DNA of 61,896 bases from a virus (Duplodnaviria > Caudoviricetes): the IMG/VR virus record IMGVR_UViG_3300030103_002748, positions 1-61,896 of that record, one strand, 5' to 3'. The position numbers were made by a program, and so were the translations under genes. A model generated the notes under the pieces. The model had not been told where the DNA came from. It saw only the letters and a list, made by a program, of their open reading frames with translations, and did no database searches. Each line of letters begins with the position of its first letter. Position 1 is the stretch's first letter. Below, piece by piece: positions 1 through 61,896 of the stretch.

Positions 1-49
1 TGCTTTCTCTGTTTACCCCTGATTTAAACTGTAATTTTCTAACTGCCAT
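1..49 (-). CDS. 5' end (truncated) of a tail tubular/stabilisation protein, allele of 53425..55350
   Basis: Manual translation MAVRKLQFKSGVNRES vs MPLTKLQFRPGVNRET (10/16 identical); purine-rich RBS just upstream; not in ORF track. Confidence 0.75.
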   Translation of the reverse strand, partial: MAVRKLQFKSGVNRES

Positions 50-56
50 CTCGCCC

Positions 57-482
57 TCACTCTGCGTATTCACCGCTAGAGATCATGTCAGTCAACTCCA
101 AAGCACGCCCACCCACTTGTTTAGCCCACTTAGAATCAAGGAACTCAGTAGCTGCTACCTTATATTCTCCTTCTTCCATAGCAGTCAAAGCGCGTTTGAA
201 AAGTCGCAAACGTGTTGCACCTAGGTTAAAAGATATATCAACCATAGCGTCTCTACGAACATCGTCAAGATCGCTAAACCAAGAATATTCGGCAGCAAGC
301 TCTTTCATAACCCGCTCTATATCATTCTGTAGCAGGTAATCAACCTCGTCATCAGACAGCCCTATGCCGCCTTCTTGGTCTATGTTACGACCAACACCTA
401 CAGTAACTTTTCCTTCAGAGCATTCATAAGCATGTGTCTCCACACCCTCATGTCTCCTTAGCATTGCAATTAGTTTTTCCAT
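57..482 (-). CDS. Endolysin, phage lysozyme (GH24/T4-lysozyme-like)
   Basis: HEG...AY.C..G..T.GVGRN catalytic-region motif, FNLG, DSKWAKQVG.RA; paralog of 17871..18311. Confidence 0.9.
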   Translation of the reverse strand: MEKLIAMLRRHEGVETHAYECSEGKVTVGVGRNIDQEGGIGLSDDEVDYLLQNDIERVMKELAAEYSWFSDLDDVRRDAMVDISFNLGATRLRLFKRALTAMEEGEYKVAATEFLDSKWAKQVGGRALELTDMISSGEYAE

Positions 483-955
483 TACTGGCCTCTGTTATTG
501 CTGCTACCAAAAAAGAAAGCACTAATACCGCTAATAAGCCCACCAAGGTAGCCCAATATGATGTTGGCTAGAGCGTCATCTACTGCTTCAGCGCGAAAGG
601 TAACTAGGAATATATACGCCAGAAAGCCCATCAAGCTGATAATTGCAAATATCTTAGGTGTAGGGTCTTCACCAAAAATCTCTCTTGCCGCTTGTCTGTC
701 CTGAACTTCTACCTTGAAATTCTCAAGGTCTATCTTGCGCTCTTCCAAAGTTCTTGCAAACTCTAGCTCTGCCTCTTGTAATGCGCTGATGGAGTCTGGA
801 TGTTCTTCAATGTATTTTTCTAGCTTGGCAGGATCAGTGGTGTTGCTTACTCCAAGTTTATCTGCCACTAGCTTAACCGCCATACCGCCCATAGGCCCAC
901 CAATGGCTTTGCCCACGGTAGGTGCTAGTGTCGATAACAGTCCTTTTAACTTCAT
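482..955 (-). CDS. Putative holin-like membrane protein
   Basis: N-terminal APT...GGP.GG amphipathic segment, DRQAAR, two C-terminal TM helices ending FFFGSS; directly upstream of lysozyme. Confidence 0.65.
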   Translation of the reverse strand: MKLKGLLSTLAPTVGKAIGGPMGGMAVKLVADKLGVSNTTDPAKLEKYIEEHPDSISALQEAELEFARTLEERKIDLENFKVEVQDRQAAREIFGEDPTPKIFAIISLMGFLAYIFLVTFRAEAVDDALANIILGYLGGLISGISAFFFGSSNNRGQ

Positions 956-1857
956 ACTTCCACCATAAAAGTGCTTTTGGGCGGGTTTTCTACCCTGTCT
1001 CTTGGGTATGGGGCAATGCCCAAGTGATCAATTATTATGCCGAAGCTCTCTATCTTTTGAGCAACTTCGTTTATATTCTGTTTTGCGTAAGCTGCTGTGC
1101 CAACATTGTCAAACCACATGTTGAATCTGCCGTGGTTGTCAACGACCCGACCTTGTAACCAAATATGATCCCGATCACCAATGTCAGCATCAATATTAAT
1201 TTCCCAGTCCTCATCATTGCCAAGTAGCTGCTCGAATCCCATCCATTCTTCTTCACCGCTGTTGATTTCCCCGTCAGTAAAGTCCACATAGGTTTCACCC
1301 AGCTTAACATCTTCAAGCTCTCTGGCTTCGGGCGCATCCCACGCCCAAGAGTTTATTTCGGTATCGTATTTGTTAATCTCCACCTCAACAGGTGGCAAAT
1401 CAGCAAACAGATCAAGCTCTCCAAATACCGAACTCTCTCCTCCTTCTATCGCTGCTTTAAGATCAGTAAGCAGCTTTTCTACATCCGCATTGTTGTCTAG
1501 CTTGGCAGATGTATTTTCAAATACTGTGTCTAGCTTTGACTGTCTTGTTGGCTCTTGGCCCTCAGTCTGCGGTCCTTGCTTGACCTCTGTGTCAGCAGGA
1601 GTCTCTGCTGATCTAACCCTGACGTTTACATCTTCGCCTGAGACTTGAGCAAAGCTACCAACTAAATTTACTTCGCCGTTCTCAGTGCTTATGGTTACTG
1701 AGTTACCGTCTTCAGATACTGACCCTTTAACGGTCTGTCCTTCTGGTAGATCAAGCTCTTTTACTGCATCAGAAGATAAGGTAACCGTTAGACTTTGAGT
1801 GGTATCTACCTGCGCTGCGTTGTAATTCGCAATCGGGTTATCAGGCGATATGATCAT
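952..1857 (-). CDS. Acidic protein with FliK (flagellar hook-length control) C-terminal-like domain
   Basis: C-terminal WEINIDADIG..HIWLQGRVVDNHGRFNMWFDNVGTAAYAKQNINEVAQKIESFGIIIDHL resembles the Flg_hook fold pattern; N-terminal L..GQTVKGSV; by eye only. Confidence 0.55.
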   Translation of the reverse strand: MIISPDNPIANYNAAQVDTTQSLTVTLSSDAVKELDLPEGQTVKGSVSEDGNSVTISTENGEVNLVGSFAQVSGEDVNVRVRSAETPADTEVKQGPQTEGQEPTRQSKLDTVFENTSAKLDNNADVEKLLTDLKAAIEGGESSVFGELDLFADLPPVEVEINKYDTEINSWAWDAPEARELEDVKLGETYVDFTDGEINSGEEEWMGFEQLLGNDEDWEINIDADIGDRDHIWLQGRVVDNHGRFNMWFDNVGTAAYAKQNINEVAQKIESFGIIIDHLGIAPYPRDRVENPPKSTFMVEV

Positions 1858-1895
1858 CCATTACAGAGTCAACAAATAGATTCTCGTAAGAGCGT

Positions 1896-2132
1896 CTATG
1901 TTTCTGATGACTTTCCCTCAGTATCCTCCTCGACGATCTCGTCAATACTTTCGCATACATCGGGTACAGCTATGCCTGTAGTTACTTCAGTAGCCACACG
2001 GCCCACAGCACGGATGCCTTTATAGACACCAGAGCAGTACAAGTCTTTGTTAGCAATCATGTCCTCAGAGATGGTGCATCCAGACATTATGGATAAACTA
2101 ATCAGCACTGGGAAAATCAATTTCATCTTCAA
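1896..2132 (-). CDS. Small lipoprotein of the lysis cassette
   Basis: Signal peptide with lipobox-like IMSG-C; two further Cys conserved with paralog 18781..18996. Confidence 0.7.
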   Translation of the reverse strand: MKMKLIFPVLISLSIMSGCTISEDMIANKDLYCSGVYKGIRAVGRVATEVTTGIAVPDVCESIDEIVEEDTEGKSSET

Positions 2133-2868
2133 TCCTTTTTAACTCTCTCATTTCGCCTTTGGTTAAAGGAACAACCTTCTTAGCTTCTTGCTCCTGCTCT
2201 TCGAGAAACTCCTTCAGTCTTTCTTTGTATCCTTCCATCATGTGATCGGTTATTCGATCTCTTAGACCGCCTCTGTCAGCAGCCCTTACGTCTTTGCTTG
2301 GGTCTATATAGTCAGGACCGTTATTGCTGAAGTACAACATAGTCTGTGAGCTTGACGGTCCGTAGCACAAACGCGGTATTCTGGCGACCATATCACTTCC
2401 CTGAACACAGGATATCTGGTTGTCCAGCGTCATTGGCTTTTTAAATCCTTTGAAGAACACATTAGGCTTGCCAAAGGTAACCAGATTAATGTTGTCGTGC
2501 TTGCCGTTCAACATAGATGCAGACAGTTCTGCCAATGCTCCCCCAAGACTATGACCGCAAATTAACGTGCGCTTTTTCGGGTCTATATGTTCTTTTATCT
2601 TCTTCCATACAGACTTGTGAGCAAGGGCAAAACCACCGTGGCATAACCTTCCCGCATAGGGTACTGGTATGACGTTTAAGTCCGTCAGAATGTCCAGCTT
2701 CTGCTTTGTTCCTCTGAAGGCAATAACATCTACGGACTTACGCTTTACTACAAATGCTGTAGTTGATGTCCATTTGCTATTTATTTTTATAGCATCTTTG
2801 TTATTTACAGCATACGCCTTCATAGACCACGAACAGGCCATATTGAGAAGGACAGGATCAAGTTTCAT
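2098..2868 (-). CDS. Class 3 lipase (alpha/beta hydrolase)
   Basis: IAFRGT, CHGGF, GHSLGG nucleophile elbow, TFGKP, D.V.RIP, DH.M..Y. Confidence 0.9.
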   Translation of the reverse strand: MKLDPVLLNMACSWSMKAYAVNNKDAIKINSKWTSTTAFVVKRKSVDVIAFRGTKQKLDILTDLNVIPVPYAGRLCHGGFALAHKSVWKKIKEHIDPKKRTLICGHSLGGALAELSASMLNGKHDNINLVTFGKPNVFFKGFKKPMTLDNQISCVQGSDMVARIPRLCYGPSSSQTMLYFSNNGPDYIDPSKDVRAADRGGLRDRITDHMMEGYKERLKEFLEEQEQEAKKVVPLTKGEMRELKRIEDEIDFPSAD

Positions 2869-3092
2869 TTATCAGCCTTGTTTTCTAGTCGCTTGAAAAT
2901 CGCACCCAGCATCTCTTTGATCTCGCGGATGTCTTCACGGTAATCGTCTTTGGCAACATACTTCTCAGCGATCTGCTTCATTTCTAAATCTACACGATCC
3001 AGCAAAGTGTAGATGCGGTTGTACGCCCACGCTGCCAGAAAGCCGCCGATCAGGATAATTACATCAAAGACTATTTGACCAGTAAGCTCCAT
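2865..3092 (-). CDS. Small single-TM protein with coiled coil (lysis-associated)
   Basis: N-terminal TM helix followed by YVAKDDY...I..IF..LE.KADK. Confidence 0.6.
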   Translation of the reverse strand: MELTGQIVFDVIILIGGFLAAWAYNRIYTLLDRVDLEMKQIAEKYVAKDDYREDIREIKEMLGAIFKRLENKADK

Positions 3093-3352
3093 TACTCAGA
3101 CTCTTCTCTTGGGTCTACCCAATCTTCTACTGCCGTGAACGTGCCGTCAGACGCACATGTATATTTACACCCGTACCAATCTTCAGGCTCAGTAACTCCC
3201 TCGATAAGAGTGGCGTTGCCGCTGTTGAGATCACCAATGATAAACTCAGCAGGATCGCCAACAGTAATTGTGTCGCTTCCCATCGTGACTGACTTGTCAT
3301 CAGCAAAGAGATACCGTGATGTGTTCGTTGCATTGTCTACAATAGTCTTCAT
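3092..3352 (-). CDS. Fibre-associated small protein (allele A)
   Basis: Directly downstream of scaffold trio; 82/86 aa identical to 58577..58837. Confidence 0.8.
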   Translation of the reverse strand: MKTIVDNATNTSRYLFADDKSVTMGSDTITVGDPAEFIIGDLNSGNATLIEGVTEPEDWYGCKYTCASDGTFTAVEDWVDPREESE

Positions 3353-3355
3353 GTC

Positions 3356-4810
3356 TTAACCTTTAAGTAAAAGTGTTGTTGCAGCCAAAGCCTTACCAGC
3401 GGTCACACTGGTAGAACCTGTTCCGAGACTGCCATCTGTTTGAACGTAATATGTAGTTCCGGGTGTTAAAGTCAAACCCAGACTTGCGTTAGTAATCACC
3501 CCGCCCTCGACCACCACTTCGCCTGATGCAGAGTTGTTGATAGCTTGGTTGGTGATGCCTACGAAGTCGGCGAAGTTGGTTGATCCGACCTGAAGAACCA
3601 CTGAAGTCCCGTAATTGCTATTACCACCGTCTTCAAAGCCAATTACTACTTTGTCTGAATTGGTGTCATAAGCAGCAGTGCATCTTTCTGACGTTGCTGC
3701 GGCAAACACAACAGGCGTTTCGTAAGTAATCGACGTACCACTCACAGTGCCAACGGCATAGGTTCCGTAATTGCTGTTGCCTTTATCCATATACACCACA
3801 ACCGCTTTCCCTGCGTCTGGGTCAAACGTCATTCCAACTTCTTGTATGCCGCCACTCTCAAATTCCACTTCAGAGCCATAGGATATAGACGTACCGCTGA
3901 CCGTCCCAACGAGTGACTTACCTTTTTCTGAATCAGCAGTATCTTCATACGCAATAACCACTTTGTTATTAGTGGTGTCAAATGCACACACTGAATTGGC
4001 AGTGCCAGCGGCATGAAATACAACAGCAGTTCCAAATGAAATAGAAGTGCCACTCACAGTGCCAACTATAGCTGTACCGTGACTTGAATTTCCTACATCA
4101 GTATATACCACTACTGTTTTATTGCTTGATGTGTCAAAGCAAGACGATTGTTGATATAAACTTGATTGAGCAGACTCAAAAACAACTGGAGACCCGTATG
4201 AAATAGAAGTGCCACTTACAGTGCCTACTGCGGCTGTACCATAGTTGCTATTGGATGTGTCTTTGTAAAACGTAACTACTTTATTTGAATTGCTGTCAAA
4301 TGTCGTGCTGGTATCTGATGCAACATTTGTGGTGATGGTCGCCTCAGAACCGAAACTAATACTGGTTCCGCTTACAGTGCCAACTATTGAGTTAGTTTTA
4401 TTGCTGTCTCCGACATCTTTATAAACAATGACTATTTTATTTGCATTGCTATCGTAAGTACCAGAGATTTGATACGTTGTGGCAGCATTAAATGTCACAG
4501 CCGTACCAAAGCTAATGCTTGTACCGCTCACAGTGCCTACGATAGCTTTACCGTGATTTGAATCTCCAGAATCAGTATAGACAATGACTACCTTGTTATT
4601 TGAGGAGTCATAAATAGGCAGAATGTGATAAGACTGTGCGGTTTCAAAAACTACTTCTGAACCTGTGCTTTCTGCTTGTCCAGAAATTTCAGACACCGTA
4701 CCGTTGGCATTCAGAACTACAGCCTGTCCTGTAGCCAGATTACCACTAGCCGTGGCCGTTATAACTTTTGCGCCAGCACCCGCTGGAAGTAGATCGCTTA
4801 GATTGCTCAT
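3356..4810 (-). CDS. Receptor-binding/fibre-tip protein, slot 3, scaffold plus one 7-repeat domain
   Basis: MSNLSDLLPAG N-terminus, seven ~52-aa [F/Y]DxxxxKVV...GTVSGTSIS repeats, C-terminus TTLLLKG. Confidence 0.75.
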   Translation of the reverse strand: MSNLSDLLPAGAGAKVITATASGNLATGQAVVLNANGTVSEISGQAESTGSEVVFETAQSYHILPIYDSSNNKVVIVYTDSGDSNHGKAIVGTVSGTSISFGTAVTFNAATTYQISGTYDSNANKIVIVYKDVGDSNKTNSIVGTVSGTSISFGSEATITTNVASDTSTTFDSNSNKVVTFYKDTSNSNYGTAAVGTVSGTSISYGSPVVFESAQSSLYQQSSCFDTSSNKTVVVYTDVGNSSHGTAIVGTVSGTSISFGTAVVFHAAGTANSVCAFDTTNNKVVIAYEDTADSEKGKSLVGTVSGTSISYGSEVEFESGGIQEVGMTFDPDAGKAVVVYMDKGNSNYGTYAVGTVSGTSITYETPVVFAAATSERCTAAYDTNSDKVVIGFEDGGNSNYGTSVVLQVGSTNFADFVGITNQAINNSASGEVVVEGGVITNASLGLTLTPGTTYYVQTDGSLGTGSTSVTAGKALAATTLLLKG

Positions 4811-6285
4811 GTGCTGTAATCCAAATTAATGCTTGTGGCTGACATTGCTTTGCCAGCTTCTACGCTAGGGCTTGCCGCGGATGTCGCTAATGTCCCGTCC
4901 CTTTGAACATAATAGGTTGATCCCGGAGTCAAACTGCTCAGACCGTTGGAGGCAATCCCGCCTTTCATCGTTACGTTTCCGCTTGCTGCGTTAGATATAG
5001 CTTCGTCCGCTATACCTAGGAAGTTAGTGGCAGTGAGGTTTGTACTATCGTAGGCAACTTGGAATACAACCGCTGTTCCATAGTAGGAGTTATCAACATC
5101 TCGGTAGGTAATAACCACTTTATTCAAATTAGAATCAAATGTTGACCCAATAAATTGAACGTGAGCAGACTCATACACAACTTCTGACCCAAACGAAATA
5201 CTGGTTCCTGATACAGTACCAACAATAAGAGTTCCATAAAGAGAGTTACCAGCATCTCTGTACGAAAAAACAACTTTATCTGCGGTGGAGTCAAATGTAG
5301 ATGAGATATAATTTGCACCAGCAGCTTGAATCTGCACAGAGCTACCGAACGATATAGAGGTTCCACTCACTGTTCCTACAACTGCGTATGAATAGCCATT
5401 CGCTGACTGATTATAACCAATAGCAACTTTGTTATTACTGGAATCAAATGTTGCTGTTATGTAAGTAGTAAGCGCATTAGTATCAAATGTTCCTGCTGAG
5501 CCGTAAGATATGCTCGTACCACTAACAGTGCCTACGATTGCTTTACCTTGGTTATCGCCAGAGTCTTTATAAGCAATAACAACTTTATTTGAGTTTGAAT
5601 CAAATGTTGCAGCCTGATCTGAAGTGTTTTCACTGTTGTATGCGGCTTTAGTCCCGAACGATATGCTTGTCCCGCTTACCGTCCCTACTATGGCAGTGCC
5701 ATAACCACCAGACGCACCGGACGCATCTCTAAAAACAACAACTACCTTATTGTTAGATGAATCAAATACGGTTGATATGTAGTCAGCACTTGACGCCCTA
5801 AACACCACTTCACTACCAAACGAGATTGATGTTCCACTAACTGTGCCTACTATTGCCGTGCCGTGAGATGAGTTCCCTCCATCTGTATAAGCAATCACAA
5901 CTTTGTTATTAGATGAGTCGAATGTCGCAGATGTATACGATGTAGAACCAGAATTAAAAACAACAGGCGTACCAAATGTTATTGAATTATCACTTGCTGG
6001 CGTTCCTACTACTGCGGTTCCGTAGCTTGAGTTGCTATTATCACAATACGCTATAACAACTTTGTTGTTAGACGAGTCAAATGTTGGTGAACTATATGGA
6101 GCACTTCCAGACTCAAATACTGTTGGTGAACCAATACCTTGATCGGCAGATTCTCCTGCCACCTGTGTAACCGTACCATTAGCGTTCAAGATGACAGGTT
6201 TACCCTGTGCAATTGTTCCACTCGCAGTAAATTCAAGCTGCTTACTCGCCGCACCTGCTGGTAAAAGATCGCTTAGATTTGTCAT
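4807..6285 (-). CDS. Receptor-binding/fibre-tip protein, slot 2, scaffold plus one 7-repeat domain
   Basis: MTNLSDLLPAGAASKQL N-terminus, seven FDSxxxKV repeats, C-terminus SINLDYST; ATGA overlaps with both neighbours. Confidence 0.75.
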   Translation of the reverse strand: MTNLSDLLPAGAASKQLEFTASGTIAQGKPVILNANGTVTQVAGESADQGIGSPTVFESGSAPYSSPTFDSSNNKVVIAYCDNSNSSYGTAVVGTPASDNSITFGTPVVFNSGSTSYTSATFDSSNNKVVIAYTDGGNSSHGTAIVGTVSGTSISFGSEVVFRASSADYISTVFDSSNNKVVVVFRDASGASGGYGTAIVGTVSGTSISFGTKAAYNSENTSDQAATFDSNSNKVVIAYKDSGDNQGKAIVGTVSGTSISYGSAGTFDTNALTTYITATFDSSNNKVAIGYNQSANGYSYAVVGTVSGTSISFGSSVQIQAAGANYISSTFDSTADKVVFSYRDAGNSLYGTLIVGTVSGTSISFGSEVVYESAHVQFIGSTFDSNLNKVVITYRDVDNSYYGTAVVFQVAYDSTNLTATNFLGIADEAISNAASGNVTMKGGIASNGLSSLTPGSTYYVQRDGTLATSAASPSVEAGKAMSATSINLDYST

Positions 6286-6647
6286 GCGAAATCCATCATG
6301 TTGATTGTTGTGGCAGTGACAGCCTGTCCTATCTTCACCGCTGGGCTTGTGCTGGTAGTAGAGACACTGCCATCGCTTTGGGCGTAGTAGTCAGAGCCAA
6401 TAGTCAACGAGGACTGCTTGCTGTTGATGCTGCCCTTGACGTTGATCTTGCCTGTTGCAGTATCTGATATAGCCGCATCTGCTAAACCTATAAACCTAGC
6501 TAAATTACCGTTGGCAGAAGTTATTTTTTTAACCTTGCCGTTAGTTTCTAAACTGACAGGATCACCAGCAGAAATCGCTCCATCTGCCGTGAAACTAACA
6601 ATGTTCTGCCCACCACCGCTGGGCAGCAGATCAGAAAGATTACTCAT
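6282..6647 (-). CDS. Fibre-tip protein, slot 1, scaffold only
   Basis: MSNLSDLLPSG N-terminus; same scaffold as slots 2 and 3 with no insert; pattern resembles DUF2190/capsid-cement-type small beta domains. Confidence 0.7.
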   Translation of the reverse strand: MSNLSDLLPSGGGQNIVSFTADGAISAGDPVSLETNGKVKKITSANGNLARFIGLADAAISDTATGKINVKGSINSKQSSLTIGSDYYAQSDGSVSTTSTSPAVKIGQAVTATTINMMDFA

Positions 6648-7781
6648 TTACACGCTCCAGCCTATAGTGCCGTTGATGTACACCAACGTAATCTCAGCGA
6701 AGTTCTTGTCGAACGTAAGATCACTTGCGCTTGACGCTATGTTGCTTGAGTTGCGACCTACGGTAAAACTTGTAGTTTCTGCTGCACCCGTACCGTCTTT
6801 AATAGTGACGTAATCACCTGCACTGGGACTAGCGGGTAGCGTAATAGTAATCGACCCCGCACTCGCTACAATAAATTCACCGACAGTAGCAGTATAGTTA
6901 CCGCTTTTCAGTTGTGGCGCAGAATACTCAGTAACTGTAGCGAAAGCTAGTTTGCCGGAACCATTAGATGCTTTTACAAACTGACCTGTACTACCTACAG
7001 CATCAGGTAGTTCTAAAGAATAGGTCGCTCCTGCGGAGTGTGGTGGGCCTTTTAGCGTTACACCGTGACTGTTGCTTTCACAGTTGAAGCGAATAGCACC
7101 TGCGTTGGTGTTACCGTAAAGCTCGGTAAAACCTGTGCCGTTTGGAAAGAGCTGTATGTTGCCATTAGTATTTGTAGATTTGACCGCATTTGCGTCTATC
7201 TGAATATTATCTACATCAAGCTCATTAGCGACTATCTGACCTGCGGAGCCATATATAACAGCCTTTGAATTAACTACGGTATCAGCAGCCGATCCATCTA
7301 CTAGGTTTAGTTCTGATGCACTAGATGTGACATCTGTAAGCTGAGTAACAGCGACTTGAGGACTCGCTAGAACCACCGCTGCGCCAGAACCTGCCCCGTC
7401 TAAATACAATAAGGCTGTTTTACCGTTGGCTATAGTGACGTTTGCACCAGAGCCCTGACTAACATTTATTGATTGACTGCCCGAAGTGGCATTTTCAATA
7501 AACATCACGCGAGAAACGGTGTTGGGCGCTATTGTTAACGTCCTGGTTGCCGTTAAGCTAACACCCGAGGTTACTTTAAAATAAAGTGCCCTGGCCGGAT
7601 CGGCAGCGCCATCCGCGACTGTCGTCGTGACATCGGCATCTGAACTAAAAGACGCCTCTGTTTTAAAGCCAAGGGCCTCACCTATAAGCTCTAAATTGGT
7701 ATTTGTGCTGGTTCCCCAGGTTCCGCTTTCGTCACCTGTGGCGATTTCTTTTAATCGTAAGTTGTTTACATAAGTTGCCAT
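6648..7781 (-). CDS. Proximal tail fibre/adaptor protein
   Basis: N-terminal L.L...ATGDESGTWG..TNTNL tail-attachment-type motif; C-terminal TITLPASP..GD.V...D...LVY....GW domain seen in phage fibres. Confidence 0.75.
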   Translation of the reverse strand: MATYVNNLRLKEIATGDESGTWGTSTNTNLELIGEALGFKTEASFSSDADVTTTVADGAADPARALYFKVTSGVSLTATRTLTIAPNTVSRVMFIENATSGSQSINVSQGSGANVTIANGKTALLYLDGAGSGAAVVLASPQVAVTQLTDVTSSASELNLVDGSAADTVVNSKAVIYGSAGQIVANELDVDNIQIDANAVKSTNTNGNIQLFPNGTGFTELYGNTNAGAIRFNCESNSHGVTLKGPPHSAGATYSLELPDAVGSTGQFVKASNGSGKLAFATVTEYSAPQLKSGNYTATVGEFIVASAGSITITLPASPSAGDYVTIKDGTGAAETTSFTVGRNSSNIASSASDLTFDKNFAEITLVYINGTIGWSV

Positions 7782-7793
7782 TGGTACACCTCA

Positions 7794-8699
7794 TTAAGCG
7801 GCTATTTCTACCCAACCTGGGGTTTGTGACGGAGTTTCCTCTGTCCAATTTGGATTTTGATCTGGACCTATTTCACCCCAAACTATGACTCTTCCAACTT
7901 GCCCAGTAGCAAACAACCCCGTAACAGGAGAGGTTGCGTCGGCTTCAATTGTAACTGCTCCTACGCTACCGGTGGCTTGAAGACCTGTTACAGGTACGTC
8001 AAGTTGTAAATCAATCGTTACCGACCCAACCGAGCCGGTTACTGTTAAGCCCGTAACAGCGGTTGACGCTCCTGCGTTAACACTAACACTGCCCACGCTG
8101 CCCGCAGCAGATATGCCCGTGACTGGCGTTAAAACACCGGCATCAACTGTTACACTACCCACAAAGCCGGTTGCGGACAACCCAAGAGAGGCTCCCCAAC
8201 CGCCTTCGCCCCAACTACCTCGGCCCCAACCGTCAAAACGAACGGTTTTATTAAATATGACCTGGGCTGTCGATCCTGTGGCACTAACACCAGTCACACT
8301 AACGTTAGATAAACCTGTGACCGTTACCGATCCAACACCACCAGTGGCACCTATACCAGTCGGGAATACGCCAGTTCCCTCTAAAGTGCCTGCACTGCCA
8401 ACGCCACCAGTAGCGGACAATCCTGTGACTGACAGATTGTTGTTGGAAACCGTTGAAAGTGTTCCAACGCCGCCCGTAGCGGCTATGCCGGTTACTGCAA
8501 CATCTCCCGCAGCTACAGCAGTTACGCTACCAACGCCACCAGTGGCCGATAAGCCGGTTTCCGGGACATTGGCCTCTGCGATAACTGTTACACTACCAAC
8601 AGCACCTGTGGCTAAGGGTAGAGTTTGAGCAGAGCCATATCCGCCTGATCCCCAAGCAACATAACCCCAACCAGCTATAGGGACGGTAACGTCGGCCAT
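7794..8699 (-). CDS. Virion protein of 22-aa Gly/Thr/Val repeats
   Basis: 11 repeats of ATGxVGSVTV-like units at 22-aa period in two blocks, each preceded by a GWG..WG motif. Confidence 0.7.
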   Translation of the reverse strand: MADVTVPIAGWGYVAWGSGGYGSAQTLPLATGAVGSVTVIAEANVPETGLSATGGVGSVTAVAAGDVAVTGIAATGGVGTLSTVSNNNLSVTGLSATGGVGSAGTLEGTGVFPTGIGATGGVGSVTVTGLSNVSVTGVSATGSTAQVIFNKTVRFDGWGRGSWGEGGWGASLGLSATGFVGSVTVDAGVLTPVTGISAAGSVGSVSVNAGASTAVTGLTVTGSVGSVTIDLQLDVPVTGLQATGSVGAVTIEADATSPVTGLFATGQVGRVIVWGEIGPDQNPNWTEETPSQTPGWVEIAA

Positions 8700-8703
8700 G
8701 TCA

Positions 8704-9141
8704 CTATGCGATTCTTATAATCGCACTGCTCGCATCTGCTGTTGGAAAAACAATTGTAAAATCACCCGCCGTGGACGTTTTATCTCCACCAAAATCCAAC
8801 ACCACTACGGATGGATCACCAGATGCGCTGTCATTGTAAATAAGTGCGCCCCTGGCAGTAATCGTTGCAGAGCTAAAAGTTAAATCACTAAAATCAGTAA
8901 GTGCCGTTGTACTGCTTGTAGTGGGAGTAACGTTTGTTAAAGCTGATCCACCTGCACTGTATCCGGTCCCACTTACCTCATTACTAGTCGTATAAGCGGT
9001 GGTAGCTGCCGTAAAACTGGCACTGTTGGTATACAAAGCAAGTTTGAAAGTATTGCCCGAGCTGTTAGTAAAATTATGTGTAGCCGTCATCAATTCTTTT
9101 TTGAAGCTGGTACACATGAAGTTGCCTGAAAAAGCCATCAT
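8704..9141 (-). CDS. Conserved phage structural (tail/fibre) protein
   Basis: FKLALYT...NEVSGTGY.AGG..L...DF.D....A.GALIYN...V.DFG motif; location in tail region. Confidence 0.7.
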   Translation of the reverse strand: MMAFSGNFMCTSFKKELMTATHNFTNSSGNTFKLALYTNSASFTAATTAYTTSNEVSGTGYSAGGSALTNVTPTTSSTTALTDFSDLTFSSATITARGALIYNDSASGDPSVVVLDFGGDKTSTAGDFTIVFPTADASSAIIRIA

Positions 9142-9425
9142 AGCCTCCTTATTAGTTCTGCGAGTTTAGGCTGGCCAGCCTCCTGAATAGCATTATAAAC
9201 AGTGGTTCTATCACTCGCTGCCGCCTGTTTTAAATAATGCAAAACCGTGTGTCTAACTTGTTCTTTAAAAGCCTCTGCCTGTTGCCGAATAGTAGGATGT
9301 GCCGTTTGCGAAACAGAAACTATTTTTTCTGCACACATGTCTGCAAGCTCTTCCGGTGTGTGTCCTCTATAGGATGTGGTCTGCACTCCTACAGAAAAGT
9401 CATTGGTCACTTCTAATTTAAACAT
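9138..9425 (-). CDS. Hypothetical protein
   Basis: Coupled ORF in the structural operon. Confidence 0.7.
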   Translation of the reverse strand: MFKLEVTNDFSVGVQTTSYRGHTPEELADMCAEKIVSVSQTAHPTIRQQAEAFKEQVRHTVLHYLKQAAASDRTTVYNAIQEAGQPKLAELIRRL

Positions 9426-10075
9426 TAAGTTTTATCTCTAATAACCAGACCTGTTCTATAAGCGTCTGTGACCTCTTTAGCCTCACCAAAATTCTTCATA
9501 GAAACCACGCCTTCTGCAAATCGTTTTTCGTACTCTTGCATAACATCCGGCTCACCTTTCATATAAGTGTAAGCCTCTATTAAACACCCATATAATAAGG
9601 TCGTTTGGGCATTTTCACTCAACCAAGTGGTGCCACTTTCTGAACCAGCGGAAAGACTATTGGGCCTGTAAAAATAGTGTAACTCCACATTATAATTGTC
9701 ATTTGGCGTAGGTCCCAAGATAAAATTACTGTCATCAAACAAAGCATAATATCTTGGGTTCCCCGTGGTAGCACTGTTTGGATTAAATTCTTGCACAAAA
9801 TTTACGTCTTTATAGTCCAAAAATACTTGGTTTGAGCTGCTATCGGTAAAGGACAAAGAAAACGGCGCTAAAAAGTCCCCAGGAGCCGCAAGGAACTTAT
9901 TGCCGCTACTGGCTGTTCCTGCTGCATTTTTCCTGAAATACGTCAATTGAACATTTTTTAAAATGCGCTCCTCTGCCTGACGAATAAACACCGGCAAGTT
10001 TGTCACAAAACTAGTTTCAGTATTCTGAGTGTAGTCCTGAATAGCGGTTTTTAATTGTGCAAAAGTGAAGCTCAT
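9425..10075 (-). CDS. Head-tail adaptor / tail tubular protein A-like
   Basis: L..AIQDY...FI.QAE.RI, G.P.YYA, L.PTP...Y, WL......LLYG.L.EA pattern. Confidence 0.65.
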   Translation of the reverse strand: MSFTFAQLKTAIQDYTQNTETSFVTNLPVFIRQAEERILKNVQLTYFRKNAAGTASSGNKFLAAPGDFLAPFSLSFTDSSSNQVFLDYKDVNFVQEFNPNSATTGNPRYYALFDDSNFILGPTPNDNYNVELHYFYRPNSLSAGSESGTTWLSENAQTTLLYGCLIEAYTYMKGEPDVMQEYEKRFAEGVVSMKNFGEAKEVTDAYRTGLVIRDKT

Positions 10076-10377
10076 GAAATTGTCACCGTGACACTACCAA
10101 CTTGCCCATTAGCTAATAAGGGTTTAAAACTAGGTCCCTCTACTTGAGGCACCCCAACGGAAATGTCTAAAGGCTCTACTCGGTCCGGCCTGGGATTACG
10201 CAAAGCCTGCGGGTCTGTAATGCTTTTTGGAGACTCTAACTGAGGCTGTTTCTCTTCCCATTCGTCTTTGCCCACCAAGAGGCCATTCCACTCTCGTTTC
10301 ATCTCGTTTAACTTGTAACGAAACCCGCTTCTGTCTGATATGCCATAGGCATGTTTACCAACAGCGAACTTACCCAT
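10072..10377 (-). CDS. Hypothetical virion-associated protein
   Basis: SDRSGFRY...EWNGLLV...DPQAL.NPRPD; C-terminus GQVGSVTVTIS. Confidence 0.7.
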   Translation of the reverse strand: MGKFAVGKHAYGISDRSGFRYKLNEMKREWNGLLVGKDEWEEKQPQLESPKSITDPQALRNPRPDRVEPLDISVGVPQVEGPSFKPLLANGQVGSVTVTIS

Positions 10378-11045
10378 TACAAATTCTGCGAATACGCCAA
10401 ACTTGGCACAATATTAAAAGAGGCTCGATCACGATCCATGCTCATAGCACGATCCATTTCCTCTTCATACACAGCTTTCAATAGTTGTACTCTATCCGGG
10501 GCTTTTTTTATGGCTATGTAATAAGCCAACCCTGCCGCCAAACAAGGATAAAATCGGAAGGGCACCTCTACTGTGTTTTGTGCGGTATCCGCGTCATCTA
10601 TTCGAACTAACCGATCAAACACAACCACGTCCGTACTGTTCTCTGGCACGGGCCAAAGCTTCAAAACCGGTGTAATTAACCTGTCAAGAAAAAATTGAGA
10701 CGGACGTCCTTGAGTCGTCTTGTTGGGGATATTCAAGTAATCATCCCGACTCAATCGCTCTATGCCATAATCAACGTCTGACCTACGCACCACCACCGAT
10801 AGAATATCTATAGTGTCGGCCCCCAAACTGTAACTAGAAGTCCCTTGGGTCAAAGCCTGCGTCGTTTGTTCTATTGTCCAGGCGTTTAAGCCTCTATTGG
10901 CCCAATCTGCAAACAGCAGGTTCATAGAGCGTTTAGCGGTCTTAATGTCGTAACCGGTACGAACCTCTCGACCACAACGCTCAAACGCCTCCTCAATGTA
11001 TTCGGTGACGTCTAACTCAAAGTTTTTAGAACCAGAAACAGCCAT
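10377..11045 (-). CDS. Head-to-tail connector (P22 gp4-like adaptor)
   Basis: IEEAFERCG...A.RS.NLL...WANRG, GRP.QF, LWPVP, L..GLAY; location downstream of head genes. Confidence 0.65.
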   Translation of the reverse strand: MAVSGSKNFELDVTEYIEEAFERCGREVRTGYDIKTAKRSMNLLFADWANRGLNAWTIEQTTQALTQGTSSYSLGADTIDILSVVVRRSDVDYGIERLSRDDYLNIPNKTTQGRPSQFFLDRLITPVLKLWPVPENSTDVVVFDRLVRIDDADTAQNTVEVPFRFYPCLAAGLAYYIAIKKAPDRVQLLKAVYEEEMDRAMSMDRDRASFNIVPSLAYSQNL

Positions 11046-11047
11046 TG

Positions 11048-11410
11048 TTATTTCTTCTTGTTAATGGGTCCACCGCGCATTCTCTTCATGACGCCCGCCT
11101 TCTTAGAGACCTTTCCGCCCATGTTTCTCTTCATAACGCCCGCCTTCTTAGAGACCTTTCCGCCCATGTTCTTTTTAACGGGTTTTTCACCTCTAGCAGC
11201 CATAATACGATCTCTTTGAGTAATTTTACCGTCACCACTCATGTCTTTCAGGCCACCGCCGTCTTTCATTTTCTTGGGTTTCATGGGACCACCTACATCT
11301 CCACCGCCCCTCATCTTTTTAGGTTTTTTGGTAGCTCCATTGCCTAAATTAACCACAGACCTTGAAGAGCCGCCCGCACCTGCTTCTTTCTTTCTAGGAC
11401 TCATTGCCAT
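11048..11410 (-). CDS. Highly basic Lys/Gly/Met-rich small protein
   Basis: Very K-rich; several MxxGG/xMGG motifs; internal 15-aa duplication. Confidence 0.7.
   Translation of the reverse strand: MAMSPRKKEAGAGGSSRSVVNLGNGATKKPKKMRGGGDVGGPMKPKKMKDGGGLKDMSGDGKITQRDRIMAARGEKPVKKNMGGKVSKKAGVMKRNMGGKVSKKAGVMKRMRGGPINKKK
11084..11173. repeat. 45-bp tandem duplication encoding (K/R)NMGGKVSKKAGVMK twice
   Basis: acgcccgccttcttagagacctttccgcccatgtt occurs twice at 45-nt spacing. Confidence 0.9.
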
Positions 11411-11975
11411 CTTTCAGTCTCCTGTAAAATTCATGACGAATCTTATACATGTTTTCGACGTCGTATGCGTCAAAATAACGTTCATAATAACCCAACTGGC
11501 GTATCTTATCTGCCGATTCCTCTAACTTGCTAAGACGTTGGACAAATATCATCGCATATTCGTCCTCTGTTTCTGCTTCAAATGTGCCATCATCTACAAG
11601 CTCATTCACATCTTGATCGGGATGAAATCCCATGACCCAAATGTCACGGTCTATAAATATACCGTCAGATATAGCTTGATTGATGTCATCGAGGTATTCG
11701 TGGAAGGCGTCTGAGTCTTCGGTAAACGCTAAATCCACGATAATTACCAAATCCACCTTGTCGTCCCAGGTAGATATGACCGTCCACAAGTCCTGATAAT
11801 TAGCGGGATCGCGTTTAAAAATAACCGAAACCCGTTGCGCTGCCCAAGCTGCTTTAGCATAAGGGCAAGCGGGTAACCCATTAAATTCTGGGTTCTTTTT
11901 CTCTAAGAGAGTTCTGGACCACTCTCTTATTTCATTGTAAATCTTTTTTTCGTTTCCAACAAAAAATTCATGCAT
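11394..11975 (-). CDS. DUF1415-like protein
   Basis: W......N...CPYA and FHP motifs; start reassigned to ATG 11975, overlapping the upstream stop. Confidence 0.5.
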   Translation of the reverse strand: MHEFFVGNEKKIYNEIREWSRTLLEKKNPEFNGLPACPYAKAAWAAQRVSVIFKRDPANYQDLWTVISTWDDKVDLVIIVDLAFTEDSDAFHEYLDDINQAISDGIFIDRDIWVMGFHPDQDVNELVDDGTFEAETEDEYAMIFVQRLSKLEESADKIRQLGYYERYFDAYDVENMYKIRHEFYRRLKDGNES

Positions 11976-12282
11976 ACCGTGTCTTTTTCTTACGATCTGG
12001 CATGATGGCACCGCATCCTCTGCTTACTAAACCGCCCTCACTCATTTTACGGACTTTCGCTTTTTCAGTGTTAGATACTACCGTTTTGCCTTTAGCCCCT
12101 TCTTTTCTTTTTTTACGAGCAGTAGTTGCGCGTTCTTTTTTAGACAAACTTTGTGCTTTAGAACGGGGCAAACACCGATCAGGGTTTTTCTTGTCCTTAG
12201 ACGTGCCGCATTTCCCCGCAATATTGCCGGAACTATCTATCCTGACCCAATCCTGCTTGAGCCATTTTTTTAGCTCACCCAT
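11968..12282 (-). CDS. Basic hypothetical protein
   Basis: L.KW..QDWV, CG, RCLP motifs; K/R-rich; MSEGG motif. Confidence 0.75.
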   Translation of the reverse strand: MGELKKWLKQDWVRIDSSGNIAGKCGTSKDKKNPDRCLPRSKAQSLSKKERATTARKKRKEGAKGKTVVSNTEKAKVRKMSEGGLVSRGCGAIMPDRKKKTRYA

Positions 12283-12521
12283 TAACGTCCTTTCCTCTTA
12301 CCGCCTTTCGATTTTTTGGCGTAATTAGGGTCTTTACAATACTTTGAAGCAGCTAAATTGGCGTATGCGCTTGGATAAGTATCAAATGTTCTTTTCGCCC
12401 AGGCTTTGCCCTCCGGGCAAATTTTGCTGCCCTTTTTCTTGGCAGCGCCACCTTTAGCCATTTTAATAACACCACACTTGGACGCAGGCACTACCGTTCC
12501 TGTTCGAACTCTACTACCCAT
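12282..12521 (-). CDS. Basic hypothetical protein
   Basis: AK..F..YPSAYAN motif; K-rich; MAKGG motif. Confidence 0.75.
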   Translation of the reverse strand: MGSRVRTGTVVPASKCGVIKMAKGGAAKKKGSKICPEGKAWAKRTFDTYPSAYANLAASKYCKDPNYAKKSKGGKRKGR

Positions 12522-12533
12522 GAGCAGTTCCTC

Positions 12534-12821
12534 TTAACATTTCCACCTTTTTCTAGCCTGACGTAGCCTAGAGTTAGGGTTTTTGGCAGCTTTGGGAAAT
12601 TTTTTCATCTGCCCCGCAGAACGCGCACAAAAAGATTTACGACGTTTTGCATCTTTGCTGCCCTTTTTAACTTTTCCGGTTACGGCTGTTTGCAGTTTAG
12701 AACCAGGATTTTTCTTTCGGTAAGCTTTTACTCCGGCCTTAGTCATCCCCGCTCCCTTTTTAGTGGGGCGAAAATTAGTCTTATTGCGCTTCGGCATATT
12801 GTTGCGTTTGCGCTCTGCCAT
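12534..12821 (-). CDS. Basic hypothetical protein
   Basis: G.T..G...Y....PGSKL, RRKSFCAR..G, NSR.....RWKC. Confidence 0.75.
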   Translation of the reverse strand: MAERKRNNMPKRNKTNFRPTKKGAGMTKAGVKAYRKKNPGSKLQTAVTGKVKKGSKDAKRRKSFCARSAGQMKKFPKAAKNPNSRLRQARKRWKC

Positions 12822-12828
12822 AAATCAC

Positions 12829-13104
12829 CTAGCTAAAGAATATGGTTAAAGCCGTAATGTTCGTTGCTGTCCCCACATGTATATCAGAGATAAACAGTAG
12901 CCCCTCGTCCGGTATGTTTACAGAGTGCGTGGACGATTGAACAAAGTCTAGATCAACTATTGTTGCACCACCATTACCGTTGGTAAGGGTTAAACGGCCC
13001 GCTCCCGAACCAACCAGGACCTGAACTTGACGAAGCCTAGCGCGGCCAGTATTGGCCGCCCCAGTTCCCGTCAGACGTTTCGATCTTACGTCTGAATTAG
13101 CCAT
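12829..13104 (-). CDS. Small virion structural protein (putative)
   Basis: Beta-rich, IP.EG.LF motif, in the head operon. Confidence 0.6.
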   Translation of the reverse strand: MANSDVRSKRLTGTGAANTGRARLRQVQVLVGSGAGRLTLTNGNGGATIVDLDFVQSSTHSVNIPDEGLLFISDIHVGTATNITALTIFFS

Positions 13105-13116
13105 ATCTATCTCCTA

Positions 13117-13599
13117 TTAGGATGCGTCAGAAGAGCTAGATATGCCAAAAAACTTCAGAACAATCACTGTGTCGCCGCCGGGATCACCCGAAACAACAAG
13201 CTCCACTTCGTCTGCCGTTTCTGTGGCCGCTGTAGTTGCGCCACCCGACATTCCAAGAACGCCGTTACACGGGAAAAAACCTTTGAATCCGACTGAATTT
13301 ACAGCGGCGGAAATGCCATCGACAAAGCCATCTGTGTTTGCATCGGTGCCTATATCATTGAGAGTTACAGCGTTTGCAGCGGCTGTGGTAACAGCGACCG
13401 TAACAGCCATAGGTATAAAGTTTGACGGAATACCAATAGCCGCCTCTTTACCAGTGGTGGCACCGTCTGCCACAGTAATGGTCGTCTCGTAAGTCTTGAG
13501 CGTCATTGTGCTAGTAACAGCACCGGTGGTGGCATTTTTGGTTATATCTTGAAAACCGTTCTCTGAACGGACGGGACCACTAAAAGTAGTATTAGCCAT
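13117..13599 (-). CDS. Putative capsid decoration/minor head protein
   Basis: MANTTFSGPVRSENGF N-terminus; A/T/G-rich; immediately after the major capsid gene. Confidence 0.6.
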   Translation of the reverse strand: MANTTFSGPVRSENGFQDITKNATTGAVTSTMTLKTYETTITVADGATTGKEAAIGIPSNFIPMAVTVAVTTAAANAVTLNDIGTDANTDGFVDGISAAVNSVGFKGFFPCNGVLGMSGGATTAATETADEVELVVSGDPGGDTVIVLKFFGISSSSDAS

Positions 13600-13666
13600 G
13601 CTGATCTCCTGTCTTGGCTAGTGTCAGTCACAGGATGCGACTGTCAGGATTTGTGTACGATACGAT

Positions 13667-13696
13667 AAAAAAAGGGGTGACACAAGCCACCCCTTC
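13667..13696 (-). terminator. Intrinsic terminator after the major capsid gene
   Basis: Minus strand AAGGGGTG-loop-CACCCCTT followed by a T run. Confidence 0.75.
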
Positions 13697-13714
13697 TTCC
13701 ACACCTTCCGGTGG

Positions 13715-14620
13715 TTAAGCGCCTTCAGTTCCGAAAACACATCTCCAATCAGAGACACCGAAGCTATATCGCTCCCGAGCCTTGAATCGCATGTTTCCAG
13801 TATCAAAGTCGCCTTCCATACCCGTAGTTATGGCAGTACGTTCGAACAACTTAAACCCATTAGGTGCATCTGTCTTAATGAAGAAGGCATCCGTATCGGT
13901 GAGGAAGTGATTTACCACCGCACCTTCAGGGAGCATACCCATAGATTTAAGAGCGTTTACGTCGTTATCCGCCGTAGCTGAACGTAGGTTGGAGTTCATC
14001 ACACGCTCTGCAATAAATTGCAGCTCTTTTGGAATGATTAACTTCATGCCACGTATGGCGATCTTTAGACCTCGCTCGTCAGTTAAACCAGCAATATCGA
14101 TAAGCATTTGCTCAAGCGACGTCTCATTGAGGTCCGCTGCAACAGTAAGCTTATTACGCTGGTTACCCGTCAGAGAGGGGTGCGCTGCCGAACAAAGCGC
14201 GGCACCGTCACCAACAGGTGAGCCTGTGCTAAACGCATTGTTCAATATAGAGGCCGCCTTGATTTGCTTGGTCTGAGACATAGACCGCGCTAAAGCACGG
14301 GTATATCGAGCAGCAAGCCTATCGTACAGGTTGTCCTCTACAGCTTCTTCAGTAATGCTAAAAGCCAGAGCAATGGTTTCGTGTGTATAACGAGCAGTAT
14401 AAGTCTCCTGCGCGTCATCAAATGAAATCGCTCCACCTTCTGATTTAACTGGCGCAGTGCCAAAACCAGACAGCATCACTTCTTCTTCAAAAGCACGATC
14501 TGAAGATTCTGTTTCAAAAATCTCAGTATGCTCGTTGTCGTATCGGTCGTATTCGAGCCCGAACAAGGCATTAAGGCCGGGTTCTAGCTCTTTCGCAAGT
14601 TGTGCGCGAGAAATAGCCAT
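13715..14620 (-). CDS. Major capsid protein (HK97 fold)
   Basis: MAISRAQLAKELEPGLNALFG N-terminus, 301 aa, after scaffold, strong RBS (GGAGG) and own terminator; C-terminal RERYSFG..DWR. Confidence 0.85.
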   Translation of the reverse strand: MAISRAQLAKELEPGLNALFGLEYDRYDNEHTEIFETESSDRAFEEEVMLSGFGTAPVKSEGGAISFDDAQETYTARYTHETIALAFSITEEAVEDNLYDRLAARYTRALARSMSQTKQIKAASILNNAFSTGSPVGDGAALCSAAHPSLTGNQRNKLTVAADLNETSLEQMLIDIAGLTDERGLKIAIRGMKLIIPKELQFIAERVMNSNLRSATADNDVNALKSMGMLPEGAVVNHFLTDTDAFFIKTDAPNGFKLFERTAITTGMEGDFDTGNMRFKARERYSFGVSDWRCVFGTEGA

Positions 14621-14634
14621 TAGTTAAACCCTCC

Positions 14635-15285
14635 TTAAATGCCGGTAGAATCCGCAGTGGTTTGAGAATCAAACCGGCGGCTTCCAGCGTTAAAATGCGC
14701 GTTCAGACGAACTAACAACGGTATGCCAGCAGCGGCAAAATCGCTATTCGCTTCATCGTCCACGATACCAACAATACGCAGCGGTAATGTCGCAGTCACT
14801 GCAACATTAGCCACACTAGCTGCCGAATTAGAGCGACCAGTGTTTGTGCTGCCTGTACGAGCTGACGTGCCCAAATCTGTGTTAGCAAATACCGTAGCCA
14901 ATGCTGTTGCTCTGTCTGTAAGAGACGCATCAGAAGCGACTTGGAAAAGCTGATTTGGGTTGTCTGCAACGAAAGCTTTTACGGGGAAATTAGTGTCCAC
15001 GCTCACGCTTCCGCTACCAGGCCAATAGTTAATAAAGACCGGCTTTTTCTGAACCGAGTCTTGGTACTCTACACCCATTAGGACGCCAAGTGCCTGCGTG
15101 GTACCACCATTGGTAGCACCTGCTTGATCAATTACGCCCGCTGCCGTAGGAACGACAATAGCGCCATTGAAAATGGCATTTGTATTGTTGCTGGCAATCT
15201 CGTACTGAGTTACCCCAGTGGAGTTAACACCTGCACCAACAAGCCCAACAGGACGTAGACCATAGGCAGTTTCTTGATTTGCCAT
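14635..15285 (-). CDS. Putative capsid cement/auxiliary capsid protein
   Basis: MAN....YGLRPV start; beta-rich; between scaffold region and major capsid gene. Confidence 0.6.
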   Translation of the reverse strand: MANQETAYGLRPVGLVGAGVNSTGVTQYEIASNNTNAIFNGAIVVPTAAGVIDQAGATNGGTTQALGVLMGVEYQDSVQKKPVFINYWPGSGSVSVDTNFPVKAFVADNPNQLFQVASDASLTDRATALATVFANTDLGTSARTGSTNTGRSNSAASVANVAVTATLPLRIVGIVDDEANSDFAAAGIPLLVRLNAHFNAGSRRFDSQTTADSTGI

Positions 15286-15313
15286 TGGAACATCTCCTTA
15301 TTGGGGTGACCTA

Positions 15314-15805
15314 CTAATCTTTTCGTGGGCCACCAAAAGTTACACGAGATTGACGATCAGGTTTATTGATCGCCATGCTTTCATGAGCATTTTCTCGCAT
15401 CATATCGTGATCAACAGCGTCTAAAAGGTCTTTGCTCTTCCCTTGGAAGTATTCTGTCCTTTCTTTAACCGTTTCTATCGGTATACGTGCGAGAACCAAT
15501 CCACCAACTCCAAACACACCTTCAAATTTTCCTGATTCAACTACCGGGGCCTCAAAATCAGGGTATTCATCTGCTCTCACAAGCTCATACCCCTCTCTCA
15601 AACGAGCAGAGATGTTCTTACGGTCGTCAAAACCTCGAACCTCTGCTCTAATCCACCGGTGCTTATACCCTTCGGGTGCAGGCGGTGCTTCGAGCATGGA
15701 TGGGGGAGCCCAAGGCTTTCGCCGTTGCTCCTTCTCCCTGCTGTCTTTAGCGCGAGGAGATCGATCAATACCTTCAAAACCAACTTTCTTTGTAGCCATT
15801 GTCAT
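15314..15805 (-). CDS. Conserved head-module hypothetical protein
   Basis: W.PP..L..P..PEGY..RWIR, REG.E.V, GGL.LARIP. Confidence 0.75.
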   Translation of the reverse strand: MTMATKKVGFEGIDRSPRAKDSREKEQRRKPWAPPSMLEAPPAPEGYKHRWIRAEVRGFDDRKNISARLREGYELVRADEYPDFEAPVVESGKFEGVFGVGGLVLARIPIETVKERTEYFQGKSKDLLDAVDHDMMRENAHESMAINKPDRQSRVTFGGPRKD

Positions 15806-15808
15806 CTC

Positions 15809-16744
15809 CTATTTGACATATTTCGCGTATTCTTCTAGCGGCACACCCAATCTTTTGGCTATAGCAACCTGGCTAGGTGTGAGTTTCCGTTTTTTAGAGC
15901 GCCCTGTTGACGAATTGGTGCGAGATACTCCAGCCACGTTTTGGGCGGGTTTTCGACTGGTCTCGTTATCAGAATTATTAGAGAATTTATGCGGGAACTC
16001 CTGCTTAATCCTCTTATCTAACTCATCATAGTACTCATTAGTTTGTGGGTCAAACCCCTCATCCTCAATAAGTTCCTGATGTATCCCATACGCAGCAAAA
16101 GTCATGGTGCGGTCCTTACCAAACCACTCGTTTTTATCCGCCCACTCTTCCGCTTTTGGGTCAGGACGTTGCGGAGCTTGTTGGGGTTGTTGCTGCGGAG
16201 CTTGTTGGGGTTGTTGCTGCTGTTGGGCTTGAGGTGCTTGTTCCTGACGGGCAGCCCGAGCTTGCTGCGCTCTTTTAGCATCCTCTAACTTGCTAGAGGC
16301 CACCTGTAAATTAGTCAGCTTTTGCTGTGCCTCCAAGGCTTTGTCGGGATCACCTGTCGCTATGGCACGTTTATAATCGTCCTGTGCCTGTGCCAGCTCC
16401 GCAGTGATTCGGCCACCGTATTCATTCAAGTATCCAGCATCTACCTGCTTTAATTTAGCTTTTAATTGATCCGATTCTGTCTGAACAGACTGGGCATAGG
16501 TTACGGCTTCTTCGCGCTGCCTTTCGGCTTCGCGCATTTTTTTTGTCAGACGGTCTATACGCTTTTGAACACCAGCAGTGTATTTCTGATGTTCATCATC
16601 GTCTTCTGACTGATCTTCTGACTCTTCTGAAGTGGTTTCAGCAACTTCTACCTCTACCTCTACAGCCTCCTCGTTTTCCCCCAGCTCTATATCTACGGTG
16701 CCGTCATCCGGCTTGTGAGCTTTCGCTTCGTTCTCTTCGGCCAT
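15809..16744 (-). CDS. Scaffolding protein (putative)
   Basis: Acidic N-terminus, long coiled coil (VQKRI..LT), Q/P linker, C-terminal LT.SQ..IAKRLGV..EEYAK helix. Confidence 0.7.
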   Translation of the reverse strand: MAEENEAKAHKPDDGTVDIELGENEEAVEVEVEVAETTSEESEDQSEDDDEHQKYTAGVQKRIDRLTKKMREAERQREEAVTYAQSVQTESDQLKAKLKQVDAGYLNEYGGRITAELAQAQDDYKRAIATGDPDKALEAQQKLTNLQVASSKLEDAKRAQQARAARQEQAPQAQQQQQPQQAPQQQPQQAPQRPDPKAEEWADKNEWFGKDRTMTFAAYGIHQELIEDEGFDPQTNEYYDELDKRIKQEFPHKFSNNSDNETSRKPAQNVAGVSRTNSSTGRSKKRKLTPSQVAIAKRLGVPLEEYAKYVK

Positions 16745-16753
16745 GTTTACCTC

Positions 16754-17254
16754 TTAAAAGCTAATGATGTCTTCTGGATCAGATATAGTGGCTAAAATTT
16801 CATCATCATTAAGAATGCGAACCTCACCACCATCTATGCGAAACCTGGAACCAGCGTATCGGGCAAAAATCACCCAATCTTTTTCCTGACACCAGGGGCC
16901 CTCTGGGAACTTTTCTGTATCTTTGTAAGCCAAAGGACCTTGTTTTAAAACACAGCCAACCACGGTCTGTATTTGACCGTCGTCCAAAACTTGATCAGGG
17001 ATATAAATGCCGCCCTCTGTTTGAGCCTTGCCCCGAAAAGGAAGGATCAGCATACGCCAGCCCGTTGGGTTTGGCATACGTTCTAGAAGAGAGGCATCCG
17101 CCTTAGAGGGGTCTAAAACACGGGCTTTAGGGTCAACATACATCTTGTCAACGCCTTCTTTTTCCGTGGTTTCACGTGAAACTTCTTCTTTTTGCTTGGT
17201 TTCTTCAGCTTCTTTATCTAGCTGATCCGCCAAGTAACCCGGCACTTCAATCAT
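16754..17254 (-). CDS. groES: Co-chaperonin GroES (Cpn10)-like
   Basis: P.GWR.LI, TEGGIYIPD mobile loop, G.VL..GP, VIF.RYAG, ILNDDEILA. Confidence 0.85.
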   Translation of the reverse strand: MIEVPGYLADQLDKEAEETKQKEEVSRETTEKEGVDKMYVDPKARVLDPSKADASLLERMPNPTGWRMLILPFRGKAQTEGGIYIPDQVLDDGQIQTVVGCVLKQGPLAYKDTEKFPEGPWCQEKDWVIFARYAGSRFRIDGGEVRILNDDEILATISDPEDIISF

Positions 17255-17444
17255 GCATACGCTCCTGTTGTTCTAGCAGGCCCAAGAGTTCCTGTGCTAT
17301 GTAATTTAAAGCGTCTAATTCCCCCATGAGTTGCTTGTAAGCTTCTAAAGAGGTAACGCCGTTGTTTTCTAAAAGGTCCAAAACCAAAGACTTTCGTTCT
17401 TTTATCTTTTTTTGGACAAACTGCACTACGACTAAATCATCCAT
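17247..17444 (-). CDS. Hypothetical helical protein
   Basis: Coupled to groES; Y....GE..AL pattern. Confidence 0.65.
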   Translation of the reverse strand: MDDLVVVQFVQKKIKERKSLVLDLLENNGVTSLEAYKQLMGELDALNYIAQELLGLLEQQERMHD

Positions 17445-17476
17445 AACGTCCTCGTCTTATAAAGTCGTAGCGAATC

Positions 17477-17878
17477 TTATATCAGATGTTTTCTATTAGC
17501 TAGGTGTGCTTCCTTTATTGCAAACTTACTTTGGCCAAAATATTCAACGGCCATGTGGTTTTTAATCAACTCCTCGCAAAGCCACTTGTCGTGACGTTTG
17601 AAATCACCCATATAACGACCGTATTTACCGCCTTTGTCCTTGTACGTTTTTAAAGTTACCACCGTGCCTACCGGCATGAAGTCCTCTACAAACTTCTTGG
17701 CCATGAGTCCGTATTTCTTTTCCTCTTTATCTCGGGTTCTGCTCTCAGGCGCATCAATTCCATAGAGGCGAATACGACCACGCTTGCCACCCACGTAAGT
17801 ATCAAAGCCAAGGTCCACCAAAACATCAACCGTGTCTCCATCTACAATTTTAACGACGGTTGCGGAATACTCATACAT
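17477..17878 (-). CDS. Staphylococcal nuclease (thermonuclease)-like protein
   Basis: V.KIVDGDT, RIRLYGIDAPE, KYGR motifs. Confidence 0.88.
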   Translation of the reverse strand: MYEYSATVVKIVDGDTVDVLVDLGFDTYVGGKRGRIRLYGIDAPESRTRDKEEKKYGLMAKKFVEDFMPVGTVVTLKTYKDKGGKYGRYMGDFKRHDKWLCEELIKNHMAVEYFGQSKFAIKEAHLANRKHLI

Positions 17879-18311
17879 AAGTGCCAGCTTTTATAATGTC
17901 GGTTAGTTCTAAGGCCCTATTGCCAACTTGCCGAGACCACCTAGAATCCATAAATTCTACTGCGGCGGCATCATAGTCCTGCTTTTCCATAGCCGCTATG
18001 GCGTTTTTAAAACCCCTAAACCGGGTAGCACCAAGGTTAAAGAAAATGTTCAAAATAGCGTCTTTACGAGGCCCCTCTAGGCTTCGAAACCAAACATATT
18101 CTGCGCTAAGTTCTGCCTCACACCTCTCCAGGTCGTTTTGGAGCAGAAAATCAACCTCCTCCTCCGACAAACCGATACCGCCATCCTCATCCACATTGCG
18201 ACCAATACCTATTGTCCATTTTCCGTCTGGACACTGATAAGCCACGTGGCGGCCATCCTCAGACCTAACCTCACCCTCGTGGCGTTTAAGCATATCTATT
18301 AATTCACTCAT
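17871..18311 (-). CDS. Endolysin, phage lysozyme (second copy)
   Basis: HEG, AY.C..G.WTIGIGRN, FNLG, DSRW.RQVG.RA. Confidence 0.9.
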   Translation of the reverse strand: MSELIDMLKRHEGEVRSEDGRHVAYQCPDGKWTIGIGRNVDEDGGIGLSEEEVDFLLQNDLERCEAELSAEYVWFRSLEGPRKDAILNIFFNLGATRFRGFKNAIAAMEKQDYDAAAVEFMDSRWSRQVGNRALELTDIIKAGTYV

Positions 18312-18784
18312 TAGTTTTTACCGTTGGAGCCGCCATAGAAGAATGCGGCTGCTGTGCCCAATATCCCGGATAGCTGCCCCAACACCAGACTAATAATGGT
18401 CTCGTCATTCTGATCGTGTGGCATCAAAGTGACGATCACAACAAATCCGCCATAAAGTAGGAGAGTAAGTATTGAAAACACTTTGGGAGTCCAGTCTGTA
18501 GAGAACTTAGTCCTAGCGTCCTTTCTATCCTCTACCTCAGTCTTAAAAGACTCTAGATTAATCTCCATTTCCCTTATCTTAGTCTTAAAGTCAGCGTCCG
18601 CCTGCTTTACCAGCACGGCCTTTTCTGGCTCTCTTTCGATAAGGTCTTCAATTTCATTAGCCGTGGCTGAGTCTGGAAGACCCAACTTTTTGGCAGCCAT
18701 CTTGACGGCCATCCCGGCCATAGGGCCGCCAGCAGCACTGGCTATTGTAGGAGCGAGGGATTTAAGTAACCCGCCTAACTTCAT
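18311..18784 (-). CDS. Putative holin-like membrane protein (second copy)
   Basis: Paralog of 482..955, same length (157 aa) and motifs. Confidence 0.65.
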   Translation of the reverse strand: MKLGGLLKSLAPTIASAAGGPMAGMAVKMAAKKLGLPDSATANEIEDLIEREPEKAVLVKQADADFKTKIREMEINLESFKTEVEDRKDARTKFSTDWTPKVFSILTLLLYGGFVVIVTLMPHDQNDETIISLVLGQLSGILGTAAAFFYGGSNGKN

Positions 18785-18996
18785 TCGGTGTCGTTTTCTT
18801 CAGCAACTATGTCATCTATAGTATCGCATACATCTGGGACAACTACACCTGTTGTGGCAGATAAAGCACCGCGTCCAACAGCTCGGATGCCTTTGTAAAA
18901 TTGGGAACAATATAACTCTTTATTATCAATGACTTGCTGAACTGAAGTGCAACTGCTCAACAAAACAAACACCGACAATATCGCATATCTCATCAA
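18781..18996 (-). CDS. Small lipoprotein (second copy)
   Basis: Lipobox LSSC; [15 protein letters not shown] and VPDVC shared with 1896..2132. Confidence 0.7.
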
Positions 18997-19196
18997 AAAA
19001 CTCCTTGAAAACGTTGGGGTTTAATCACAATCGGGCTATACCCTTTTAAAGCAACACCACCCTTGTTCATCTTTTTTGGCTTTCCTGCTTTATTCAAAGC
19101 AATAGCCACCGCTTGCTTCTGAGGATAACCCTCATCTTTAAGCTTGCTGATGTTAGAACTGATGGTCTTCTGACTAGACCCACGCATCAAAGGCAT
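18993..19196 (-). CDS. Small basic protein
   Basis: [25 protein letters not shown] motif common in phage head regions; MNKGG. Confidence 0.75.
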
Positions 19197-19204
19197 ATTG
19201 TCAC

Positions 19205-19408
19205 CTACGCATTAGTAAATTCGGCACCACGCAGCGCAGCACCCATACCACGACGTTTACCCTTGGTGACCTTTGCTTTGGCTGTATTTGGGGTCTTTTC
19301 ATCTTTTAAAGTTGCATATGGTATGCGACCTTGGTCCTTGATGTCAGCATAATTCGTAGCTTTTGGTGGTTCTTTTATCGGTCCACCCATAATTTTTACG
19401 ACACTCAT
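19205..19408 (-). CDS. Small basic protein
   Basis: Directly after portal; RG.GAA.RG motif. Confidence 0.65.
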
Positions 19409-19409
19409 C

Positions 19410-21857
19410 TTAACCTCCTCTACGGTTTTGAAGTCTGAGTAATTCTCTTTTTGCTTGCGCGTCTAACCTGGCTGCTGTCTGAGCCTCCTGACTAGCCAGT
19501 CTTTCATCAAACTGACGAGCCCTTTCTTGTATCTTTTGCTCTTCCAGGCCAAGCTTGGCTTGATCTAATGCGGCATCATTTTGTTCCGCCTGTGCTTTGA
19601 TTTGCAACTCTTGCTGTTTCAAGGCAATCAATGGATCAGGCCCTTGTTGCTCTTTCGGATTGGCCTGACCGGCAATGCCTATACTAAGCTGCCTCAAATT
19701 TTGCAGCTCCTGCGCGATAATCTGAGCAACGGCACTTTCTATCTCCAACATCTGGTCATCCGTTGGAGACTGCTGACCATTGGCTTGTAAAAACTGCACC
19801 ATAGCAATCTCTTCGGATTTCAATTGCACATGCTCTGTCACGTGTTTTTGAAGAGCCGTAAGAACCACCACGTTTTGTGCCGCTATAGGCGACGCACTAA
19901 ATAAAAGGTGAGCCATTATATGAGCATCATGGTTTTGACCATAAAACGCTTTCAACGGAACATTGTTCAAGACATCGATGTTTTCTTGAGCAGGGTCCTT
20001 CGGCATCGGCTCATCTGTGTCCGCCTCATTTAAAATCTTGTCTACATCCTTAACACCCAAAGCATCGTACATGCGACGATACGCTTCATGCAGGTTGTGA
20101 AGCTGTGGTGCTTGTGTGGCAAGCTGTAGCTGAGACTGAGCTAAGGCAATACGTTGCGCCTGTGAAAAAACATTTGGATTAGAAACAGGAATAACGTCTA
20201 CACGGTCGTCAAAATCTGACGCCATGACCTCTTGATCGCCTCCTTCAATAGAAAACGGATATTCTTGAGGCAAGGACTCATGCATAACGCGAGCCATAAG
20301 CTTGAATTCCAACCGCATGGCGTAGTGCAAACGTTTATGCACCGCGCTCATGACACGGCTGCCCTGCTCCAAGAGAGCGACTGTGGTGCCCACAGCGGCC
20401 TGTTGGTTACCCTCCCCTACCTTCATGTCAGTTATGGTGGCAAAACGCCTTCCCGCCTCTACCACGAAGCCTAATAGCTGAAAAAGAGTAGTATCGGGGC
20501 CTTTAAAGGGCAGCGGCAGCAAACTCTCTCGAATCGCGCCACCAGGAGCGTCTACATCCCTAAATTCACCAGGTTGGAGAGGTTCACTGTCTTCCGCTAT
20601 GCGTAAACCACGTGCTTTGAAGCCCGCAGGAAGGTTTGACAAGGTTCCTGCATCAATTAATTGCCTCAAAGCGGCTGTAGCCGTCCTAGAAAGACCCCCA
20701 ATGGTGTGAATTAGACCCAAACCGTAAAAACCGAGACCTGGGAGAAACTTATAATGCACAAAATACTGAATTTTTGCTTTATTCTCGTCATCCTCGGCAT
20801 AATTTCGTCGAATTGACAGAACTTGGCCGGTATCTTCGGCTATTGTGATAATGTAAGGTAGTTTTATGCCTGTTTCTTCGCCATTTTCGTCCTTGTCTTC
20901 AAAATCGGGAAGGTCTAATTCAGCATGAAATTCAAAGATGGTAGTGTCGTAGTCAATATTTCCAGGCTGTTGGCCCTGAATCTTGTCCATTTCTTCAGAA
21001 ATGTCGCTCTGATCCGGTTGTGTGGCCGAAACAGGGACATCTCTGTAAAAACCAGAGATTTGAAGCTTTCGAAGCTGGTTCAAAGGCATCGAAATCACGT
21101 TGGTTATGCAGGGACAGGTCTCCAAACTGCTGGTGTTGTACGGAACCACCAGGTTTTCGGCTGGAACAAAGCTACTAACGACCCTATCCAGTGCTGCATC
21201 AAAGTAAACTTTCTTAAATGTTGACCCTGCCAGTGGCAAATAGAACAACATTTGGTCAAACTCAGGAGTGTACTCTTCCATCACATTGGTGATGTAGTAA
21301 TTCATAAACTCCCGAACACGTTTGGCTTGTTTTTCTTTTTCTTTAGTAACACCTCCAACCACAGTAGTCCTGACAGGCCCTGACGGAGGCAGCATTTCGT
21401 TAAAGGCTTGAGCTTGAAACTGAGTGGCAGCTTCCGCTAAAAGAGGGTGAGTGACGCCAGTAGCGCCTCTGAAGGGCTCGGATCGCTCTTGGTAGTTGAA
21501 ACCCAACATTTCCAAACCTTTAGAATAGCCGTCTTCCCAGTCCTGACGAGAGGCTTTGTTAGAGTCGTACTCACTCAACAAATCATTGGCCACAGCGCCT
21601 AGTTGGCCCATGTCCATCTCTTCCGCTAGATTTCGGTTGAAGTCGCTCTCATCCACTGAATCCGATCCAGGGTCAAAGTCAACTATGACCCCACCGTCCT
21701 CAGTCTGTTCAATTTCAATATCCAAGCCCTCTCTTGGTGCATTGTTCAACGCACCCGGCAAAGCTATTTCTACTTGTTCCTCAACGGTTAGCTCTATCGG
21801 TGCATCGCCCGTGAGCCGCTCTACCATTGATGTTACGCCTTCAGTGCCGTTAGCCAT
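19410..21857 (-). CDS. Portal protein (P22-like)
   Basis: 815 aa; SR..WE, G..FKKVYF, YGLGL; long Q-rich C-terminal coiled-coil barrel; near terL. Confidence 0.85.
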   Translation of the reverse strand: MANGTEGVTSMVERLTGDAPIELTVEEQVEIALPGALNNAPREGLDIEIEQTEDGGVIVDFDPGSDSVDESDFNRNLAEEMDMGQLGAVANDLLSEYDSNKASRQDWEDGYSKGLEMLGFNYQERSEPFRGATGVTHPLLAEAATQFQAQAFNEMLPPSGPVRTTVVGGVTKEKEKQAKRVREFMNYYITNVMEEYTPEFDQMLFYLPLAGSTFKKVYFDAALDRVVSSFVPAENLVVPYNTSSLETCPCITNVISMPLNQLRKLQISGFYRDVPVSATQPDQSDISEEMDKIQGQQPGNIDYDTTIFEFHAELDLPDFEDKDENGEETGIKLPYIITIAEDTGQVLSIRRNYAEDDENKAKIQYFVHYKFLPGLGFYGLGLIHTIGGLSRTATAALRQLIDAGTLSNLPAGFKARGLRIAEDSEPLQPGEFRDVDAPGGAIRESLLPLPFKGPDTTLFQLLGFVVEAGRRFATITDMKVGEGNQQAAVGTTVALLEQGSRVMSAVHKRLHYAMRLEFKLMARVMHESLPQEYPFSIEGGDQEVMASDFDDRVDVIPVSNPNVFSQAQRIALAQSQLQLATQAPQLHNLHEAYRRMYDALGVKDVDKILNEADTDEPMPKDPAQENIDVLNNVPLKAFYGQNHDAHIMAHLLFSASPIAAQNVVVLTALQKHVTEHVQLKSEEIAMVQFLQANGQQSPTDDQMLEIESAVAQIIAQELQNLRQLSIGIAGQANPKEQQGPDPLIALKQQELQIKAQAEQNDAALDQAKLGLEEQKIQERARQFDERLASQEAQTAARLDAQAKRELLRLQNRRGG

Positions 21858-21860
21858 TAA

Positions 21861-24800
21861 CTATCCCTCCCGGTCATACGGGTCACCGCGTTTATTCACC
21901 CTAGTTATGTTAGGGCTTTCTTCTATCCTCTGACCTCTGGTACGACCAGTGTTTTCTTGATTTTTTATTCTCTCTAATATTCGAGCCATCGTTTCGTCTA
22001 TTTTTTGAGAATCGCTTTTATTAAGGAAATCAAACCCAAGTCCTCTGGCCGTCTCTGGGTCTTCTTTCAATAGGTCTCTAATCCTTGGGTTTTCGTTTAA
22101 GTATTTCTGCCGCAATGCAGCGGCATCTGTCATTTGATCAAGGGAGCGATCTTGTGAGAGATAAGGAAGCTGCGTTTTCCTTCCAAAAAGATCGGTAATA
22201 GGGTCTTCAAACCTTCTTTGAACATTACGAGCTTCAACCTCAACGGGTAGTCCGCGATATTGCTCATGAGTAAGAAAACCTTCCGAGAAACTTTCTGGCT
22301 TTAAATAACCTTCTATATCTTGAACAGCGTGTTGCACTTCATGCAAAACTACGGAAGTTAACGGAACTTGAGAAAATTCTATTTCATTAGGATTTAATCT
22401 AATTATTTTGTTCGCAGGAGCGTATGAGCCTTTCTCACCGGGTTTTGGGTCCAAAGTCACTTTTACATCTTTAAGTTGAGGATAGTTCTCATATAACTCT
22501 GGGAAATCTAAAACTTGTGGTAACTCGATGGGTCGAATGTCTCCCATATAGGTAAACATGGTCATTAAAGCGTTTTCGTTAACTCTTGCGTCTCTGGTGT
22601 CTATTTCAAATTGACGTTTTCCGTCAGGCGCTAAAAAAGCCCCTGTTTCAAGAAAAACTTCTTCTTCTAATTCCCTCGCACGATCTGAAGCACTTCTGCC
22701 ACCCATCTCCCCATAATCGTATTCTCGCTGTATTTGATTTAATCTAACATCCGTTAGCTTTTCCATGGAGGTTCTGGCCACAGGTCCTGCAATGATGGAT
22801 TTTAAAGCAAAACCCGTTGGCAAAGGGTTCAACATGTCTGTGGTGCTTAAAGATGCCAAGGAACGTGTTTTTGCAGCAGAGAGGTTGTCTCCTCGTGCTT
22901 CTAAATTGTCAGCCTCTTCATACAAACGATTTGCTTCCATGCCCGCTCTTACGTTAGACACCACCGGTAAAATATCTAAAGTAAAACCTACGGGGTCCTC
23001 TACGGCACTCGCCGCCATAGCTTTACCAAGACCCAATGCATCGCTGGCGACCTCTGTTGGAGAAACCAAACTAGGCTGACCTTTCTCGTCTGGTCTTATA
23101 AAATAATTAGCCACAAAACCTGGGATGTCTGCAAAACCCTGACCCACGTCTTGGAGCCTATCCATTACGGAATCAAAAGTTTTTTTTCCTGTTAAACTGG
23201 AATCAAAAGGTATTTCTGCACGTTGCATGTCAGAAAGTGCCGCAGCAGATGGCACTCTATCATCCCTGATATACAGGGGGTCCGTGGGCGAAAGGGGACG
23301 TCTCGCTTCACCTCCATTTTGAAAAGAAGGCAACGCACCAGCCTTATTGAGCAGCATCCGAGTGACCGCGCCCTCTCGACGCTTCATTAACGAGCCAATG
23401 CCATCAGAAGACTCCGCCACACCTCCGCCTGCAAACAGGCGCATGTCCCCGTCCTCTTCTGTGTCCCTTGGTTTTGTAGGGTCAAAGCGTGGCGTTTCTA
23501 AAATGCTTTGTGGTCGAACAGGGAAGTTTCGAGAAGCATCGGGGATGTTTATCCCAAACTGTGTCTCAAAAGGCGTAATCTCATCTTGGGGGAAATCTTG
23601 TGGGCCCACGCCAAATCGCTGCGCGTAATCCTCTACACGAGCCATAGTCTCTGGGCGCTGATCCAAGCCCTGAGAGGGTCTGAAGCCCAGAACGTCCAAA
23701 GAGGACGCTATGTCCCCGGCCCTGCGGTCTGCTAAGAACGGCTCAGTAGTAGGGGCCGGTAGAATCGAATAGGGGTCATAATCGGGAGTATCAAACTCCA
23801 CCAGGACGTCATCGCGTGTAACAAACCCTGGGTCCGCCGGGACACCTCCCACAGGCACCGGTAAGGGTGGTTGAGCCACAGAATCGGGATCGGGATCATC
23901 GTCTTTATCTTCCGGCAAGAAACCACCTATGAGACCCGGTAAAAGGTCAATGAGGCCAGGTAAGAGGTCGATATCGAGGTCGTCGTTTTCCGCTGAATCG
24001 GTCTCACCGTTTAAATCGTCGTTGCCCCCACCACCCGTTAGTGTATCGTTACCTCCACCACCTATAACCGTGTCATTACCGGCCCCTCCCGTAAGAGTGT
24101 CGTTGCCAGCACCACCTGAAAGCGTGTCATTACCAGCCGCTCCTGTAAGAGTGTCATTACCAGCACCACCTGTAACCGTGTTAGACGTGTTATCATCTAC
24201 AGCTTTCTGTACTTCCGTGGGATCAACACCGTATCTGTCAGCAATTTGCTGGACGGTGTACGCACCAGCGTTTATCAACCCGACGACTTTCATTATGTCA
24301 TCGAAGTTGTAATCACCGTCTACCTCCGGCAGATCATCCTTTTTGTCTTCTTCGCCCGCTCCGCTACCCGCCACGGCCTCTACCGATACAGAGCCGTCTT
24401 TCTGTGTAACCAGCTTATACGTGCCACCGTCTACGACGTTGATGGGTTTTCCATCAGCGCCTTTGGAACTCACCCCATCATAGCGGTAGAAGACTCCGTC
24501 AATATCAAAGCCGCCCGCAGCGGCGTCATACACGCCTTGAAAAGAATCGGGAGTGAACTCTATTTCGTCCTCTCCAGAGCCGTTTAAATTCTCAAACCCA
24601 GTCTGATTGGCATCCTGTGCGCCAAGATTCATGGCATCAAAAGCCAGTGCCTGGTTAAAAGCCGCTGTAGAGGCGTCTCCCATGCCCAGGGCATCAATAG
24701 CCTCTGCGTATGCAAAAGGGTTATTAAAACCAGATTTTTCCTCTTCTTCAGCAGCCGCAAGAGCCGCTGCTCGCTGCTCTGGGGTCATAGCATCAAAAGG

Positions 24801-25034
24801 TATGTCTGAAAGAGGGACGTTTTCAAAAATAGAAGGGGAGCCCAAAGTGTCGAAAACGGAGAAGTTGTCCGCGCTGGGAGCGCCCATACCGATAAACGAT
24901 GCACCAGGGCCTGAAACACCCCCCGGACGTTGCCCCACGACATTTATTTGTCGAATATCAGAAGCTGGGACAAAATTTCCCGGACTAACTTGGACCATCG
25001 TGCCAGGACTAAAACCTGTTTTTTTGCTACCCAT
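21861..25034 (-). CDS. Large polyvalent-type protein with RTX-like repeats and C-terminal HExxH domain (LPD23-like)
   Basis: Six GGxGNDxLx-type nonapeptides; [36 protein letters not shown]. Confidence 0.7.
24010..24180. repeat. 27-bp degenerate tandem repeat encoding RTX/hemolysin-type Ca-binding nonapeptides
   Basis: [54 protein letters not shown]. Confidence 0.85.
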
Positions 25035-25039
25035 ATTTA

Positions 25040-26500
25040 TTACCCGTAGTAACGAAAGGACCGTGAGCCGTGATCCTTATCCTCCCAATCATCTGTCGGG
25101 AGCTGTACAAAGTTACCCTGACGGTAACGCATCAACGCCTGCGTGGTACTGTCCACCAGATCGTCATGCTCACCATTAGGAAACGCCGCACACTCTTCGA
25201 CCAACTCATGTGCCCACTGGGTATCGGGGGCCCAAACCATTCCCGCTTCTAACAACGGGGCGATAGCATGCACTCTCGTGACCTTATCATTGCCCCGAGA
25301 CGGGGTAAAGTTTACCACAGGAATTCCCATATTACGTAGCTCGTGCGTCAACGGCATACCCGTGGCCTTCGCCTCAATAATCACCGTCTCCGGGTCCCAG
25401 TACTTCCACTGGTCATACGCTATGGTTTTTAGCTCGGGGAAGTCCCAACGGCCCTTCTGGCTGTCCAGGAGGATCAGATTGGGCTGAGAGCCCTCATCTG
25501 GGTAAAAAACGCCCCATGTCGTAATCGCACTGTAGTCCGCTGTCTCGCGCTTAGAAAAGGCCGTGTCATAGCTCTGTATTACAAAAGAAAGCTTCGGAAT
25601 CTTCTCAGCCTCCCACACATTCCACCACTCGCGCTTGAGAATGCTGTTATCGTCACCCGTGGGCTGCTGCTGGTACTGCGCGTTCCACTTACTCGGCGGA
25701 ATCGACGCCTTAACAGAAACCAAATCCTCCAACGACCAGTATTCGGGCCAAACAGGCTTGCCAGAGGGTAACTCCATAGGAAATTCAACAACTTCCCACT
25801 GATCAGCGTTCTCGTCCCTGGCCATCTGACGAACCAGTTGACCCGTCAAATCCTTCTCGGACCAACGGGTCATCACCAAAACTATCGATCCACCCGGCTG
25901 CAAACGCTGTCTGGGACCACCCGTGTACCAGTCCCAGGCGTCATCAAACCCCGCATTCGACATAGCAGTCTGCTCAGAATGGGGATCGTCGATAATACAT
26001 AAATCGGCACCGCGACCAGCCAGATTACTGCCAACACCAACAGCATAGTACATGCCGCCACGAGCCGTATCCCACCGACCACTGGCTTTAGAATCCGCAG
26101 CCAGCTTCGAGTCAGGAAATATGTCAAGATAATCCTCCCGCTCCAGCAAGTTCTTCACCTTACGACCAAAGCCTACCGCAAGCTCCGTGGTGTGCGTCGC
26201 CTGAATAATCTTCATCGCAGGATTCTTACCCACCATCCAGGCAGGAAACAGAAAACTCGCAAACTCACTCTTGGTATGACGCGGCGGCATATTGACTATC
26301 AACCGCTTCAACTCGCCCCGCGCTACCCGTTCAAGCTTCTCAGAAATAATTCGATGATGCTCACCGGCAATAAACTCCGGCCACATCGCTCGAACAAAGT
26401 CCAGGAAGTTAGTCTGACACCCCTCAATGCGCTCAAGCTGCGCTAATCGCAGCTCAAGTTTAAGCAGATGTTCGTCAGTTTCTTTAGCTAATTCAGTCAC
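25040..26500 (-). CDS. terL: Terminase large subunit
   Basis: MPPRHTKS Walker A variant, IIDDP Walker B, MTRW, QYQQQP, SYDTA, IEAKA.G, FPNG.HDD.VDS nuclease motifs. Confidence 0.95.
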
Positions 26501-26772
26501 TTATCCCAAAGTTCTCGGTAATCCAAAACAGCCCGGTCCAGGAAAATAGGGGTCTGTGGGCCGTGAAACGCGCCTATCACGTTAAAATTAAAGTACTCAT
26601 AGGCTTCTTCACGCTCCATGTCCACCGCGCCGTCCATAATGATATCAACACATTTTTCAATGTCGTAGATCAGAATAGGTCCCCCATCCTCATCCACAGT
26701 CATGCCGTGGGCCGTGCCCACTATCGCGTCGTCAAATCCGTCAGCTTTCAGGTATTGCTTTTCATCGTACAT
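26497..26772 (-). CDS. Conserved phage hypothetical protein
   Basis: ADGFD.AI.G, YD..K, EEA.EYF.FNV.GA..G..TP. Confidence 0.75.
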   Translation of the reverse strand: MYDEKQYLKADGFDDAIVGTAHGMTVDEDGGPILIYDIEKCVDIIMDGAVDMEREEAYEYFNFNVIGAFHGPQTPIFLDRAVLDYRELWDK

Positions 26773-26962
26773 GGCCCAAGGCTCCTTGTTTATGCAAGTT
26801 TATTATACCTCGGTAAATTTTTTTATAAAATTATTTTTTACATGATTGTTTGTGACAAACATGCACAAGCTGCTGTCTGACACACGACACTGCCCTACAT
26901 CTCCAGCAACTATCTCACGGAATCCTAAACATCTCTACTAGCCTCTATTCCGGGACTCCTAC

Positions 26963-27042
26963 TCACACTCCCCCCTCCGCCTAAAGTCAAAAGGGAAGGC
27001 GGGCGGAGGGGGGAGTGTGACACATGGCCCCTTGGCCATGTG
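26963..27042. repeat. Perfect 19-bp inverted repeat plus adjacent 9-bp hairpin
   Basis: tcacactcccccctccgcc (26963-26981) / ggcggaggggggagtgtga (27002-27020); cacatggcc-cctt-ggccatgtg (27021-27042). Confidence 0.85.
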
Positions 27043-27097
27043 GGACACGCGGCACTTTTTGCGTGTGTGGGGGTCGGGTCGCACAGATTGCAGGCAT

Positions 27098-27125
27098 AAA
27101 AAAGCCCAGTCGGGACTGGGCTTTT
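27098..27125. terminator. Intrinsic terminator, possibly bidirectional
   Basis: aaaaaa-gcccagtc-gg-gactgggc-tttt. Confidence 0.75.
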
Positions 27126-27164
27126 GTTTGGGGTCGGTGGCCCTCGGGCCACCAGTCGCGGAGG

Positions 27165-27383
27165 TCAGTCGTCCTTATCCACCATTGTGATCTGGGCGCC
27201 TGTTACTTGGCTGCGGTAGATCTTATAGCTCAGATTGCGAATCGCTTCGAGGTTACTAATATATTTGGTTCCAGAAGGTCTATCATCTTCTGCTATATGC
27301 GAAATATTAGAAGCGATATCCAGAGCCTCCGCAATAGCTTGGGCTTCCTTTTTTGTGAACTCAATATTTGTGTGTTTTTTCAT
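27165..27383 (-). CDS. Small hypothetical (early-type) protein
   Basis: Start reassigned to ATG 27383 with RBS GGAGA; own promoter. Confidence 0.65.
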   Translation of the reverse strand: MKKHTNIEFTKKEAQAIAEALDIASNISHIAEDDRPSGTKYISNLEAIRNLSYKIYRSQVTGAQITMVDKDD

Positions 27384-27438
27384 TTTGTATCTCCACGATT
27401 GTTTAAGTTTACATGGGACGTCGTTGCCCCATGCACAT

Positions 27439-27467
27439 AGAATATTATACCTCGGCTCTCTGGTCAA
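27439..27467 (-). promoter_or_regulatory. Sigma70-type promoter
   Basis: TTGACC-17-TATTCT. Confidence 0.6.
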
Positions 27468-27705
27468 GCTCTTCTTGGATAAAATTCCGAAAGCTTGCGC
27501 CTATCATCCAAAGCAACATCTCAGGGCTCTCGCTGCTCCCGACCAAACAGGCGCTTACATATTGCCGGAGCTGCTCGGTGGTTTTGTATCCCACGATCCA
27601 AGGGCATCGTTCGCCCTCGGGTCGGTGTCCGACGCCCGCGAACAACCAGTCCATCTGGTTGTTGCTGTTGACTGCGTCAGCAATTGCCTTCTCTTTTTGG
27701 TCCAT
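27445..27705 (-). CDS. Small hypothetical protein
   Basis: Start at ATG 27705 (MDQKEK) with RBS GGAGA. Confidence 0.6.
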   Translation of the reverse strand: MDQKEKAIADAVNSNNQMDWLFAGVGHRPEGERCPWIVGYKTTEQLRQYVSACLVGSSESPEMLLWMIGASFRNFIQEELDQRAEV

Positions 27706-27738
27706 TGTCTGTCTCCACGTTTCAATAAAAGAGAACCC

Positions 27739-27767
27739 ATTATATGCGACTGCTATGTGCATGTCAA
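27739..27767 (-). promoter_or_regulatory. Consensus sigma70 promoter
   Basis: TTGACA-tgcacatagcagtcgca(17)-TATAAT. Confidence 0.85.
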
Positions 27768-27808
27768 CTATCCCCCACCTCCTGCGGAGGTCGTTTCACT
27801 TGGGGGAT

Positions 27809-27839
27809 AAAAAAAGCCCGCCCCCTTTCGAGGGCGGGC
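27809..27839 (-). terminator. Intrinsic terminator
   Basis: GCCCGCCC stem followed by a T7 run on the minus strand. Confidence 0.7.
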
Positions 27840-27920
27840 CCGCCGATCCGTGACGCCAGGACAAAAACGGGATAACCCCGACCCACGGCTCACGGCTCGC
27901 CACCCGTGGAGTGGTAGCGA

Positions 27921-28256
27921 TCAGGCAACGATCATGCCCGCTGCTCGGGCATCCTTCGCGTATTCAGAAAGGGTTTTTTCTGGGGTGAAATACATATCAC
28001 GCTCGACCACCTCGACCCCCGCGCCATGCATCCCGAACCGCAACCGCTCAAGCTCGGACTGGGAAACATAACCTAATTCAGGGTAGCCCATGCCCAGATC
28101 GCACAACCCGAAAAGCGTATCCTTATCTAGACGCTCAGAGATCAACCACGTACACGCGCCGCCCCCAAATAGTTTAAGGACGGGGCGGCGCGTGGATTCT
28201 TCCACGCTCGCGTTATCCGCGAGCGCCTTTTCGATTTCTTTTGTGAATAGTTTCAT
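27921..28256 (-). CDS. DUF2958-like protein
   Basis: KLF...G..TWL.SE, FGLCDLG.G.PELGYVS..ELE, ERD.YF. Confidence 0.75.
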   Translation of the reverse strand: MKLFTKEIEKALADNASVEESTRRPVLKLFGGGACTWLISERLDKDTLFGLCDLGMGYPELGYVSQSELERLRFGMHGAGVEVVERDMYFTPEKTLSEYAKDARAAGMIVA

Positions 28257-28287
28257 TTTTCAATACTCCCGTTTTGATTGAATGGCC

Positions 28288-28318
28288 ATTATACGCACAT
28301 TAGTTGCATATATGTCAA
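28288..28318 (-). promoter_or_regulatory. Sigma70-type promoter (long spacer)
   Basis: TTGACA-19-TATAAT upstream of the DUF2958-like gene. Confidence 0.55.
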
Positions 28319-28392
28319 GCCTCAGCCCCCACGGTCCACGAGTCAAAAACTTTTACTTGACAGGGGCGGGCCGAGGGGCGCTTGTTTCACTG

Positions 28393-28554
28393 TTAATTAT
28401 CGCGCAGCTCTTGATATTCGACTTCTATATGAAAAGCAAACGATTCGGCTTTGATCTCTAACGCGGCCAAATGATCTGCAATTAATTCGCTCAGATAGTC
28501 TGTGTCGCGTTTATCGAAATCACCGAGCATAATTGTTTTGATTTCATCAGTCAT
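28393..28554 (-). CDS. Small acidic hypothetical protein
   Basis: Start at ATG 28554 (MTDEIK), coupled to the upstream ORF. Confidence 0.55.
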   Translation of the reverse strand: MTDEIKTIMLGDFDKRDTDYLSELIADHLAALEIKAESFAFHIEVEYQELRDN

Positions 28555-28720
28555 GAATAATTCCCGCCTCCAGTAATGCCACACAATTGCGACCGAAAAA
28601 GCCCTGCAATTGATAGGCAAGGCCGGTATCGTGCAAATATTGCCAGGCGTCAATCACGTCATCCGGCTGCGCCGTATCATCTAGACCCTCTGCTATCTCT
28701 ATCGCTTCGAATAGTGTCAT
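28547..28720 (-). CDS. 57-aa hypothetical protein (below ORF-track cutoff)
   Basis: Manual translation MTLFEAIEIAEGLDDTAQPDDVIDAWQYLHDTGLAYQLQGFFGRNCVALLEAGIIHD; WQ.L.D.G....LQG..GR looks like a recurrent small-phage-protein motif. Confidence 0.7.
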   Translation of the reverse strand: MTLFEAIEIAEGLDDTAQPDDVIDAWQYLHDTGLAYQLQGFFGRNCVALLEAGIIHD

Positions 28721-28721
28721 T

Positions 28722-28985
28722 TTAAAATTCCCCCGCCATCATCAAATAATCATCCGGTGACCACTCGTCAGGAAAGTCCGAGAAATCTTGTAGCTGTGCG
28801 CTAATCGCCGCCCGTTTAGGGTCTACCATTGATCGGCTGCACGGGTCGGTTCGGTCGCCATCATCATATAGGGCATTGCATCCTAGCTTTGCGAATAGCT
28901 TTGCCCGCTGCTGAAAAGTGTCGTCAAAATCGTGCAAGGTCTCAATTTCCCACGGCTCACCGCAATGTCTGCAATATATATCCAT
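28722..28985 (-). CDS. Small Cys-containing hypothetical protein
   Basis: MDIYC..CGEPW, further H/C residues; own promoter. Confidence 0.7.
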   Translation of the reverse strand: MDIYCRHCGEPWEIETLHDFDDTFQQRAKLFAKLGCNALYDDGDRTDPCSRSMVDPKRAAISAQLQDFSDFPDEWSPDDYLMMAGEF

Positions 28986-29018
28986 CGTTTAATTCCCGTT
29001 TTAGTTAGTTGAGGTTAA

Positions 29019-29047
29019 AATATATGTGGTATTTATGTGCATGTCAA
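29019..29047 (-). promoter_or_regulatory. Sigma70-type promoter
   Basis: TTGACA-tgcacataaataccaca(17)-TATATT. Confidence 0.75.
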
Positions 29048-29763
29048 CCCACAGAAAAGGCCGGTATTCTGTTGGCGTCAATAACGAAACTTGAGTGCAA
29101 TGGATCAATCTGCCTACCGCGAGGGGGCTTGTATTTCAAGCCGACTATTTTGCCGCGCTGCTGTAAGTTAACGATGTCGCTGTTATCACCATTGACCACG
29201 GGCCGCCCTAAAAAACTCTCCGGCATACCGCCGTGAAATACTGCTGAAATCGGTCTATCAGTCTTTAACGCTGTTTCGACCTGAGATTGATATCGCCTCG
29301 CTTTGGAATAGCTGAACATTAGCGAATAATTATGAGGAACACGGTCGAGTCTTTTGGCGATTTTAGTGTAGTCAAACAGATTCAATTTCGGAAAGCTTTG
29401 CGGTATCGCACCATTGGTTTCCAATTCCCATTGAACGTCGGAAAGGACGTTAAGCCGCACATAAGGCTCGACGTTATTACGGTCGCATAGTTTTTGAAAA
29501 TTGTGCAATTCGTTATAGAGCTTTTCCAGAAAGCCGGAACGGTCTTGCATATAGAAATCAGTCTTCCGCTGCCGCCCCTCACTAACGTTTGACATGCCGC
29601 CCCGACCCGCAGCTTCGAGGCAAGGCAATTCGCATTCCGCGGTTTTACGCATAGGGCAAAGCGAATCATTCGGTTTTAAGGATAAGCCCGCGACCCGTAT
29701 AGCTTTATCGCGGTTATTTTTGCGTAGCTTTGTATTGCCGCCACTGGTGTCTAATAGTTTCAT
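29044..29763 (-). CDS. GP88-family (radical-SAM-related) protein
   Basis: N.KL.K, CP.....C...CL..AGRG, RLN..SD, FDYTK, Y.L.FS. Confidence 0.7.
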   Translation of the reverse strand: MKLLDTSGGNTKLRKNNRDKAIRVAGLSLKPNDSLCPMRKTAECELPCLEAAGRGGMSNVSEGRQRKTDFYMQDRSGFLEKLYNELHNFQKLCDRNNVEPYVRLNVLSDVQWELETNGAIPQSFPKLNLFDYTKIAKRLDRVPHNYSLMFSYSKARRYQSQVETALKTDRPISAVFHGGMPESFLGRPVVNGDNSDIVNLQQRGKIVGLKYKPPRGRQIDPLHSSFVIDANRIPAFSVG

Positions 29764-29796
29764 TTTTGATTCCCGTTTTATGGTGGATAAAAGGCT

Positions 29797-29825
29797 AATG
29801 TATGCGCCTTTTATGTGGGCGTCAA
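29797..29825 (-). promoter_or_regulatory. Sigma70-type promoter
   Basis: TTGACG-cccacataaaaggcgca(17)-TACATT. Confidence 0.7.
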
Positions 29826-30149
29826 GTCTTTTATTTCAGCTTCTAATCGGATGCGAGCCTCACGCATTACAGAGGCCAGATACACGCCTTCCTCAGTGTC
29901 CACTAGGCCGTCCCTGAAAACCTCTTCACCAAACTCTAAAGCCCCGACGCGATCCTTCATTACGTCTAGCCGGTTTTCGTCCAGTTGTTTTTTCAACGTT
30001 TTTATATAGCTGTCCAATTTTTCCTGAGTTTTAAAATCAGAACGAATGTCGAGAGTGCCACTTACCCCAACGTCCCAACTCCAGTACTCCAGAATTTTCA
30101 ACAAATACTCTGCATACGGTCTCAGTTCTTTTTCACTTCTTTCCATCAT
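29811..30149 (-). CDS. Hypothetical protein
   Basis: ORF with RBS GAGGAG before ATG 30149. Confidence 0.6.
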   Translation of the reverse strand: MMERSEKELRPYAEYLLKILEYWSWDVGVSGTLDIRSDFKTQEKLDSYIKTLKKQLDENRLDVMKDRVGALEFGEEVFRDGLVDTEEGVYLASVMREARIRLEAEIKDLTPT

Positions 30150-30477
30150 CGTTCTCCTCAAACAAACTAGCCAACTCCAAACACAGTTTGTGAAGTGTTT
30201 CTGGTGCTTTTTCTTGTTGAATCTTTTCTTTTAACTCACGAATAACCTTGTCTCTTGGGTTCAAAATTTCTTTAGCATCTCTCACTTCTTCATAAAGATT
30301 AGCTAGGTACTCATTCATATCTTCTTCGCTATCAAATGACGGCGTTCCGCTTGTACTGAAATTAACAGTATCAATGTCATTTCCGAGGAACTTATATCTC
30401 AAGTCTTCAGCGTAGCAATCTAAACTGTGGATAAGCGATTCAAAAAACTTTGCATCCATTGTTACTTGTTCAGCCAT
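30133..30477 (-). CDS. Hypothetical protein
   Basis: ORF with RBS GGGAG and own promoter. Confidence 0.65.
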   Translation of the reverse strand: MAEQVTMDAKFFESLIHSLDCYAEDLRYKFLGNDIDTVNFSTSGTPSFDSEEDMNEYLANLYEEVRDAKEILNPRDKVIRELKEKIQQEKAPETLHKLCLELASLFEENDDGKK

Positions 30478-30510
30478 ATCAAACTCCCGTTACGTGGTGG
30501 ATTTGAGGCC

Positions 30511-30539
30511 AATGTATAGAATCTTTATGTGTACGTCAA
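30511..30539 (-). promoter_or_regulatory. Sigma70-type promoter
   Basis: TTGACG-tacacataaagattcta(17)-TACATT. Confidence 0.7.
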
Positions 30540-30841
30540 GCCTCAAAAAAGACATTATCCTCACCAAACCATTTCACCAAGTAATCTATAGCAGAGGAAA
30601 AACAAGCGTCAGACTCTTCTGGGGTCCAATCCTCCCCGCTGCCGAAAGTGTCTTTCCACCCTAGTGACTCAGCCAACTCGGTGATCTGTGCGAAGCTACT
30701 TTCCTCTGTAATCGTCAATTTCATTTCTGCGTCTCCTGAATAATGTTCTTTTGTTTTCCCACCACATTCGCAACGCTCTGGGACTTCGCTGTCGCTCATC
30801 ATCGCTGACCATTGGTGGCCGCAAACTTCACATATCCACAT
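30536..30841 (-). CDS. Zn-ribbon/rubredoxin-like small protein
   Basis: W.CEVCG ... P.RCECG. Confidence 0.6.
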   Translation of the reverse strand: MWICEVCGHQWSAMMSDSEVPERCECGGKTKEHYSGDAEMKLTITEESSFAQITELAESLGWKDTFGSGEDWTPEESDACFSSAIDYLVKWFGEDNVFFEA

Positions 30842-31126
30842 CGTCTAATTCCTCTTAGCACAAACATATTCACTCATTTCTGCGTCTGCTCCGGTCGAGT
30901 AAGGTTTACCAGCTCCCAAGCAAGCTCATGCAATCGAGCTTTGTTTTCAATCTCATGCTGAAGTTGATTAATCAATTCTTCTATTGTCATTTCTGCGTCT
31001 CCTCTCTTCCTTTTCCTTTAATCGTCTAATGGTTTCTTTCGTTCCTGGACCCCTGATCCATTTCTCAAGCAGATAGAATATAAACATCATGCCTCCTAGA
31101 TATGAGACATTATTATATGGGGCTAT

Positions 31127-31585
31127 CTAGTGGGTGTCAATGTGATCGATGAGAGCATTGACAGTGTTGGAGTGGAGAACAGGCTCTACCGCTTCAAGCC
31201 CGTGTCGTTTGACGTCCTCGACCTGATCGCCAGAGAACAGGAAGTAATCGGTATCCTCCGCCCGCATCCGACGGACCACGAGCCAGACAGGAGCATCCGC
31301 ATGTGTGGTAAGAAAACTTACTTGATGAGGACTAATTGTTACTTTGTTGGTAGTGGTGTTCTTGAGTTCGATTAGTTGAAACCTAGACTGTGTGTCTAAG
31401 ATCATAACGTCTGGGACACCCTGAGATGCCCAACTTTCAAGCCGTGTTACCTTCCATTGAGGCATCTGCTTGGCTATCTGTCGTTTCATGCTTGACCAGA
31501 ATTGGCTTTCCGTCGATCTCCTCGTAATTGGCGTCTTCCGCTTCTGCTTCGATGGTTCTTCCCACGGTACCTCTAAGTTCTGCAA
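31127..31585 (-). CDS. PD-(D/E)xK nuclease (VRR-NUC/Holliday junction resolvase-like)
   Basis: ES.FW, RLE....GVPD, IELK, SPHQ; true start uncertain, overlaps terS. Confidence 0.8.
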   Translation of the reverse strand: MQNLEVPWEEPSKQKRKTPITRRSTESQFWSSMKRQIAKQMPQWKVTRLESWASQGVPDVMILDTQSRFQLIELKNTTTNKVTISPHQVSFLTTHADAPVWLVVRRMRAEDTDYFLFSGDQVEDVKRHGLEAVEPVLHSNTVNALIDHIDTH

Positions 31586-32069
31586 TTGCTTTTAAAACCT
31601 CTTCTTTTGACATGCTGTCTATTGTGCCATGCCTGATTTCAGACTTGTTGATGTAAATATTGCCATGAGCCTGACCGCGACGATATTCCGCCATCACGGC
31701 TGCGGAGTAGTTTTTGTCAGAAAAGGCCGCATCCCGAATCTTCTGTAGGTCACGCAGATGACGACTGAAGTCTATCCCATATTTACGGTCCAGTTCAGCG
31801 CGATACTGATTGATTGCCTTGACCACATGCGGACAGATAGCCGGATTGGTCATCTCGTAGGCTCGGGTGTGAGCAGAGGATTCAGGGTAGCCCGCATTGA
31901 CGGCTGCTTCTCTCAAAGTTATCTGGCCATCTTTCGACACCAGTTCTTTAACAAAAAGCTCTTGCTTACGGGTGAGTGGAGTGTCTGGAGTGACCTTGGG
32001 TCTACCGGGCTTGCCAGGTTTCTTCTCAAGATCGCGGTACTTTGCTTTAGCTAGGGCTGAACTATTCAT
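31437..32069 (-). CDS. terS: Terminase small subunit
   Basis: LT.KQ..FV.E, AAV.AGY..SA...A..M..P....HV..AI HTH pattern; helical oligomerisation region. Confidence 0.8.
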   Translation of the reverse strand: MNSSALAKAKYRDLEKKPGKPGRPKVTPDTPLTRKQELFVKELVSKDGQITLREAAVNAGYPESSAHTRAYEMTNPAICPHVVKAINQYRAELDRKYGIDFSRHLRDLQKIRDAAFSDKNYSAAVMAEYRRGQAHGNIYINKSEIRHGTIDSMSKEEVLKAIAELRGTVGRTIEAEAEDANYEEIDGKPILVKHETTDSQADASMEGNTA

Positions 32070-32079
32070 GCCGCAGTAG

Positions 32080-32286
32080 TATATAGAGCCAGAAAAATAA
32101 AAAAAATAAAAAAAGCTAGACCCCCCTTAACGAGTTTTTGATCTTAACGATACTTCTGTAACCCGTGTAACCATAGTGTAACCAACAAACCCAGTAAATA
32201 CGGGGCCTCTGGGCCGTGGTTACACGGTTACGCCGGTTACGCCATTTTAAATAAAAAAATATTTTTTTATTTTCTGGCCCTATATA
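32080..32286. repeat. Symmetric non-coding element: outer inverted repeat with inverted triple iterons
   Basis: TATATAG(A/G)GCCAGAAAA..TAAAAAA inverted pair (32080-32107/32261-32286); GTAACC x3 (32158, 32167, 32178) facing GGTTAC x3 (32218, 32226, 32235). Confidence 0.85.
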
Positions 32287-32438
32287 TAGAAAAAGACCCG
32301 TAACGTGGGTCGGACGGCTTGATCACCGGTTGGAATCGATTCATACCTCTATGCAAGGCAGAATACTGAGACCGGCTCAAGCTGCGGGTGTTACAGGGGA
32401 TGAAGATGATACCCTACGCACCGCCCGCTGGCGTTTGG

Positions 32439-32798
32439 TTAGGACTTTGGTTCAGCCCGTGGGTTTTCCATCTTGGTGTATGCCTCGAAGTCGAACTTGA
32501 TTAACTCCTCATCTGTGTCCGGGACGTCGAACCACTCTTTTATCAGATCGTTGTCCTCACTGATCCGCTTGAAGTATTTCCAAAAGACCGGATCGTGGAT
32601 GTGATACTCGTGGATGCTGTGGTCGTGGGGCGTGATGTGTATGCAGTTGACCCCGATCGCGTGACTCTGCCAAGTGTACTTAGTCGAGCCGAAGTGACCG
32701 TAATCCACGGTTTGTTTTTCGGACGTCTGGATTACGATGGCGGTGAAGAAGTCTGGGTTGCCCTCGTTTTTGACGGCTGTAATTTTAATTACTTGCAT
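32439..32798 (-). CDS. Hypothetical protein
   Basis: ORF with own promoter and RBS AGGA. Confidence 0.6.
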   Translation of the reverse strand: MQVIKITAVKNEGNPDFFTAIVIQTSEKQTVDYGHFGSTKYTWQSHAIGVNCIHITPHDHSIHEYHIHDPVFWKYFKRISEDNDLIKEWFDVPDTDEELIKFDFEAYTKMENPRAEPKS

Positions 32799-32859
32799 TG
32801 TAATTTCCTAAAAGTTGTTAAAGGACGTGGAGCTGATCTTTTTGTCAGCTTCTAAACAC

Positions 32860-32888
32860 ATGGTATCATACTTTATGTGTACTGTCAA
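32860..32888 (-). promoter_or_regulatory. Sigma70-type promoter
   Basis: TTGACA-gtacacataaagtatga(17)-TACCAT. Confidence 0.7.
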
Positions 32889-32920
32889 ACCCTTTATTTT
32901 CGGGGCTTTTAAGGATTGGG

Positions 32921-33625
32921 TCAAATTTTGAGGTTATCGAGGGGGAGTTCGGACTTGTCGAAGTCTTCGACGCACTTGCGGTAGGCGTCCATAAAATGGT
33001 CGGACACTGAGTCGGTTACCTGCCAATCTTCTTTCTTGAAATCTTTGCTTGGATTGACGTGTCCCTTACCGGTGGCGTTATCGAAGTAGAGTTGGGTTTG
33101 CCCACCGTCGGGGCCGAAGAAGAATTTCGGCACTCGGGGGATGGCATCAGAGCCGCAGACTACGGAGAGTTGTGTTTTTAACCAGGGCATTTTGCCGTTG
33201 TAGACGGGTCGGAAGAATACGTTGGGTTTTCCTAGTGTCACGAGGTGGGCGTCTTTGAACTCGGAGCAGGACCAGGCGGAGAGTTCCGCCAGGGCCCCGC
33301 CCAAGCTGTGCCCACATATCAACAGCTTTTTGGCCGGGTCCAGGAGTTTTCTGATCTCCGTCCAAACTGAACGATGGGCCCTGACGAAACCTGCATGACA
33401 GAGTCTACCTTTATACGGTCGAGGTAGGCTTAAAACGTTGTACATCCAGTCCCTGACCTGCTGTGTGCCTCTGAATACGACGATATCGAGATGCGGGGTC
33501 CGGTGGACAAAAGCCGTGGTAGACGTTCTGTCACACTCTACTTTGGTGGCTCCGACGATGTTGTCGTTATAGGCATTTTCAGCGTAGATGCAAGCGGTGT
33601 CTAAATTGTCTTCGCTGAATGACAT
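32921..33625 (-). CDS. Class 3 lipase (second copy)
   Basis: VFRGT, CHAGF, GHSLGG, T.GKP, D.IPRVP, DH.M..Y; paralog of 2098..2868. Confidence 0.9.
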   Translation of the reverse strand: MSFSEDNLDTACIYAENAYNDNIVGATKVECDRTSTTAFVHRTPHLDIVVFRGTQQVRDWMYNVLSLPRPYKGRLCHAGFVRAHRSVWTEIRKLLDPAKKLLICGHSLGGALAELSAWSCSEFKDAHLVTLGKPNVFFRPVYNGKMPWLKTQLSVVCGSDAIPRVPKFFFGPDGGQTQLYFDNATGKGHVNPSKDFKKEDWQVTDSVSDHFMDAYRKCVEDFDKSELPLDNLKI

Positions 33626-33630
33626 GAGGG

Positions 33631-33771
33631 TTAGGGGTTACGCTTCGTGGTGTTTTTTGTTTTTTTCGGAAGCGATTTTTCTAATTTGTCGGCTTGACCA
33701 GAGTGCAGCTTAGAAGCTTTTCTAAGTTCTCTGATCATTTTACGTTTTTGTGCGTCTGTAAAAGTACCCAT
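33631..33771 (-). CDS. 46-aa basic protein (below ORF-track cutoff)
   Basis: Manual translation MGTFTDAQKRKMIRELRKASKLHSGQADKLEKSLPKKTKNTTKRNP, directly upstream of lipase. Confidence 0.5.
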   Translation of the reverse strand: MGTFTDAQKRKMIRELRKASKLHSGQADKLEKSLPKKTKNTTKRNP

Positions 33772-33786
33772 CCCCTAATTATAAGT

Positions 33787-33814
33787 AAAAAAAACCCCGG
33801 AACAAGTCCGGGGG
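33787..33814 (-). terminator. Intrinsic terminator
   Basis: CCCCGGA stem followed by a T8 run on the minus strand. Confidence 0.7.
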
Positions 33815-34039
33815 CTAGGAATCAAGGAAATAATGAATAACTATACAGCGTTTGTTACTTTACGCTTGCGTCCAACGGGTGTCAAACGTTTGTCGGCGGT
33901 CTCCCAGCCGCGCTTATAGGACGCATAACGTCCTTTGCTCATATTTGGGTATGTTTTGCGGGCCGTGGTCAGTGAGGGGCACTTCATGTGTGACAGACCA
34001 CTAGCCAGGAGACCACTATACCGATCAGTAGGACTTCCA

Positions 34040-34288
34040 TCAGTGCATCATCCGTCTTTCTTCTTCTGTGATTTCAGGAAGATCGCTGCCCATTGATGCG
34101 GTCATTTGTTGCCAGATGACTTGTGGCAGCTCGACTTCCTCGGCTAGGGCTCCGGTCACGTGCAGTAGGGCCGCCAGGACGGTGCCTGACTCCACCTCTG
34201 CAAAATCTTTTTTAAGAATCTCCATAATTGCACTTTCAATCTCCTTGCCTTCTTTCATAAATTTCATAAATTTTGTGTCTACGTTCAT
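34040..34288 (-). CDS. Hypothetical protein
   Basis: Start reassigned to ATG 34288 (ATGA overlap with upstream gene). Confidence 0.6.
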   Translation of the reverse strand: MNVDTKFMKFMKEGKEIESAIMEILKKDFAEVESGTVLAALLHVTGALAEEVELPQVIWQQMTASMGSDLPEITEEERRMMH

Positions 34289-34551
34289 GAGTCTGGATGC
34301 CTCCTGAGTTCCCAAGCGTAATCGGTCAGCTTGTTGAGAAGGTCTTCTGCTGAGAAGACGTTTTCTTTCAGTATTTCGGCAATGATACGTCGATCTTGTG
34401 CCATGAGCCGGTCGCAATGGTCGTCGTAGGCTCGGTCCTCGTCGATTTCATAGCGTGGGGTAGATTTGCCGTAGTCTTCATCTTCTACGCGCATGGGGTT
34501 ATCAGATATGTCCTTCATTACTGGGGTCCTCCAAGGTTTGTTTGCATTCAT
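34285..34551 (-). CDS. Hypothetical protein
   Basis: Overlapping operon gene; DED.AYD motif. Confidence 0.55.
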   Translation of the reverse strand: MNANKPWRTPVMKDISDNPMRVEDEDYGKSTPRYEIDEDRAYDDHCDRLMAQDRRIIAEILKENVFSAEDLLNKLTDYAWELRRHPDS

Positions 34552-34729
34552 TAAGTACAGATTGAGCGGTGTCCAGGGCTCTAGAAAGGGTGTGCGGGGT
34601 TTTCTTGAGGTCTGCTACATGCTCCAAGGTTTCTAAATCGTCCCGCAAGTCCACGACGTATTCCTGAGCCATGCGCTGAACCATCTTCAGTTGTTCGGTT
34701 GTGAGTATTAAGTTGTGGTTGTGTGCCAT
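34502..34729 (-). CDS. Hypothetical protein
   Basis: Start reassigned to ATG 34729 (MAHNHN) with RBS GGAGG. Confidence 0.6.
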   Translation of the reverse strand: MAHNHNLILTTEQLKMVQRMAQEYVVDLRDDLETLEHVADLKKTPHTLSRALDTAQSVLNECKQTLEDPSNEGHI

Positions 34730-34753
34730 ATGCCCTCCTGTGTAAAGATACAC

Positions 34754-34812
34754 ATAATATTCATATAAGAGTGCATAGTCAAATTGTTTTACACAAAAAA
34801 ATCTGGTATACT
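34754..34812. promoter_or_regulatory. Back-to-back sigma70-type promoters
   Basis: Minus: TTGACT-17-TATTAT (34782-34754); plus: TTGTTT-17-TATACT (34784-34812). Confidence 0.6.
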
Positions 34813-34838
34813 TTGTGTATAAAGTTTGGAGACCAGTA

Positions 34839-34994
34839 ATGGCTGAAAAGAAATACGATTTTGACAAGGTCCAGGCGGTACGCCATGCTCGTAACGAAGA
34901 GAAGCGTAGTATCAAGTGGATAGCAAACGCCTATGAAGTACCCGTTGATACGGTTAGGGATTGGATATACCGAGACCGTCGTGTCCGAAGTTAA
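34839..34994 (+). CDS. 51-aa helix-turn-helix protein (below ORF-track cutoff)
   Basis: Manual translation MAEKKYDFDKVQAVRHARNEEKRSIKWIANAYEVPVDTVRDWIYRDRRVRS; S...IA..Y.V...TV..W HTH signature; RBS GGAGA. Confidence 0.7.
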   Translation: MAEKKYDFDKVQAVRHARNEEKRSIKWIANAYEVPVDTVRDWIYRDRRVRS

Positions 34995-35181
34995 AACCTT
35001 CGAATGTTCCCGTTGTGAGACTGATTTCAATATTGAAATTGAATATCACAGAAAAGGAGCGGAGGCAGAAATAGTGTCGCTGCTTTGTCCGGCTTGTTTT
35101 ACTCAGATTCTTGAGCAGAACCCCGCTTTACAGACATATTTTGCAGTAGACCTGCCAATGTCCTTCGAAGTTCTTCATTGA
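34981..35181 (+). CDS. Possible small Zn-finger protein
   Basis: CSRC...CPAC; probable GTG start overlapping the HTH gene; 3' end overlaps an opposite-strand gene. Confidence 0.4.
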   Translation: MSEVKTFECSRCETDFNIEIEYHRKGAEAEIVSLLCPACFTQILEQNPALQTYFAVDLPMSFEVLH

Positions 35182-35287
35182 TCTGTTTTAGGTCCTCAAC
35201 GGCGTCTGTCAGGTCATCTATTTTAGCGAGCTTTGATTCCAGCTCCTGCATTTCTTCCAGGGACTCAAACTCAACCGAAAACCTCAT
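35099..35287 (-). CDS. Small coiled-coil protein
   Basis: ATGA-coupled to upstream gene; heptad pattern. Confidence 0.55.
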   Translation of the reverse strand: MRFSVEFESLEEMQELESKLAKIDDLTDAVEDLKQINEELRRTLAGLLQNMSVKRGSAQESE

Positions 35288-35514
35288 GCCCTGAACTCGG
35301 GCCGTGGGCGACCTTCGTCGATCCGCTTCTGCTCGACCTGGTCACTCAGGAATTCGCGGTCTTTCTGGCTCAGGTTCTCTGCAACCCAGGACTCGAAAAT
35401 TATTCGGAGCTGCCCGGACAATGTGCGTCCCTCCACTTTCGAGACAACAAATAGTTGATCATAGACCTCACGTGGCAATAGCACGGATTTCCATTTGGTT
35501 GTGTCCAATTTCAC
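35284..35514 (-). CDS. Ribbon-helix-helix-like DNA-binding protein
   Basis: WKSVLL..EVY..L......EGRTLS.QL pattern; RBS AGGAG. Confidence 0.6.
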   Translation of the reverse strand: MKLDTTKWKSVLLPREVYDQLFVVSKVEGRTLSGQLRIIFESWVAENLSQKDREFLSDQVEQKRIDEGRPRPEFRA

Positions 35515-35540
35515 TCTCCTGTATAAGATTATCGTATATT

Positions 35541-37460
35541 TTACCGCTTAACTTCGGAAAATTCACCCCAATTTGCACCCATTTCTATATCGCACTTGTT
35601 GGGTACAGCCAGGGGTAGCGCATTCTCCATCATTTGGGCCAGTTCTTTGGCCTGCTCCACAGACTCCACGCTGAAAGCCAGCTCATCATGCACCTGTAGC
35701 AGGGGCGTGGTCCCTGATTCGTAGATGTCCACCATCGCTTTTTTCGTCATGTCTGCGGCGGATGCTTGAATTAGCCGGTTGACCGCCTTGTAGGTGTAGG
35801 CTCTTTTAAGCCGGGTCGTTGGGCCGTAGTGGTTGACGGCCTCCTCGTAGGGCATGGCCTTGCTCATCTCGAACGTGTCTGGCTCCCACATATCAAACCG
35901 GCACTTGCGACCTTTCAGGCTGCGTATGGTGCCGTTAGACTTGGCGCTCTCGATGTGTTTCTGCACCCCTTGGGTCAGGCTCTTAACGAACGGGACGCGG
36001 TCGTGGTACAGCCTGGTGAGGGCTTTGGCCTCGTCCATGTCGATGCCCAGTTGGTCCGCCAGCTTGCCTGCCCCCATGCCATACATCATGGCTAGGTTGA
36101 TGGTCTTTGCCTGCTTGCGTGGGATGTCTGCCATCTCTGCCACCATCGTATGAAAATCCATGTCAGGGTTCTCGGTGTAGCCTTTGACAAACTCCTCGAC
36201 GCCTTCCATAGGCATCTTGCGATAGTCCCCAAATACCTTAGCGTAATGGGTCAGGATGCGTGGTTCCTGCTGTGAGAAGTCTATGGCCGCCCACTGCTGA
36301 TCTTCTTCCGGTAGAAACAGTTGCCTGATCATCGGGCCCAGCTCCGGGTCGCGGGCCGGGATTTGTTGCATGTTGGGGTTGTTCATAGAAATGCGGCCTG
36401 AGACGGTGCCCCCGTCATCGGAGCGCACCTGATTGATGTGGCTGTGTACCCGCCCGTCTTTATTGACATGCTTGAGCAGTCCGTCGATGAATCCGCCCTG
36501 GGTCTTGTTCAGGTTACGGGCTTTAACGATGCACTGTGCCAGTTCATGCTCGTGATCGTTCAGGAATGCTTTAGTGAAGCTGGGAGAGCCCTTGTCCGTG
36601 CGTGGGTAGGTAAGCCCTACCTTATCGAAGGCTTTGGCTATGGAGGCAGCCGCCCAGATTTCTACGTCGGACCCGGCGATTTCTTTAATGCGTTTACGCA
36701 TGGCCTTTTCACGCTTGAGCAACTCTTGTTTGGTCCGTTCAGCGCGGTCTACGTCAAACCGGATGCCTTGCATAGTCATGTCCACAAGGCACGGCAGCAG
36801 CGCAGTCTCCAGCTCCCAGATTTGCCATAGCTCTTCTTTGTTGAGCAGGGTCTTGTAGTGGTTCCACAGCTCCAGGGTAATCTCAGCGTCCACCTCCGCG
36901 TAGGGACCGACGAACTGGCTGGGCAACTTCCACATCTCGCCTTTGGGGTCGAGTCCAAACTCCACAGCAGCCTGAGTCAGCACCTTCTCTGACTTGGTTT
37001 TGTTGAGGTAGTCGTAGCACAGCGCGTTGAGGCTGTAACTGAACCGGTTCTCGTCCAGAAGCGACGCAGTCAGCATGGTATCGATGATGCGACCTTTGAC
37101 CTCAAAGCCCATAGACTTGATCCATCCCAGGTCGTACTGGGCGTTGTGCATGATCTTGTCTGCGGGGGTATTGAACACCTTTTGTAGATATTTGTTGATC
37201 TGCCGTTTGTCCATGTTGCCACCGCCAAGATGACCCACAGGGAAGTAGCCCTTCCAGCCGGGAACCGCAATGGCGTAACCCACCACCTCACCGTTGCTGG
37301 TTGGCCATCCAGGGCCGTTGGACTTGATGTCCGGGTCGCGGGTCTCGACGTCTATGGCAATCTCTTTTGCCTCTAGTATGGCTTCAGGGAACGGATGCTC
37401 TGGGGGAAGCCAGTCGGACTTTGGCGGAAACATCGCCATCTGTAGTTTACCCGTGGCCAT
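35541..37460 (-). CDS. polA: DNA polymerase family A with 3'-5' exonuclease
   Basis: IDVET (Exo I), HNAQYD (Exo II), YAEVD (Exo III), DFSQQEPR (motif A), RKQAKTINLAMMYG (motif B), QVHDEL (motif C). Confidence 0.95.
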   Translation of the reverse strand: MATGKLQMAMFPPKSDWLPPEHPFPEAILEAKEIAIDVETRDPDIKSNGPGWPTSNGEVVGYAIAVPGWKGYFPVGHLGGGNMDKRQINKYLQKVFNTPADKIMHNAQYDLGWIKSMGFEVKGRIIDTMLTASLLDENRFSYSLNALCYDYLNKTKSEKVLTQAAVEFGLDPKGEMWKLPSQFVGPYAEVDAEITLELWNHYKTLLNKEELWQIWELETALLPCLVDMTMQGIRFDVDRAERTKQELLKREKAMRKRIKEIAGSDVEIWAAASIAKAFDKVGLTYPRTDKGSPSFTKAFLNDHEHELAQCIVKARNLNKTQGGFIDGLLKHVNKDGRVHSHINQVRSDDGGTVSGRISMNNPNMQQIPARDPELGPMIRQLFLPEEDQQWAAIDFSQQEPRILTHYAKVFGDYRKMPMEGVEEFVKGYTENPDMDFHTMVAEMADIPRKQAKTINLAMMYGMGAGKLADQLGIDMDEAKALTRLYHDRVPFVKSLTQGVQKHIESAKSNGTIRSLKGRKCRFDMWEPDTFEMSKAMPYEEAVNHYGPTTRLKRAYTYKAVNRLIQASAADMTKKAMVDIYESGTTPLLQVHDELAFSVESVEQAKELAQMMENALPLAVPNKCDIEMGANWGEFSEVKR

Positions 37461-37629
37461 TAGTGCTTCTCCAAATGGTCTCTCTGCCTATGGCTGGATT
37501 GAAATGTGTGCAGTGTTCGCAATACCAGCCCTTACGAGTGTTGGTTGCTGTATCCGCTACGGATGTAGCCGTCAGCCCACATTGCGGGCAGACGTTGTAG
37601 TAGAGCTTGTCAAATTCCTCTTTCTTCAT
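37447..37629 (-). CDS. Small Zn-ribbon protein
   Basis: CPQC...WYCEHC; overlaps both neighbours. Confidence 0.6.
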   Translation of the reverse strand: MKKEEFDKLYYNVCPQCGLTATSVADTATNTRKGWYCEHCTHFNPAIGRETIWRSTNGHG

Positions 37630-39128
37630 ATGGAATAGGCCCTCTGATAGTCCTCTGGTTCAACGATAAAGAGGTTAGACATAGTTCGTGTAACCCCCAC
37701 GTAGAACACTCTGTGCAAATCATCGCCGGGAGTGTCCAGAGCTGCCTGCGTAAGGTCTGTGAATAACACCACGTTCTCTGCTTCTCCGCCTTTTGTCCCG
37801 TGAATCGTGGACAGTCGGATGCGAGGTATGGCGTTAAACTTTTCGCCGCGCCGCAGTAGAGCCGTGATGTATATTCGTTCCGTTGGTGGGATTTTGTTTA
37901 GAGCTTCAAACCAAGGTTCATCCTTGGACGCAAGCAGCCCGTGGTTTTCCACCAGTTTGTCGTATGTTAGGAGGTCTCCAGAATCACCAGTAATGGTCTT
38001 CTTGCCTCGCGCAATCTTTTCTCCATTGCCTGCCATATAGCTGTATACAGCCTTGGCAGATGAGCGGTAGATTGCGGCACCTTTACGCAGCCGTTCCCAT
38101 GAGTTGACGGCTGTGGATAACTTTTCGGATATAGAGCGAACGCCGTTGCGTTCGAATAGATAGCCCCCGGACTTGAGTAGTTCCGCCACCGGAGCCAGCA
38201 TGTAGTTGGCCTGTGCCATAATCAGCCAGGAGCCCTCAGACATGTCTAACATCCGCACGTCAGATATGATTAGGACTTCTCCAATGTCACGCTTAGGTTT
38301 GTATGCCTTGGGGAAACGGTGAACGATTCGCTTGGCAATGCCTTCTGCGAGTTGGTGTACTTTGCTTGGGATTCGATAGGACTGTTCGAGAACTTCACTT
38401 CCGCCCGGAAGGTTGATGAAGTGATCAACGTCTGCACCTGCCCATCGATAGATAGCTTGATCGTCGTCTCCGGCGCAGTACATTTTTTCTGATTTGTCGT
38501 CGAGGGCATGAGCTATGTCCCATTGTAGTGGTGATAGGTCCTGCGCTTCATCTAGGAAGCACAGCTTGAATGACGGACAGGTAGTTTCGTAGCTTTTGAC
38601 AAACAGCGACAGCATGTCGGTGTAGTCCACCAGGTGGTTAGTGTCCTTATAGTCATCATAGGATGTGGCCACGTATTCAACCTCATGCCAAGTGCTGCGG
38701 ATGTTGGACAGGTTGTACTGTGCCTTTAGTGATATTTTCTTGAGCCGCGCTAAGTTGATGATCGACAGTATCGGGTGTTCGCTGATACCCGCTTTTCCAC
38801 CGTCCATATCCGAATTTTTTACTTGATTGAGCTGAAAGCCAATCATCGCACCCAACTCTCTGTAATGCTTTGCTTGCATTAAGTCCTTTTCTTTGATGTT
38901 GAGCATACGATAGGCAAAACTGTGCAGAGTCCTGAAATAAAACAGGTCGGTCTCTGGGTTGAGCTGAAACCGTTCTGAGGCCCGTTCCTTAGCTTCGTTA
39001 GCCGCTTTGCGAGTGAAGGCAAGAAAAGCTATCTGGCTCGGTTGTATGCCGCTCTCAAGCGCCTGATCTACCATATTGAGCAGCTTGGTTGTCTTTCCTG
39101 TACCGGGAGGTCCAAAGATGCGAAACAT
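37626..39128 (-). CDS. UvrD/Rep-like superfamily 1 helicase
   Basis: GPPGTGKT, AFTRKAA, TLHS, DEAQD, GDDDQAIY, QSYR, STIH..KG.E, YV..TR; start reassigned to ATG 39128. Confidence 0.92.
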   Translation of the reverse strand: MFRIFGPPGTGKTTKLLNMVDQALESGIQPSQIAFLAFTRKAANEAKERASERFQLNPETDLFYFRTLHSFAYRMLNIKEKDLMQAKHYRELGAMIGFQLNQVKNSDMDGGKAGISEHPILSIINLARLKKISLKAQYNLSNIRSTWHEVEYVATSYDDYKDTNHLVDYTDMLSLFVKSYETTCPSFKLCFLDEAQDLSPLQWDIAHALDDKSEKMYCAGDDDQAIYRWAGADVDHFINLPGGSEVLEQSYRIPSKVHQLAEGIAKRIVHRFPKAYKPKRDIGEVLIISDVRMLDMSEGSWLIMAQANYMLAPVAELLKSGGYLFERNGVRSISEKLSTAVNSWERLRKGAAIYRSSAKAVYSYMAGNGEKIARGKKTITGDSGDLLTYDKLVENHGLLASKDEPWFEALNKIPPTERIYITALLRRGEKFNAIPRIRLSTIHGTKGGEAENVVLFTDLTQAALDTPGDDLHRVFYVGVTRTMSNLFIVEPEDYQRAYSI

Positions 39129-40669
39129 TAGAATGGTGCTTCCACTTCTTTTGACCTTAATTCTGGCGTCTTTGCACCGGACGTGTATGTCTCGAACACA
39201 GGTATGCTCCACACCCTTACAGCTTTGCCGTTTATCTTTATGACAAGAGAATCGCCATCTATATCCCGAAGGCGTTGCGCTACCTTGTGTGACTTGAAGT
39301 CAAAAAACTTATTCTTTGTAAGGTAGGCCATGAAGTCTTTTAGTCGGAAGAACGTGCGGCCCTCTTCTTCATCTGTGTATGGACGCCGTAACAGGATTTC
39401 ATCCTTGTTCTCAGCGTTCTGCATAGCGGTGCAAAACTCTTCCAATAAATCGTAAAACTGACCCGTGACACTGGCGTCTTGTGACACCTCGACAATGGCA
39501 CCATCAGTCTCAGACATTTCACCCAGCAATCCGTTGATCCGACCTTCCCATCGGTCTTTCTTAACGGACTGAGGCATGAAGTTCAGTTGCTCAACGCAAG
39601 CACGTTGAAAGGCGGTTTGATTCATTAAAGCATCGGTGTCGAGTTCAAGTGGGTGACCATTCACATCCATGAACCAGACCGGGGGTAGGCTGTTGTACTT
39701 ACGCAGGTTAGCTATGGTCGCACCCGATACTGCGCTATCGATACCGTACTTCCTGGTCTTGCAGACCTCGGCATTACAATAGTCGCAGATCGGGGCGTCA
39801 GAACACTTGTAGGCGTAGTCCTTCTTGTTGAGCTGTTTAGCTACCAGAGTGACTTCAGGAAGGGGGAGGGGTGGGTCGAAGTATTTGGTATTGTACACCA
39901 TAATCTCCGATTCCCAACTATCCGGGTACGCCTTACGTAAGTAAACGCCCACATTGAACAGACCATTGTTTCTACCGCCCTCTGATATTTTTTGACGACA
40001 GAGAGTTTGCAGGCAGGGTGGACCATCTTTGACAATGATGTTCTTTTCTTCAACGATAGTAAGTGCTAACAACTGCTCTTTGGTCTGAGCATATGTTTCG
40101 TGAAGCGCGAAAAACTCTTCAACTGTGGCGGACTGTCCATCGTCTTTAATGCCATACCGCAAACCCTCCTCGGAATCGTAGTACGGCATGTTCAAGAAGT
40201 TACCTACGTCACCTCTGTCGAGGTTCAGGCTTTTCTGTTTGGGGAATATTTCGCTGGTGCCGTAACCGAGTCCTGCGGCCACCGTCTGCAAGGTTTCCTG
40301 CATGTCTTTGGCGGACACCCAATCGGTTGTAAACAGGAAGCAGTGAGCCCCTCCTGACTTGGAGCGACACACCACTAACGGCAGTTTCAAACGCCGTATG
40401 TCCTGAATCAGCTTTGTTAGGTCTAGCGGATAGGTATCAACATCGATGCAACCCCATTTACAGTTGTTATCTTCGTTAATGGGTATGATGCCTATGGCAT
40501 CTCCTTCGCCACTAAGGTGGCCTTCCCATAAGTCGTCTGTGCGCGGAGACTTAATAACCTGCGCTTTGCCAGTGTTCTTCCCGTTTTGATTCGTTCTATC
40601 AATCCGATAAGTGCCGTAGGCACACCGCAATCCGTCAAAAATCCCCGCGAATCTCTTCGCGTTATCCAT
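39128..40669 (-). CDS. Archaeo-eukaryotic-type primase with PriCT-like domain
   Basis: CIDVD (DxD), RSKSGGAH, EIFPKQ, GN.LN.PY, PPCL, EGGRNN. Confidence 0.75.
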   Translation of the reverse strand: MDNAKRFAGIFDGLRCAYGTYRIDRTNQNGKNTGKAQVIKSPRTDDLWEGHLSGEGDAIGIIPINEDNNCKWGCIDVDTYPLDLTKLIQDIRRLKLPLVVCRSKSGGAHCFLFTTDWVSAKDMQETLQTVAAGLGYGTSEIFPKQKSLNLDRGDVGNFLNMPYYDSEEGLRYGIKDDGQSATVEEFFALHETYAQTKEQLLALTIVEEKNIIVKDGPPCLQTLCRQKISEGGRNNGLFNVGVYLRKAYPDSWESEIMVYNTKYFDPPLPLPEVTLVAKQLNKKDYAYKCSDAPICDYCNAEVCKTRKYGIDSAVSGATIANLRKYNSLPPVWFMDVNGHPLELDTDALMNQTAFQRACVEQLNFMPQSVKKDRWEGRINGLLGEMSETDGAIVEVSQDASVTGQFYDLLEEFCTAMQNAENKDEILLRRPYTDEEEGRTFFRLKDFMAYLTKNKFFDFKSHKVAQRLRDIDGDSLVIKINGKAVRVWSIPVFETYTSGAKTPELRSKEVEAPF

Positions 40670-40683
40670 ATTATTTTCCGGGG

Positions 40684-40705
40684 AAAGGGGGCACTAGGCC
40701 CCCTT
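40684..40705 (-). terminator. Hairpin/probable terminator after the SSB-like gene
   Basis: AAGGGGGC-loop-GCCCCCTT. Confidence 0.5.
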
Positions 40706-40707
40706 GG

Positions 40708-41481
40708 TTAGAACGGAATGTCATCAGTATTGACGTCTGCCGACTCATCCTGATGCTTGACGTTGACCTCACCAGCCAGGATAGACGTGGCAAACGCCTT
40801 GGCTGACTGGTAGATGTTAGCGTCCTCTACGGGGCCGTTCAGGCTGATCTCCCAGCCGTGCCACGAGCCCTTCGAGTTTTCCTCAGACACCGTCTTGAGG
40901 GCATACACGTGCGAGAAACGCGGTGGTGTAAACATACCGTTCTTACCCTGCATTGTGCGGGACTGAACCATAGAGTTCCACTTGCGGGATTTCTTGAGCT
41001 GCGTGGACTTCATCGCAATCAACGCGGTTTCCATAGTGCCGTCTTTACCAATGATGACGACAAAATGCTGATGGGTCTCTTCAAGGTACGAGCCTTGGCC
41101 GTCAACCACATACTCGCGGTTATCCTCTGAGCTGCGCTCAGTCTTGGGCCGTTGGTCGTCTGGCGTGAAGATGTTGATAGGCGCTCCGGTGCCAGTGCCT
41201 CGGGGAGCCCACTCAATGTAACGGCGCTGGTAGACACAGGGCACCACACTGATGCCTTCTTTGCCTTTCCAGACCTGACCAGTCACGGTGTTGTAGATGT
41301 CGCCAGCTTTGGCGTCGTCCAGGTCATCAAGGATGGGGTCCTGACGGGACAACACCTTGAGGAAGGGCAGTGCCACATCTTCCTGACCTAGTTGGCCAAG
41401 GCCGATACCGGCATCTTCTTCAAACACAGACGCATCAAACGCCACGACGTTGCTTTCTTTCTTTTCTGCTACTTTACTCAT
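40708..41481 (-). CDS. Single-stranded DNA-binding protein (putative)
   Basis: Acidic C-terminal DDIPF tail, LPFLKVL, MKSTQ.K.S.KWN; in the replication module. Confidence 0.65.
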   Translation of the reverse strand: MSKVAEKKESNVVAFDASVFEEDAGIGLGQLGQEDVALPFLKVLSRQDPILDDLDDAKAGDIYNTVTGQVWKGKEGISVVPCVYQRRYIEWAPRGTGTGAPINIFTPDDQRPKTERSSEDNREYVVDGQGSYLEETHQHFVVIIGKDGTMETALIAMKSTQLKKSRKWNSMVQSRTMQGKNGMFTPPRFSHVYALKTVSEENSKGSWHGWEISLNGPVEDANIYQSAKAFATSILAGEVNVKHQDESADVNTDDIPF

Positions 41482-42056
41482 TATCTCGTTCCTTTCTTGA
41501 TAGTTGCGCGTTGGCCCACGTATGCACCGAATAGGTCCATAGGAAATTCTTCACCGTTCTCAACACGCTCCTTGACAAAAGCCTTGAGTGTGCTGGGATG
41601 AACTTCTTCTTTCTGGGAGGCAGGGACACCGGCGTCATGCGCGACCTTGATAAAGGTCTCAGCCTTCTTGTCTTCACCGCGACCGAATACACAAGCGACG
41701 GTGTTCTTAATAATGTCGTCAAAGCCATTGGTTCTTAGCCAGCCAAAAGCCGCATCGCGGTTGTCTACCTTGATGTGCGCTCCATAGGTCGGCTTGAGTT
41801 CAATCTTGCTGCCGTCGTCCAGTTCGAACTTGGCCAGACCGATCTCATGCAACAGTGCCGGTAGGTCCTCGTCGGTCAGCTTGAGGAGCTTTTTCTTCTC
41901 CTCTTTGACACGATCTTCGAGACCAGACACCAATGTGGATTGTGCTTCGACAGCACGAGCCATCTCGGCAATAGTTTTCAAGCCTTCAGTGTTGATGCTG
42001 TGCAACTCGGAGGTCTCGGCTTGATCGGCCTCCATCTCAGCAAATAGATCATTCAT
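41481..42056 (-). CDS. Conserved replication-module protein
   Basis: Coiled coil, LP..L, AF.WLR..G..DIIK, VHP.TL.AFV.E. Confidence 0.7.
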   Translation of the reverse strand: MNDLFAEMEADQAETSELHSINTEGLKTIAEMARAVEAQSTLVSGLEDRVKEEKKKLLKLTDEDLPALLHEIGLAKFELDDGSKIELKPTYGAHIKVDNRDAAFGWLRTNGFDDIIKNTVACVFGRGEDKKAETFIKVAHDAGVPASQKEEVHPSTLKAFVKERVENGEEFPMDLFGAYVGQRATIKKGTR

Positions 42057-42091
42057 ATGTCATCCTCGTGGTTAAAGTGTCGTTTGAACAC

Positions 42092-42131
42092 TTGAGCCAC
42101 ACATGATAATCATATAAACTCGTATATGCAA
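42092..42131. promoter_or_regulatory. Overlapping divergent promoters at the strand switch
   Basis: Plus TTGAGC-17-TAAACT (42092-42120); minus TTGCAT-17-TATCAT (42131-42103). Confidence 0.55.
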
Positions 42132-42133
42132 CT

Positions 42134-43582
42134 ATGAATTACAAATTTAAAACAGAACCGTATCAACATCAGCACGACATCTGGGAAAAGTCGTGGAGGG
42201 CCGAATATTATGCCCTCTTTCTGGAGATGGGTACAGGCAAATCAAAGATCGCTATCGACACGATGGGGGCGCTGTACCAGGCCGGTGAAATAGACACCGC
42301 GCTTTTGATTGCCCCCAAAGGTGTATTTGACAACTGGGTCCGCAAAGAAGTTCCCACACACCTGCCGGATGACATTGAATGTCGCATCGTGCGTTGGCAG
42401 CCCAACTTTACGCAGAAATTCACAAACGAAATTAAAGATGTGGCGATACGCGGCGAATCTAAGGCGCTGCATATCCTGGTCATGAACATTGAAGCGTTGT
42501 CTACAAAGAAGGGAGCGCAGAGCGCGTACCGGTTTCTACAGCGCAATCCCAACAACTTTTGCCTGATAGATGAGTCCACGACCATTAAGAACCGTCAGGC
42601 CAGTCGCACGAAAAACGTCATGGCTTTGACGGGGGTGTCAAAATACCGGCGCATACTAACAGGCAGTCCGATCACCAAAAGTCCTATGGATTTATACAGC
42701 CAGTGTGACTTTTTGCACAGCGACGCTCTGGGTTTTAAAAGTTTTTACAGTTTTCAGGGTCGGTATGCGGTGATACAGCGCCGGTCTATGGGACATCGCA
42801 GCTTTCAACATATTGTTGGATACCGTAAGCTGGACGAGTTGACTCAAAAGTTAAACGGCTTTTCTACCCGAGTCCTAAAATGTGAGTGTCTGGACCTGCC
42901 TGACAAAGTGTACACACAGCGTGAAGTACCGCTGACCACAGAGCAGAAGAAAGTCTACAACCAAATGAAGGAAATGGCCCTAGCCCAGGTAGAATCCGGG
43001 GAGTTGGCCACCACTCAAAGTGTCCTGACCCAGCTAATGCGCTTGCAGCAGATAGCCTGCGGATCATTACGCACCGATGACGGTGAGATACAAGATATTA
43101 AAAACAACCGAATGACTGAGCTGTTGGCCGTGGTCGAAGAAGTGCCCGAAAAGGCCATAATATGGGCTACCTTTACACAGGACATTCTGAACATACAGGA
43201 GGCCCTGACCAAGGCATATGGTGAGGATTCTGTGGCAATTTACTACGGTGACACGCCCCAGGACGAACGCCAGGCCATTGTTGAGCGGTTCCAGGACCCG
43301 GACTCGCCACTGCGTTTCTTTGTGGGACAGCCCAGAACTGGGGGATACGGCATCACTCTGACGGCTGCCAACACGATGATCTACTACTCTAACAGCTATG
43401 ACCTGGAGATACGGTTGCAGTCTGAGGACCGGGCTCATCGGATTGGGCAGGACAGGTCGGTGACTTATGTAGACCTGGTATCGCCTGACACTATTGACGA
43501 AGTCATCTTACGAGCCCTGCGTAACAAGATAAACCTTGCCAGCACGGTGCTAGGAGAGGACCCCAAGGAATGGTTACGTTAG
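42134..43582 (+). CDS. SNF2-like superfamily 2 helicase
   Basis: EMGTGKS, DEST, LTGSP, GYGITLTAA, QSEDRAHRIGQ. Confidence 0.92.
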   Translation: MNYKFKTEPYQHQHDIWEKSWRAEYYALFLEMGTGKSKIAIDTMGALYQAGEIDTALLIAPKGVFDNWVRKEVPTHLPDDIECRIVRWQPNFTQKFTNEIKDVAIRGESKALHILVMNIEALSTKKGAQSAYRFLQRNPNNFCLIDESTTIKNRQASRTKNVMALTGVSKYRRILTGSPITKSPMDLYSQCDFLHSDALGFKSFYSFQGRYAVIQRRSMGHRSFQHIVGYRKLDELTQKLNGFSTRVLKCECLDLPDKVYTQREVPLTTEQKKVYNQMKEMALAQVESGELATTQSVLTQLMRLQQIACGSLRTDDGEIQDIKNNRMTELLAVVEEVPEKAIIWATFTQDILNIQEALTKAYGEDSVAIYYGDTPQDERQAIVERFQDPDSPLRFFVGQPRTGGYGITLTAANTMIYYSNSYDLEIRLQSEDRAHRIGQDRSVTYVDLVSPDTIDEVILRALRNKINLASTVLGEDPKEWLR

Positions 43583-44574
43583 TTGAAAAGTCTGTCTAAG
43601 ACAGCTTGGAGGATTCGGTCATTGAAGAGGGGTTTCTTTTCTTGCTCGGGCTCTTCAGGTTTTTCAGGCGGAAGAGATCGAATGGGCATTCGAAGGTTGT
43701 ATCTTTCTAGACGTTCGGGAGTAAGGAACTCTCGCAGACCTTTATCGATGGTCTCCAAGTCCTCTACAAACTCAGAATGAAGCTCTTTCTTAGTCCTTAT
43801 GCCAAGTTGCCGGTCATTATAACGGTAATAAGACCCGTCATCGTAAGCCTCCTCTGGCGATTCTCCACGCGGGCTTGCGGCTAATCGACCTATAGTGTAG
43901 GCCAAGTCTTCGTTATAGCTGCTGCGTTTTAAAGGTTTTTCTATAATGTCAGCATCTTTTTCGCTTAAATTTTCTTTTGCCCAGTCGGCAAAGTCACGAT
44001 ACATTGCAGAGTTGAAGCCTCTATGAACAAACTCGTGCGTCAAAGCCGCCGCTTCACCCGGTCTTTTTAGGCCAGGACTGACGGGTTTGCCAAAGACAAT
44101 ATCTTTAGAATCCTCTGCAACAGCCGAGTCTGCGTATTGTTGTAGGAATATTTCTCCTGGGCGTAATGGTTCTAAACCTCGGTCAATTAAAACTTGACTG
44201 TAAGTTGGAAACCCTCCCTGCTCATTTAAGGCAAAGCCCTGCTTATCTACTTGACCCACGCCCTCTCTTCTATATAGCGCCTCCCTGTTTGGATCATACA
44301 TTGATCCAGGTACGACAGTTACGTTTTTAAACCTAGCGCCCCCATCACGACTTTGACCCAAATAGGGCAAAAGACCGAATATCCCTCCTGGTGCGACATT
44401 CTGGTTAAGTCGATTATAGATGTCTGCCATCATCTCTTGATCGGCAAACTGTTCGTAGGCTTGGCGAGCCAGTTCTAGCTCCTCTGACGTGGCCATGCTT
44501 TGAACTCCGCTAGGAGCCCTTTGTGCGGTGACAACCATCTCAAACGAAGGGGATGATCTTTCTTGCTTATCCAC
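43579..44574 (-). CDS. Hypothetical protein with HExxH motif (last gene of the ejection operon)
   Basis: ALTHEFVHRG followed later by an E-containing helix. Confidence 0.55.
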   Translation of the reverse strand: MDKQERSSPSFEMVVTAQRAPSGVQSMATSEELELARQAYEQFADQEMMADIYNRLNQNVAPGGIFGLLPYLGQSRDGGARFKNVTVVPGSMYDPNREALYRREGVGQVDKQGFALNEQGGFPTYSQVLIDRGLEPLRPGEIFLQQYADSAVAEDSKDIVFGKPVSPGLKRPGEAAALTHEFVHRGFNSAMYRDFADWAKENLSEKDADIIEKPLKRSSYNEDLAYTIGRLAASPRGESPEEAYDDGSYYRYNDRQLGIRTKKELHSEFVEDLETIDKGLREFLTPERLERYNLRMPIRSLPPEKPEEPEQEKKPLFNDRILQAVLDRLFN

Positions 44575-47500
44575 GTAGAGAGCCTATGCCCTGCTGCGAT
44601 CTAATCACGTCGCTAGTAACGTCAAACGGAAAAGCCGCAGCAAACTGCTGACGATTGACCCGTGACGCCTGAGCCGTGGGTGCTGGCGTTTGAAACGTTG
44701 GCGCTGGAGCCTGAGCCACGGGGGGTGGTGCGACTTGTGGCGCACTGGCTTGCGGGGGTACAGGTCGCTGTGTGGCAAAAGGGCTGTCGCTAGTCTGTCT
44801 ACCTCGCGTTCTAATGGCCTCTCGACGTTGCTGTATCTGTTCTTCACTACGTCCGTAGTAACGGTCAGCAAAATCTCTGAATTCAGTGCCCACGGGCACT
44901 AGGCCACCGCCAAGTAAAAAAGTATACATACGCTGTAGTTGAGGGCGAGGAAGCTTGTCACCGGGCTTGTAGGTTCTGCTCAACTCCAAAATATCTGCCA
45001 TCACTTTCGGTTCTTTTAGCATCTGAGTCATCAGAGTTTGAGTCATTAGTTGAGGGTTTCTACTCAATATTTCTCTAGCTACGCTGGCACCAAGAGCAGA
45101 CGTGATAAGCGAACCTTGACCACCAACAATGCCTGCCCTGGCTAATAAGCCGTACATTTTTGAAGCTATGCCTGCACCGAATATACCGACACCAGCTTCT
45201 TCTAACTTACGTTTTATGTCGCTTCCGAGGTCCTTATCAACCTGTGCCGCATTTTTTGGATCAAGCTCTACACCCCTTGCTGGTGCAAGAGATGCATCTA
45301 TCTTATCCATCTGTCGAAGGACTGCATTGATTTGACCAATCTGACGGTTACCCTCTTCCAACACGTCAGTTTCGGACAAAATGTCTAGAATAGAATCTCT
45401 CTGTCCTGGGACCATCGGGTCATTCAAATATTGAAGCATTATCTTCAAATTAAATGGTTGAAGATTGGTTTGAGGGTCTAACGGAGAAAAACCACCTGAA
45501 AGCGTGTAAGCGTGATTTAAAACAACGTCTATCAAACCCTGTTTGACTTGAGCATCACCCGATTCTGCGGCAGCCGTGGCTATGTTTCTAAAGTCTCTTA
45601 CCGGGTTAGCCCTGCCTGTAATTCGGTCCTGCCCTGGCGTACCCAACATTCTGTGAATACCTTCAATGGGGTTATCCATTCGGTCTTGAAAGAATTCAAC
45701 AAAGCGATCTGAGCGAGCAATTTCTTTATTTAGATTTCCCTCTCGGTTTTGCATGTTTCGGTAAATGCGATCAAGAGAGTTAACATCTTGTAAGTCATTA
45801 CGAAGCGTTGGGAAATACTGTGTTAAGACGTTGTCCACAGCCGGATCGTTAAGGAATCGATTAAAGCCATCCTGCGCTTCTATCCTTTGTAAAGGCATCT
45901 CTCTTCCAGGGTTATCTGGATCGGGAATCATCACAAAGTTTCCAGAAGCGTCTTGTACATCGACTTTCCTGAAATAACGAGGGTTATCTAACAGCCCCTT
46001 CAACACACGGTCTTGTGTTGCTCGCAGTAAAGGCTCGCCGCTTTGTAAGTTGTCTTGCATTTCTGTGAGTTGAGCGGCGTCTAATACGTTACTTGCCGCA
46101 GCGAACTCATTGGCCGCAGACAAAGCGCCATCTAAATCCGCACTTACGTTAACTCCACTTGCGCTGTCGTAATTCATCAAGAAATTTGCAGCGTCATCCA
46201 TTTGTCTTAAACGAAGAAGCGTTGTATCACCCAAGTTGTCAAACAGCGCGTAACCGGCTAACTCTGGAGCTATGTCCCTACGCATTTGTCCAGTGAAGGC
46301 TTGAGAAAAAACGTTGTTTACTTCGTCTTCAAAAGCTAAATAGTTGTCAAAGTAAACTTGAAATTGACCACCGGGAGATGTTTTTCTAAAGGCTAAGGAA
46401 GAGCTTGCCGGAGCTTCACGCCCAGCAAAGGCTAAACTGTTTTTTACGCCCGTCTCAATTTCATTTAAAAGCCCCAACAGGTTTTGATTGCCCTTTGCCA
46501 TAGCGTTGCGTTTCGACTGCCCAATGACATCGAGCATGTTTAACAGCTCACCTGTGGTTACACTTTCTTGTCCTTCGGTAGGTTCACCAACAGTTTTTTC
46601 AGCCGCTCTCTCTACGGTTCTACTGCTCTTGAGATCGTTAAGCTCTATTTCTAATCTACGAAGGTCATCAGCAAACGCTGCCTGTTGTTCTCGATAAGCT
46701 CTTGTTCTTCGGTCTCCTGGAGCATTAGCTGCTTCTTCTCGCTTACGAGCGATTTGTCGTTCTTTATTTCGAACATCTATTTCAAAAAGTTCTTGCCGGG
46801 AAGGCAACTCGGGCACGTCAGAAGCATCTGGCGGGTTGACGTAGTCGTTAAACTCTCGAAGAACTTTGTCTAAGCTAACTAAGTCGCTACCATAACTGAG
46901 CCTGGGCCGTTCGCCGCGAATGGAGAGTTCTTGGCCAATACGGTTATAAACGTCGATCAAGCCCTCGGGTCCTATTGGCTCATCATCAACACTAGGGACC
47001 ACCAAAGCGGCTTGTGAAACGGACATATTTTTAGGTATTAAATCTCGCAAAACTCGACTTTGTCTGCGAATGTCCCCGTATACGCCACCCTGACCGTCTT
47101 CGCCAAAGAAGATATTGTAGAGCTGTCGCTTTTCATCAAAAGCCTCTCCGCCCGTTAATGCGTTTTGTCGGGCTCGATCAAATGCTTCGTAAGCGCCTTC
47201 GACTACGTTGTTTATCTCAGCTCTAAAGTTTTGATCACGCAAGTCAGCGTACATGGCCAAAGACTCGGGCGTGTCAAACTCTATTAAATCAGCTAAAAAC
47301 TGGTTAAGAACATTTCTGGCGTTTTGCTGTTGCTCGGCAATCGCCGCATCAGGAGAAAACTCTTGACCTCTTTGTGAGCCAAACCGCCCTGTTTGACGTT
47401 GAGCCCCTAACCCTTCTAGGTAGTAAAGGATTGGAACGCCCGTCTGTAACGCGGCGGTTCGATCTTCAAACGGAATCCCCGCTTGGTTCATCAAAGCTAT

Positions 47501-48580
47501 GTATTCTTTATTGTCTTCACCACGCAGGAACCGAATGATTTTTTCTGGGTCCTCTCCAGCTTTTTCTAAAATCTCTGCCATTCGACGCCCGACGTTCATC
47601 ATGCGCCTATCCAGAGAAATGTTTTCCATCAAACTTTGAACGCCAGGAACTTTGTTGTAGATAAACCGTCCTGTTCGAGACACGGGGTCCAACATTACAG
47701 CGGCTGTTTCGGCCAGTAAATCCGCAGCTACGTTAGCACCACCCCGCTCTCCGGGCTGAAACTGTTCCATCCCGTAACCAGCGGCTGCCGCTGTAAATAC
47801 ATCTTTACCTTCACTTAAAACAAAGCCAAGAGGGTTGCTTCTTGCGGACTCAAGCCCCTGTTCTATGACATTTTCGCCTCTTCTTAAAAGGTTAGAGGTT
47901 GGTGTAGCAAAGGGCATTCGCCTTAGATTGTTTCCAATAAAGTCCGCGCCGAGGGTAATCGAACCTTTAGTGGCCAGCCAGGGCACTTGAAAGCCAGGGA
48001 CAGAGCCACCAAATATTTGACCGGAAACCGCTAGTCCAGATTTGTTGGCATAGGGTAGCTCTAACTCAGGGGCCATCATGCGGCGGTACGCATCACCGGT
48101 CAGATAACTCAGTAATCCAGCCCCTATGGCGGGAGCAAGGCCGTATGGTCCTGCCGACGTGAATGCGGCTATTGCAGGAGCCGTGGCCGTTGCTTCGATG
48201 GCAGCTTGCTCCATGAACTGTTGAAAGGGCCCTACGTTACGAACGTTGGCAAACCTTTCTAATATTTGCTGATCAGCAAGGCCGTCTCTTTTCATAGCAT
48301 CGTAAAAACCACTGGGAAGTCTCTGGTAATTACCTTCGGCGTCCTGGTATTTATACAGGTCCTGAACAACCGTTTTGGTAAGGAACGGTAAATCCATCCC
48401 CATTCCTACCGCCTTGTCCACATCTATGTTGATTTTGTTGAAATCTTGAATGGGACTAAGATTAGTCGGGACATCCCTCGTTTCAGGAATAGTCAAAGAC
48501 TGCGCCTGCTGACTAATTAAAACGTCATCAGTGGGTCTTTCTTCTTCTTCAACTATTGTAAGAGGTGGTTGATCAGCCAT
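44567..48580 (-). CDS. Large internal virion/DNA ejection protein (putative)
   Basis: 1337 aa, helical, Gly/Ala hydrophobic segments, position typical of podovirus ejection genes. Confidence 0.65.
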   Translation of the reverse strand: MADQPPLTIVEEEERPTDDVLISQQAQSLTIPETRDVPTNLSPIQDFNKINIDVDKAVGMGMDLPFLTKTVVQDLYKYQDAEGNYQRLPSGFYDAMKRDGLADQQILERFANVRNVGPFQQFMEQAAIEATATAPAIAAFTSAGPYGLAPAIGAGLLSYLTGDAYRRMMAPELELPYANKSGLAVSGQIFGGSVPGFQVPWLATKGSITLGADFIGNNLRRMPFATPTSNLLRRGENVIEQGLESARSNPLGFVLSEGKDVFTAAAAGYGMEQFQPGERGGANVAADLLAETAAVMLDPVSRTGRFIYNKVPGVQSLMENISLDRRMMNVGRRMAEILEKAGEDPEKIIRFLRGEDNKEYIALMNQAGIPFEDRTAALQTGVPILYYLEGLGAQRQTGRFGSQRGQEFSPDAAIAEQQQNARNVLNQFLADLIEFDTPESLAMYADLRDQNFRAEINNVVEGAYEAFDRARQNALTGGEAFDEKRQLYNIFFGEDGQGGVYGDIRRQSRVLRDLIPKNMSVSQAALVVPSVDDEPIGPEGLIDVYNRIGQELSIRGERPRLSYGSDLVSLDKVLREFNDYVNPPDASDVPELPSRQELFEIDVRNKERQIARKREEAANAPGDRRTRAYREQQAAFADDLRRLEIELNDLKSSRTVERAAEKTVGEPTEGQESVTTGELLNMLDVIGQSKRNAMAKGNQNLLGLLNEIETGVKNSLAFAGREAPASSSLAFRKTSPGGQFQVYFDNYLAFEDEVNNVFSQAFTGQMRRDIAPELAGYALFDNLGDTTLLRLRQMDDAANFLMNYDSASGVNVSADLDGALSAANEFAAASNVLDAAQLTEMQDNLQSGEPLLRATQDRVLKGLLDNPRYFRKVDVQDASGNFVMIPDPDNPGREMPLQRIEAQDGFNRFLNDPAVDNVLTQYFPTLRNDLQDVNSLDRIYRNMQNREGNLNKEIARSDRFVEFFQDRMDNPIEGIHRMLGTPGQDRITGRANPVRDFRNIATAAAESGDAQVKQGLIDVVLNHAYTLSGGFSPLDPQTNLQPFNLKIMLQYLNDPMVPGQRDSILDILSETDVLEEGNRQIGQINAVLRQMDKIDASLAPARGVELDPKNAAQVDKDLGSDIKRKLEEAGVGIFGAGIASKMYGLLARAGIVGGQGSLITSALGASVAREILSRNPQLMTQTLMTQMLKEPKVMADILELSRTYKPGDKLPRPQLQRMYTFLLGGGLVPVGTEFRDFADRYYGRSEEQIQQRREAIRTRGRQTSDSPFATQRPVPPQASAPQVAPPPVAQAPAPTFQTPAPTAQASRVNRQQFAAAFPFDVTSDVIRSQQGIGSLRG

Positions 48581-48584
48581 TTGG

Positions 48585-50837
48585 TTAATTCCCAGTGTTT
48601 ATGCTGATTGGGTAAGGGGCACTTATGCTACCTTGTTGGGCCATGTTTTCTAAAATTCTTCTAAACCGCGCTTCGGGCACTGCTTGAGTGGCACCGGAGC
48701 CCTGAGTCTGAAGAGCGTTAGTGATTGCGTTTAAATTTCTTAATTGTGTTTCCAAGTTTTCTTTAACAAAACTAAACTTTTGTCTTTCCTCTTGACTCAG
48801 GTTTTGACTGAGGAACCCATTAGTTCGGTTCAAATCTTCCTGCATCTGTCCTCTAAGGAAGTCGTACATACCTAAAGCTTGGGGTCGGTTAGTAAAAAGC
48901 GAATTAGTAGCTGGGAAGAGTTGTTTAAGTTCACGTCTCGTTTCGTCGGAAGCTCTACCAGGCCGAGCAGCCAACATAGCCTCAATGCTTATGATTTCAA
49001 AACCCTTTAACGCTGCTTCGGCATTGTTTTCTGCTTGTGTGCCCGCAGCAGCTTCTGCGGCTCCTGGGCCTAAAATTCCAAACAATGCGGGAAGATTAGT
49101 GTTAATGGTCTTGTCAATTTTAGCCCAAGTTCCAAATTGACCAGATATTGGGTAACTCATGATTGCTTGTTCGAATTGAGTCGGCTGTTCCTGATATTCA
49201 GGGAACTGTAGGCTGTTTAACTCTTGCAAACTAAAGATGTCAGTTTTTTCACCGTCTGGTTGAGCTTCCTCTTGTCCATCAAGTGAGGTGGTCTGCGGTT
49301 CTTGGAGATATTCGGGAAGCTGGACAGGTATGCCTCGACGACGTGCCGCCAGAATGGCGTCATTCCACTCATTCGGCAGTCGGTCAAAGTCTTCTGTCAT
49401 TATTTCGTTTCCGGTAGGACCAAATTGTCCAGTCGGTTTCAAAACTTTTTGCGTTTTCTGTTGTATCGCAGCATTCAGACGAGTCAGCTTGTCCCTCGGA
49501 ATCATGGTGACCTGCGTATTCTGTAGTTGATTCAACAACTCGGAATCAGCAAACTGACCCTCTATTTGGGCTGCGTTAAGCTCTATGGCGTCTGGAGCTT
49601 TAAGCGCCTCGGGGATTTCACCCTCTATACCTATCTCTATACCACCATTATCTGTCAAGTCTTGAGCATATGCTGCTTGGTCCGCTGGGTTTGAAAGGTT
49701 GTAGTTTCTGACGTCACCGTTAGGCATTTCAAGACGCTTAAAATTATCGACGTCAAAAGTTGCCGTTCCTGGTTCAATGTCTCCTGTTTTCTTCAAAATC
49801 GCAGTGTTTCTAAATCCCATATTAAGAGAGGCGGCCTTTTCCCTGCCCGCAGGTGTGCTGATGTCGATTAGTTCAGAAACAGGACGTCCTGTTGTAGCGT
49901 CTATAAACTGCCTGAAATCGGGTTCCCGTGGCTCTATAGACTTTTTATACCTCTCTAAAAGCATTTCGTTTTGCAACTCTGCGGCTCTTTCAGCCGCTGC
50001 CGCAGCCGCAGCTTTTCTGGCTTGTTCCTGGTCTAAGGCAAACTGCGCCGCAGGCGCATTTATGTTTTGTCGCATCAACTGATCAACAGCCATATCTGCC
50101 TCAGAGCCAGCACCCAGGGCCTCAAAGACAGTGGGCAGAATTTGCTGCGCTGCGCTTTCGCCTAAACGAGGCTGCCTTGTCAACCCTTGTAGTCCGGCCT
50201 GCATCAACCCTCTAGACGTAGCTCTGCGTCTAAGAGCCTCTGGATCAAGCCCCAGGGTGTCTTGCAGGAAAGCCTGTTGGCTCTCAAAATCTGCCATGCG
50301 TGGATCACCACCATCTTGCATTTTCACAGGAGCTTGACGCATGATCCCTGCGCCCATGTTGCCCTGCATCGGGGCGTTCGCTTGCGGCATCCCCGCCATC
50401 AACTGACCTATGCCGCTGTCGGCAGCTCCTTTTTCGGTCATCATGATTGTAGGCTGCACCATCGTAAGGACGCTGGTCGGTGTGCTTTGAGCGTCATTGG
50501 GTCCAACATACTCAGCCAGCTCCTGATACCGGGCAGCGATAGGCTTCTGATTGCCTCTGAAGGCGTTGATTAACTCTTCTGGACCCTGGGCCGTGGCCAG
50601 ATCGGCCTTGGCCTTGTCGGCTACCATACTGGCTATGCCCTGGCTGTCAGGAGCCTTGGGCCGTGAAGGGGCAGCAGGGATGCGTGGAGCAGGAGCCATT
50701 GGGGCATTAGACGGTCTCATTGGCGGCATAGCGCCAGAGGGGGCTCGTGCCATCGGCATATTCGCCGTCGGAGTGGGAAGGCGGGGGGTAGCGGCCCCAC
50801 CCTGCTGCATAAACATTGGTCTTTTATAAAGGTTCAT
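48585..50837 (-). CDS. Internal virion/ejection protein (putative)
   Basis: 750 aa, RPMF N-terminus, low-complexity Pro/Met/Ala region, helical. Confidence 0.6.
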   Translation of the reverse strand: MNLYKRPMFMQQGGAATPRLPTPTANMPMARAPSGAMPPMRPSNAPMAPAPRIPAAPSRPKAPDSQGIASMVADKAKADLATAQGPEELINAFRGNQKPIAARYQELAEYVGPNDAQSTPTSVLTMVQPTIMMTEKGAADSGIGQLMAGMPQANAPMQGNMGAGIMRQAPVKMQDGGDPRMADFESQQAFLQDTLGLDPEALRRRATSRGLMQAGLQGLTRQPRLGESAAQQILPTVFEALGAGSEADMAVDQLMRQNINAPAAQFALDQEQARKAAAAAAAERAAELQNEMLLERYKKSIEPREPDFRQFIDATTGRPVSELIDISTPAGREKAASLNMGFRNTAILKKTGDIEPGTATFDVDNFKRLEMPNGDVRNYNLSNPADQAAYAQDLTDNGGIEIGIEGEIPEALKAPDAIELNAAQIEGQFADSELLNQLQNTQVTMIPRDKLTRLNAAIQQKTQKVLKPTGQFGPTGNEIMTEDFDRLPNEWNDAILAARRRGIPVQLPEYLQEPQTTSLDGQEEAQPDGEKTDIFSLQELNSLQFPEYQEQPTQFEQAIMSYPISGQFGTWAKIDKTINTNLPALFGILGPGAAEAAAGTQAENNAEAALKGFEIISIEAMLAARPGRASDETRRELKQLFPATNSLFTNRPQALGMYDFLRGQMQEDLNRTNGFLSQNLSQEERQKFSFVKENLETQLRNLNAITNALQTQGSGATQAVPEARFRRILENMAQQGSISAPYPISINTGN

Positions 50838-50845
50838 ATCTGATC

Positions 50846-51994
50846 CTATGCGACTCCCGCTGACAATGCTCCGAGGCCCGCGATTCCCGTGCTGATGGCT
50901 TGCGCGGCAGCACTTTGTGTTGGGTTACTGGTGTAAGTTGCCTTTGAAGCTCTGGCAGGCACTCCAGATAAAATATCCTGTAGGTAGGCATATTGGTCAG
51001 AGGGAAACTCTTGTCGATCTATATTGGTTAACCGCATGGCATCCAAAACATTTTGCTCTACCAGTTGTTCCTGACCACCTAATTGATTAAGAGCAGAAAC
51101 ATCAGAACGTGCCTCTCTGGCCGCAATCGGACCAAGAGCAGCCTCTTGCTGACCAATAGTGCCAATGCCTCGTGCTACATCGCCCAGTATTTGTACGTCC
51201 CTCTGTCCTACGGTTCCCAGGGCTTGGCCTATGTTACCGAGATATGCGCCGCCGGTAAGGGCACGACGCTGCTGTGCTTCTTGTGCCTGCTGTGCAGCAC
51301 TCAGTGCTTCGCTGTAACCCGCTGTGCGTAGTCTAGACAAAGCGTCCAGTTCTTGACGGTTCAGACCCTCGATGGCCTGTTGCCTGGCTATTTCAGCCCT
51401 CGAACCACCAAAAGCACCCTTATCTATGGCGGTTGCCGCTGATATGGCGTCCTGCTCTCGTCTGGCACGATCAAAGTCTCTTTGCACTTGCCCAACAACT
51501 TCATCCTCAAACGGATTGAAAAAAGCCGATATGCCTGAGCTGGGGTCATCTAACGTCCCTGGACGGAATGCGTCCATGCCTCCTTGTATAGCTGTTGCAC
51601 CAGCCTCTCCGTATTGAAAAGGGGTCTCACGGGTTTCACCAGCTAACTGCGCGGCCTGTTCAAGTAGAGCCTGTCCACGTTGAAGACCACCAAGGCCACC
51701 CTGGATATACGGCATAAAGCCACCCAGGTTTTCCTGGGTCAACATCCGCGCCTGTTGTTGCATCGGTGTAAGACCGGCAACTTGGCGAGTGGGAGGGAAA
51801 AGTTGACCGGTTCCGGTCTCAACCATATCAAATATTTCATTCCCAGCTTCGTCTTTCTTGCCTGTGGGAACACGCTGAAAGCCCAGGCGCTGATTGACCA
51901 GATCAAAGGCAGACTCAAACAGACCCCGTTTATACGCCTCGGTATACGGGTCTTCTCTTTCAACGATCTCCTGGGTCATTATGCCGTTAGACAT
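50846..51994 (-). CDS. DNA pilot/ejection protein (putative)
   Basis: Q/A/G-rich, VAG.TP.Q, F.NPF, GAFGGSR, hydrophobic C-terminal GIAGLGAL. Confidence 0.65.
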   Translation of the reverse strand: MSNGIMTQEIVEREDPYTEAYKRGLFESAFDLVNQRLGFQRVPTGKKDEAGNEIFDMVETGTGQLFPPTRQVAGLTPMQQQARMLTQENLGGFMPYIQGGLGGLQRGQALLEQAAQLAGETRETPFQYGEAGATAIQGGMDAFRPGTLDDPSSGISAFFNPFEDEVVGQVQRDFDRARREQDAISAATAIDKGAFGGSRAEIARQQAIEGLNRQELDALSRLRTAGYSEALSAAQQAQEAQQRRALTGGAYLGNIGQALGTVGQRDVQILGDVARGIGTIGQQEAALGPIAAREARSDVSALNQLGGQEQLVEQNVLDAMRLTNIDRQEFPSDQYAYLQDILSGVPARASKATYTSNPTQSAAAQAISTGIAGLGALSAGVA

Positions 51995-52899
51995 TACGCC
52001 ACACTCCTTTCAAAATTGTTCATCATGTCGTACATGCGACGTATCCCAGCCTCTCGGTTACCGTCCCCTGCTCCGCGCACAGCTTTGGCGGTCATCACAA
52101 ACTCACCGTCACTGAGCATAGCAGGGATGTCGTCTGAGGTTTCTGTCCCTGGCCCGGCTATAGCACCCGTTTTACGTGGGAAGCCACCGTCAGCCATAGC
52201 AGCGGGCCGTGCGACTTGAGGTACGCCTGGACGATACGTGCCAGGGTATTTGGCCTGCAAATCTATGTTGCCAATACCGCCATACGGGCCCGGTAGAACA
52301 TTTGACATGTCCGGGTCAAAGAACCCGTCTTTGTATGCTAGAAACGTCGCTAACGCGCCCAAAGGTCCAAATTTACGCAACCTATCCGGGTTACCCGCAG
52401 GGTCTGGGAAGAAAAGCTGTTTGAGAGCAGACATTCTACCGCCATCTCCGGTAACCACGTCGCCCAGAGCCTCCATAATCCCACGATTGTCGATGTCGGT
52501 TACGTTCACATCTTTAACTTCAGTAGGAAACAGAGAGGGAAACAAATCAGCTTTCGCTTCCTCCTCCGATATACCCTTATTCATAGCCAGAAAGTCTACT
52601 TGTTGTTGTTGCTTTTGGGACAGGGGAACGGGTTGTCTTTGAATTGTAGGGGCCGTGCGGCCGCGTGAAACAGTGACATTTTGCCGGGATGGCACAGGGG
52701 TTCCAGGCTGCTGCTGTTGCTGCCTAAAAAAGTCTAAAGGGGAGTCCTTGCCTGAGATCGCAGTGAGTGCAGCGAGGCCCGCCTGCTGCTTGAAGGCATC
52801 GCCGTAGTCTTGCCCGGTCACAAGGGACTGTATACCGGCGTTGACAGCGGTATCTACAGTTTTACCTAACAGCTCTCTAAAAAGTTCTGCGCTCATCAA
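51994..52899 (-). CDS. Internal virion protein with GPGT.TSD.IPA.LSDGEFV domain
   Basis: Motif also familiar from C-termini of tape-measure proteins; preceded by MADGG. Confidence 0.65.
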   Translation of the reverse strand: MMSAELFRELLGKTVDTAVNAGIQSLVTGQDYGDAFKQQAGLAALTAISGKDSPLDFFRQQQQQPGTPVPSRQNVTVSRGRTAPTIQRQPVPLSQKQQQQVDFLAMNKGISEEEAKADLFPSLFPTEVKDVNVTDIDNRGIMEALGDVVTGDGGRMSALKQLFFPDPAGNPDRLRKFGPLGALATFLAYKDGFFDPDMSNVLPGPYGGIGNIDLQAKYPGTYRPGVPQVARPAAMADGGFPRKTGAIAGPGTETSDDIPAMLSDGEFVMTAKAVRGAGDGNREAGIRRMYDMMNNFERSVA

Positions 52900-53126
52900 G
52901 CCTCACCCTTTATCGCTTCTGGAGCAGTGACCGTGATTTCGGTATGTCTGCTCTCTGCGCCAGTCCACGGATTGTCGCACTGGGGACACCGACCTGAAGG
53001 GTAGGAAGCTATTTCCGCAGGAGTATCGACCAAATTGTCACAAGATGCACACTGGATTCTATCAACACTAGTAGCAGGCCGCCAGTTCGAGCCGTCGTTC
53101 ATCGTAATTACTGTTTCATCGCTCAT
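52896..53126 (-). CDS. Small Zn-binding protein
   Basis: CASC...CPQC; ATGA-coupled. Confidence 0.6.
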   Translation of the reverse strand: MSDETVITMNDGSNWRPATSVDRIQCASCDNLVDTPAEIASYPSGRCPQCDNPWTGAESRHTEITVTAPEAIKGEA

Positions 53127-53425
53127 GATATTGTCACCGTAACAGAGCCCACACTACCCGTGGCGGATGATCCACGTAAATTTGGCTCATTTGCTAAACT
53201 TATTTTAAGAAACCCATTTTTCTCGTATACCGCCCCTGTTTCAAGGCCCTGATCGTCCCCAGACTGTAGGTTAGTCAGAGTTAGATTCGTGTGCCGTGCA
53301 TCGCCAGGGTTCTGTAATTGCTGCAAAAACAACAAAAACGCCCTCTGCACCTCTGCTTGATGGCTCTGTTGGTAGGTGTCTGGCGCATTAGGAAAGAATA
53401 ACCTTGTTAAGCTACGCGAAGACAC
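53123..53425 (-). CDS. Small tail-associated protein
   Basis: Follows the tail stabilisation gene; C-terminus GSVGSVTVTIS. Confidence 0.6.
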   Translation of the reverse strand: MSSRSLTRLFFPNAPDTYQQSHQAEVQRAFLLFLQQLQNPGDARHTNLTLTNLQSGDDQGLETGAVYEKNGFLKISLANEPNLRGSSATGSVGSVTVTIS

Positions 53426-55350
53426 TATCTTCTGCCATCCTGTCTAGCATCCACACGAGCGGTGCCCAAACGCCATTGCATATCTATGCTATCGGACTGA
53501 ACTTTCAGAGCGAAAGACCGCCCTCGCAATCGAACGAACGCTTGCTCGGTAAACTGCTCTACTGGTGTCGTGGCACTTTGCGTCACCGCAGAATCTTTGG
53601 TTTGCAGATACTGACCTCCAGGAAAGTTTCTCGCCTGAAGCGTAAAATCTGCGCTGGGACCGTTGGTTACGGACCCATCAAAGGTAATATCCGGTATTAG
53701 CCTGCTGAGAAAAACAAAATTGTTGCCCTCACCAATACTGAGCTGGCTGCTTTCTATAAAGCTCGTCATCGGCGTCGGTGGGTTGGTGCTGCCGTCATTC
53801 AGACCGTTTTCATGATCATACAGGTAACCATCTGTGCTTGCCGCTAATGGAAAGTTGTTTACCCCACGGTCTAGCCACACAGTGCGAGGCAGAGTACCAA
53901 AGTACCAAACCTTTTCCTCATAATTGTAGATAACGTATCGATCTATTTCTGTGGAGCTGGCAGACGGATAAAACCACCAAACCTCTGAGTTGCTGCTGTT
54001 AAGGGCCGCTGTGACCTTTTCCGACTGAGAGCTATTGAAGTCATTAAAAACATAACTTCTTACCGTGCAAGGCAGCTTTTGTACCTGCCCGTTGTACACA
54101 TAAAAGTCCTCGAAACCCATCCAGAAAACGGCATCGTCCACAGCTTTTGCTGCCATCGGTCCCATAATTGTAGTGTTTTCTGATATTTGGGACACACCAA
54201 AGGTAAAAGGTGGGCCCAAGAACTGCAAACTGTGTACAGATACGTCTGTGAACACCAGTACCTGGCTTTTGGTCTCCACCGCAGTGATGATCTCAGACCC
54301 AGAGCTAATACGAAGCTCCCCCGCCGTGTTTGTGGCTTCTGCTTTCCAGGTGGTTAAAGACTCCTGACTGCTAAATCTAATCAACAAGGGGTCCTGGGTG
54401 CCAATGCTAGTCTCTCCGTCGCAACCAAAAACAAGCACGTGACGGTCTCTATCTGAGACTAAGACCTGTTTGGCTATGGTGGGGGTTTCAGCGTCAGCAT
54501 TCGTTAAAGACGCTAGAGCGGTAACACGATCTGTGCCAAGAGCGTCTGCACTGGTATCCCAGAAGAAGATACCACCGTCACGGACGCAGGATAGAAGGTC
54601 TTCACCAAAATTATCTTGCGTCCAAATACGCAGGGTGTTGACCACCGTCAATGCGGAGGCAGTGCCCCAAGTTCCGCCACCCCAGGTTCCTGCACCCCAT
54701 CCTGTGCCGGTAACTACGTTGGTCAAGCCAGTGTTTATTTGATATTTACCAACGACGCTAGAGCCCCCGTTACCTGTGTCTGAGCTGTTAGCGGTCACCG
54801 GAGTGGCGCTTATTTGACCGTCTACAGTGATGCTTTTAATGGTGGTGGAGGCAGCACGAGCGGATATCTTGTAACTGTCAACATTAACAACTTCAGTAAT
54901 TTGGTATTCCTGATTCAGCACGTTTGCCGTGATGTTACCGCCAAGAGAAGCAGCACCACTAAAAGTCACAAAGTCGTTCTGTGCTGCTCCATGATTCGTG
55001 TCCGTGACCGTTATAACTGACGATCCGTTGGTCGCGGAAAAGGTGACGTCACCCGCAGCCGTGGTGGAGCGAATGGGTGTTACATCGTAAAACTCTCCAC
55101 CCTGGTTTATGTAAAGCTTCAGACTTGTGCCAACTCCAGTGAGCTTGGTGCCAGACAACGTAACCCAGGTATGCAGGGACCTAGCTGTGCCCAGAAAACT
55201 GTTGTCCCCGTTCTTTTGCCAACCGCCTATTTTTTCGGGTAAGCCAAAACGAAAACGCACCTTATCAGAGTTAAACCATCCGCCTTCATTGGTATATGAG
55301 GTAGTTTCTCGGTTTACGCCAGGTCTAAATTGTAATTTTGTAAGTGGCAT
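53425..55350 (-). CDS. Tail tubular protein B / packaged-DNA stabilisation (P22 gp10-like nozzle)
   Basis: 641 aa beta-rich; IRFS.QE, V.WMG, EVWWFYP, RYVIYNY....W.G, DGRR C-terminus. Confidence 0.7.
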   Translation of the reverse strand: MPLTKLQFRPGVNRETTSYTNEGGWFNSDKVRFRFGLPEKIGGWQKNGDNSFLGTARSLHTWVTLSGTKLTGVGTSLKLYINQGGEFYDVTPIRSTTAAGDVTFSATNGSSVITVTDTNHGAAQNDFVTFSGAASLGGNITANVLNQEYQITEVVNVDSYKISARAASTTIKSITVDGQISATPVTANSSDTGNGGSSVVGKYQINTGLTNVVTGTGWGAGTWGGGTWGTASALTVVNTLRIWTQDNFGEDLLSCVRDGGIFFWDTSADALGTDRVTALASLTNADAETPTIAKQVLVSDRDRHVLVFGCDGETSIGTQDPLLIRFSSQESLTTWKAEATNTAGELRISSGSEIITAVETKSQVLVFTDVSVHSLQFLGPPFTFGVSQISENTTIMGPMAAKAVDDAVFWMGFEDFYVYNGQVQKLPCTVRSYVFNDFNSSQSEKVTAALNSSNSEVWWFYPSASSTEIDRYVIYNYEEKVWYFGTLPRTVWLDRGVNNFPLAASTDGYLYDHENGLNDGSTNPPTPMTSFIESSQLSIGEGNNFVFLSRLIPDITFDGSVTNGPSADFTLQARNFPGGQYLQTKDSAVTQSATTPVEQFTEQAFVRLRGRSFALKVQSDSIDMQWRLGTARVDARQDGRR

Positions 55351-55352
55351 TT

Positions 55353-55856
55353 TTACTCTTCAGTATTTAAGGGATTGTCTAAAATGCGTTGTATTCTTTC
55401 CTCAAGATCGTCGCGCATTTCACGCAATTCATTATCTATGTCTCTTAAACTGTCGTTGACTCGTTCTTCCAAAGCATACACATCATCTCGAAGTTCTCTC
55501 GTAGCTAAAACGACAGAGTCATCTGTGTCTCTGGCAACACGCTCTACAATGTCTATGTCGGACTGTAGACGATCCATATTGTTCATTAACTCCACAATAT
55601 CTTGATCTATTGCTCTTTTCACCGCCTCTATTAACACATCGGCAGCGTCTAGTTTGGTGTCTAACACAGCAAGCTCTTCATCATATGAGCTGAAATCAGG
55701 CGATACATACGATGTTATCGCCTCTTCCGCCGTAAGAAGTCTTTGATACAGCTCAAAACCACCCCATAACGCAGCACCAATACTACCCAAAAACGGTATA
55801 ACAAGCAGTAACTTGCCACCTGAAACCTTTACGTCTCCAAATTCTACCTCTGCCAC
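55353..55856 (-). CDS. Membrane-anchored coiled-coil protein
   Basis: N-terminal TM (LLLVIPFLGSIGAALWGGF), long acidic heptads, LDNPL end. Confidence 0.75.
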   Translation of the reverse strand: MAEVEFGDVKVSGGKLLLVIPFLGSIGAALWGGFELYQRLLTAEEAITSYVSPDFSSYDEELAVLDTKLDAADVLIEAVKRAIDQDIVELMNNMDRLQSDIDIVERVARDTDDSVVLATRELRDDVYALEERVNDSLRDIDNELREMRDDLEERIQRILDNPLNTEE

Positions 55857-57733
55857 TGTAACTCCACTAAATCGTTGTATCCATCTGTTCCGGTTATACG
55901 CAGCAATCCTCTTGGGTCTACCGTAGGAGCATTGTCTGGGTACATCTGCGTACTTTCATAAAACTCCCTATCGGTTAAATTCACGTTTTGGTATTGATTA
56001 AACGCCGGATTGTTTGAAATCAAAAACACCGCTAGGCTCTGGTCAGTAAAACCTCCAGTGTCTCCAATATCTTCCAACTCATTTTCTAAGCTCTGTTCAA
56101 GGTCCTGTTGACTCATCGTCTGTATTTGGGCCTCGGCGCGTTGGACGGTGCGTTGCTCTTGTTGACTTGGGGGAGCTACGTCAAACCGACTAAAATCCGG
56201 TAGTTGTGCGGACAGAAATTGTCCTATGGACTGCCCTGTGGCTATTGCATCGTTGAAATCCTGCTCAAACTGCATTTGACTCGGAGGAGCTAAGTCTTCT
56301 TGCGTAAGTCCGTTAGACTCCTGTTGATCGGCCTGAGTAGTTACTGTTTGCGTTATTTGCTGTTGCATACCTGCTACAGCTTGATCCGGGCCTGTATTCT
56401 CAAATATGTTCATATTCTGTGGTTGAGAGCCAAATGACTGCGATTGTCCCGACAAACTTAAAGCGATACCCACGACATCTACTGCGGGCTTCACTGCTGC
56501 GCTAACTCTTTCAGCAGCGGGCTCTGCTCTGGTCTCAGCGGCTACCTCAACCGAGGCAGCTTTGGTTTGCGCTTCCACAGCTTGCACCTCTCGAACCACT
56601 GGCTCTGCTCTAATAACCACTCGCTCTGGGGCGGGCTCTGGTCTTGGCTCGCGTGTAACCTGGACTACTTCTGCAACGGCTTCTACAACTTCAACCGCTC
56701 TAGCCTCTCGGACTTCTTCGACCTGTGTTGGTTCACCGGTAATCTCTGGTGCTTGTTGCTGCTGTTGTTGGTCTTGTCTAACTGGCTCTCCCGTGGGTGC
56801 CCTACCCATCACCTGGGGGCCACCAAACATCTGCTGCTGTGGTGCATCTTGGTAGACCTGTGGTTGCGATAACTGTGTCAGAACCCGTGGTCTGCCCATA
56901 GCGTCAGGCTGATCAAGATGCATAAAATCATCCGCCGAATCACCAAAAACTGTATCTGTAGCTTGTTCTGCATAGCTGGGTGGAGCGGACGCTGCCTCTC
57001 CACCTCCGCCTTGTTGCTGGTTTAAGGTGCTTGCAGACATTATTAAACTAGCTACGCCGTTGTTTAATCCAAAAGTTGTACTGCCGCCATAGTTCTGAAC
57101 ATCATTGGTGGTGAAACCATTCATTTCCCATTCTTGTGTCCAAGAGCCACCGTATCCATCACCATTTGGAAAATTAGGGCCACCATACCAACCAACAAAT
57201 GCCTTGTGGTGAAAGCTCACATTGACATCTTGGTACTCAAATTTAAACCCACCTGTACGATCTAGCGTTAATCCGAAGGTATTTTCGTTTGTGGTGGCAT
57301 ATTCTCTAACCTTGTTCCATAAAAAGCTGGTTGAGTCGGCGTTAGTCTTATAAAAATACCCTGCGTTAGCGTCATTACTAGTATCATCAAGATCAGTCCA
57401 CAATGGCGCAAGCATGTAAGAAAAGCTTCCCAAACCATAATCTCGCGGCATATAAGTCGGCATTCCAGTGGCGTGAGTGTAGCCATCACAGCAATACCCA
57501 TACAACGGAGCAGTCTGTTTACCAACTCCGGTGGTTGGGTTATACATCAACACAAAACCATTGGTACTCATCCAGGCATGAGTAAAAATCTGATCCAACC
57601 ACGGAAACGTATGACCCATTTCTACTGAAACGGCCTTATCATCTACTCCGCTCATGACCTGGGTCATGCCCGTAGGGTTGAGATCCGCAAAAGAGAGTGA
57701 GGGTAAAAGGCAGAGTAAAGTAAAACGCTTCAC
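55844..57733 (-). CDS. Secreted protein with nidogen (NIDO)-like N-terminal domain and Q/P/E/A-rich stalk
   Basis: GTG start (GTGA overlap) gives signal peptide MKRFTLLCLLPSLSFA; G..FP, STNG, APLWTDL, NTF...L...G.F.F.Y. Confidence 0.6.
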   Translation of the reverse strand: MKRFTLLCLLPSLSFADLNPTGMTQVMSGVDDKAVSVEMGHTFPWLDQIFTHAWMSTNGFVLMYNPTTGVGKQTAPLYGYCCDGYTHATGMPTYMPRDYGLGSFSYMLAPLWTDLDDTSNDANAGYFYKTNADSTSFLWNKVREYATTNENTFGLTLDRTGGFKFEYQDVNVSFHHKAFVGWYGGPNFPNGDGYGGSWTQEWEMNGFTTNDVQNYGGSTTFGLNNGVASLIMSASTLNQQQGGGGEAASAPPSYAEQATDTVFGDSADDFMHLDQPDAMGRPRVLTQLSQPQVYQDAPQQQMFGGPQVMGRAPTGEPVRQDQQQQQQAPEITGEPTQVEEVREARAVEVVEAVAEVVQVTREPRPEPAPERVVIRAEPVVREVQAVEAQTKAASVEVAAETRAEPAAERVSAAVKPAVDVVGIALSLSGQSQSFGSQPQNMNIFENTGPDQAVAGMQQQITQTVTTQADQQESNGLTQEDLAPPSQMQFEQDFNDAIATGQSIGQFLSAQLPDFSRFDVAPPSQQEQRTVQRAEAQIQTMSQQDLEQSLENELEDIGDTGGFTDQSLAVFLISNNPAFNQYQNVNLTDREFYESTQMYPDNAPTVDPRGLLRITGTDGYNDLVELQWQR

Positions 57734-58560
57734 CTCAACCTCCTGTCTGGCTCCGGTATCTTGTCTGGGTTTGCGTCCCACAACACCTTTGCCTCATCGC
57801 CTATCTTGCCCTCGTAAGGACATGGTGTTCCTGCACTCATCATGCTTGACCAAACACGGTAGTCTTGGCACATGAGACTTACCGCTGCGACGCGCATACC
57901 CATGTCGTACAGGGTCTTTCCCAATTTTATACGTTCGCAGTTTTGATCACGGACAGAACGCCCAGTGGATAAACCTAGTATCTGTGTTTGCACCGCACCA
58001 GATATGCCCGTAGTGCAAAGGTCTTGGCTATAACTACTACCAATACTGGGTGCGATAGCACTAGGTGGCGGTGACTCTAGCTTTTGGGTAACACGCTGTG
58101 TTGAGTCGCTAATGCTCTGACTATTGCTAACATTGTTGTTAGTGTTCATTGCGGTAATGTCACTAACACTGTTGCTTGTCGTAAAGCTCGTGCTGTTAGA
58201 CGTAGTATTACTGGTGTTGGTATTTACGTTGGTAGCACTGCTCGTAGATACCGTGTTGTTAATATTGGTGTTGGTGTTATTGCTTGTGCTGGTATTTATA
58301 TTTTCAATAAGACCGTCATAGTTCATCGAGTTGACGTTAGTGTTCAAGCTCGTTGAATCTGTAGTGGTGTTGATAGTGCTGTTATTCGTATTGGTGTTAG
58401 TTGACGCACCCGTATAAGTTGTATTGTTCGTATTATTGTTATTATTGGTATTGTTAGACGAACTTGTACTTGTGGCAGTCGTAGTTATCTCAGTCTGCGT
58501 TTGTGCAAACAAAGGAATAGCAAAAAAACTACATATCGCTAAAACCAATAGACGTTTCAT
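57730..58560 (-). CDS. Secreted protein with Asn/Thr-rich linker and Cys-rich C-terminal domain
   Basis: Signal peptide; N/T/S low complexity; PPSAIAP, DLC, NCERIK, MCQD, GTPCP. Confidence 0.75.
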   Translation of the reverse strand: MKRLLVLAICSFFAIPLFAQTQTEITTTATSTSSSNNTNNNNNTNNTTYTGASTNTNTNNSTINTTTDSTSLNTNVNSMNYDGLIENINTSTSNNTNTNINNTVSTSSATNVNTNTSNTTSNSTSFTTSNSVSDITAMNTNNNVSNSQSISDSTQRVTQKLESPPPSAIAPSIGSSYSQDLCTTGISGAVQTQILGLSTGRSVRDQNCERIKLGKTLYDMGMRVAAVSLMCQDYRVWSSMMSAGTPCPYEGKIGDEAKVLWDANPDKIPEPDRRLR

Positions 58561-58576
58561 TACTCATACCTAAAAT

Positions 58577-58837
58577 CTATTCAGACTCTTCTCTTGGGTC
58601 TACCCAACCCTCTACTGCCGTGAACGTGCCGTCACTCGCACAGGTGTACTTGCACCCGTACCAGTCGGTTGGCTCGCTAACTCCAGTGATAAGAGTGGCG
58701 TTGCCGCTGTTGAGGTCACCAATGATAAACTCAGCAGGATCGCCCACAGTAATTGTGTCGCTTCCCATCGTGACTGACTTGTCATCAGCAAAGAGGTATC
58801 TGGATGTGTTCGTTGCATTGTCTACGATTGTCTTCAT
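58577..58837 (-). CDS. Fibre-associated small protein (allele B)
   Basis: 82/86 aa identical to 3092..3352. Confidence 0.8.
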   Translation of the reverse strand: MKTIVDNATNTSRYLFADDKSVTMGSDTITVGDPAEFIIGDLNSGNATLITGVSEPTDWYGCKYTCASDGTFTAVEGWVDPREESE

Positions 58838-58840
58838 GTC

Positions 58841-61432
58841 TTACCCTTTCAGTAGAAGTGTCGTGTTTGCTATTGCCTTGCCAGCCGTTACGCTGGAAGA
58901 CGTTGTGGAAAGTGTGCCATCGTCTTGGACGTAGTAGGTGCTGCCGATTGTGAAGTTAGGCACACCGCTGGATAACGTGCCTACGATGCCTGTGCCATAG
59001 TTTGAATTACCATTATCTTTGAACGCTATGACAATTTTATTGTTGTCAGTATCTTTAGTTATAGCAATCTCTCCGCCACTGGTAGAGGTAGAGTTAAAGA
59101 CAGCAGCATCACCAAACGTAATGGTGTCGCCATCAACCGTCCCTATCTTGGTTTTTCCTTTATTTGAATCATCGGTGTCGCTGTAACCTATGATAATTTT
59201 ATTTGTAGTGGAGTCATAAAACGCTGGTGTACCGTGAAAACCCACATTGGTGCTATTCCAAGTTACCTCTGTTCCAACGCTTATTGATGTGCCGCTGACT
59301 GTACCTATGATTGCTTTCCCAATGTTGGAGTTATCCGCATCGCTAAAAAATATTACCGATTTGTTTGCATTAGCGTCATAAGCCACAGCAGTTCTAAAGG
59401 CATTTGCTGCAACTCCCGTGGTGAATGATCCAACACTCATGCTTGTGCCTGATATTGTTACAACACAAGCGTCCCCACGATTACTGTTGGAATTATTTGC
59501 AAAGAACACAACGTGCTTTTGAGCGGTAGAATCGTAGGCGATTGCTATATATATTGCCGTATCGCTAGAAAGTGCAGATGCTCCACCAAAGCTGATACTT
59601 GTTCCTGACACTGTACCCACATTAGCAGTAAGTACATCAGAATTACCTCCATCGCTGTAAACAAACAAGGTCTTTGATGCGTTAGTATCGTATGATGCCT
59701 CAAGATACGCAGATGAAGCAGACTCTAACACTACCTCTGTACCGAAAGAGATACTTGTTCCTGACACAGTTCCCACTCTGGCCGTGCCGTATGAACTGTT
59801 CCCTACATCTCTGTATCCAATGACTACTTTCCCCGCAGAAGCATCAAAAACTGCGGTCACATAGTCTGTGCTGGCACTATTAAATTCTACAGGACTACCA
59901 TAACTAATCGACGTACCAGACACAGTGCCTACGATAGCTTTCCCTTTGTTTGAGTCACCGTAATCTGCGTACGCTATTACAATCTTGTCGTTTGCTGTGT
60001 CGTAAACAATTGCCGGATATCTCGAATTACCCGTATTATAAACCGCCTCACTTCCGTAACTCGCTGTCGTTATTGGTGACAACAACGACCCGTTAGTAAT
60101 CACCCCGCCCTCGACAACCACTTCGCCTGATGCAGAGTTGTTGATAGCTTGGTTGGTTATGCCTACGAAGTCAGAAGAGTTTGTGGATGCGCCAGCTAAC
60201 TGAAGCACATATGCTTTGCCTCGATTATTTGTAGAATCACTTAGAGCAATAACTGTTCTTCCTGCATTGGTGTCAAAAGCAGAACCGCCAAAATTATTGT
60301 TGTAGTTCGTAATTGCTACAGGAGTTGCATAGGATATGCTGTTACCCGCAGTAGGTGTCCCTACCACATAATAGCCATAGTCACTATTATTTTGATCTCG
60401 ATATTGAATTACAACTTTGTTTGCTACGGAGTCAAAAACTATTGAGTGAACGTCTACAATATTACTAGAAAATACGACACCAGTACCAAAAGATATGCTG
60501 GTTCCAGACACTTCACCTACAACTGCTACACCCCGTCTACTATTGTCGTAATCCTGATAAGCGACAACTATTTTGTTAAGATTGCTGTCAAATGTTGCTA
60601 CAATGTCTTCAGCGGTATCGCTTGCAGGAGAGAAAGCCTCACCTGACCCAAAGCTGATGCTTGAGCCGGACACTGTTCCGACTTTTGCCCGCCCTCTTGT
60701 GTTGTTATCATTATAAACTACGACAAATTTATCGTTCGTAGTATCGTAAAAAACAGCCATTGGGTCTGAAACAGAATTACTTTCAAAAACCTCTTCTGGA
60801 TTGGTTCTAGTGACCGAAGTGCCACTAACCGTTAGAAGTCTTGCTGCGCCTCTGTTGCTGTTCCCGCCATCTGCATAAATTATCATATGCTTGGCAGCAT
60901 CAGGACTGTAGGCAACATTAACGTACAATGATTGATTGCCCTCGACCTCTAAGGCAGAGCCGAAAGAAATACTGGTTCCTGACACAGTACCAACGATTGC
61001 TTTTGCTGGGCCGTTACCCTCATCATAAGACTGATAAGCGATTAATACCTTGTCCTCACCTGTATCATAGGAAGCGTCTACATGATTAGTGCCTGAACTC
61101 TGAAAAACCACCGCTGTGCCAAACGAGATTGAGTTACCTGATACCGTACCAACGCGAGCGGTTCCATAATTACTATTACCGTTATCCCTATATGCAACTA
61201 TTACTTTGTTGCTGTCAGGATCAAAAACAACCGCCGGGTACTCAGTTTGATTTGATGCTCCATATGTAACAGCACTGCCGATGTTTTCGGAATGTGCAAC
61301 CTCAGCGACCGCTTTAACAGTACCGTCACTCTGCAAGATCACGGTTTGTCCTGTAGCCAGATTACCACTGGCCGTGGCCGTTATGACTTTTGCGCCGCCA
61401 CCTGCTGGCAGTAAATCGCTTAGATTGCTCAT
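58841..61432 (-). CDS. Receptor-binding/fibre-tip protein, slot 3, scaffold plus two 7-repeat domains
   Basis: Same termini as 3356..4810; 2 x 7 repeats separated by scaffold segment DFVGITNQAINNSASGEVVVEGGVITN. Confidence 0.75.
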   Translation of the reverse strand: MSNLSDLLPAGGGAKVITATASGNLATGQTVILQSDGTVKAVAEVAHSENIGSAVTYGASNQTEYPAVVFDPDSNKVIVAYRDNGNSNYGTARVGTVSGNSISFGTAVVFQSSGTNHVDASYDTGEDKVLIAYQSYDEGNGPAKAIVGTVSGTSISFGSALEVEGNQSLYVNVAYSPDAAKHMIIYADGGNSNRGAARLLTVSGTSVTRTNPEEVFESNSVSDPMAVFYDTTNDKFVVVYNDNNTRGRAKVGTVSGSSISFGSGEAFSPASDTAEDIVATFDSNLNKIVVAYQDYDNSRRGVAVVGEVSGTSISFGTGVVFSSNIVDVHSIVFDSVANKVVIQYRDQNNSDYGYYVVGTPTAGNSISYATPVAITNYNNNFGGSAFDTNAGRTVIALSDSTNNRGKAYVLQLAGASTNSSDFVGITNQAINNSASGEVVVEGGVITNGSLLSPITTASYGSEAVYNTGNSRYPAIVYDTANDKIVIAYADYGDSNKGKAIVGTVSGTSISYGSPVEFNSASTDYVTAVFDASAGKVVIGYRDVGNSSYGTARVGTVSGTSISFGTEVVLESASSAYLEASYDTNASKTLFVYSDGGNSDVLTANVGTVSGTSISFGGASALSSDTAIYIAIAYDSTAQKHVVFFANNSNSNRGDACVVTISGTSMSVGSFTTGVAANAFRTAVAYDANANKSVIFFSDADNSNIGKAIIGTVSGTSISVGTEVTWNSTNVGFHGTPAFYDSTTNKIIIGYSDTDDSNKGKTKIGTVDGDTITFGDAAVFNSTSTSGGEIAITKDTDNNKIVIAFKDNGNSNYGTGIVGTLSSGVPNFTIGSTYYVQDDGTLSTTSSSVTAGKAIANTTLLLKG

Positions 61433-61791
61433 GTGCTGTAATCCAGATTGATGCTTGTGGCTGACATTGCTTTACCAGCGGTCACTGAAGAAGATGCGGT
61501 GCTAAGTGTGCCGTCATCTTGGACGTAGTAGGTCGCTCCTGGCGTTAGACTGCTCAGACCATTAGCTGCAATCCCGCCCTTCATAGTAACCTTGCCGCTT
61601 GCTGCGTTGGATATGGCTGCGTCTGCTATGCCTAAAAACCTACTGACGTTAGAGTTCGCTGAGGTTATTTTTTTAACTTTTCCATTGGTTTCTAAACTTA
61701 CCGTGTCGCCTTGCGCTATCGCCCCATCAGCAGTAAAACTTAGCTGCTTACTGGCCGCACCCGCTGGTAAAAGATCGCTTAGATTTGTCAT
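61429..61791 (-). CDS. Fibre-tip protein, slot 2, scaffold only (allele B)
   Basis: Same termini as 4807..6285 but with no repeat insert. Confidence 0.75.
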   Translation of the reverse strand: MTNLSDLLPAGAASKQLSFTADGAIAQGDTVSLETNGKVKKITSANSNVSRFLGIADAAISNAASGKVTMKGGIAANGLSSLTPGATYYVQDDGTLSTASSSVTAGKAMSATSINLDYST

Positions 61792-61895
61792 GTCAAATCC
61801 ATCATGTTAATTGTTGTGGCAGTGACAGCCTGGCCTATCTTCACCGCTGGGCTTGTGCTGGTAGTAGAGACACTGCCATCGCTTTGGACGTAATA
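61788..61895 (-). CDS. 3' end (truncated) of slot 1 fibre-tip gene (allele B)
   Basis: Manual translation YYVQSDGSVSTTSTSPAVKIGQAVTATTINMMDLT*, nearly identical to the C-terminus of 6282..6647. Confidence 0.85.
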   Translation of the reverse strand, partial: YYVQSDGSVSTTSTSPAVKIGQAVTATTINMMDLT

Positions 61896-61896
61896 G

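What the first reader, a model, noticed from the sequence alone, without database searches (positions are those of the whole stretch)
3092..7781. Three-slot modular receptor-binding system: one ~120-aa scaffold carrying 0, 1 or 2 plug-in seven-repeat domains
Seen: after the proximal fibre gene (6648..7781) come three ATGA-coupled paralogs starting M(S/T)NLSDLLP, then an 86-aa gene. The same arrangement recurs at 58577..61896. Each slot has its own fixed termini in both copies (slot 1 ...INMMD; slot 2 AASKQL...SINLDYST; slot 3 GAKVITATASG...TTLLLKG). Lengths of 120-121, 484-492 and 863 aa equal the scaffold plus 0, 1 or 2 blocks of seven ~52-aa repeats. Blocks enter at two fixed loops: after V.L...G.V and after GG.ITN. 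Allele A loads slots 1/2/3 as 0/1/1; allele B as ?/0/2. Inference: the scaffold resembles DUF2190/beta-tulip trimer domains and the inserts look like 7-bladed beta-propellers. The three chains may form a 1:1:1 heterotrimeric fibre tip, docked on the fibre by the shared N-terminal peptide, displaying a combinatorial set of binding heads. Phage fibre tips are typically homotrimers, so this would be an unusual host-range diversification architecture.
Basis: partly seen in the sequence, partly recalled or inferred. Interest (0 to 1): 0.85.

Follow-up and report, generated by a model that had tools for sequence, protein, structure and literature searches.

The report
Plug-and-socket modular phage fibre tips
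A marine phage ends its tail fibre in a socket that is predicted to take a ten-residue plug carried by three sister proteins. Each is a small scaffold whose loops hold whole propeller-shaped domains that are swapped in and out, probably to change which bacteria the phage can grip.

Summary
After the fibre gene (6648-7781) come three paralogs of 121, 492 and 484 aa, then an 86-aa gene; a second set sits at 58577-61896. Each paralog is a ~115-aa scaffold with 0, 1 or 2 inserts of seven ~52-aa repeats.

Folding shows the inserts are confident seven-bladed beta-propellers. The scaffold's first half resembles beta-tulip head-decoration domains.

New here:
- The fibre's conserved C-terminal domain is predicted to bind residues 1-10 of the paralogs, one plug per fibre subunit (score 0.81, best control 0.26).
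- In IMG/VR, 36 de-duplicated series run from a socket fibre to the 86-aa gene: 30 have three plug genes, 3 have two, 3 have one, none more.
- Slot-specific ends are conserved while the middles and inserts vary.
- Relatives use a third insertion loop and other insert types.

The 1:1:1 heterotrimer is neither shown nor excluded. I rate a shared heteromeric tip at about 0.45 and three competing homotrimers at 0.3. A serial chain is unlikely.

The second copy is probably a population variant at a wrapped contig end, not a second locus. The propeller-protein family is very large and unannotated. I found no description in print in five full-text searches.

The parts
6648..7781 (-). Tail fibre, 377 aa; the variable shaft ends in the conserved socket domain
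   Evidence: phrog_31104 at E 1.8e-53 and phrog_972 'tail fiber protein proximal subunit' at E 1.5e-9 on residues 291-371. tblastn hits fall on annotated tail fibres of Roseobacter and Pelagibacter phages.
6651..6914 (-). Socket domain: fibre residues 290-377, ending ...INGTIGWSV
   Evidence: Mean column identity is 70% over 14 fibres with otherwise different shafts. The predicted contacts with the plug are residues 335, 340-341, 348-349, 351, 353-362, 364 and 377. The domain co-occurs with plug genes.
6282..6647 (-). Slot 1, allele A: empty scaffold, 121 aa, tail ...INMMDFA
   Evidence: AF2 mean pLDDT 74.3. Beta-tulip match at Z 8.3. PF09956 at 23.3 bits against a cut-off of 24.
6618..6647 (-). 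Plug (leader), slot 1: MSNLSDLLPS. The same element lies at 6256-6285 (slot 2A), 4781-4810 (slot 3A), 61762-61791 (slot 2B) and 61403-61432 (slot 3B).
   Evidence: Residues 1-5, 7-8 and 10 are the only partner residues in confident contact with the fibre in the predicted complex. Coordinates.
4807..6285 (-). Slot 2, allele A: scaffold plus one propeller, 492 aa, tail ...SINLDYST
5026..6156 (-). Propeller insert of slot 2A (residues 44-420) at loop 1
   Evidence: Seven D..K anchors; boundaries
3356..4810 (-). Slot 3, allele A: scaffold plus one propeller, 484 aa, terminal-type tail ...TTLLLKG
   Evidence: AF2 mean pLDDT 85.6, pTM 0.79.
3569..4681 (-). Propeller insert of slot 3A (residues 44-414) at loop 1
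   Evidence: 10-residue block means of pLDDT are mostly 86-97 across residues ~50-410, with single blocks of 80 and 70. The best TM-scores are to the seven-bladed Photorhabdus lectins PLL2, PHL and PLL4, at 0.77-0.82 by target length.
3092..3352 (-). 86-aa protein that always follows the last, terminal-type module
   Evidence: Found after the last scaffold gene in all 36 complete series, and after fused single-gene fibres. No family in Pfam, PHROGs or the PDB. There is a weak language-model lead to tail fibre assembly proteins, score 0.83.
61794..61896 (-). Slot 1, allele B: the last 34 codons only, cut by the contig end
   Evidence: 94% identical to residues 87-120 of slot 1A. Sequence.
61429..61791 (-). 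Slot 2, allele B: empty scaffold, 120 aa, tail ...SINLDYST
   Evidence: Its middle (SLETNGKVKKITSAN...) is that of slot 1A.
58841..61432 (-). Slot 3, allele B: scaffold plus two propellers, 863 aa. Inserts at 60173-61303 (loop 1) and 58958-60085 (loop 2).
58577..58837 (-). 86-aa protein, allele B
   Evidence: 84% nucleotide identity to the copy-A region, 3093-3454.

Best explanation
This is a split, modular receptor-binding tip of a marine podophage tail fibre.

Shown or predicted here:
1. The fibre ends in a conserved ~90-aa socket domain.
2. Each of the three downstream proteins begins with the same ten-residue plug, M(S/T)NLSDLLP(S/A). The plug is predicted to lie between fibre subunits, one plug per subunit.
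3. After a short Gly-rich linker comes a ~100-aa scaffold whose first half has a beta-tulip-like fold. Three of its loops accept whole domains, here seven-bladed lectin-like beta-propellers.
4. The first ~27 and last ~40 residues stay slot-specific. The middle of the scaffold and its inserts are exchanged between phages and between slots, so the number and kind of heads vary from phage to phage.

Inferred:
- The three chains are tethered within a few residues of one trimeric socket. I infer that they pack together on a single fibre as a heteromeric tip, most simply one of each.
- On that reading an empty scaffold is kept because the position has to be filled.
- The 86-aa protein serves the last, terminal-type module, as an assembly factor or a cap.
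- The propellers bind host surface glycans.
For: - Anatomy is confirmed.
- Propeller: AF2 mean pLDDT 85.6, with the best-TM matches to seven-bladed lectins.
- Scaffold: PF09956 at 23.3 and 21.4 bits against a cut-off of 24. It matches the phi29 gp8.5 N base at Z 8.3, rmsd 1.6 over 54 residues, followed by other phage decoration proteins. BFVD gives 39 matches at E<=0.001, including DUF2190 proteins and long fibre-like proteins.
- Docking: three socket fragments plus three slot-1 chains scored ipSAE 0.81, against a best control of 0.26. That mark was reached by 58 of 80 solved complexes and 2 of 110 mismatched pairs. The three runs share at least 92% of their contacts and the partner's pLDDT is at least 87. 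Contacts fall on plug residues 1-5, 7-8 and 10 only, symmetrically on all three copies. This used my own alignments and a 3+3 design unlike the calibration.
- Co-occurrence: of 49 fibre ORFs, 32 have both the socket end and a plug gene next to it, and 12 have neither. The other 5 have the socket only. One of those is a start-codon artefact and four are a second fibre (L110-L113; four loci, at least two near-identical). None of the 12 fibres without the socket is followed by a plug gene.
- Number: of 101 de-duplicated socket-fibre rows, 36 reach the 86-aa gene. Of these, 30 have three plug genes, 3 have two and 3 have one. No row of the 101 has more than three.
- Slot orthology: slot 2 forms a clade (support 89), slot 3 and terminal modules form a clade (85), and together they are supported at 97.
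- Empty scaffolds: 27 intact sequences of 115-125 aa, 36-83% identical to slot 1A, with tails of all three slot types.
- Cassette exchange: the empty middle is shared by slot 1A and slot 2B. There are natural hybrids of a slot-2 N-terminus with a slot-1 or slot-3 tail (P0002, P0009; L126 and L104).
- Precedent: three consecutive virophage tail genes that co-purify as a 1:1:1 heterotrimer (PMC12724248, passages read).
Against: - Nothing here measures stoichiometry.
- The only complex job used three copies of one chain and passed, so a homotrimer is at least as compatible with that model.
- One-gene systems (L110, L113, L150) and two-gene systems (L104, L126, L217) exist. Fused fibres with one or two tandem scaffold modules in a single chain also exist. 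So the scaffold can work as a homo-oligomer.
- The plug also sits on non-scaffold Gly-rich or other tips (L160, L180, L191). One plug gene can serve a genome with two socket fibres (L110). This looks like a promiscuous adaptor system.
- Empty scaffolds are rare: 3 of the roughly 100 slot genes surveyed.
- The constancy of three may be inheritance rather than constraint.
- The phage beta-tulip decoration proteins matched are, from my recall, homotrimers.
- The scaffold model is only moderate (mean pLDDT 74, pTM 0.46), and Foldseek against the PDB gave no match at E<=0.001.
- Glycan binding by the propellers rests on fold likeness alone.
Confidence: 0.45

Rival explanations
1. Three separate homotrimeric tips. 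Each paralog trimerises on its own, and the three kinds compete for the same socket. A virion with several fibres then carries a random mix of tips.
For: - Identical plugs on all three chains, and a symmetric three-site socket that accepted three copies of one chain in the model.
- One-gene systems must be homo-oligomers.
- The plug also occurs on unrelated tips, and one tip gene can serve two socket fibres.
- L217 pairs a slot-1-like gene with a gene that carries the poly-Gly linker typical of single-gene tips.
- Phage receptor-binding proteins and beta-tulip decoration proteins are, as I recall, usually homotrimers.
Against: - Nothing would cap the number at three, yet none of the 101 rows exceeds three and 30 of 36 complete series have exactly three.
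- A homotrimer of an empty scaffold would be a blank tip that blocks a fibre. Yet empty scaffolds persist as intact, diverged ORFs in all three slot types.
- This model gives no reason for slot-specific ends to stay conserved while the middles move between slots.
Confidence: 0.3
2. Unordered mixing. The chains are monomeric until they dock and fill the three sockets of a fibre at random, giving statistical heteromers rather than a fixed 1:1:1 complex.
For: - The plugs are the same.
- The middle of the scaffold is exchangeable between slots, so any contact surface in that part may not tell the slots apart.
- Two-gene hybrids are viable.
Against: - Slot-specific N- and C-terminal segments are conserved across several lineages, which suggests each position is distinct.
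- Blank tips would arise by chance.
Confidence: 0.15
3. Serial chain. Homotrimers stack end to end, fibre then slot 1, slot 2, slot 3 and the 86-aa cap, as a split version of the fused fibres that carry two scaffold modules in tandem.
For: - Fused relatives do have two complete scaffold modules in one chain (L021, L029, L033).
- Modules followed by another module have an I-N/Q type tail, and last modules have an L/I-L/I-L/I-K/E-G type tail, whether fused or split.
- Gene order would match assembly order.
Against: - All three chains carry the plug that is predicted to fit the fibre socket, not a scaffold tail.
- In L082, L115 and L104, slot 1 continues into a ~260-aa Gly-rich domain with its own small downstream ORF. 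Yet slot 2 begins exactly as it does elsewhere, so slot 2 cannot depend on a free slot-1 tail.
- The 'C-C' architectures that I first read as tandem modules in split genes are a third insertion loop.
Confidence: 0.07

Closest known systems
Beta-tulip head-decoration (cement) proteins: phi29 gp8.5 N base, lambda gpD, P21 SHP, Pam3, YSD1 and HFTV1 decoration proteins; Pfam PF09956 Phage_cement_2 (formerly DUF2190)
   Same: Fold of scaffold residues 13-73 (Z 8.3 to 5.1). There is a near-threshold PF09956 match. The protein is small, with an N-terminal arm used for attachment.
   Different: It sits at a tail-fibre tip, not on the capsid. It attaches by a plug to a fibre domain. It serves as an insertion scaffold for 370-aa domains in three loops. 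It comes as three diverged paralogs. The Pfam cut-off is not reached.
Tripartite tail of virophage DSLV2 (PMC12724248; passages read)
   Same: Three consecutive paralogous tail genes. That paper reports co-purification as a 1:1:1 heterotrimer that binds host lipopolysaccharide.
   Different: Those proteins are described there as T4 gp37-tip-like needles of about 58 kDa in total. There is no beta-tulip scaffold, no inserted propellers, and no separate socket fibre. I did not compare the sequences.
Branched multi-tailspike phages with N-terminal anchor domains (CBA120, G7C, K1-5; recalled, not tested)
   Same: Several receptor-binding proteins per virion are attached through N-terminal adaptor elements. 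This gives a modular host range.
   Different: As I recall, each of those spikes is a homotrimer with its own distinct anchor and its own site. Here all three chains share one ten-residue plug and one socket.
Seven-bladed Photorhabdus lectins PLL2, PLL3, PLL4 and PHL
   Same: Best TM-scores for the insert (0.77-0.82 by target length); seven blades.
   Different: Sequence identity is 9-12%. The blade motif is different (FDS..NKVVI.Y.D..NS.YG.A.VGTVSGTSISFG). Sugar binding was not tested.
Tail fibre assembly proteins that follow fibre genes (lambda Tfa, T4 gp38; Caudo_TAP PF02413)
   Same: The position of the 86-aa gene directly after the last fibre module. There is a weak language-model likeness, 0.83.
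   Different: No Pfam hit for any of 24 homologues at E<=1. No PDB sequence match better than E 0.75.

Membership tests
PF09956 Phage_cement_2 (DUF2190) | Whole-protein score at or above Pfam's gathering cut-off (24 bits) | tested here: not met
   23.3 bits (slot 1A) and 21.4 bits (slot 2B); E 8.8e-5 and 3.4e-4. One 115-aa homologue, P0027, carries a precomputed PF09956 hit.
Beta-tulip decoration proteins | Beta-tulip fold | tested here: met
   Residues 13-73 of the AF2 model (mean pLDDT 74) match 6qyy_A at Z 8.3, rmsd 1.6, 54 residues aligned. Nine further phage head proteins score Z 5.2-8.2. Z about 8 is near the tool's stated background, so the match is moderate.
Beta-tulip decoration proteins | Trimer bound at capsid three-fold sites | not tested
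   The gene context is tail fibre, not head. Oligomer state was not measured. Three copies were accepted on the socket in the model.
Seven-bladed beta-propeller lectins (PLL/PHL type) | Seven four-stranded blades closing a ring | tested here: met
   Seven repeats. 292 of 484 residues have pLDDT of 90 or more. TM 0.77-0.82 by target length to 6rgg_B, 5mxg_A and 8q82_A.
Seven-bladed beta-propeller lectins (PLL/PHL type) | Sugar-binding pockets between blades | not testable with these tools
   No residue-level comparison was possible; identity is 9-12%.
Tail fibre assembly protein (Caudo_TAP) | Match to PF02413 or PF28596 | tested here: not met
   0 of 24 homologues matched at E<=1. The atlas cosine scores of 0.83 and 0.82 are leads only.
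Heterotrimeric three-gene tail fibre (DSLV2 type) | Three adjacent paralogous genes | tested here: met
   30 of 36 complete series.
Heterotrimeric three-gene tail fibre (DSLV2 type) | 1:1:1 complex, favoured over homotrimers | not tested
The natural allele-A trio (1097 aa) exceeds the 1000-residue limit.
Tail fibre proximal-subunit-like domain (phrog_972 / phrog_8859) | Profile match of the fibre's C-terminal domain | tested here: met
   E 1.5e-9 for both, on residues 284-377.

The most novel reading that the evidence does not exclude
A homotrimeric fibre is capped by an obligate, ordered 1:1:1 heterotrimer of three beta-tulip paralogs. The three are held together by one shared socket. Each is an independent slot that can be loaded with 0-2 (in relatives up to 3) plug-in binding domains. 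A single fibre would then display a combinatorial, asymmetric set of heads, and empty scaffolds would be structural fillers.
Probability: 0.35. Interest if true: 0.85.

Novelty: new variant of a known kind. Interest (0 to 1): 0.72.

Why it matters
- The propeller-bearing proteins belong to a very large, unannotated family: 7,723 of the 8,000 candidates scored had E<=1e-5. The socket domain occurs in 264 stretches of IMG/VR.
- The nearest cultured phages infect Roseobacter and Pelagibacter, which are major ocean bacteria.
- The locus shows a compact way to vary host recognition. It uses a universal ten-residue plug and socket, a tiny scaffold that tolerates whole-domain insertions in three loops, and conserved slot ends that could serve as recombination arms.
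- If the tip is a true heterotrimer, it would be a clear departure from the homotrimer rule for phage receptor-binding proteins. It would also be a natural design for multi-specific fibres.
- Even if the tips are homotrimers, the plug and socket pair is a testable, portable adaptor.

Tried and rejected
1. **Serial chain.** I favoured a serial chain of homotrimers after finding tandem modules in fused fibres. I dropped it to 0.07 after three results: the Gly-rich slot-1 extensions, the plug-socket model, and the finding that 'C-C' architectures are a third insertion loop rather than tandem modules.

2. **The 86-aa protein.** It has no Pfam or PHROG family. The PDB profile search gave nothing better than E 0.75. 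The atlas gave only a sub-0.9 lead.

3. **Propeller proteins against family libraries.** Pfam gave only sub-threshold chance-like hits such as Agenet and DehI. PHROGs gave nothing for 484 and 863 aa, and two weak hits for 492 aa.

4. **Foldseek of the scaffold against the PDB.** No match at E<=0.001. The beta-tulip reading rests on VIA-align and BFVD.

5. **One locus or two?**
   - Relatives show the order fibre, slots, 86-aa gene, then optionally the 276-, 645- and 167-aa genes and optionally the holin-to-lysozyme genes, then the 641-aa gene.
   - Window bases 1-49 match 55302-55350, the start of the 641-aa gene, at 38 of 49 positions.
   - The right end stops inside a 93%-identical slot-1 stretch.
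   - So the contig looks like a ~55.3-kb unit with the variable island written once at each end.
   - Laying four runs on bases 1-9000 showed arm A and the core at similar contig depth, for example 11.1 against 11.9 in X1. That fits either a rare variant B or both arms in one genome.
   - I could not lay reads on arm B because the cap is one call. This is unresolved.

6. **Joints between paralogous repeats.** The Logan contigs show such joints only within 3376-6494. They may be real recombinants, relatives, or repeat artefacts, so I do not use them as evidence.

7. **The M+C tree.** It has 71 columns, was built with the quick method, and has many open forks. Modules without a detected M segment were left out: 136 modules gave 91 rows.

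8. **Literature.** I ran these full-text searches:
   - 'heterotrimer' + 'tail fiber' + 'bacteriophage' + 'receptor-binding protein': 13 papers, 11 listed
   - 'beta-tulip' + 'tail': 16 papers, 14 listed
   - 'beta-propeller' + 'tail fiber' + 'marine' + 'podovirus': 8 papers
   - 'CRP-901' / 'CRP-902': 3 papers
   - 'DUF2190': 4 papers

   I saw listings only, except for passages of PMC12724248, PMC13730344 and PMC10149686. PMC13419713 held no text on the term. None of what I saw describes this system. I did not consult supplements, and subscription journals are not covered.

Full report
**What the window is.** The window is a whole IMG/VR virus record of 61,896 bases, classed as linear, with a CheckV completeness estimate of 100%. 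Nearly all its genes lie on the minus strand. They include terminase, portal, major head protein, DNA polymerase, helicases and primase. The fibre's nearest cultured relatives are fibres of Roseobacter phages CRP-901/902 and of HTVC023P-type and other Pelagibacter phages. This is a marine podophage-like genome.

**The observation.**
Slot 1/2 and slot 2/3 overlap by ATGA in both copies.
- The five proteins align as one scaffold of 110-121 residues. A 371-377-aa block sits after residue 43. In the 863-aa protein a second block of 376 aa sits after GGVITNGS.
- Each block holds seven repeats, spaced 51-54 residues apart.
- The slot-specific termini are real.

**The folds.**
- *Slot 3A* (alignment of 23 sequences) gave mean pLDDT 85.6 and pTM 0.79. 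The insert's 10-residue blocks are mostly 86-97 (two dip to 80 and 70). The scaffold part is at 58-76 and residues 1-13 are disordered.
- Foldseek against the PDB returns only propellers for slot 3A. The best TM-scores by target length (0.77-0.82) go to the seven-bladed Photorhabdus lectins. Six-bladed sialidases, YncE and WD40 proteins score lower.
- *Slot 1A* alone (27 sequences) gave mean pLDDT 74.3.
- Foldseek found nothing at E<=0.001 for slot 1A in the PDB. The exhaustive aligner did place residues 13-73 on the phi29 head-fibre base (Z 8.3, rmsd 1.6, 54 residues). Next came a run of phage decoration proteins, with herpesvirus triplex proteins lower down.
- BFVD gave 39 matches at E<=0.001 for slot 1A. 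They include DUF2190 proteins and many long fibre-like proteins.
- Pfam PF09956 scores 23.3 and 21.4 bits against a cut-off of 24.

**Relatives.** I fetched loci with four queries:

| Query | Loci returned |
|---|---|
| Slot 1A | 28 |
| The 645-aa neighbour | 39 |
| The 86-aa protein | 78 |
| The fibre's C-terminal domain | 264 matching stretches, best 80 kept |

I annotated the loci with small HMMs of the plug, three scaffold segments and one blade.

- Of 116 fibres ending in ...(S/T/A)(I/V)GW(S/T)(V/I), 101 remain after removing identical series.
- Of these 101, 36 are cut by a contig end. Another 25 have no tagged gene after them, and 4 are a second fibre followed by another gene.
- The remaining 36 run through to the 86-aa gene. 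Thirty of them have three plug-bearing genes, three have two and three have one. No row of the 101 has more than three.
- Across at least six lineages, each slot keeps its own tail and its own residues 10-16. Examples of tail sets are MMDLT / LDYST / LLLKG, KDYTG / LEYQS / LNGDS, LVDPT / NLVNT / LLLTG and IRDLT / LEFNS / LNGAS.
- A tree of the M and C scaffold segments recovers a slot-2 clade and a slot-3/terminal clade.
- Loads vary freely. In the 30 trios, slot 1 ranges from 121 to 903 aa, slot 2 from 119 to 887 aa and slot 3 from 373 to 876 aa.

- *A third insertion point.* It lies inside the C-terminal segment and carries a different ~48-aa repeat, FNTDGTKMFVVG...YSLSTGFDVS.
- *Other insert and extension types.* Some loop-1 inserts are not this propeller. 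Some slot-1 genes continue into a Gly-rich ~260-aa domain with its own small downstream ORF.
- *Fused fibres.* In more distant phages the same scaffold, with propeller, is the C-terminal part of one long fibre. It occurs singly or as two complete modules in tandem, and the 86-aa homologue always follows.
- *Tail types.* The last module, fused or split, always has the hydrophobic L/I-L/I-L/I-K/E-G type of tail.

**The plug and the socket.**
- The fibre's last ~90 residues are 70% identical on average across fibres whose shafts differ in length from 261 to 951 aa.
- The socket end and a downstream plug gene go together: 32 fibre ORFs have both and 12 have neither. The 5 apparent exceptions are one start-codon artefact and four instances of a second fibre (L110-L113, at least two near-identical).
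- The job scored 0.81, against 0.26 for the best of three controls. That mark was reached by 58 of 80 solved complexes and 2 of 110 mismatched pairs. The runs agree in at least 92% of their contacts and the partner's pLDDT is at least 87.
- The confident contacts are plug residues 1-5, 7-8 and 10. They touch fibre residues 335, 340-341, 348-349, 351, 353-362, 364 and 377. The pattern is the same for all three copies, and each plug touches two neighbouring fibre subunits.
- The tool warns that this is support, not proof. It also warns that my alignments and the 3+3 design differ from its calibration.
- Those plug positions are the same in slots 1, 2 and 3 apart from S/T at position 2 and S/A at position 10. 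All three chains should therefore fit the same site.
- The plug also heads proteins with no scaffold at all (L160, L180, L191). It behaves as a general adaptor.

**How the three chains assemble.** This is the open point, and I could not run the hetero-versus-homo comparison.

For a shared, heteromeric tip:
- three predicted sites and three chains;
- the cap at three genes;
- translational coupling;
- slot identity kept for a long time while the middle of the scaffold moves between slots (slot 2B has slot 1A's empty middle);
- intact, diverged empty scaffolds in all three slot types, which would be blank tips if they trimerised alone;
- a linker of only a few residues between plug and scaffold, which forces the three scaffolds on one fibre into contact;
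- a published precedent in a virophage.

Against it:
- one- and two-gene systems;
- fused fibres that must be homo-oligomers;
- the promiscuity of the plug;
- the rarity of empty scaffolds;
- the possibility that 'three' is simply inherited.

The two-gene cases L126 and L104 carry a hybrid with a slot-2 start and a slot-3 tail. That is what one unequal crossover would give. It fits a tolerant system better than a rigid one.

My odds are:

| Arrangement | Odds |
|---|---|
| Heteromeric tip on one fibre (0.35 for a strict, ordered 1:1:1) | 0.45 |
| Separate competing homotrimers | 0.30 |
| Random filling of the sockets | 0.15 |
| Serial chain | 0.07 |

**The second copy.**
- Relatives have the order fibre, slots, 86-aa gene, then optionally the 276-645-167-aa block and optionally the holin-to-lysozyme block, then the 641-aa structural gene.
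- In this contig the left arm has the second block and ends in the first 16 codons of a 641-like gene. Those bases match the contig's own 641-aa gene at 38 of 49 positions.
- The right arm has the first block and ends inside slot 1, at 93% identity to 6224-6390.
- The simplest reading is a ~55.3-kb circular or permuted genome whose variable island was assembled twice, once for each of two co-occurring variants. On that reading 'allele' is the right word.
- The same four runs, from one study and two samples, hold both arms. The contig depths do not decide between variants and a true duplication.

**Function.** Lectin-like propellers at a fibre tip most likely bind host surface glycans. This rests on fold and position only. 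The 86-aa protein has no detectable family. Its fixed place after the terminal module, and a weak likeness to tail fibre assembly proteins, suggest a chaperone or a cap.

**Novelty.** Modular and multiple receptor-binding proteins are well known, and beta-tulip domains and propellers are known folds. What is new is the combination:
- a ten-residue universal plug with a conserved socket;
- a beta-tulip-like scaffold at a fibre tip that takes whole domains in three loops;
- three long-lived paralogous slots.

I found no description of this in five full-text searches. The limits of those searches are given under Tried and rejected.

Noticed in passing
window 1-49 and 55302-55350; 6224-6390 and 61730-61896: Both contig ends stop inside stretches homologous to internal sequence: 38 of 49 bases at the left end, and 93% over 167 bases at the right. 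The contig looks like a ~55.3-kb unit with its variable island assembled once at each end in two versions. One version lacks the 276-645-167-aa genes and the other lacks the holin-to-lysozyme genes.
   Followed up: partly
window 57-955 and 17871-18784: The 157-aa membrane protein and the lysozyme at the left end have a paralogous pair in the core genome (157 aa at 18311-18784, 146 aa at 17871-18311). A variant without the left-arm lysis genes could therefore still lyse its host.
   Followed up: partly
L012, L089, L114 and L128 slot genes (e.g. L012:10816-13038): A third insertion loop in the scaffold carries about five ~48-aa repeats (FNTDGTKMFVVG...YSLSTGFDVS). This is probably a second, smaller propeller type. 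I did not fold it.
   Followed up: partly
L160:4859-5725, L180:4274-5254, L191:2737-3276: The plug, followed by a poly-Gly linker, heads proteins without any scaffold: two Gly-rich tips of 288 and 326 aa, and a 179-aa ORF whose leader lies four codons in (about 175 aa from that leader). The plug is therefore portable.
   Followed up: partly
L082:5528-5940, L115:2482-2903, L104:7446-7738: Slot-1 genes that end in a Gly-rich domain are each followed by a small ORF of about 90-140 aa, not related to the 86-aa protein by eye. This may be a dedicated assembly factor.
   Followed up: no
window 7794-8699: A 301-aa protein made of Gly/Val/Thr-rich ~15-aa repeats (...TGLSATGGVGSVTV...) sits directly upstream of the fibre. 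It is conserved in that position in relatives (tagged g301) and has no family hit.
   Followed up: no
window 57730-58560 and 55844-57781: A 276-aa Asn/Thr-rich protein with an N-terminal hydrophobic segment, and a 645-aa protein with a poly-Gln tract, form an optional block with a 167-aa coiled-coil-like protein. The block lies between the tip cassette and the lysis genes in many relatives. Function unknown.
   Followed up: no
window 11048-11410: A 120-aa Lys/Gly-rich protein with an exact internal duplication (NMGGKVSKKAGVMKR twice).
   Followed up: no
window 3376-6494 (table 5): In the Logan contigs of four marine runs, every listed joint (skips and back-steps between paralogous repeats) falls inside the tip cassette. 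None falls in the flanking 1-3300 or 6500-9000. These may be population recombinants, related phages or repeat artefacts.
   Followed up: no
L010 (Lentibacter phage vB_LenP_ICBM2, record 34452-35999): A cultured cobavirus has a 515-aa hypothetical protein with the same kind of propeller repeat (31% identity over 170 residues). It lies among genes annotated as tail assembly chaperones.
   Followed up: no
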